Below, in pieces: positions 1 to 24,000 of a DNA stretch of 24,000 nucleotides. Every line of letters starts with the position of its first letter. Positions within the stretch are counted from its first letter, which is position 1. Source of the DNA: an uncultured Pelosinus sp. (GTDB lineage Bacteria; Bacillota; Negativicutes; DSM-13327); the NCBI GenBank assembly GCA_963526485.1, contig CAURNS010000006.1, forward strand, positions 179,863-203,862, in the 5' to 3' direction. Below the pieces are notes generated by a model. That model was not told the DNA's origin. It worked only from the letters and a program-made list of their open reading frames with translations, and ran no database searches. Both the position numbers and the translations under genes were made by a program.

Positions 1-1852
1 GAGATTTTCTGCCTGCACCGATCGCATGACGCGAAAGTATGGTAAGTAATTGATAGGCCTTTTCACTGTTGCAGTGAGTATCGAGATATATCAACTCCTG
101 ATCAAAATCGGAAAGGTTATCCAAAATATAAGCAGGCAGATTGTAACTATCGACAGTATCGTTGGCTGTCAAGGAAATATAAGCTACGGTGTTGTCTAAC
201 TCTCTGATATTGCCTGGCCATTTGTATTTCAACAACAAATTTTCGGCTTCATGAGTCAGTTCGATTTGTTTATTATGACTTTGTTTCATCAATAAGTGAA
301 ATAAATGGATGATATCTTCCGGACGTTCCCGCAGCGACGGAATAACGATAGGGAGAACATTTAAGCGATAGAATAAGTCCTGACGAAAAGAACCTTTTTG
401 AATTTCAATCTGCAGGTCTTTATTCGTTGCCGCGATCACTCTTAAGTCTACGTTTATCACTCCTTGAGAGCCTACACGCATAATTTGGCGTTCCTGGAGT
501 ACTCTCAGCAAACGTACCTGCACTGACAAAGGCATGTCCCCTACTTCGTCCAAAAAAATAGTGCCATGATTAGCCTGTTCGAATAAGCCACTTTTGCCTT
601 CTTTGATCGCCCCTGTAAAGGAACCAGCATCATAACCGAAAAGTTCACTTTCCAATAAGTTTTCCGGAAAGGATGCACAATTGATTGCAACAAACGGATA
701 GATAGACCGGGGAGAAGCATCATGAATCGCATGAGCGATAAGTTCTTTGCCCGTGCCGCTCTCTCCTGTGATTAAAACGGTAAGGTTTGTTGGGGCAAGC
801 CGTTTGGCAAAATTAACGCAATCTTTCATTTTGGCTGAATTGGTTTGAATGCTTGCAAAAGTATAACGGGTCACCAGTCCATTTTCACGAAGTTTTTTTG
901 ACAGACTTTTTTCTAAATGACGAATATGGGTTACTTCCTGAAAGTCATAGTATATGCCAGCAAGTTCGCCGAAATGCTCAATTTGCTTGCTGCTCACCAG
1001 TAAGGAGCGGCCCTTGAATTCAATTAATTCATCAATGCACGTATTGCAACTTGCATCATGAAGTAATGCACCAGGAATTACCTGGGAAAAATGCCTGCCA
1101 ACACAACTGTCACTGATTTCAAATATCTGGCTGAATTTCTTATTATACAGCAAAATGAAATGGTCCTTATCGGTTAATAAAATTCCATCGTGAGAAAGGT
1201 TAACAATCGTATCAAGCTGAATGTTTTTCATAAATAACTCTTTATACTGGCTTTTGATACCAATGTCCATCGTGACGATAGTGTCTGAATATTTAATCAG
1301 GCGTCTGCTTGTTTCTTGTGTATCAATATTAAAATAGTTGGAAATTGATAAAAAGGTTGAAATATCAATACAACGATGACCTACGTCAATCACGGTTTTA
1401 ATGTGGGCCGGAACTTTATCTGCTTCTCCTGGAGTAATCGCAATGTTAATGTCAGGATATTCTGTTTTACGGTCATAAGGGATCAGGTTCAGGTGCGTAA
1501 TACCAATCTGGTACAAAAAAGCTACCACTTCGCTGGTTGTTTCCGGTAGATCATTGACCACCAATACATTCGTACCTTTTGGAATTGCCGTAATCTTATA
1601 GACCTCACTATTGGGCAGGGTACGACGCAGCACAATAATACGGCTGGTACTGGAAATATAGTTTTGGGCTTTCATGGCATGACTCTGTGCTGTAACGACA
1701 ACTATATCATCATTGATTCTGTCGCCTGGATTAAAACAGGATAAATAATACTTATTGATCTTCACATAACCAGCAAATACTTTTTCTAAGTTGCTTTGAA
1801 TAAAACCGCTAAGGTTGGATGGAATGGATGTAAGGATGCCAATTGTTTTCAT
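1..1852 (-). CDS. sigma-54-dependent transcriptional activator (bacterial enhancer-binding protein); C-terminus runs off the left edge
   Basis: Absent from the supplied ORF track because there is no stop in the window. My reverse-complement translation from the ATG at 1852 stays open for 617 codons to position 1 ([17 protein letters not shown]...). It contains Walker [20 protein letters not shown] (about 721-780), [15 protein letters not shown] (GAFTGA-type sigma-54 contact loop, about 601-660), Walker [27 protein letters not shown] and [13 protein letters not shown]. Upstream of these are a PAS-like segment ([22 protein letters not shown]) and an N-terminal sensor region of about 200 aa from an unrecognised family. 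Confidence 0.9.
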
Positions 1853-2091
1853 TTTTGTTAATCCTCTTTCTGCTCTCAGCTAATATCCATTATTCAATTT
1901 ATCTAAAAGAAAATTTACTTATTTAACCAACTTTTATTTTACCACAAATTGACAATCTCATGGAATCAATTTATTTAAAGAACGAATGATCATTTTTTCC
2001 ACATAGCGTAATTGGGATCGTAAATAGGTTTCTACATCTTCCTATTTATCCTATTCTTTAATGCTGATTCCCTTAATTAAGCTTATTTTGA

Positions 2092-2131
2092 ATAGCCGGC
2101 AAGCGCCATGCTTGCCGGCTATAATTTTTTT
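2092..2131 (+). terminator. GC-rich perfect hairpin followed by a T7 run (intrinsic-terminator-like); no upstream plus-strand gene
   Basis: ATAGCCGGCAAGC (2092-2104), loop GCCAT, GCTTGCCGGCTAT (2110-2122), then AATTTTTTTA (T run 2125-2131). This is a 13-bp perfect stem. The structure is clear but its function is uncertain (see findings). Confidence 0.55.
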
Positions 2132-2203
2132 AATGACTTGAAGTATTTGAATACAAGCTTTCAGCTCATGATCTTCTATATTTTTCCATAATGAAATTTT
2201 ATC

Positions 2204-2219
2204 TGGCACACTATTTGCA
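2204..2219 (+). promoter_or_regulatory. sigma-54 (-24/-12) promoter
   Basis: TGGCAC (2204-2209), ACTAT, TTGCA (2215-2219) matches the consensus TGGCAC-N5-TTGCW exactly. It lies about 100 nt upstream of the OPT start and is divergent from the EBP gene. Confidence 0.8.
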
Positions 2220-2322
2220 TATTTAGGTTATGCCGAAAGCGAAGTGTACGATTTCTTCATGCCGTCATGGCTGCTCGTGCAATAGTAGATACACTCGCAT
2301 TATCAAAAAGAGGAGGAATAGT

Positions 2323-4290
2323 ATGTCGGAAAATCAAACTAACGTTATCCCACCTGAGCCACCCATGTCACCTCATAAAGACTATCAGGAAATCAATTCT
2401 TATGTTGTATTTTGGGGACTATTTTATGCTGCTATATTTGCTTTAGCCGTTGGCTATCTTTGCTTGAAGATAGGCCAGACCGTTGACGCATTTGCTCCGG
2501 TTTCAGTCATGGCCATGGGCATGGCTGTCATGCTGAAACGTAAAAATGCGTTTCCGGAGAACGTCCACATTCAGGCTATCGCCAGTGCGGGCACTAACGG
2601 TATTGGCGGTGCCATGTTTATCCTGCCTGCCTTTTATATTCTGGGGAATAACAGCATGAGCTATTTTCAGATGACCGTGCCAATTATCCTTGGCGGTCTC
2701 CTGGGCGTTCTTATTGCCGCCATATTCCGCCGCTACTTTTGTGAAGAAATGCACCATGCCTATCCCTTTCCAGCCGGACGGGCAGCTGCAGAAGTTTTAA
2801 CTTCCGGTGAAGGCAGTAAAGCAAAACTCATGTTATTCAGCGGAGCTATCGCTCTAATTTATGATTTTATCCTGAATAGCTTGGGATGGTGGCAAGAAGT
2901 GATTGCCAGCACTACTTTTAGCTGGGGACAACAATTAGCAGACAAAGCCAAGCTGACCTTCAGTCTGGACAATGAATCCGCACTTCTCGGTATTGGTTTT
3001 TTCACGGGCTTGCGCTATGCCGCGATCATTACGGCTGGTTCTTTCTTTGCTTGGTTCGTGTGTGTTCCTGTCATTTATTACTTGGCAGGAGACCATCACA
3101 TGCTGGTAAACGGCAAGGATATCCTGCTGGCCAATGCCCCCATCAGTGCAGTATTTCGTGAGTATGTACGCCATATTGGTATTGGTATGCTGGCCATGGC
3201 TGGTATCATTGGACTGTTATCGATGTCCAAAGTTGTATCAAATGTAGTAAAGACTGTTATTACCGGCTTGCTTACAAGAAGCAGCGATATGCAGCAGTCC
3301 TTACAGCGTACCCAAAAAGATATTCCCATGCCCCTCATTGTTAGCGGCATTGTTGTTATCATGTTGTTATTCACATTATTCTTCCATGTCTTTTTGTCTC
3401 AGAATATCCTGCAAACACTGCTCGCCTTAGTGATTGTTTTAGTTTTCTCCTTCCTGTTCTCTGTTGTCGGTATAAGTTCCATTGCCTTTACTGGTAATGA
3501 ACCGGTTTCCGGCATGACGATTTTCATGATTATCGTGTCTGCGGTAATCTTAGGCAGTACTGGAATGCATGGCGATTTAGGAATTACAGCCATCTTGATG
3601 ATGGCAGCGTTTCTTTGCACCACGTTAGGTGTGGCGGGCAACTTCATGTCAGAACTTAAAGTGGCTCATCTGCTGGGAGCAACGCCACGCAAAATGCAGC
3701 AGTGGCAATTGGTTTCTACAGCCTTGACTGCTGTTTTGTCCATAGGAGTCATCTTACTGCTCAACCAAGCTTATGGCTTTGTCGGTCAGGGAGCACTGCC
3801 TGCACCTCAGGCGAATGCCATGGCAGCCATTATTAAACCTCTGATGGAAGGAGGAGCCGCTCACTGGCCGCTTTATATGGCAGGTGGTTTCTTTGCCATC
3901 ATTCTTTGGATGATTAAGGTTCCACCTTTGGCTTTTGCTCTGGGTGCATATTTACCAATGGAAATTAATTTGCCCCTTTTAGTTGGTGGTCTGATTTCTC
4001 ATTTCGTTTCTCACAGCAGTAAAGATGATGTGCTAAATGCGTTACGTCTCAACAAAGGTGAAACGATCGCCTCTGGCTTCATTGCCGGCGGTGCCATTGG
4101 CAGCTTGCTGAGTGCTGTATTGCGTATCATGGGTTTCAACTTCTTCCTGGAAGAATGGGTAGAGACACCTGCTGCTACCTATCTGGGTGTTCTGTTTTAT
4201 CTGCTGCTTTGCGCCTTACTCTATAATAAAGCCATAAATGCCAAATCTACGCTTAACGATAGCAGTTTAGGAAAATCAGTAAACAGTTGA
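2323..4290 (+). CDS. OPT-family oligopeptide transporter (integral membrane protein)
   Basis: The ORF is 2230-4290. I prefer the ATG at 2323 (MSENQTNV...) because AGGAGG at 2311-2316 lies 6 nt upstream, and the sigma-54 promoter puts the transcript start near 2230. The protein is polytopic and hydrophobic, with OPT-like motifs (YLCLKIGQTVDAFAPVSVMAMGMAV, ENVHIQAIASAGTNGIGGAMFILPAFY). Confidence 0.85.
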   Translation: MSENQTNVIPPEPPMSPHKDYQEINSYVVFWGLFYAAIFALAVGYLCLKIGQTVDAFAPVSVMAMGMAVMLKRKNAFPENVHIQAIASAGTNGIGGAMFILPAFYILGNNSMSYFQMTVPIILGGLLGVLIAAIFRRYFCEEMHHAYPFPAGRAAAEVLTSGEGSKAKLMLFSGAIALIYDFILNSLGWWQEVIASTTFSWGQQLADKAKLTFSLDNESALLGIGFFTGLRYAAIITAGSFFAWFVCVPVIYYLAGDHHMLVNGKDILLANAPISAVFREYVRHIGIGMLAMAGIIGLLSMSKVVSNVVKTVITGLLTRSSDMQQSLQRTQKDIPMPLIVSGIVVIMLLFTLFFHVFLSQNILQTLLALVIVLVFSFLFSVVGISSIAFTGNEPVSGMTIFMIIVSAVILGSTGMHGDLGITAILMMAAFLCTTLGVAGNFMSELKVAHLLGATPRKMQQWQLVSTALTAVLSIGVILLLNQAYGFVGQGALPAPQANAMAAIIKPLMEGGAAHWPLYMAGGFFAIILWMIKVPPLAFALGAYLPMEINLPLLVGGLISHFVSHSSKDDVLNALRLNKGETIASGFIAGGAIGSLLSAVLRIMGFNFFLEEWVETPAATYLGVLFYLLLCALLYNKAINAKSTLNDSSLGKSVNS

Positions 4291-4332
4291 GATACACGAA
4301 GACAATTTACAAAAAACGAGGGGGCATATCGA

Positions 4333-5445
4333 TTGGATCCAAGAGTTCGGAAATTGGCTAAAAATCTAATTGGTTATTCTACGAATCTGCAAAAAGGTGA
4401 GAAAATCTTAATTGAGATGTTTGATGATGCACTGCCATTGGCTAAGGCTTTAGTAGAAGAAACGTATCGGGTCGGAGCCATTCCTTTTGTTACCGTAAAA
4501 AATAACAAGATTCTTCGCCAGCTAATAAAAGATGCTGGCATTGAACAACTGAAAATGATTGCCCAATGGGAAGCAGCACGTATGAGCAGTATGGATGCTT
4601 ATATCGCGATCAGGGCTGCTGAAAACATTAGCGAATGGTCTGATATTTCCTCGGAACAAATACAGCAATACCAGCAATATTGGAATAAACCTGTACATAT
4701 GGATATTCGTGTTCCCAAAACAAAATGGTGCGTTCTGCGCTATCCAAACAACTCCATGGCTCAATTGGCAAATACAAGTTCAGAAGCCTTTGAGGATTTC
4801 TATTTCAATGTATGTAATCTGGACTATGGAAAAATGGCTAAAGCGATGGATCCTCTGATTGAATTAATGCAGATCACAGATAAAGTTCACATCATAGGCC
4901 CGGGTACAGATCTTACTTTTTCGATACAATCCATTCCAGCGGTAAAATGTTCCGGCAGCATGAATATTCCTGACGGTGAAATATATACTGCACCCGTTAA
5001 AAATTCAGTAAATGGTCGCCTTACGTATAATACCCCTTCTATTCAGGGTGGTGTTACTTATGAAAATGTCCATTTTGAGTTTACTAATGGAAAAATTACT
5101 AATGCCACTGCCAATGATACAGTCAAGCTCACTAAACTTTTAGATACGGACGAAGGTGCCCGTTACATCGGCGAATTTGCCTTAGGTGTAAACCCCTATA
5201 TTACGACACCAATGAAAGATACTCTATTTGATGAAAAGATCAAAGGCAGTTTTCATTTCACTCCGGGTAATGCTTATGACAACGCCTTTAATGGCAATCG
5301 ATCTGCTATACATTGGGATCTGGTATGCATCCAAACCCCGGAATACGGCGGCGGGGAAATATGGTTTGATAATCGCCTGATCCGTAAAGATGGCCGTTTC
5401 GTCATCCCTGAACTTCTGGGGCTAAATCCAGAGAATTTATTGTGA
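4333..5445 (+). CDS. ampS: aminopeptidase, M29 (AmpS/PepS thermophilic metalloprotease) family
   Basis: TTG start with GAGGGGG 8 nt upstream. The N-terminus MDPRVRKLAKNLIGYSTNLQKGEKILIE and the motifs PDGEIYTAP, GEFALGVNP and FDEKIKGSFHFTPG are typical of M29 aminopeptidases. It starts 42 nt after the OPT gene with no hairpin between them. Confidence 0.85.
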   Translation: MDPRVRKLAKNLIGYSTNLQKGEKILIEMFDDALPLAKALVEETYRVGAIPFVTVKNNKILRQLIKDAGIEQLKMIAQWEAARMSSMDAYIAIRAAENISEWSDISSEQIQQYQQYWNKPVHMDIRVPKTKWCVLRYPNNSMAQLANTSSEAFEDFYFNVCNLDYGKMAKAMDPLIELMQITDKVHIIGPGTDLTFSIQSIPAVKCSGSMNIPDGEIYTAPVKNSVNGRLTYNTPSIQGGVTYENVHFEFTNGKITNATANDTVKLTKLLDTDEGARYIGEFALGVNPYITTPMKDTLFDEKIKGSFHFTPGNAYDNAFNGNRSAIHWDLVCIQTPEYGGGEIWFDNRLIRKDGRFVIPELLGLNPENLL

Positions 5446-5512
5446 TGTTTCCAACTTGAACAAGGCAAATGTATTAATAAAAAAATTAGAACATTCAAGG
5501 AGCGTGTGTCAT

Positions 5513-6880
5513 ATGAGAAAGAAATTACTTAAAACTTTGATCCTGGGATCTTTATTGAGCCTGTCAACAACGGCTTTTGCTGCTAATCCTTTTGAACTTG
5601 TCCCAACGACGAACTGGACTTATGATGCAATCGGCAGCCTGGTGCAAGGCGGTGTCTTTGAAGGTTACAGAGATATTAATTTCAGCAAGAATCAAACCTT
5701 TACCCGCTACGAACTGGCTACTTTTGTTGGTAAAGCATTAGCTAATGAAAATAAGGCAAATGCTGAGCAAAAAGCCACAATTGATAAATTAGCAGTAGAA
5801 TTCAAAAGTGAGCTTGCAAACCTGGGAGTGTATACCACTGCCACCGCTCCTGCAACTCCTATAACACCAGCCTCTGCGGCTGCAGCAAATACAGCCGGCA
5901 CTGCTCCTGCAGCCGATCCGGTTCATGTCAGCGGTAATTTTAAGTATGAATACCGCAGCAACCAGGATAAAAATTTCGGTGTAACGAATTATGGAAACCG
6001 TTTTTTATATGGTATCAATCTTGATTGGAAAGTTGATGATTCTACAGCCTTCTTTGGCCGTGTTGCCGGTGAAATCAGCCAGCTGGGTAATACCACCCAC
6101 AATGGCAGTCCAAATGATTTTAAGCTGGATGAATTCGGGGTAAAAGTCACGAAGGATGGCTGGAATTATTCAATTGGTCGTCAAGGTGTTCAACTTGGTC
6201 AGGGCGGTGTATTGTATTCCGGTGTGGATTGGGCTTCTCCACTGACCTATTTCGACGGCGTTGTCGTTACCAATAAGTTGGGTAAAGTTGACCTTAAGGC
6301 TATTGCCGGTCGAACTAGTGCTATTACTGAAGCTGATGTTGCTCTTGTGGGTGGTGCCCCTAGTGATCCTACGCAAAAATGGTATGGTATTGACTTGAGT
6401 CAAGATATTAACAAAGACGTCAACGTTGGTGTTGTTTTTGCAAACAGAAAGGCCGCCCCGAATGCCCATGCCGCCACCCTTACGAACCCTAACGATGGCT
6501 CTACCTACTGGAGTGCTTATACAACGGTTAAAGGCGGCAATGTCACCTGGACCGGTGAATATGTTAAATCCAACGCCGCCACTGAAAACAAAGCTTATGA
6601 CGTAAGCGCCACCTACAAATTTGACGATAAAAATCGTGTTACAGTCCAATACAATCACGTGCAACAAAATGCAACCGATTGGGATAACGCCCTGATTGGC
6701 GGAGAATATTTCCCTAACTACTCTGCTTTTTACAATGGCTACAAAGGAGAATATTACAATTATCACCACACCTTCACCAAAGCCTTTAGTTTTAATGCAG
6801 ACTACTACGCTCTCAAACCACTGTATGATGCTAAGGCAACGGATGGCGAGTTTGATTTCAATTTGAGATGGCATTTCTAA
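5513..6880 (+). CDS. SLH-domain outer-membrane porin (OmpM-like)
   Basis: I prefer the ATG at 5513 (AAGGAG at 5497-5502), giving signal peptide MRKKLLKTLILGSLLSLSTTAFA|AN. It is followed by an SLH domain (NPFELVPTTNWTYDAIGSLVQGGVFEGYRDINFSKNQTFTRYELATFVGKAL), a short coiled-coil-like stretch, and an Ala/Pro/Thr linker (5834-5920). The rest is a Gly/Tyr/Asn-rich region of alternating beta-strand character ending in ...NLRWHF (aromatic C-terminal OMP signature). Confidence 0.8.
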   Translation: MRKKLLKTLILGSLLSLSTTAFAANPFELVPTTNWTYDAIGSLVQGGVFEGYRDINFSKNQTFTRYELATFVGKALANENKANAEQKATIDKLAVEFKSELANLGVYTTATAPATPITPASAAAANTAGTAPAADPVHVSGNFKYEYRSNQDKNFGVTNYGNRFLYGINLDWKVDDSTAFFGRVAGEISQLGNTTHNGSPNDFKLDEFGVKVTKDGWNYSIGRQGVQLGQGGVLYSGVDWASPLTYFDGVVVTNKLGKVDLKAIAGRTSAITEADVALVGGAPSDPTQKWYGIDLSQDINKDVNVGVVFANRKAAPNAHAATLTNPNDGSTYWSAYTTVKGGNVTWTGEYVKSNAATENKAYDVSATYKFDDKNRVTVQYNHVQQNATDWDNALIGGEYFPNYSAFYNGYKGEYYNYHHTFTKAFSFNADYYALKPLYDAKATDGEFDFNLRWHF

Positions 6881-6915
6881 GAAAGTTAAAGACTAGTAAC
6901 CTTCTCTCATAAAGA

Positions 6916-6949
6916 AATCCCCCTTTGGATGAAAGTCCAGAGGGGGATT
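6916..6949. terminator. hairpin between convergent porin and C-S lyase genes (probable bidirectional terminator)
   Basis: AATCCCCCT (6916-6924) pairs with AGGGGGATT (6941-6949), a 9-bp G/C-rich stem with a 16-nt loop. The minus-strand tail is TCTTTAT. The plus-strand tail CTTCT is poor. Confidence 0.5.
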
Positions 6950-6952
6950 CTT

Positions 6953-8137
6953 CTATCTTCCATAGTACTGCAAAGTTTCTTCCATTCTTTTTAGTGCTTC
7001 CAGCACTTTATCTTGCTGAGTACCCAGGTTCACTCTTATATATCCGTCTCCATCCTTTACAAAGTGAGCTCCATTTTCAACTAATACGCCTGCCTTTAAC
7101 GCCAGAATACTTGTAATCTCTTCGGAGGTGAGTCCCGTTTCTTTTATATTTACCCATGCCAAATAGGATGCTTCCATTTTCATTACGTGGAGCTTGGGGA
7201 TTCGCTTTTCCAGATAAGATTGAAAAAGCTCATAATTTCTTTTTATATATGCGTTTACTGCTGAAAGCCATGGTTTACATTGCTCATAGGCCGTAATTAC
7301 GCCAATAATACCAAAAATGTTCGGGGAAGTGATGGAATTCTGTGTTAGTCTTTTTCTAAAACGATTCCTTAGCTGTTCATCGGGTATAATGGAGTAAGAT
7401 GTTTTTAATCCACCTAAATTAAACCCTTTATTGGGAGAGGTTACTAATATTAGATTTTCATAGCTTTCCTTTAGCTTCAAGACAGAATGAAATTCTCCCT
7501 CTACTATATGTTCTCCATGTACTTCATCCGAAATTACTATGGTGTTATTCTCTCGGCATAACCTTACCACTTCTGTTATTTCTTCTAAACTCCAAATCCG
7601 TCCTGACGGATTGTGAGGAGAGCAGAATAAATATAATTTTGGTTTATATGTTTCTAATTGTAATTTCAAGTTTTCAAAATCTATATAATAGCGCCCTGCT
7701 ACTCGCTTTAAACTATTATAGACTCTCTTTACGTCTTGCTTTTGTGCTGCGCTGTCAAAGGGATTATAAACAGGAGTACTCATTAAAACACAGTCTCCAC
7801 TTTTGCAAAAGGCCTGTATTAAATAGTGGATGGTGGATACGGTTCCATAAGATAATGTTATCCAATCCTTTTCAATTGTCACATGGTGCATATCATATTG
7901 CCATTTGGTCACTGCTTCATAAAATTCTTCATAGCAATAGGTATAACCCAGTACACCCCTAGAGATGGCTTTTTGAAAAGCTTGTGCCAGTTCCGGTGGT
8001 ATTTTAAAATCCATATCAGCAATCCACATGGATATAAAATTTTCTGGCACTGCACCAAAATTTTTTTCTATTATACTTCGGTCCCACTTTCTGGATTTTT
8101 CACTGATTCGATCCGTAACTTCATCAAAATTATACAT
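6953..8137 (-). CDS. PLP-dependent C-S lyase / cystathionine beta-lyase, MalY/PatB family (class I/II aminotransferase fold)
   Basis: 394 aa. The N-terminus MYNFDEVTDRISEKSRKWDRS...MWIADMDFKIPPEL is typical of MalY/PatB. The PLP-lysine motif is SPNKGFNLGGLK. GGAGGGAG immediately follows the stop of the upstream peptidase gene, with a 10-nt gap. Confidence 0.85.
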   Translation of the reverse strand: MYNFDEVTDRISEKSRKWDRSIIEKNFGAVPENFISMWIADMDFKIPPELAQAFQKAISRGVLGYTYCYEEFYEAVTKWQYDMHHVTIEKDWITLSYGTVSTIHYLIQAFCKSGDCVLMSTPVYNPFDSAAQKQDVKRVYNSLKRVAGRYYIDFENLKLQLETYKPKLYLFCSPHNPSGRIWSLEEITEVVRLCRENNTIVISDEVHGEHIVEGEFHSVLKLKESYENLILVTSPNKGFNLGGLKTSYSIIPDEQLRNRFRKRLTQNSITSPNIFGIIGVITAYEQCKPWLSAVNAYIKRNYELFQSYLEKRIPKLHVMKMEASYLAWVNIKETGLTSEEITSILALKAGVLVENGAHFVKDGDGYIRVNLGTQQDKVLEALKRMEETLQYYGR

Positions 8138-8147
8138 TCTCTCCCTC

Positions 8148-9218
8148 CTAGATCACAACTAGCTCTCTTGTACTATTGGTAAGCGGACAGCAGCCATCCC
8201 CTGTAATTAGAATATCATCTTCTATTCTTACTCCGCCGATATTGGGAATATAGATCCCCGGCTCAATTGTAATTACCATGCCTTCTCTTAACATTTCGGC
8301 ACTGCCTGGCGCAATGGCCGGGAATTCATGCACCTGAATTCCCAGACCATGTCCCAAATTATGTCCGAAATAATCTCCATAACCACTTTCTGCAATGATT
8401 TTACGAGCAGCATCGTCCAATTCTCCCACGGTAAGATTCGGTTTTGCTTTTCGCATTGCTTCTTCTCCTGCAGCTTTTACAATCCCATAAACATGGGAAA
8501 GTTCTGTTGTACATGGCCCCAAGGAGATGGTTCTCGTAATATCAGAGCAATAGTTATTATAACGTACACCAAAATCCAGTGTGATAAGTTCCCCTTGCTG
8601 GATGATTTTGTCACTGGCCTTCCCATGGGGTAATGCGCCTCTTAGCCCTGAAGCTACAATGCAGTCGAAGGATTCTTTTTGTCCGCCTTGTTCTTTCATG
8701 AACCTGACTAACTCGTTCTCCACGTTTTTTTCACTCATACCTGCTTTAATATAGGAACAAATATGTTCAAACGTTGCATCGGCAATGGTACACGCTTTTT
8801 TGATCATTTCTGTTTCCGTCTCGTCTTTACTGCAGCGAATCTTGGATAAATCCATAGAATATAAATTACAGTTTACACTCTCTTGCAAAGAGCGATAAAA
8901 TTCATACGAAATCTCTTTTCCTTCAAAGCCAATTCTGTGTAATCCTTCTGCTGCTATGATTGAATGTAAGCGTTTCTCAACTGTATTTTCTCTGGAAAGC
9001 AGCACCACTTCATATTCTTTATTCTTATTCTTTATTTCTTCGAAATATCTAAAGTCCACTAGCATATATTGGTTATTCTTTGTTATTACAATATATCCAG
9101 AACTGCTAAAAAGCTCTCCAAGATAAAACTTATTATGAGGACTGCTTACTAGGATACCATCTAGCTCTTTTATTGCGATAAGCTTCCTCAATTCCGCAAT
9201 TCTTCTGCTGTAATTCAT
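8148..9218 (-). CDS. M24-family Xaa-Pro aminopeptidase/dipeptidase (PepP/PepQ/YpdF-like)
   Basis: The track ORF is 8148-9233 with a TTG start. I prefer the ATG at 9218 (MNYSRRIAEL...), which has GAGGAGAG upstream. Pita-bread-fold metal ligand motifs are present: LITLDFGVRYNNYCSDITRT, HNLGHGLGIQVHEFP, ITIEPGIY and VRIEDD. Confidence 0.85.
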   Translation of the reverse strand: MNYSRRIAELRKLIAIKELDGILVSSPHNKFYLGELFSSSGYIVITKNNQYMLVDFRYFEEIKNKNKEYEVVLLSRENTVEKRLHSIIAAEGLHRIGFEGKEISYEFYRSLQESVNCNLYSMDLSKIRCSKDETETEMIKKACTIADATFEHICSYIKAGMSEKNVENELVRFMKEQGGQKESFDCIVASGLRGALPHGKASDKIIQQGELITLDFGVRYNNYCSDITRTISLGPCTTELSHVYGIVKAAGEEAMRKAKPNLTVGELDDAARKIIAESGYGDYFGHNLGHGLGIQVHEFPAIAPGSAEMLREGMVITIEPGIYIPNIGGVRIEDDILITGDGCCPLTNSTRELVVI

Positions 9219-9234
9219 TGTCTCTCTCCTCAAT

Positions 9235-9274
9235 AAGAGTTGGAGAACTGACTGCTGTCAGTTCTCCAACTTTT
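9235..9274 (-). terminator. strong hairpin between the EIIC and peptidase genes (possible partial terminator or RNA-processing/stability element)
   Basis: GTTGGAGAACTGAC (9239-9252), loop TGCT, GTCAGTTCTCCAAC (9257-9270). This is a 14-bp perfect stem that extends by A-U/G-U pairs to 9235-9274. On the minus-strand RNA it is followed by UCUUAUU and then the peptidase RBS. Confidence 0.45.
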
Positions 9275-9279
9275 GTCTT

Positions 9280-10506
9280 TTATTCATTCACAATCAGTTT
9301 GCCATCTTTTATCAGCTTATTTCTGTATAAGACATTTATCACTGCAATAAAGGTCGATCCAATGATTAACCCTAAAATATAAGGAATAATACCTTTTATT
9401 AATGGCCAAGCCCAAATGGCAGATTCAGGAAACCATTGAACAGCTCCCAGCGCTATTGCTGACATTGCCCCTACAATAGCACCTGTTACATAGAGGGGAA
9501 TACAAAAAGTTGGTCTTTCCAGGGCAAAAGGTATAGAGCCTTCGGAGATTCCCATAAAGCCTAAAAAAATTGCGGTTTTTCCCAATTGATAAAATTGCTT
9601 GTCATATACGCTTCGTCCTACTAATTTTCGATCGATCAATGTGCTTAAGCCTAAACCAAAAGAAGGAATGACAATTGCCAAACACCTTGCGGTAATGGGC
9701 AGAATCTTTTCTGTAGTAAAGCCAAGGGCTACAAATCCAGCAGCTTTATTTACAGGTCCTCCTAAGTCAAAGGCTGTAGTCGCTGCCAGTACGAAGGCAT
9801 AAGCAAATTGTCCTGCACTTCCCGCTGCCTGCAGCAGATCTTTTATTAACGTATTGATCCAGCCGCCAAAAGGAGTAATGATAAATACCATTAATACTAA
9901 GCAGGTAAAAGCAGATATCAGGGGAATTAAAAATGTAACCTTAAACGCAAGCCAATCATGAGGCATTGTAATCTTCTGATTCAACCATTTCACAAAATAT
10001 CCTATCATAAAGGCAATAAGTATCGCTCCTAGGAATCCAGACGCGATCGGCGCTTTTGTAACCCATTTTCCATCTAATAACGTTAACATGGCAACCGGTT
10101 TTGTCGCTATATATCCTCCGATAAATCCTGCTGCCAACGCAGTCTTACCGCCGATAGAATTTGCCGTGAAGGCTGTAAAAATAGGAATTGCAAAACCAAA
10201 CAGTGTGAATCCGAAAATTTCCATAATACTAGCGAACTGAAGCATCACAAAGCTGCCACCAGCATATTTTCCTGAATTGACTGCCTCTACTATGGATACA
10301 GAGGGATCTATATTAAAGAATACATAAGGAATGACCTGAGAAATAGCACCAATTAACCCGCCCATAATAAGTATCGGTATCATATATGAAATTCCTGTCA
10401 TGATATGTTTACTAAATTCCAGCCAGCCAGAATTCGCAGCTATATTCTCATTGATTTTGCCAGTGCTCGCTGACGTTGAGCCAATGATTTTTTTCGTAAC
10501 TGCCAT
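9280..10506 (-). CDS. PTS fructose-family EIIC permease component
   Basis: 408 aa and polytopic. The N-terminus and the loop GFMGISEGSIPFA resemble fructose-like EIIC (FrwC/FryC type). AGGAGGG precedes the ATG. Confidence 0.85.
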   Translation of the reverse strand: MAVTKKIIGSTSASTGKINENIAANSGWLEFSKHIMTGISYMIPILIMGGLIGAISQVIPYVFFNIDPSVSIVEAVNSGKYAGGSFVMLQFASIMEIFGFTLFGFAIPIFTAFTANSIGGKTALAAGFIGGYIATKPVAMLTLLDGKWVTKAPIASGFLGAILIAFMIGYFVKWLNQKITMPHDWLAFKVTFLIPLISAFTCLVLMVFIITPFGGWINTLIKDLLQAAGSAGQFAYAFVLAATTAFDLGGPVNKAAGFVALGFTTEKILPITARCLAIVIPSFGLGLSTLIDRKLVGRSVYDKQFYQLGKTAIFLGFMGISEGSIPFALERPTFCIPLYVTGAIVGAMSAIALGAVQWFPESAIWAWPLIKGIIPYILGLIIGSTFIAVINVLYRNKLIKDGKLIVNE

Positions 10507-10529
10507 GGTACCCTCCTATAATTATTATT

Positions 10530-10853
10530 TTATTGTGCCAAATCGTCCTCGATTTCCTTAATTACACCCTTGGGATTTTTTATAATTTCCTGAAGACCAA
10601 CTTCATACACTTCATAGCCTTCGAACCTTTCCATACCAAGTGGTGTAACCGCAACGGCATGAATGATAATATCAGCCTCACGGATATCAACAGCTGTTAA
10701 TTCATTTTGAATACCATCAGCCCCCTGTGTTTCGACTTTTATATCATAGCCCATTTCTACAGCCACTTTTCGTATTGCCTCTGCCGCCATAAATGTATGT
10801 GCCAAACCCATTGGGCATGCACATAAAGCAATTATTTTTTTTGACATTTTCAT
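10530..10853 (-). CDS. PTS fructose-family EIIB component
   Basis: The active-site Cys motif IALCACPMGLAHTFMAAEAI matches the fructose-type IIB signature CP.G.AHT.MAAE. The start could instead be the second ATG at 10847, which has better Shine-Dalgarno spacing. Confidence 0.85.
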   Translation of the reverse strand: MKMSKKIIALCACPMGLAHTFMAAEAIRKVAVEMGYDIKVETQGADGIQNELTAVDIREADIIIHAVAVTPLGMERFEGYEVYEVGLQEIIKNPKGVIKEIEDDLAQ

Positions 10854-10870
10854 TTCTCCTTTTTTATAAA

Positions 10871-11326
10871 TTAGCTATGTATTGCTTGCATGATCAGTAA
10901 AAAAAGTTCTTCTTTATGTGTAGCGTTCAGTAAGTTCTTTTTAAATTCTTCATCTACCAGTTTTCTTGCAAGACTTGCAAGAAGTTCCAGATGGACATTG
11001 CCCCCTTGTTCATTACGACTTAAAATACTGATAATAATCTTTATACCCTCTTCCGCACCATCTCCCCAGGAAACTTCTTGCCGTGGTTTTAGTATTAATA
11101 TCGCCGGTTTTAAAATATAATCAGATTTTGTGTGAGGAATGGCAATTCCATCGCCTAAATTTGTCACAAAAGCTTGTTCCCGACTGAGTAAGCCTTCATA
11201 GATACCCTGTTCATCTCTACCAATACCTAACCCCATTGCAAGTTTTGCAATATGCCTTAAATAAGCATTTTTGTCTTTTAAGTCTAAATTCAAGTTAATA
11301 TGTTCTCTGGTAAATACTTCACTCAT
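10871..11326 (-). CDS. PTS EIIA component (fructose/mannitol/Ntr EIIA-2 type)
   Basis: 151 aa with the phospho-His motif LGDGIAIPHTKS. Its GAGGAG Shine-Dalgarno (11335-11340) overlaps the stop codon of the upstream regulator gene. Confidence 0.85.
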   Translation of the reverse strand: MSEVFTREHINLNLDLKDKNAYLRHIAKLAMGLGIGRDEQGIYEGLLSREQAFVTNLGDGIAIPHTKSDYILKPAILILKPRQEVSWGDGAEEGIKIIISILSRNEQGGNVHLELLASLARKLVDEEFKKNLLNATHKEELFLLIMQAIHS

Positions 11327-11339
11327 ATAAACGGCTCCT

Positions 11340-13253
11340 CTACTTTACATCTAATACTTCCATCAGCTTATCAAAGCTAAAGTTCTTGATAATCCTTCTA
11401 ACTTCGCCTTCGTCCGCGATAAAATGATACAAATATTTAAACATGGCAAAGTTATAACTCTCTTTTTTATTGAAACAAACCATGAAGATTAATTGTACTT
11501 CTTCTTTATGCCACTTTATCGGTTTTTCCAGCATTCCTACACCAATGATTGATTGATAAGCCCCTTCTAAAATGGTATGGGGAATCGCCACCAAATTGCC
11601 AATATCAGTGGATGACATTTTCTCACGTTCCAGTACCATTGCGATAATGTCGTCATTGATAAATCCTTTGTCTTTCATTGCTCTGCCAATGCATTTGATA
11701 GCGTCTTCCGGTGTTTCTGCTTTGATCCTCAAAAACGCTTCTTTGTTAAAGGTTGCTCTAAATATCCTCTTTCGTTCTTCCTTCTCTTGAAAAACCTGAT
11801 GTAATTCATTTACAATTTCATCAGAAAATACATTTTCTATATACAGGACCGGTACCTTGAAATCTTTCTGCTCTAGTTTTACTGTGGATACGATAAAATC
11901 AATATCCGCCTTTAACGCTATATCTAAGTATCTTACAGGATAGGTTCCGATTATATGAATATCACTGATTCTTTGTTTTAGCTTTTCTGTCAGCAGCTGT
12001 GAGGTGCCAATGCCATAGTGGCAAATAATACAAACTTTCTTGCCGCTAGTACTCTTTTTTCGTTCAAAAGCTGCACCAAAATGCATGGTTATAAATCCGA
12101 TCTCATCCTCATCCAAGATTACATTGCATTCTTCTTTAAGTTTCTTTGCCATAATGGCGGCAAGATTGGTTTCCACGGGAAATTTAGCCTTTATTTGTTT
12201 AAGCAAAGGATTCTTAGCACTAATTCCGGCTTTGCACCGATTCATAAAAATCTTTAAATGCATCACTAATGCATCTATGAAATCGGAATCTTCTGTAAAA
12301 TCAAGATCAGTAACCATACTGATTTCTCTAAGAGCTTCTGTTACTACCTGTTGTACCCCATCTTTTGTATCTACAGTAAGTTTCATCCTTGTATTGTAGT
12401 CATAGATAATGATGCCGCTGCTTGCTGATACATAAAGCACTTCATTCTCATCTATATCTACAGCAAGTTTTTCCCCTATTTTATTCATAATGGTTTTTAT
12501 CACATTATAGTTATGAAGCCGATAGTTCTCTTCAAACACATTTCTGTTAATGATACAGTTATTCCGTATTCGCGCCACAGAGATAATCACTCTTGTTAAT
12601 AGTATAGTGAAATCTTTATCGGCAAGAATAATATGGCCTGAATGCAGCTCTTCCGTAATCACTGTTTCAATAACTTTCATGTCGCGCTTTGAAATACTAT
12701 CCAATCTCACTTCCAGGAAATTATTTTCATCACCTTTTACGGCATAATGCAACATCAGCTCTCTTACTTTACTTTCTTCACCCACTATTTTACTTCCATA
12801 AAAAGGCTTTGCTACAATTTTTAAATCATATTCTTGTAAAATACTTTTTACACTGGCAATCAGCTTATTCGTACTTGCTATACTCAAATTCAGGATCTCA
12901 CTTAGCTCATCGGCATTGATATAACTCCTATTAAAAAAAGCACATAAAATTTTTGTAATTCTACCTTCTGTAGAATCATCTATTTGGAAACCAGCTAAAT
13001 ACTCTGCCGCTTCCTTGTTAATCCTCCGGATCTCCTTTGCTGCCCCTGCCAGCTTGTATCCAACACCTTTCTTCGCAAGGATCTCTGCACCATATTTAGA
13101 AAAGTAATGATTTAAATCCTGGATATATCGCTTGATTGTTCTCACCGATATCGTAAATTGCTGACTTAATTCTTCCGCTGTAACATATTCATCTTTTTCA
13201 TTAAGATAACGTACCATCATAGAATGTTTTTTACTTATCATTCTCTTCACCAT
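11340..13253 (-). CDS. PRD-domain transcriptional regulator with N-terminal HTH and C-terminal EIIB-like and EIIA-like domains (MtlR/LicR/ManR class)
   Basis: 637 aa. It has an HTH (VTAEELSQQFTISVRTIKRYIQDLN), PRD-like His segments (ALVMHLKIFMNR, FITMHFGAAF), an EIIB(Gat)-like segment KVCIICHYGIGTSQLL and an EIIA-like segment GNLVAIPHTILEG. The start is ambiguous between 13253 and 13241. Confidence 0.85.
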   Translation of the reverse strand: MVKRMISKKHSMMVRYLNEKDEYVTAEELSQQFTISVRTIKRYIQDLNHYFSKYGAEILAKKGVGYKLAGAAKEIRRINKEAAEYLAGFQIDDSTEGRITKILCAFFNRSYINADELSEILNLSIASTNKLIASVKSILQEYDLKIVAKPFYGSKIVGEESKVRELMLHYAVKGDENNFLEVRLDSISKRDMKVIETVITEELHSGHIILADKDFTILLTRVIISVARIRNNCIINRNVFEENYRLHNYNVIKTIMNKIGEKLAVDIDENEVLYVSASSGIIIYDYNTRMKLTVDTKDGVQQVVTEALREISMVTDLDFTEDSDFIDALVMHLKIFMNRCKAGISAKNPLLKQIKAKFPVETNLAAIMAKKLKEECNVILDEDEIGFITMHFGAAFERKKSTSGKKVCIICHYGIGTSQLLTEKLKQRISDIHIIGTYPVRYLDIALKADIDFIVSTVKLEQKDFKVPVLYIENVFSDEIVNELHQVFQEKEERKRIFRATFNKEAFLRIKAETPEDAIKCIGRAMKDKGFINDDIIAMVLEREKMSSTDIGNLVAIPHTILEGAYQSIIGVGMLEKPIKWHKEEVQLIFMVCFNKKESYNFAMFKYLYHFIADEGEVRRIIKNFSFDKLMEVLDVK

Positions 13254-13291
13254 CCGACAACTACATTGTAAACCCTTTCACCATCCATGTA

Positions 13292-13320
13292 TTTATACTA
13301 AATGCCTTCATAAGTGCCAT
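13292..13320 (-). promoter_or_regulatory. candidate sigma-A promoter for the regulator/PTS operon
   Basis: The minus strand reads ATGGCA (13320-13315), a 17-nt spacer, then TATAAA (13297-13292), in the 75-nt gap after the dipeptidase gene. The -35 match is weak. Confidence 0.3.
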
Positions 13321-13328
13321 ACATTAGC

Positions 13329-14705
13329 CTATAAGTTGCCAAGCTCCCATAAAGCTTCTGCATAAATAGCAATGGCTTTTATAAAAGCATCCTCACTTCC
13401 ATACTCTCCCGCCATATGAGCATTGCCTGCCGATTCATCAGGGAATTCACCGCCGAAAATTACCGAATTCTCCATCTCTGCTGCATAAGTCCCTGCACTG
13501 GTGACTCTTATGGGATTCTTTCTGTCGCCTGTATGCTTCACATAAATTTCGTACAGCTTTTGTACGAGCAGGGAATCTGCGTCCAGGTAATGGGGCTTCT
13601 TATTATGGATGACTTTTACCTCATAGCCATTCATACTTTTCTGTTGAAAGTGACTAAAGACTTTTTCCTGGATAACTTCCATGGCTATATTTTCCGGATA
13701 CCTGATACTTAAGGTTAGATGCAACTTACCATTTTCCAGACAGAATATAGTTGGAACCATTGTAAGGGTGCCGCATTGCCCTGCTGTATCCAAGCCAAAG
13801 ATCTTTCCATCTCGATTATCACCTCCAAATAGAGGGGTCAAGTCTTCCAGCCATTTCTCCTTTACCTCCCTATGCAAGAGCTTAAACACTTTTTCAATTG
13901 GATTATTTGCTTTCTCTGGTTTAGAGGAGTGCCCGCCAAGACCAATCAGTTTGAAACCTATCACATTACTTTTATCCTGAATAGATTCCAACGTAAGATT
14001 TTCCTCTTGCAAAAATTTTTCTGCCGTTTCTTGGCCAATCGTACTATTTTTAACTACAATATAGTTTGGAATCGTATTATGTACTTCTCCTGCTGCGATC
14101 TGCAACGTTTCGTTCTCTATCTTCCCACTGATCTGAAGTACCATTCCGCCCTTCTCACCGTTTATTACCGGAAATTTAGCATCTGGTGTAAAGCCATAGG
14201 TTGGTTTCGGTTCCTTTGCAAAATAGTATCGAATACACGCAAAGCCATTTTCTTCATTACCGCCAGCAACGATTCTAATTTTGCGTTTTACAGGGAGAGC
14301 CGTATCCTGAATCATTTTTAAAGCAAAAAATGCAGCCAGTAAAGGGCCTTTATCATCTATCACACCTCGGCCAATAAGCTTATCTCCAATCTTTAAAAGC
14401 TTAAAGGGATCACTGTTCCATCCTTCGCCTGCCGGTACCACATCACAGTGGCCAAAGACATAAACATATTCCTCACCTTTTCCATATTCAATGTGTGATG
14501 CGTATCCATCTACAGATTTTACAGTAAAGCCTGCTTCCTCCCCCTTATTTTTAAACCATTCTAACGCTTCTGCCACTCCATTGCCAAAAGGTCTAGTCGG
14601 TGAGACTGTTTCATTACTATATACAGAAGAAATACTTACCCATTGAGCCAAAAGCGTACTAAATTCTTTTCTATATTTCTCTGCCTCTATTACAAAATTT
14701 ATCAT
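13329..14705 (-). CDS. pepV: M20-family dipeptidase (PepV/Sapep-like)
   Basis: The track ORF extends to 14789. I prefer the ATG at 14705 (MINFVIEAEKYRKEF...), preceded by AAAGGAGGA. M20 motifs are present: GHCDVVPAGEGWNSDPF, GRGVIDDKGP and GGNEENGF. Confidence 0.85.
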   Translation of the reverse strand: MINFVIEAEKYRKEFSTLLAQWVSISSVYSNETVSPTRPFGNGVAEALEWFKNKGEEAGFTVKSVDGYASHIEYGKGEEYVYVFGHCDVVPAGEGWNSDPFKLLKIGDKLIGRGVIDDKGPLLAAFFALKMIQDTALPVKRKIRIVAGGNEENGFACIRYYFAKEPKPTYGFTPDAKFPVINGEKGGMVLQISGKIENETLQIAAGEVHNTIPNYIVVKNSTIGQETAEKFLQEENLTLESIQDKSNVIGFKLIGLGGHSSKPEKANNPIEKVFKLLHREVKEKWLEDLTPLFGGDNRDGKIFGLDTAGQCGTLTMVPTIFCLENGKLHLTLSIRYPENIAMEVIQEKVFSHFQQKSMNGYEVKVIHNKKPHYLDADSLLVQKLYEIYVKHTGDRKNPIRVTSAGTYAAEMENSVIFGGEFPDESAGNAHMAGEYGSEDAFIKAIAIYAEALWELGNL

Positions 14706-14821
14706 GCTATTTCCTCCTTTACCTATTTTATTACCTATACGATTTGCCATCTTTACTATCGTACTATTATTTTTCTTTTCCAAATACACTGTTTTTTCTG
14801 CTAGTAACTACTTAATTTACG

Positions 14822-14871
14822 ATTAAAAATACAAACTCCTGCAGGAAGGCTAAAACCTTTTTGCAGGAGTT
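14822..14871 (-). terminator. rho-independent terminator of the malic enzyme gene
   Basis: AACTCCTGCA (14834-14843) pairs with TGCAGGAGTT (14862-14871), a 10-bp stem with extra inner pairs. On the minus-strand RNA it is followed by UUGUAUUUUUAAUC. Confidence 0.75.
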
Positions 14872-14913
14872 CGTCATATCAATATTGTATTAGCAGTACG
14901 TACTATAGGAATT

Positions 14914-16152
14914 TTATTTTAAAGAATGTTGAATTCTAGCTGCTGTTTTAGCTTTTATCTCTTCAGGATCAACAATAGTCCGGGCAACACCTGTTTCTAT
15001 TGCTGCACGGGCTACTGCAGCTGCCACAGCAGGGGCAACCCGTTTATCAAATACATCAGGAACAACATAATCTTCCCGTAGTTCTTCTGCATCAATTAAT
15101 TCAGCAATGGCATACACTGCTGCCAATTTCATTTCCTCATTAATTTGACGAGCTCTCACATCAATAGCTCCCCGGAAAAGTCCAGGAAAAACACTGACGT
15201 TATTTACTTGATTGGGGGAGTCAGAGCGACCAGTCCCCGCCACTTTCACCCCGGCAGCCTTAGCATCTTTATAACTAATTTCAGGTTCAGGATTGCATAA
15301 GGACAATACGATGGAATTCGCATTCATGCTTTGGACTACCTCTGTTGTGAAAGCACCGGGCTGTGAAACACCAATAAGTACATCGGCACCTTTGGCAATC
15401 TTTCCGATATGGCCCTGTTCTTTCTTCAAGTTAGTTCTCGGTAATAGCAGCGCTTGGACCCGATTTACCCTCGACATCTCCATCCCGTCGTACATGGCAC
15501 CTTTGGAATTCATCATAACCACATGTCCAACACCAGCGTTGAGCAAGAGTTGTACAATAGCGGTACCAGCTGCACCGGCACCATTCACTACAACCTTGAC
15601 TTCAGATAATTGCTTTTTTACGAAGCGCAGTGCACCAATAGTAGCGGCTACTGCAGCAATTGCGGTACCATGCTGATCATCATGAAACACCGGTATATCC
15701 ATTTGTGCCTTAAGGGCGTCTTCGATGTCATAACATTTGGGAGAAGAAATATCTTCTAAGTTAATTCCTGCAAAATTAGGCTGTAGCATCCGAACTGTCT
15801 TAATGAACTCATCTGCATCCTTCGTATCAATCGATAAGGGAATCGCATCTACATCTCCAAAAGTCTTATATAATACTGCCTTACCTTCCATTACTGGTAT
15901 CGCTGCTTCTGGACCAATATCTCCAAGTCCCAGAACCCTGGTTCCATCTGTAATGACGGCCACCATATTGCCCCTACAGGTATATTCAAAGGATAAGTCT
16001 CTATCACGATGAATTTCCATACAAGGTTCTGCTACGCCTGGGGTATATGCCAGACTTAGATCATAGCCATCTTTTAGTGGTGTCTTTGCAATCACACCTA
16101 ATTTACCATTATGTTTCCGATGGTATTGTAATGCTTCATCATGTAAGCTCAT
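14914..16152 (-). CDS. NAD(P)-dependent malic enzyme (short, single-domain type)
   Basis: 412 aa. MSLHDEALQYHRKHNGKLGVIAKTPL...LSLAYTPGVAEPC, VITDGTRVLGLGDIG, FAGINLEDI, FHDDQHGTA and VVVNGAGAAG are all typical malic-enzyme motifs. GAAGGAG lies 7 nt before the ATG. Confidence 0.9.
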   Translation of the reverse strand: MSLHDEALQYHRKHNGKLGVIAKTPLKDGYDLSLAYTPGVAEPCMEIHRDRDLSFEYTCRGNMVAVITDGTRVLGLGDIGPEAAIPVMEGKAVLYKTFGDVDAIPLSIDTKDADEFIKTVRMLQPNFAGINLEDISSPKCYDIEDALKAQMDIPVFHDDQHGTAIAAVAATIGALRFVKKQLSEVKVVVNGAGAAGTAIVQLLLNAGVGHVVMMNSKGAMYDGMEMSRVNRVQALLLPRTNLKKEQGHIGKIAKGADVLIGVSQPGAFTTEVVQSMNANSIVLSLCNPEPEISYKDAKAAGVKVAGTGRSDSPNQVNNVSVFPGLFRGAIDVRARQINEEMKLAAVYAIAELIDAEELREDYVVPDVFDKRVAPAVAAAVARAAIETGVARTIVDPEEIKAKTAARIQHSLK

Positions 16153-16245
16153 TTTAATCTCCTTCTAATCAATATAAACTATCAATACCCTTACTCACAT
16201 TATATGATTATTTAAATTGCAAAGATAATATCGAATATTCATAAT

Positions 16246-16266
16246 ATGATAACTTTTAGTTATCAT
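16246..16266. promoter_or_regulatory. 21-bp palindrome upstream of the malic enzyme gene (candidate operator)
   Basis: ATGATAACT-TTT-AGTTATCAT, perfect 9-bp arms, about 95-115 nt upstream of the ATG at 16152. Confidence 0.3.
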
Positions 16267-16369
16267 TGCTAAAACAATAAGCTATGAGTGATATTTTCCC
16301 ACTCCCGATCGTTCATCAACAAAGCATAACCTGCCAAGAAAAATACCATTTTGAAATTTACTTACAATC

Positions 16370-16416
16370 CATAAGGCTCAACTGCAGTTCCATGTGAACT
16401 GCAGTTGAGCCTTATG
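16370..16416 (-). terminator. 21-bp perfect hairpin downstream of the 171-aa gene
   Basis: CATAAGGCTCAACTGCAGTTC (16370-16390), loop CATGT, GAACTGCAGTTGAGCCTTATG (16396-16416). It lies 50 nt after the stop at 16467. The U-tail on the minus strand is weak (GAUUGUAAGUAAAUUU). Confidence 0.5.
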
Positions 16417-16466
16417 ACTATTTATCTGCGCATATTATTTATCTCTTCGTCTTTGATTCTTCATTC

Positions 16467-16979
16467 TTACTTGAAATCATTGATCAACCTGGATTCAAAC
16501 ATATCAAACTCTGCATGATAGCAGTGAACATGAGGAAAAGGAATGGCAAACGCTTTCTTTTCCAAGCCTCTTTGTACCATAGCATCTAAGTGCTGATCAG
16601 TGAAGCCATATAAATAAATAAGATTATGTCGATCATATGCAATGGTTGCATTCGATTGGGGTGAATGCAGCCATACATCATGGCGTGAATCCTTTTCGAA
16701 AAAATCTTTAAAATCGGTAAATAAAGTACTCACTTCGCTATAGGACATCTCTTTACTTTGATATCTACCATGTTCACTATTGGTATGTGAAGCATGCAGT
16801 ACATATAAAATACAAAAGGGCTCGCAAAGCTGAGCCGCTAATTTCAAAACTGTATCGACATGACTTTTAGATAGTCCCATTACAACTCTTTCCAGATCGC
16901 TGTTCTGTTCCAAATGATATACATCAGGATAAAAATATTCCTGCAATTCATTATCTTTATGATAACCCAGTTTAAACAT
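16467..16979 (-). CDS. hypothetical protein, no recognisable family
   Basis: The track ORF extends to 17015. I prefer the ATG at 16979 (MFKLGYHKDNELQEYF...), with GAGGAG 7 nt upstream. It is 171 aa, soluble-looking and His-rich (LHASHTNSEHGRY, FPHVHCYHAEF). I recognise no motif. Confidence 0.6.
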   Translation of the reverse strand: MFKLGYHKDNELQEYFYPDVYHLEQNSDLERVVMGLSKSHVDTVLKLAAQLCEPFCILYVLHASHTNSEHGRYQSKEMSYSEVSTLFTDFKDFFEKDSRHDVWLHSPQSNATIAYDRHNLIYLYGFTDQHLDAMVQRGLEKKAFAIPFPHVHCYHAEFDMFESRLINDFK

Positions 16980-17206
16980 GGAATCACTCCTCATCGATTT
17001 CCTACTCACTGACATATGCCAATTTTGTTAGAGTTAAGCACCAGTGAGCAGTAAGCGTCTATCTCAATATACTTCTGATACTGAGTTGTAAACACCTTAA
17101 AGAATTCCCCGTCCATATGGGAATTCATCTGAAAGATTATAGACATAAAATCTTTATAATTAGTAAATCTTGAAATTCAGCATTTATTAGTCTTAGATAA
17201 CTATAT

Positions 17207-17233
17207 ATTATTTTACAATATTTGTAAAATAAT
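17207..17233. repeat. 27-bp perfect AT-rich palindrome in the divergent intergenic region
   Basis: ATTATTTTACAA-TAT-TTGTAAAATAAT, 12-bp perfect arms with a 3-nt spacer. It lies about 100 nt upstream of the -35 box at 17334 (125-130 nt measured centre to -35) and about 230 nt from the 171-aa gene start. Confidence 0.35.
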
Positions 17234-17333
17234 TAATGTATTCAGTTTACACACACAATTATAATTATTTAAATACGATTACTTTTATTACTTTTCATTT
17301 CGTCGTGCCAACCCATTTTTTACCAAAATCTAC

Positions 17334-17362
17334 TTGATAAACCAGGGCATGTTTGTTATAAT
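17334..17362 (+). promoter_or_regulatory. sigma-A promoter with extended -10 for the carboxyltransferase gene
   Basis: TTGATA (17334-17339), a 17-nt spacer ending in TGT, then TATAAT (17357-17362). It lies about 120 nt upstream of the ATG at 17486. Confidence 0.65.
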
Positions 17363-17485
17363 AAAGTTAAAATTTTAGCACCAGATAACATTATCAGACT
17401 ATATATTCTAGTGATAATAGCAATAGATGTGGACTGCATGTAAGCGGATCATTGATCATCTATAACATATTTGGAGGCCAATCAT

Positions 17486-19015
17486 ATGAAAACTATTTCA
17501 GAGAAAATTGAGGATTTACAAAAACAACAAAAAAAGATCAAGCTCGGCGGTGGAGCAAAACGTATTGAAAAACAACATGCAAACGGGAAGCTTACTGCCC
17601 GTGAGCGAATAGAAAAACTGCTTGACCCTAATACTTTTATTGAATTTGATCAGTTTATTAAGCACCGTTGTGTCAATTTTGGCATGGAAAATCAAGAGAG
17701 CCCAGGAGAAGGAGTCGTTACTGGCCATGGTACCGTTAACGGACGATTGGTCTTTGTATTTGCCCAGGACTTCACGGTAATCGGTGGATCCCTTGGAGAA
17801 ATGCACGCTGCGAAAATTGTAAAGGTACAAAAAATGGCATTAAAAATGGGAGCACCAATCATTGGCATTAATGACTCTGGTGGTGCTCGAATTCAAGAGG
17901 GCGTTGATGCCTTAGCAGGATATGGGGATATATTTTTTAATAATACTTTATCTTCAGGAGTCATTCCTCAGATATCTGTCATTATGGGTCCCTGCGCTGG
18001 CGGAGCCGTCTATTCTCCCGCTCTGACTGATTTTGTTTATATGGTGGATAGAACCAGTCAAATGTTCATTACAGGGCCGCAAGTGATAAAAACCGTTACT
18101 GGCGAGGAGGTCTCTGCTGAAACACTGGGCGGAGCCATGACCCATAATGCAGTATCAGGAGTTGCCCACTTTATTGCAGCAGATGATGAAAATTGTTTGG
18201 AGCAGGTCCGTTATTTATTGAGTTTTTTACCAAGTAATAATTTAGATCCATTACCTCAATATGAAACTACAGATAGGCCCGATCGTATGGAGGAAAACTT
18301 AAATACAGCTATTTCGGATGATCCTACCATTCCCTATGATATGAAAATTATTATTAAAATGATTGTTGACAATGGCGAGTTTTATGAGGTGCAGCCTTTT
18401 TTTGCCCAAAACATTATCACATGCTTTGCTCGCATGGATGGTAAAACAGTAGGAATTATTGCTAGTCAGCCAAAAGTAATGGCTGGGTGCATGGACATAA
18501 ATACCTCAGATAAGAGTGCGCGATTTATCCGCTTTTGTGATGCCTTTTCCATTCCCCTTGTGACTTTAGTGGATGTTCCAGGTTTCTTACCAGGTACCAC
18601 GCAAGAATATGGTGGTATTATTCGTCATGGCGCTAAAGTATTATATGCGTATTCGGAAGCAACGGTTCCTAAAATAACCGTTATTACTCGCAAATCTTAT
18701 GGTGGGGCCTACATCGGTATGTGTTCGAGACATTTAGGTGCTGACATCGTCTTTGCCTGGCCAACAGCTGAGATTGCTGTAATGGGTCCTGCTGGAGCAG
18801 CCAACATTATCTTCCGCGGAGATACAGAAGTTGTGGAAAAGACGCAGAAATATGTGGAGGATTTTGCTACTCCTTACAAAGCCGCAGAACGAGGATATGT
18901 TGATATCATTATTGAGCCTAAAGAAACAAGATTTCGTATTATTGAAGCTCTCAAAATGCTTAAAACCAAAACAGAGAATCGGCCTGCCAAGAAACATGGC
19001 AATATTCCTCTTTAA
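17486..19015 (+). CDS. mmdA: methylmalonyl-CoA carboxyltransferase/decarboxylase alpha subunit (acyl-CoA carboxylase carboxyltransferase, 12S/MmdA/PccB type)
   Basis: I prefer the ATG at 17486 (GGAGG at 17473-17477). MKTISEKIEDLQKQQKKIKLGGGAKRIEKQHANGKLTARERIEKLLD, GINDSGGARIQEG, GPCAGGAVYSPALTDF, VDVPGFLPGTTQEYGGIIRHGAK and KSYGGAY are all hallmark carboxyltransferase motifs. Confidence 0.9.
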   Translation: MKTISEKIEDLQKQQKKIKLGGGAKRIEKQHANGKLTARERIEKLLDPNTFIEFDQFIKHRCVNFGMENQESPGEGVVTGHGTVNGRLVFVFAQDFTVIGGSLGEMHAAKIVKVQKMALKMGAPIIGINDSGGARIQEGVDALAGYGDIFFNNTLSSGVIPQISVIMGPCAGGAVYSPALTDFVYMVDRTSQMFITGPQVIKTVTGEEVSAETLGGAMTHNAVSGVAHFIAADDENCLEQVRYLLSFLPSNNLDPLPQYETTDRPDRMEENLNTAISDDPTIPYDMKIIIKMIVDNGEFYEVQPFFAQNIITCFARMDGKTVGIIASQPKVMAGCMDINTSDKSARFIRFCDAFSIPLVTLVDVPGFLPGTTQEYGGIIRHGAKVLYAYSEATVPKITVITRKSYGGAYIGMCSRHLGADIVFAWPTAEIAVMGPAGAANIIFRGDTEVVEKTQKYVEDFATPYKAAERGYVDIIIEPKETRFRIIEALKMLKTKTENRPAKKHGNIPL

Positions 19016-19064
19016 AAAACAAAATCTCTGGGTCCATAAAAAGATATGGATCCAGAGATATTTT
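19010..19064. terminator. bidirectional rho-independent terminator between convergent carboxyltransferase and MCP genes
   Basis: ATCTCTGGGTCCATA (19024-19038), loop AAAAGA, TATGGATCCAGAGAT (19045-19059), giving 15 bp with one G-U pair. The plus-strand tail is AUUUUCAU and the minus-strand tail is UUUGUUUUUU. Confidence 0.7.
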
Positions 19065-19073
19065 CATAAGTAT

Positions 19074-20789
19074 CTATATTTTAAATTTACTAACAGCCTC
19101 ACGAAGATTCATTGCTAAGTGGGCTAGTGCCTGGCTGGATGAGGCGATTTCTTCCATGGATGCCGATTGTTCTTCCGTTGCAGCGGATACGGTCTGGGCT
19201 TCTCCGGAAGCCTTTCTGCTTAATTCGTCAATCTGTTTTACCGAGCTGACAATGAACTGACCGCCGGTAGATATCTGTTCTATAGCAACTGATATTCCTT
19301 GCGTCTGATCAGATACTGTATTTACCAGAGACACAATTTCCTGAAAAGCCCTGCCAGTGTCATTGACGACTTCAGCGCCAAGCTTAACCTCACGTGTACC
19401 ATCATTCATAGCAACGACGGCTCTGTCAGTGTCACCTTGAATTTCGGCTATCAATTCGCCAATATGCTTTGCTGCATCTTGTGATTGTTCTGCCAGTTTG
19501 CGAACTTCCTCTGCTACAACTGCAAAGCCACGCCCTTGTTCACCTGCGCGCGCTGCTTCAATCGCAGCATTTAACGCTAATAAGTTGGTTTGACTGGCAA
19601 TACCAGAAATGGTATCCACAATTTCCCCAATTTCCTTAGAACGCTCTCCTAATTTAGCGACTACCAAGGACGAGGCCGTAACCGTCTGTTCAATGTGGGA
19701 CATCTGATTGATTGCTTTATCAACCGACTTGTTACCTTCATTTGCCTTACCAGCGGCCTGAGCTGATTGCTCAGATGCTTCTTTGGCATTAATGGCAACT
19801 CGCTGGATACTATCCGACATTTCTTGTACTATGGCCGATGTACCATCAGCTACACTTAGCTGTTCTTCTGCACCATTAGCTACATCTGTTATGGATGCGG
19901 CGACCTGATTGGCAGCTTGTGCGGATTGATCTGCGCTGGCAGTTAGCTCTTCAGAAGAGGCTGCCAATTGTTCAGAAGACTCATTGATCTGTATCATCAA
20001 TTTGCGAATAGCAGCCCGCATATCAGCCAAGGCATCTGCCACCTGACCGACTTCGTCTCTTCTAAGAATTTTCCGGGGTTTATCGCGAAAGTCGCCAGTC
20101 GCAAACTCTTTGCAAATTGACACCATTGTATTTAGAGGAGTTGCAATGATTTTAGTGATGTACCACCCACTCCAGCCTAATATGATTAAGGCTACTAAGA
20201 TGATACCAATCACAATATGAATCGATTTTTCGAATGCTGCTTTGTTATCGATATGCATTTGTTTTGAACTCTGAACACTATACTTTGAAAGATCTATACA
20301 TCTGTTATTCGCATCATCAAGCAAGGACTCTACAGTGGAAGTGTATAACGCATAAGCCTCTGCTTTTTTATTCTGCATTGCCAAATCAATAACTGGCTGC
20401 CTGCCAGCCCGATATTTTACCATGGATGCTTTAATTGCACTTACTTGTTCTTTTGCTTTGTCATCTAAATTAGCTTTTTCAAGTTCTGCCATATTATCAT
20501 TAAAGGCTTTTACCCGCTCACCGATTACCTTATTCAGCTCATTATTTCTGTTACTATCTGTTGTGATTATCATTTCCAATATTGCCGCATTCACTTTATT
20601 AATATGCGCTCGATTCTCATTTATCAACGAAATTGGCAGCAATTGGTCCGCATACATAACATTAATATCTGCGTTTGACTGCTGAAGATAATAATATCCT
20701 GTATACCCTATAATACACATAGACAGCAAAGCAATGGCAATAAGTATGCTTAATTTAAGGCGCACTTTCATATTATTTAATACATTCAT
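19074..20789 (-). CDS. methyl-accepting chemotaxis protein (four-helix-bundle sensor, HAMP, MA signalling domain)
   Basis: 571 aa with two TM segments (LSILIAIALLSMCIIGY and IVIGIILVALIILGWSGWYI). The HAMP region is PLNTMVSICKEFATGDFR. The highly conserved hairpin tip is IASQTNLLALNAAIEAARAGEQGRGFAVVAEEVRKLAEQS. Confidence 0.9.
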   Translation of the reverse strand: MNVLNNMKVRLKLSILIAIALLSMCIIGYTGYYYLQQSNADINVMYADQLLPISLINENRAHINKVNAAILEMIITTDSNRNNELNKVIGERVKAFNDNMAELEKANLDDKAKEQVSAIKASMVKYRAGRQPVIDLAMQNKKAEAYALYTSTVESLLDDANNRCIDLSKYSVQSSKQMHIDNKAAFEKSIHIVIGIILVALIILGWSGWYITKIIATPLNTMVSICKEFATGDFRDKPRKILRRDEVGQVADALADMRAAIRKLMIQINESSEQLAASSEELTASADQSAQAANQVAASITDVANGAEEQLSVADGTSAIVQEMSDSIQRVAINAKEASEQSAQAAGKANEGNKSVDKAINQMSHIEQTVTASSLVVAKLGERSKEIGEIVDTISGIASQTNLLALNAAIEAARAGEQGRGFAVVAEEVRKLAEQSQDAAKHIGELIAEIQGDTDRAVVAMNDGTREVKLGAEVVNDTGRAFQEIVSLVNTVSDQTQGISVAIEQISTGGQFIVSSVKQIDELSRKASGEAQTVSAATEEQSASMEEIASSSQALAHLAMNLREAVSKFKI

Positions 20790-20974
20790 TTTGCCCTCTC
20801 CATATTACATTGTATTTTTTCTAATTTTGCTTGGGATTTGTAATAGTGCAACTTTTCTAAATCGATTTGGCCTCCTTTTCTCCGATTACTTATCTGATAA
20901 ATGTGTTTATTAGCCGCCACATCTATCCCTACCATCACTCTGATTACCAAGGATCATATTATACATATTTGTCA

Positions 20975-21023
20975 TATAAAGAATAAAATCCTGCAATATT
21001 TTCCTTAAAAATATTGCAGGATT
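20975..21023 (-). terminator. rho-independent terminator of the DapB-like gene
   Basis: AAATCCTGCAATATTT (20985-21000) pairs with AAATATTGCAGGATTT (21008-21023), a 16-bp perfect stem. The minus-strand tail is UUAUUCUUUAU. Confidence 0.7.
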
Positions 21024-21058
21024 TTTAATCAATTTTGCAATTAAGATCCTCGTTTTAG

Positions 21059-21826
21059 TTAATATACAGGAATATTTTGTCTGAACATCTCAGCAATTAT
21101 CGTTTCCATTGTATACATTCCTGGAGGCTTTCCTATGATGTACTTCACTGCGAAAATAGCACCTTGTCCAAAAGCTGCCCGGTTTATACTTTCATGTGAT
21201 AACCGTATCGTCTGGTTTGGCATCCCAAAGATGATTTCGTGACGCCCAACAATTCCACCGACACGAATTGAATTCAGATGTTCTTCTACATTGAGGCCAA
21301 GAGCCTTTGCAATTTTTTGCGCTGTTCCTGAAACTTCTTTTTTGCCCTTAAAATGTTCCTCTACAATTTCAATATCTGCATGAGGAAGTATTTTCTGCAA
21401 AATCTGAGCAGCTACCATCAAAACGTTAATTCCTAATGTAATGTTTGGAGAGTATAATACGGAAGTGGACTTTGCAAAAGACTTCAGTAAATTCATTTCC
21501 TCCTGCTCGTATTTTGAAATGGCAGATATAATTGGAATACCTGCTGCCGCTGCCCTTTTGTATAAGTAACTCCCCGTCGCATCAGAAAAATCCACAAGAG
21601 CGTCTACTGGTCTTTCTAAAAAGAATGTATCGTCGATGTCTCTAATCGAAAAAATCTCTCCTGCATCAAATTCGTATCCCAACAACCGACTGGCATATTT
21701 TTGATGATCTTCATTCCCTTTGCGCACTACCCATTCCAATGAAAATAAACTCTCATTTAAAAATTCGTTAGCAACCACTTTACCTGTTTTCCCAAAACCA
21801 AAAATACCAATTCTGATTTTCTCCAT
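21059..21826 (-). CDS. dihydrodipicolinate reductase (DapB)-family oxidoreductase, divergent paralogue
   Basis: The track ORF extends to 21892. I prefer the ATG at 21826 (MEKIRIGIFGFGKTGK...), with AAGGAGGG upstream. It aligns by eye to DapB: Rossmann GFGKTGK, SPNITLGINVLM (compare APNFALG), DIEIVEEHFKGKKEVSGTA (compare E.HH..K.DAPSGTA) and HEIIFGMPNQTIRLSHESINRAAFGQGA. The canonical HH is HF here, and DAPSGTA is EVSGTA. Confidence 0.75.
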   Translation of the reverse strand: MEKIRIGIFGFGKTGKVVANEFLNESLFSLEWVVRKGNEDHQKYASRLLGYEFDAGEIFSIRDIDDTFFLERPVDALVDFSDATGSYLYKRAAAAGIPIISAISKYEQEEMNLLKSFAKSTSVLYSPNITLGINVLMVAAQILQKILPHADIEIVEEHFKGKKEVSGTAQKIAKALGLNVEEHLNSIRVGGIVGRHEIIFGMPNQTIRLSHESINRAAFGQGAIFAVKYIIGKPPGMYTMETIIAEMFRQNIPVY

Positions 21827-21929
21827 TAAAAACCCTCCTTTAAAACTGTAGCTTGTCAGTATCTTGCTGCTTTCCCTGTATGAAGGCAGCAAACTTTTAC
21901 AAAACCAGTCTTTGAGAAGGAAGAACCTT

Positions 21930-22055
21930 CTCTTTCAACGCCTACGAGGTTAGCTGACGGATTCGGACAGAAAGAAATTGCCCTACCTGCTAAACAGGAT
22001 TCACCCCATAAATGGGTCCCCCGCTTCCGATAAGTGAAATTCGGCGATTGCCTTA
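21930..22055 (-). promoter_or_regulatory. ydaO/kimA-class (c-di-AMP) riboswitch aptamer in the 5' leader of the DapB-like gene
   Basis: The minus strand reads GGCAATCGCCGAATTTCACTTATCGGAAGCGGGGGACCCATTTATGGGGTGAATCCTGTTTAGCAGGTAGGGCAATTTCTTTCTGTCCGAATCCGTCAGCTAACCTCGTAGGCGTTGAAAG. This matches the remembered ydaO-motif blocks AATCGC, AGCGGGGGACCCA, GGGGTGAATCC, GGTAGGGCAA and CCGAAnCCGnCAGCTAACCTCGTAAGCG. Local hairpins CCGA/TCGG, CCCA/TGGG and CCTG/CAGG fall where that fold expects them. Confidence 0.8.
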
Positions 22056-22084
22056 TGATTATGGAAATAAAAAGCATATACTAT

Positions 22085-22113
22085 ATTATACTATTTATAC
22101 CATTTTTTAGCAA
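22085..22113 (-). promoter_or_regulatory. sigma-A promoter driving the riboswitch leader
   Basis: The minus strand reads TTGCTA (22113-22108), a 17-nt spacer, then TATAAT (22090-22085). The predicted start near 22078 is about 25 nt before the aptamer. Confidence 0.65.
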
Positions 22114-22232
22114 TTTTCTAATCAATCCTAATTATAATACCATCATTTTATCGGCTTTAAATGGATTTATGAAAAACAGGATGACTGCGTAATGCAGTAA
22201 TTAAATGATTAATGTGCCAAAATAGCAGTAAA

Positions 22233-22266
22233 CACGGCACCATGATTTCTCTTCAACGGTGTCGTG
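22233..22266 (-). terminator. candidate terminator of the 77-aa gene
   Basis: CACGGCACC (22233-22241) pairs with GGTGTCGTG (22258-22266), giving 9 bp with one G-U pair and a 16-nt loop. The minus-strand tail is UUUACUGCUAUUUUGG. Confidence 0.4.
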
Positions 22267-22298
22267 CTCATTCGTATTCTCCAGGGATAGAGATAAAA

Positions 22299-22532
22299 TT
22301 AATTTTCTGCAGATTGATTGCGGATTCCCTCTATTGTGTCTACGATTATTTTTTTATATTCCTCAGGCGCGTAAACCGCTCCCCATCCCTTGCTTTTCTG
22401 AAATAGCCCATCATAAGCAATATCATAGTAAGATCTTACATAATACACAATACCTTGTTCGTCCAAAATAGATTGAAGTAATTGTGCTTCAAATTCATTT
22501 TCGATAATTGCAGTCTTCAAATATCCGTCCAT
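22299..22532 (-). CDS. small hypothetical protein (77 aa)
   Basis: AGAGGTG lies 5 nt before the ATG at 22532. The sequence MDGYLKTAIIENEFEAQLLQSILDEQGIVYYVRSY...GWGAVYAPEEYKKIIVDTIEGI is not low-complexity. It has a vague resemblance to small DUF2007-like domains, but I cannot confirm that. Confidence 0.55.
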   Translation of the reverse strand: MDGYLKTAIIENEFEAQLLQSILDEQGIVYYVRSYYDIAYDGLFQKSKGWGAVYAPEEYKKIIVDTIEGIRNQSAEN

Positions 22533-22940
22533 GATTCACCTCTTATACATTTTTTGCACGACATGATTTTATACATTACAAATCATTATCTTCGCCATCC
22601 CCACTACCATTTCAACAGAATTTCAGTGCTTAACTTTTCTCCTAGTCCAATTTTATGTACTTAATAAGGTTTCAATCCTTTTTCTTATTTTCCATATAAA
22701 TACAGAACTCCTGCAAGGAATTTGTCTCTATCTTTTACCTAAAAATAATAGCTTGCCCAGGGTACAAGTAATTTACCTTTGATTAGCAATATTGATTGAA
22801 AATAGTATTAAATTAATAATTTTAGAAGGAAATTACTAATATAGCATAGAAAAATAGTACAATTTGTGCTATATTGCTAGTGACAACATCTTTGCAAGTG
22901 CATTATACATGAAAACCAGTCTTAGGTTAGGAGTGTTACA

Positions 22941-23717
22941 GTGATTACTAGAAGAAAATTTTTAATAGGATGCGCTGGTACTATCGCAGCATTATCAGGT
23001 CTATCCTTCTTATCTGATTATAAACACATCAATGAAATTATAAAGAGCATTCCCATCTTATTGTATCATAGAGTCGGTTCTGAAACGGATGCATTAACGA
23101 TTACCACGGAACGTTTTCAACGTGATATGGCAACATTAAGCGAAGATGGTTATCACACCTTATCCTTGGATCAACTGCGAAATCATTTGCAAAATAATCC
23201 CAATGAATCACTTCCTAAAAAATCGATAATGATCACATTTGATGATGGATATTTAGACAATTATACAAATGCTTTTCCAATTCTGCAAAAGTATTCTATG
23301 AATGCAAGTTTTTATATTATTACGGGAATGGTTGGGCAAAATGACCGTTTGACCGCTTCACAAATTAGAGAGATGGCAGCTGCCGGGATGACGTTTGGCT
23401 CTCATACCATTACACATCGTCCCCTTGCAGAGTTAAATACACAAGAAGCAACAACAGAGCTTACTAAATCCAAACATGATTTGGAAGACCTTTTAGGGAA
23501 AACAGTTGATTTTATTGCCTATCCCTGTGGCAGCTATACAGCAGAAACGATTAAAATCGCACATGAAGCAGGTTATCGTGGTGGATTTTCTGTTCGCCCG
23601 GGATTTGCTATGTTCACTAACAACATGACAATCAGAAGAATCCCCATCTTTCATTATGATCGGTCTATTTCTTATGTTTTATTACGCAAAGGACTTATAC
23701 CAGATATGCTTGGCTAG
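22941..23717 (+). CDS. polysaccharide deacetylase (NodB homology / CE4) with a twin-arginine-type signal peptide
   Basis: GTG start with AGGAG 7 nt upstream. The N-terminus is MITRRKFLIGCAGTIAALSGLSFL (T-R-R-x-F-L Tat motif). CE4 motifs are present: MITFDDGYLDNY, GSHTITH and FIAYPCGSY. Confidence 0.85.
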   Translation: MITRRKFLIGCAGTIAALSGLSFLSDYKHINEIIKSIPILLYHRVGSETDALTITTERFQRDMATLSEDGYHTLSLDQLRNHLQNNPNESLPKKSIMITFDDGYLDNYTNAFPILQKYSMNASFYIITGMVGQNDRLTASQIREMAAAGMTFGSHTITHRPLAELNTQEATTELTKSKHDLEDLLGKTVDFIAYPCGSYTAETIKIAHEAGYRGGFSVRPGFAMFTNNMTIRRIPIFHYDRSISYVLLRKGLIPDMLG

Positions 23718-23737
23718 TGTCATTATACTCAATAAGA

Positions 23738-23785
23738 GAATGGAATAGTATGGGATCGATTCTTATCTCCCATACTATTCCATTC
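23738..23785 (+). terminator. 18-bp perfect hairpin just after the deacetylase gene
   Basis: GAATGGAATAGTATGGGA (23738-23755), a 12-nt loop, then TCCCATACTATTCCATTC (23768-23785). There is no clear U-tail (ACUAUAACC), so terminator function is uncertain. Confidence 0.45.
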
Positions 23786-24000
23786 ACTATAACCATACCC
23801 CTCTGGAATTTCGCAATCGCAAATCTTCATAAGCAGTATGACAATCTGCATACTGTTCTCGTAAGTTGATATGGACTTAGAATAAATGTTGACATTTAAA
23901 TCCATTCGTAGCATAGTAAATACTAAGAAGTACTAATCTTAGGGAGTGATGATGTATGTCCATAATATCTGCTGGCACTGCCGCGAATACAGCACTCAAC

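Follow-up and report, generated by a model that had tools for sequence, protein, structure and literature searches.

A fry-type phosphotransferase operon with peptidase and C-S lyase genes in Pelosinus and its possible role in the catabolism of mannosyl conjugates

Operons of the fry type, which pair a phosphotransferase system (PTS) with peptidases, are unexplained in function. In agreement with an earlier interpretation made from the letters alone (hereafter the sequence-only reading), the open-access literature yielded no substrate that links transport to the enzymes. Regulators of the LicR/MtlR/ManR class combine PRD with EIIA- and EIIB-like domains and sense the phosphorylation state of the PTS. 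Glucose and CcpA have like effects on the M24 peptidase gene CD2485 of C. difficile and on its PTS genes CD2486-88, and all of them are glucose-induced together with proline-releasing peptidases (PMC3510511). The orthologous operon is thus expressed in this organism, with PTS and M24 genes under common regulation.

The window, a 24-kb stretch of Pelosinus DNA, contains a seven-gene block on the minus strand (6953-14705), with open reading frames at the coordinates and on the strand that the sequence-only reading gave; Pfam and NCBIfam matches bear out the family assigned to each of the seven proteins. The regulator, EIIA, EIIB, EIIC, M24 and lyase genes form an operon headed by the gene for a PRD-domain activator; an M20 dipeptidase gene lies immediately before them. 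The GAGGAG ribosome-binding site of EIIA overlaps the TAG stop of the regulator and the TAGGAGGGAG site of the lyase overlaps the TAG stop of the peptidase, as had been noticed before. Both flanking hairpins proposed earlier do fold. The first (14834-14871, minus strand; -28.5 kcal/mol, z = -7.7) has a U-rich tail, the hairpin being followed by UUUGUAUUUUU; it is the terminator of the upstream malic-enzyme gene and bounds the block on its upstream side. The second (6916-6949, unstranded; -23.7 kcal/mol), common to the operon and to a porin-like plus-strand gene converging on it, delimits the operon downstream. Genes for an OPT transporter and an M29 aminopeptidase (peptide uptake) neighbour the operon in the window.

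The PTS components are of the fructose family and resemble fry, as predicted. EIIA (10871-11326, minus strand; PTS_EIIA_2 PF00359, 109 bits) is of the fructose/mannitol type and carries an AIPH motif, and the fructose-type EIIB (10530-10853, minus strand; PTS_IIB, and TIGR00829 with 94.5 bits against a cut-off of 76.85) carries a CPMG motif, both of which we take to be phosphorylation-site motifs. EIIC (9280-10506, minus strand) matches the PTS_EIIC profile and belongs to the FryC family. Identity over the full length between this EIIC and E. coli FryC is 51% (E = 3e-149) and that between the M24 protein and YpdF is 47%, which makes the locus a fry-type operon; the relatedness rests on this direct comparison with FryC. 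The best-scoring NCBIfam EIIC and EIIB models were considered as FryC and FryB models, which is probably wrong, as they are FrwC/FrwB-length in appearance. A place inside a characterised fructose or mannitol clade, which the sequence-only reading had named as contrary to it, is not what EIIC shows: the score against the fructose-EIIC model is 141 bits, below the cut-off of 157.55, and identity to the IIC domain of MngA is only 28%. EIICs paired with a GH38 alpha-mannosidase are 70.6% identical to that of the window. With the lyase, the two pairings of PTS with peptidase and of PTS with lyase are joined here in one operon, as that reading had held.

The M20 protein (13329-14705, minus strand) is a dipeptidase of the PepV/Sapep type (TIGR01887, 351.6 bits, cut-off 207.95) that scores 376.6 bits with the PepV equivalog model, below its cut-off of 435, and has PDB 3khx and 1lfw as best structure matches. 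The M24B Xaa-Pro-type metallopeptidase (8148-9218, minus strand; Peptidase_M24, 232 bits, plus Creatinase_N) is YpdF-like, with the YpdF structure 5cnx as best match. The third enzyme (6953-8137, minus strand) is a PLP-dependent beta (C-S) lyase of the PatB/MalY family (TIGR04350, 350.8 bits, cut-off 340), with PatB (PDB 6qp3) as best structure match and MalY (1d2f) at 171 bits; even lyases that are 27-31% identical to it have a PatB-family model as their best, at 320-348 bits, around the cut-off of 340. All three enzymes retain their catalytic residues: among operon-linked orthologues, conservation is at least 97% for the M20 metal and catalytic residues H86, D117, E151, E152, D175 and H430 (22 orthologues), the M24 metal ligands D215, D226, H290, E319 and E333 (44) and the PLP/carboxylate residues K237, D204, N176 and R368 of the lyase (38). 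This conservation disfavours the earlier suggestion that peptidase and lyase act as MalY-like regulators.

The activator (11340-13253, minus strand) combines HTH_11, Mga, PRD, PTS_IIB-like and EIIA_2 domains (Pfam), and its gene is present in 60 of 80 loci surveyed. The start previously placed at 13253 is more likely to be 13241 (ATG ATA), because orthologues keep a GGTGA ribosome-binding site followed by Met-Ile there. A conserved inverted repeat, TGGCACTTATGAAGGCA (13303-13319, minus strand), lies 50-66 nt upstream of the regulator gene and is a candidate operator for the activator. When the motif TG[GT]C[AC]CT[TA]N5[GA][GA]CA was scanned on both strands of 1.47 Mb, 24 matches were found, of which 21 are placed 64-79 nt 5' of the regulator gene (15 type-A loci) or 5' of M20 (six loci, the C. 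difficile group). The window has a copy of its own. At a fixed distance from the operator, the sequence TACAAT (13265-13270, minus strand), whose conservation was judged by eye in the intergenic sequences of loci L002-L007, is the probable -10 box of the regulated promoter. The M20 gene directly precedes the regulator gene in type-A loci, a conserved arrangement, and the motif scan found no operator copy upstream of M20 in the window. Since the gene lies upstream of the conserved operator and promoter, it is probably a separate transcription unit with its own promoter, or joined to the operon only by read-through.

A further hairpin (9238-9271, minus strand; -25.6 kcal/mol, z = -5.9) lies between EIIC and M24, with a 15-bp stem, a 4-nt loop and a poor U-tract, and is likely to be a partial terminator or mRNA stabiliser. 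A hairpin is kept in this position in most of the 15 type-A loci and in three of five type-C loci examined, and the ribosome-binding site of M24 lies within a few bases after it, which leaves no room for a promoter. That transcripts stop here, which would speak against the sequence-only reading, is disfavoured, because a hairpin is conserved there across many genera, there is no such room, and CD2485 responds as CD2486-88 do in C. difficile.

The linkage of EIIC, peptidase and lyase is strongly conserved across the 80 independent genome loci, in line with the sequence-only reading. Nineteen are of the window's type, and 16 of the 80, from several Bacillota families and including four C. difficile genomes (CD2484-CD2490), have the identical seven-gene order; the arrangement is more than chance. 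Directly 3' of the FryC-family EIIC lies an MngB-like GH38 alpha-mannosidase gene in 31 loci and M24, M42 or PatB-lyase genes in 47, the contigs of the other two ending too early to show the downstream gene. In a neighbour-joining tree without bootstrap support the EIICs of the two types interleave at 70-77% identity, the Streptobacillus EIIC-lyase loci lying nearest to Leptotrichia EIIC-GH38 loci (73-77%). None of 396 EIIC columns discriminates the types; in 141 of them both types have the same residue, at a conservation of 90% or more. Of the 37 loci with a lyase gene, 33 also carry peptidase genes and four do not, and the lyase in turn is missing from ten peptidase-type loci (E. coli-like fry, Rahnella). 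Among the 31 GH38 loci no peptidase gene stands in the operon; in two of them a weak M20- or M42-like match lies at a distance of several kb.

No gene for a kinase, isomerase, aldolase or glycosidase was found among the open reading frames or by profile searches, either in 6953-14705 or in the whole window. The earlier claim that a sugar-phosphate enzyme is missing thus holds for the block but not for orthologous operons: three separate lineages of the peptidase/lyase type have a Pfam-confirmed type-I mannose-6-phosphate isomerase gene attached (10 of 47 loci, against none of the 31 with GH38). This gene is co-directional and right after the lyase in Geosporobacter and Caproiciproducens; in the C. 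difficile/Romboutsia group it and M20 point away from each other, and the intergenic region that they share has a second operator copy. A Mycoplasmatales locus has a RidA-family (Ribonuc_L-PSP) gene 3' of the lyase; the 2-aminoacrylate that beta-eliminases form is quenched by RidA.

The idea that a sugar-amino acid or sugar-peptide is imported is favoured and can be sharpened to a mannoside, though we still only infer it: tentatively, and at rather less than even odds, the operon serves to import and 6-phosphorylate an alpha-mannosyl amino acid or peptide, to trim it with peptidases and to release mannose-6-phosphate from it by beta-elimination. The activator would bind the inverted repeat at 13319-13303 and turn on its own operon during substrate transport, while EIIC, EIIB and EIIA would bring the conjugate into the cell and phosphorylate its sugar at C6. 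Neighbouring residues would then be cut away in the cytoplasm by the dipeptidase of the PepV type and the Xaa-Pro peptidase of the YpdF type, until the glycosylated residue has free amino and carboxyl groups. The PatB-type lyase could then remove the sugar phosphate from the beta-carbon, breaking a C-O bond in the case of serine or threonine and a C-S bond in that of cysteine, to give ammonia, either pyruvate or 2-oxobutyrate, and mannose-6-phosphate (or the 1-thio analogue of it). The sugar would enter glycolysis through a mannose-6-phosphate isomerase encoded at another site of the genome. That peptidases accompany the lyase and never share an operon with GH38 is in keeping with a lyase whose substrate must be a free alpha-amino acid. 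Mannose itself is suggested through guilt by association with GH38. The PatB-type family is characterised on C-S bonds, and we know of no precedent for beta-elimination of an O-glycosyl serine by such an enzyme.

A less likely account is that what the PTS transports is a common small sugar or mannoside (mannose, fructose, mannobiose, mannosylglycerate), without a covalent sugar-amino acid substrate, the enzymes being co-regulated scavenging helpers or MalY-like regulators. It would explain why GH38-linked and peptidase-linked EIICs are indistinguishable by column, and it agrees with the neighbouring OPT and M29 genes. The separability of the peptidase and lyase modules speaks for it and against the mannosyl reading, which also needs housekeeping enzymes to fill gaps. 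Against the mannosyl reading stands, too, the restriction of mannose-6-phosphate isomerase to 10 of the 47 peptidase/lyase loci, and in C. difficile this may be simply the housekeeping gene. The joint glucose induction of PTS, CD2485 and proline-releasing peptidases (PMC3510511), unusual for a system devoted to a secondary substrate, likewise speaks for the small-sugar account and against the mannosyl reading, and a regulatory role of MalY is documented, as E. coli MalY binds MalT (cited in PMC5845896). However, the enzyme genes are not added to the sole sugar-releasing enzyme, GH38, but replace it at the same position; loose co-regulation is hard to fit to an EIIC-M24-(M42)-lyase order that extends from Enterobacteria to Bacillota and over three PTS families, and a purely regulatory role does not require catalytic residues to be so conserved.

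More doubtful is a strict cysteine S-conjugate, either S-glycosyl or S-polyol cysteine or a Cys-Gly or Cys-Xaa derived from glutathione adducts, from which a dipeptidase and then the PatB lyase would release a thiol. Dipeptidase plus PatB is the enzyme logic of the Staphylococcus hominis malodour pathway, in which the second residue of the precursor is taken off before C-S cleavage. The lyase scores above the cut-off of the PatB C-S lyase model, and the structures closest to it are those of C-S lyases that act on cysteine conjugates, but the secondary match of M20 to the Cys-Gly-3M3SH dipeptidase model (215 bits) is far under the cut-off of 1025. A PTS, moreover, requires a phosphorylatable sugar hydroxyl, and natural sources of S-glycosyl cysteine are rare; the associations with GH38 and mannose-6-phosphate isomerase indicate an O-mannoside yielding mannose-6-phosphate, and a thio-sugar product would not be a substrate for that isomerase. 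Most improbable is a glycation product (Amadori or Heyns; a fructosyl or glucosyl amino acid or peptide) recognised by the PTS as a ketose and trimmed by the peptidases: the PTS is of the fructose family, the operon encodes peptidases and other bacteria are known to use glycated lysine by way of a PTS, but no SIS-domain deglycase, fructosamine kinase or amadoriase is among the recurrent neighbour families annotated across the 80 loci, the Amadori C-N bond is not cleavable by a beta-lyase, and GH38 and mannose-6-phosphate isomerase suit mannosides, not fructosamines.

Under the mannosyl-conjugate reading, the sister loci would perform the same deglycosylation by hydrolysis with their GH38 enzyme, which is 36% identical to E. 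coli MngB over its full length, and peptide trimming would be unneeded. The lyase clade of the window also pairs with a glucose-family EIICB in Aeromonas and Cellulosilyticaceae, and in L. sakei MalY and two aminopeptidases go together with a lactose-family PTS (PMC5845896). If true, the mannosyl-conjugate reading gives the unexplained fry systems a testable function.

The seven minus-strand genes reported in the sequence-only reading withstood profile searches one by one, and the best protein matches assign the window to a Pelosinus-like member of the Negativicutes. The M20 dipeptidase (14705-13329) passes the Sapep/PepV subfamily model TIGR01887 (351.6 bits, cut-off 207.95) with its metal ligands conserved, and scores 376.6 bits against the PepV equivalog NF005591, below the cut-off of 435. 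It is followed by the PRD regulator (13253-11340), in which HTH_11, Mga, PRD and EIIA_2 domains are matched together with a weak EIIB-like (PTS_IIB) domain; Pfam recognises a single PRD stretch (306-395), against the two PRDs of LicR/MtlR/ManR-class activators, and a conserved GGTGA ribosome-binding site with a Met-Ile start makes 13241 the likely start of the protein. The PTS components comprise EIIA, a separate 151-aa protein (11326-10871), EIIB, which passes a fructose-type model (10853-10530), and a FryC-type permease, EIIC (10506-9280). The M24 peptidase (9218-8148) carries pita-bread and creatinase-N domains (PF00557, 232 bits; PF01321, 69.5 bits); its best equivalog match is YpdF (NF007310), at 348.7 bits against a cut-off of 393. 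The last gene encodes a PLP enzyme (8137-6953) that passes the PatB C-S lyase model TIGR04350 (350.8 bits, cut-off 340). The regulator stop codon overlaps the EIIA ribosome-binding site, the M24 stop codon overlaps that of the lyase, and strong folding is computed for the hairpins at 14871-14834 and 6949-6916; junctions and terminators are in agreement with the sequence-only reading.

Membership of EIIC in a fructose transporter clade had been set against the idea that the operon handles a conjugate. The permease scores 141.3 bits against the fructose-specific EIIC model TIGR01427, below the cut-off of 157.55, so that the name 'fructose transporter' is unwarranted and an annotation of convenience. 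The identification of the best-scoring NCBIfam EIIC and EIIB models as FryC and FryB was dropped, as the model lengths of 359 and 106 aa suggest FrwC and FrwB.

To place the operon in context, diverse EIIC homologues were aligned and 80 genome loci with 10-kb flanks were surveyed, with genes called by tblastn. The linkage of EIIC, peptidase and lyase, claimed before from a single locus, is decisively conserved. The order (M20)-REG-IIA-IIB-IIC-M24-lyase, with REG denoting the regulator (type A), recurs in 19 of the 80 loci, 16 of them with all seven genes, from Pelosinus, Lucifera, Clostridium, Caloramator, Anaerosolibacter, Geosporobacter, a Tissierellales MAG, Romboutsia and four C. difficile genomes. 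About 17 loci from Caproiciproducens, Hungatella, Lachnospiraceae and Erysipelotrichaceae follow the order REG-IIA-IIB-IIC-M24-M42-lyase (type C), while the enterobacterial fry arrangement IIB-IIC-M24-M42-FryA is found in four (Serratia, Citrobacter and Salmonella arizonae), LacI-M20-IIB-IIC-M24 in six (Rahnella and a related Enterobacterales genome) and a minimal IIC-lyase pair in three (two Streptobacillus, one Mycoplasmatales). The flanks of the lyase-less Rahnella and enterobacterial loci hold housekeeping genes only. Across the survey no glycerate kinase, deglycase, secreted protease or other glycosidase was found as a conserved neighbour that would name the aglycone, the neighbours being lineage-specific. 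Cell-wall genes (Mur ligase, FemAB, MupG) at three loci were judged coincidental, and a bacillithiol-like Cys-GlcN-malate substrate, suggested by a malic enzyme gene beside the window operon, was rejected because that gene is conserved in no other locus. In Geosporobacter ferrireducens (locus L070, 5874-16322) the upstream M20 gene is absent and the regulator is preceded by an ORF whose annotation as a Cof-type HAD phosphatase is taken from a cluster member at locus L067; its lyase gene is followed by genes for a mannose-6-phosphate isomerase and an M1-family peptidase.

A further variant has the order (REG)-IIA-IIB-IIC-GH38. In 31 loci, from Proteiniclasticum, Streptococcus suis, Granulicatella, Leptotrichia, Anaerococcus and others, a single alpha-mannosidase of about 885 aa stands at the position of the peptidase and lyase genes, with 36% identity over its full length to E. 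coli MngB, the enzyme that splits 6-phospho-mannosyl-glycerate, yielding mannose-6-phosphate plus glycerate (PMC2815779). A neighbour-joining tree with MngA as its root shows EIICs linked to GH38 and EIICs linked to peptidase/lyase genes interleaved, and the closest neighbours of the Streptobacillus EIIC-lyase loci are EIIC-GH38 loci of Leptotrichia (73-77% identity). The window EIIC itself is 70.6% identical to GH38-linked EIICs, compared with 61% to those of type C and 51% to the peptidase-linked permease of E. coli. None of the alignment columns tells the two groups apart, and in 141 of 396 columns both share one residue, conserved to at least 90%. The simplest reading of this interleaved tree and of such indistinguishable permeases is that EIIC would recognise one moiety, an alpha-mannoside, in both contexts, with GH38 on the one hand and lyase plus peptidases on the other as alternative ways to finish the job. 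In our judgement the operon probably serves the catabolism of some sugar-amino acid or sugar-peptide conjugate. Plain sugar transport, in which the enzymes are merely co-regulated or moonlight, seems rather unlikely; what counts most against it is that the enzymes take the place of GH38 instead of joining it.

A narrower proposal, that peptidase and lyase act as regulators in the manner of MalY, fares poorly against their sequences. At least 97% conservation is seen for M24 residues D215, D226, H290, E319 and E333 among 44 operon-linked orthologues, for lyase residues K237, D204, N176 and R368 among 38, and for M20 residues H86, D117, E151, E152, D175 and H430 among 22. We take the M24 residues, from their spacing, to be the prolidase metal-ligand set, and K237 of the lyase to be the PLP lysine, with D204 and N176 presumably contacting PLP and R368 binding the carboxylate. 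Even for lyases only 27-31% identical to that of the window, PatB is the best model, with 320-348 bits around the cut-off of 340. At the Mycoplasmatales locus the lyase gene is directly followed by one of the RidA family, whose members quench the 2-aminoacrylate released by beta-eliminases. Together these features make a purely regulatory role unlikely. The Mycoplasmatales MAG (locus L045, 9221-12925) encodes a fused EIIABC ahead of this lyase, which is 27% identical to that of the window and falls slightly under the TIGR04350 cut-off (319.6 bits), and the RidA-family gene is of the Ribonuc_L-PSP type. PDB entry 4DGT, presumably from C. difficile, was set aside as a structure of the operon lyase, since it comes only tenth (211 bits) when the C. 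difficile operon lyase is matched against the PDB; a structure for this clade is thus absent.

Returning to conjugate catabolism, further evidence comes from a gene that is not in the window. The earlier statement that no sugar-phosphate enzyme accompanies the operon holds within the window, where profile searches of the whole 24 kb detected none, and fails for the system, as orthologous operons include a mannose-6-phosphate isomerase. This type-I enzyme (Pfam) has joined the peptidase/lyase type in three separate lineages: in Geosporobacter and three Caproiciproducens loci its gene is co-directional and directly follows the lyase, and in C. difficile, Romboutsia and a related Clostridium it diverges from the M20 gene. 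In all, it accompanies ten peptidase/lyase loci and no GH38 locus. With one or two isomerase genes per genome of a few Mb, the chance of finding one in a 20-kb window is, at a rough estimate, about 1%, so that accident is an unlikely explanation for three independent recruitments. By this recurrence the sugar product would be mannose-6-phosphate. A strict cysteine S-conjugate pathway agrees with the lyase family but disagrees with the isomerase, and we regard it as quite improbable. Glycation products are a highly improbable substrate, as deglycase, fructosamine kinase and amadoriase are absent among the annotated neighbour families and a C-N bond lies beyond the reach of a beta-lyase.

If a mannosyl conjugate is indeed the substrate, an alpha-mannosyl amino acid or short peptide would be taken up and 6-phosphorylated by the PTS, the phosphorylated conjugate would be trimmed by the PepV-type and YpdF-type peptidases, the PatB-type lyase would release the sugar phosphate by PLP-dependent beta-elimination, and the resulting mannose-6-phosphate would be isomerised. 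We advance this four-step scheme tentatively, as possible rather than probable. A PLP lyase needs a free alpha-amino acid while a glycosidase does not, and this would explain why peptidases stand beside the lyase in 33 of 37 lyase loci and never adjoin GH38 within the operon. O-mannose typically occurs on Pro/Ser/Thr-rich segments of fungal, actinobacterial and animal glycoproteins, which an Xaa-Pro peptidase would suit. The boldest reading is the substitution of a PatB-type lyase for a glycosidase, with O- or S-mannosyl peptides taken up and 6-phosphorylated by the FryC-type PTS and then trimmed before mannose-6-phosphate is eliminated from the beta-carbon of Ser, Thr or Cys; we think this unlikely, and know of no PatB enzyme that cleaves a glycosidic C-O bond. 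Weak points of the scheme are the ten loci that have no lyase and the four that have no peptidases, the presence of the isomerase in a minority of loci only, and the induction of the C. difficile genes by glucose, which is odd for such a system.

As for regulation, the M20-REG intergenic region carries a conserved inverted repeat, TG(G/T)C(A/C)CT(T/A)-N5-(G/A)(G/A)CA, followed by TATAAA(T/C)ACA and a TACAAT box. A pattern search over both strands of 1.47 Mb returned 24 matches, of which 15, in type-A loci, stand 64-79 nt upstream of REG and six, in loci of the C. difficile group, upstream of M20, in the stretch between this gene and the divergent isomerase gene. We take the repeat as the candidate operator of the PRD activator; in the window (13319-13303, minus strand) it would place the operon under autoregulation from a predicted promoter near 13270-13265. 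No copy of the motif serves M20 in the window, and this gene is probably transcribed on its own, with read-through into REG possible because no terminator lies between them.

Within the operon a hairpin (9271-9238, minus strand; 15 bp, -25.6 kcal/mol, z = -5.9, poor U-tract) occupies the IIC-M24 junction. A hairpin recurs there in most of 15 type-A and three of five type-C loci examined, often with a different stem sequence. Only a few bases separate it from the M24 ribosome-binding site, too few for a separate promoter, and it is better understood as an intra-operon attenuator or RNA-stabilising element than as the end of an operon. The C. difficile 630 orthologues (CD2485 for M24, CD2486-88 for the PTS) react in the same way to glucose and CcpA (PMC3510511), which fits co-transcription, but is no proof of it. 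The stem core GAGAACUGA...UCAGUUCUC is conserved in sequence among Pelosinus, Lucifera and several Clostridium (loci L001-L005, L007 and L048) while the flanking bases differ; such conservation exceeds the need of a plain structural terminator, and the core may be a recognition element for a protein or an RNase.

Several other features of the window merit a record. On the plus strand, three genes run towards the operon and share its terminator at 6916-6949: one for an OPT-family oligopeptide transporter (2230-4290), one for an M29 aminopeptidase (4333-5445) and one for a porin-like protein (5456-6880) that weakly matches por_somb, a model of iron-uptake porins. Peptide-uptake genes adjoin the PTS-peptidase operon in the window, and this neighbour set is absent at the other loci. 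A ydaO-type c-di-AMP riboswitch (RF00379, 104 bits; 21925-22056, minus strand) lies 33 nt upstream of a minus-strand ORF (21892-21059) of the dihydrodipicolinate reductase (DapB-like) family, to our knowledge an unusual gene to find behind this riboswitch class. A 182-aa ORF (16467-17015, minus strand) has no Pfam match, and the perfect 20-bp hairpin after it (16370-16416) resembles its terminator.

PTS operons with peptidases (fry, frv) or with a C-S lyase (malXY) have gone unexplained since the E. coli genome was sequenced. The gene set described here is already in public genomes, labelled one gene at a time as 'fructose PTS', 'Xaa-Pro aminopeptidase' and 'MalY/PatB family protein', and searches of the open-access literature found neither a substrate nor a function assigned to fry, frv, CD2484-2491 or the Listeria genes. 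The gain is in the comparative evidence, which turns an old puzzle into specific, inexpensive experiments: the exchange of GH38 for peptidases and lyase, the recurrent isomerase and the shared operator point to a mannose-linked amino acid or peptide from which the lyase would free the sugar phosphate. In C. difficile the orthologue is expressed, and studies cited in a proteome preprint (bioRxiv 10.1101/598045) report its up-regulation in germinating spores and at an early stage of mouse infection; the substrate hence bears on nutrient acquisition by a pathogen. If true, the reading of the lyase as a substitute for a glycosidase would reveal a new bacterial route of glycopeptide use, give a function to E. 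coli fry and C. difficile CD2484-CD2491, and explain the recurrent PTS-peptidase-MalY/PatB cassettes in three PTS families. Should the lyase cleave a glycosidic linkage by beta-elimination, deglycosylation would gain a new enzymatic solution; failing that, the operon remains a conserved, regulated unit of wide distribution.

Among known systems the closest is E. coli fry, a cryptic fructose-like PTS with two aminopeptidases, and neither it nor the window operon has an assigned substrate. FryC is 51% identical to the window EIIC over its full length (408 aa, E = 3e-149) and nests within its family in the tree, YpdF is 47% identical to the window M24 protein, whose top PDB match is the YpdF crystal structure 5cnx, and the order EIIB-EIIC-M24 is common to both (fryB-fryC-ypdF-ypdE-fryA in the direction of transcription). 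The core of the window operon is thus the fry arrangement, to which a PRD activator, a PepV-type M20 dipeptidase and a PatB lyase are added; unlike fry, it has neither the M42 peptidase YpdE nor the multidomain FryA (no EI/HPr-containing protein) but a separate EIIA, and its EIIC is nearer to the GH38-linked permeases than to FryC. In E. coli MG1655 (locus L081, 672-3988) fry lies directly beside the AraC-type gene ypdC and pyrS/pyrR, presumably a pyruvate-sensing kinase and its response regulator. In the Bacillota versions the lyase step is predicted to yield pyruvate; the adjacency may be coincidence.

The E. coli mngA-mngB pair, a PTS for 2-O-alpha-mannosyl-D-glycerate with a GH38 6-phospho-mannosidase, shares the logic of a fructose-family PTS that phosphorylates a mannoside and a cytoplasmic enzyme that frees mannose-6-phosphate. 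The IIC domain of MngA is merely 28% identical to the window EIIC, however, and GH38 is confined to the sister loci, with peptidases and lyase in its place in the window. The direct adjacency of a PTS permease gene and a PatB/MalY lyase gene is seen in E. coli malX-malY, in Aeromonas and in a Cellulosilyticaceae MAG, the last two having lyases 54-58% identical to that of the window; all three permeases are glucose-family EIICBs, and these pairs have no peptidases. In Aeromonas veronii (locus L084, 7479-10245) the EIICB and lyase genes overlap at the end of an N-acetylgalactosamine-type PTS operon, and in the Cellulosilyticaceae MAG (locus L083, 3679-10114) the order is PRD regulator-IIA-IIBC-lyase-EIICB. 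MalY, known mainly as a MalT antagonist, is more distant from the window lyase than PatB (171 versus 254 bits). In gene content, Lactobacillus sakei LT-13 LACBS_00568-00576 matches the parts list of the window (PRD, PTS, two peptidases and a MalY/PatB lyase) but employs a different PTS family; this cluster encodes PRD proteins, an aminopeptidase, a lactose/cellobiose-type PTS IIA/IIB/IIC, an RDD-family protein, a second aminopeptidase and a MalY that is an amino-acid racemase and beta-lyase in vitro (PMC5845896). The amino-acid-processing module hence travels with PTS permeases for different sugars, as expected if the common substrate feature is a glycosylated amino acid.

A similar logic governs the thioalcohol pathway of Staphylococcus hominis, in which a dipeptidase trims a conjugated dipeptide and PatB acts by beta-elimination on the remaining amino acid; the related structures 6qp1-6qp3 are among those closest to the window lyase, but the window M20 protein reaches only 215 bits against the Cys-Gly-3M3SH dipeptidase model, far below the cut-off of 1025. 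Uptake in S. hominis is presumably via a proton-coupled peptide transporter rather than a PTS, and no sugar is involved. Finally, Bacillus subtilis manR-manP-manA encodes a PRD activator of the domain class seen in the window, a fructose-family mannose PTS and a type-I mannose-6-phosphate isomerase; although it takes up free mannose and lacks peptidases and lyase, its gene set is similar to those variants in Geosporobacter and Caproiciproducens in which an isomerase gene comes last.
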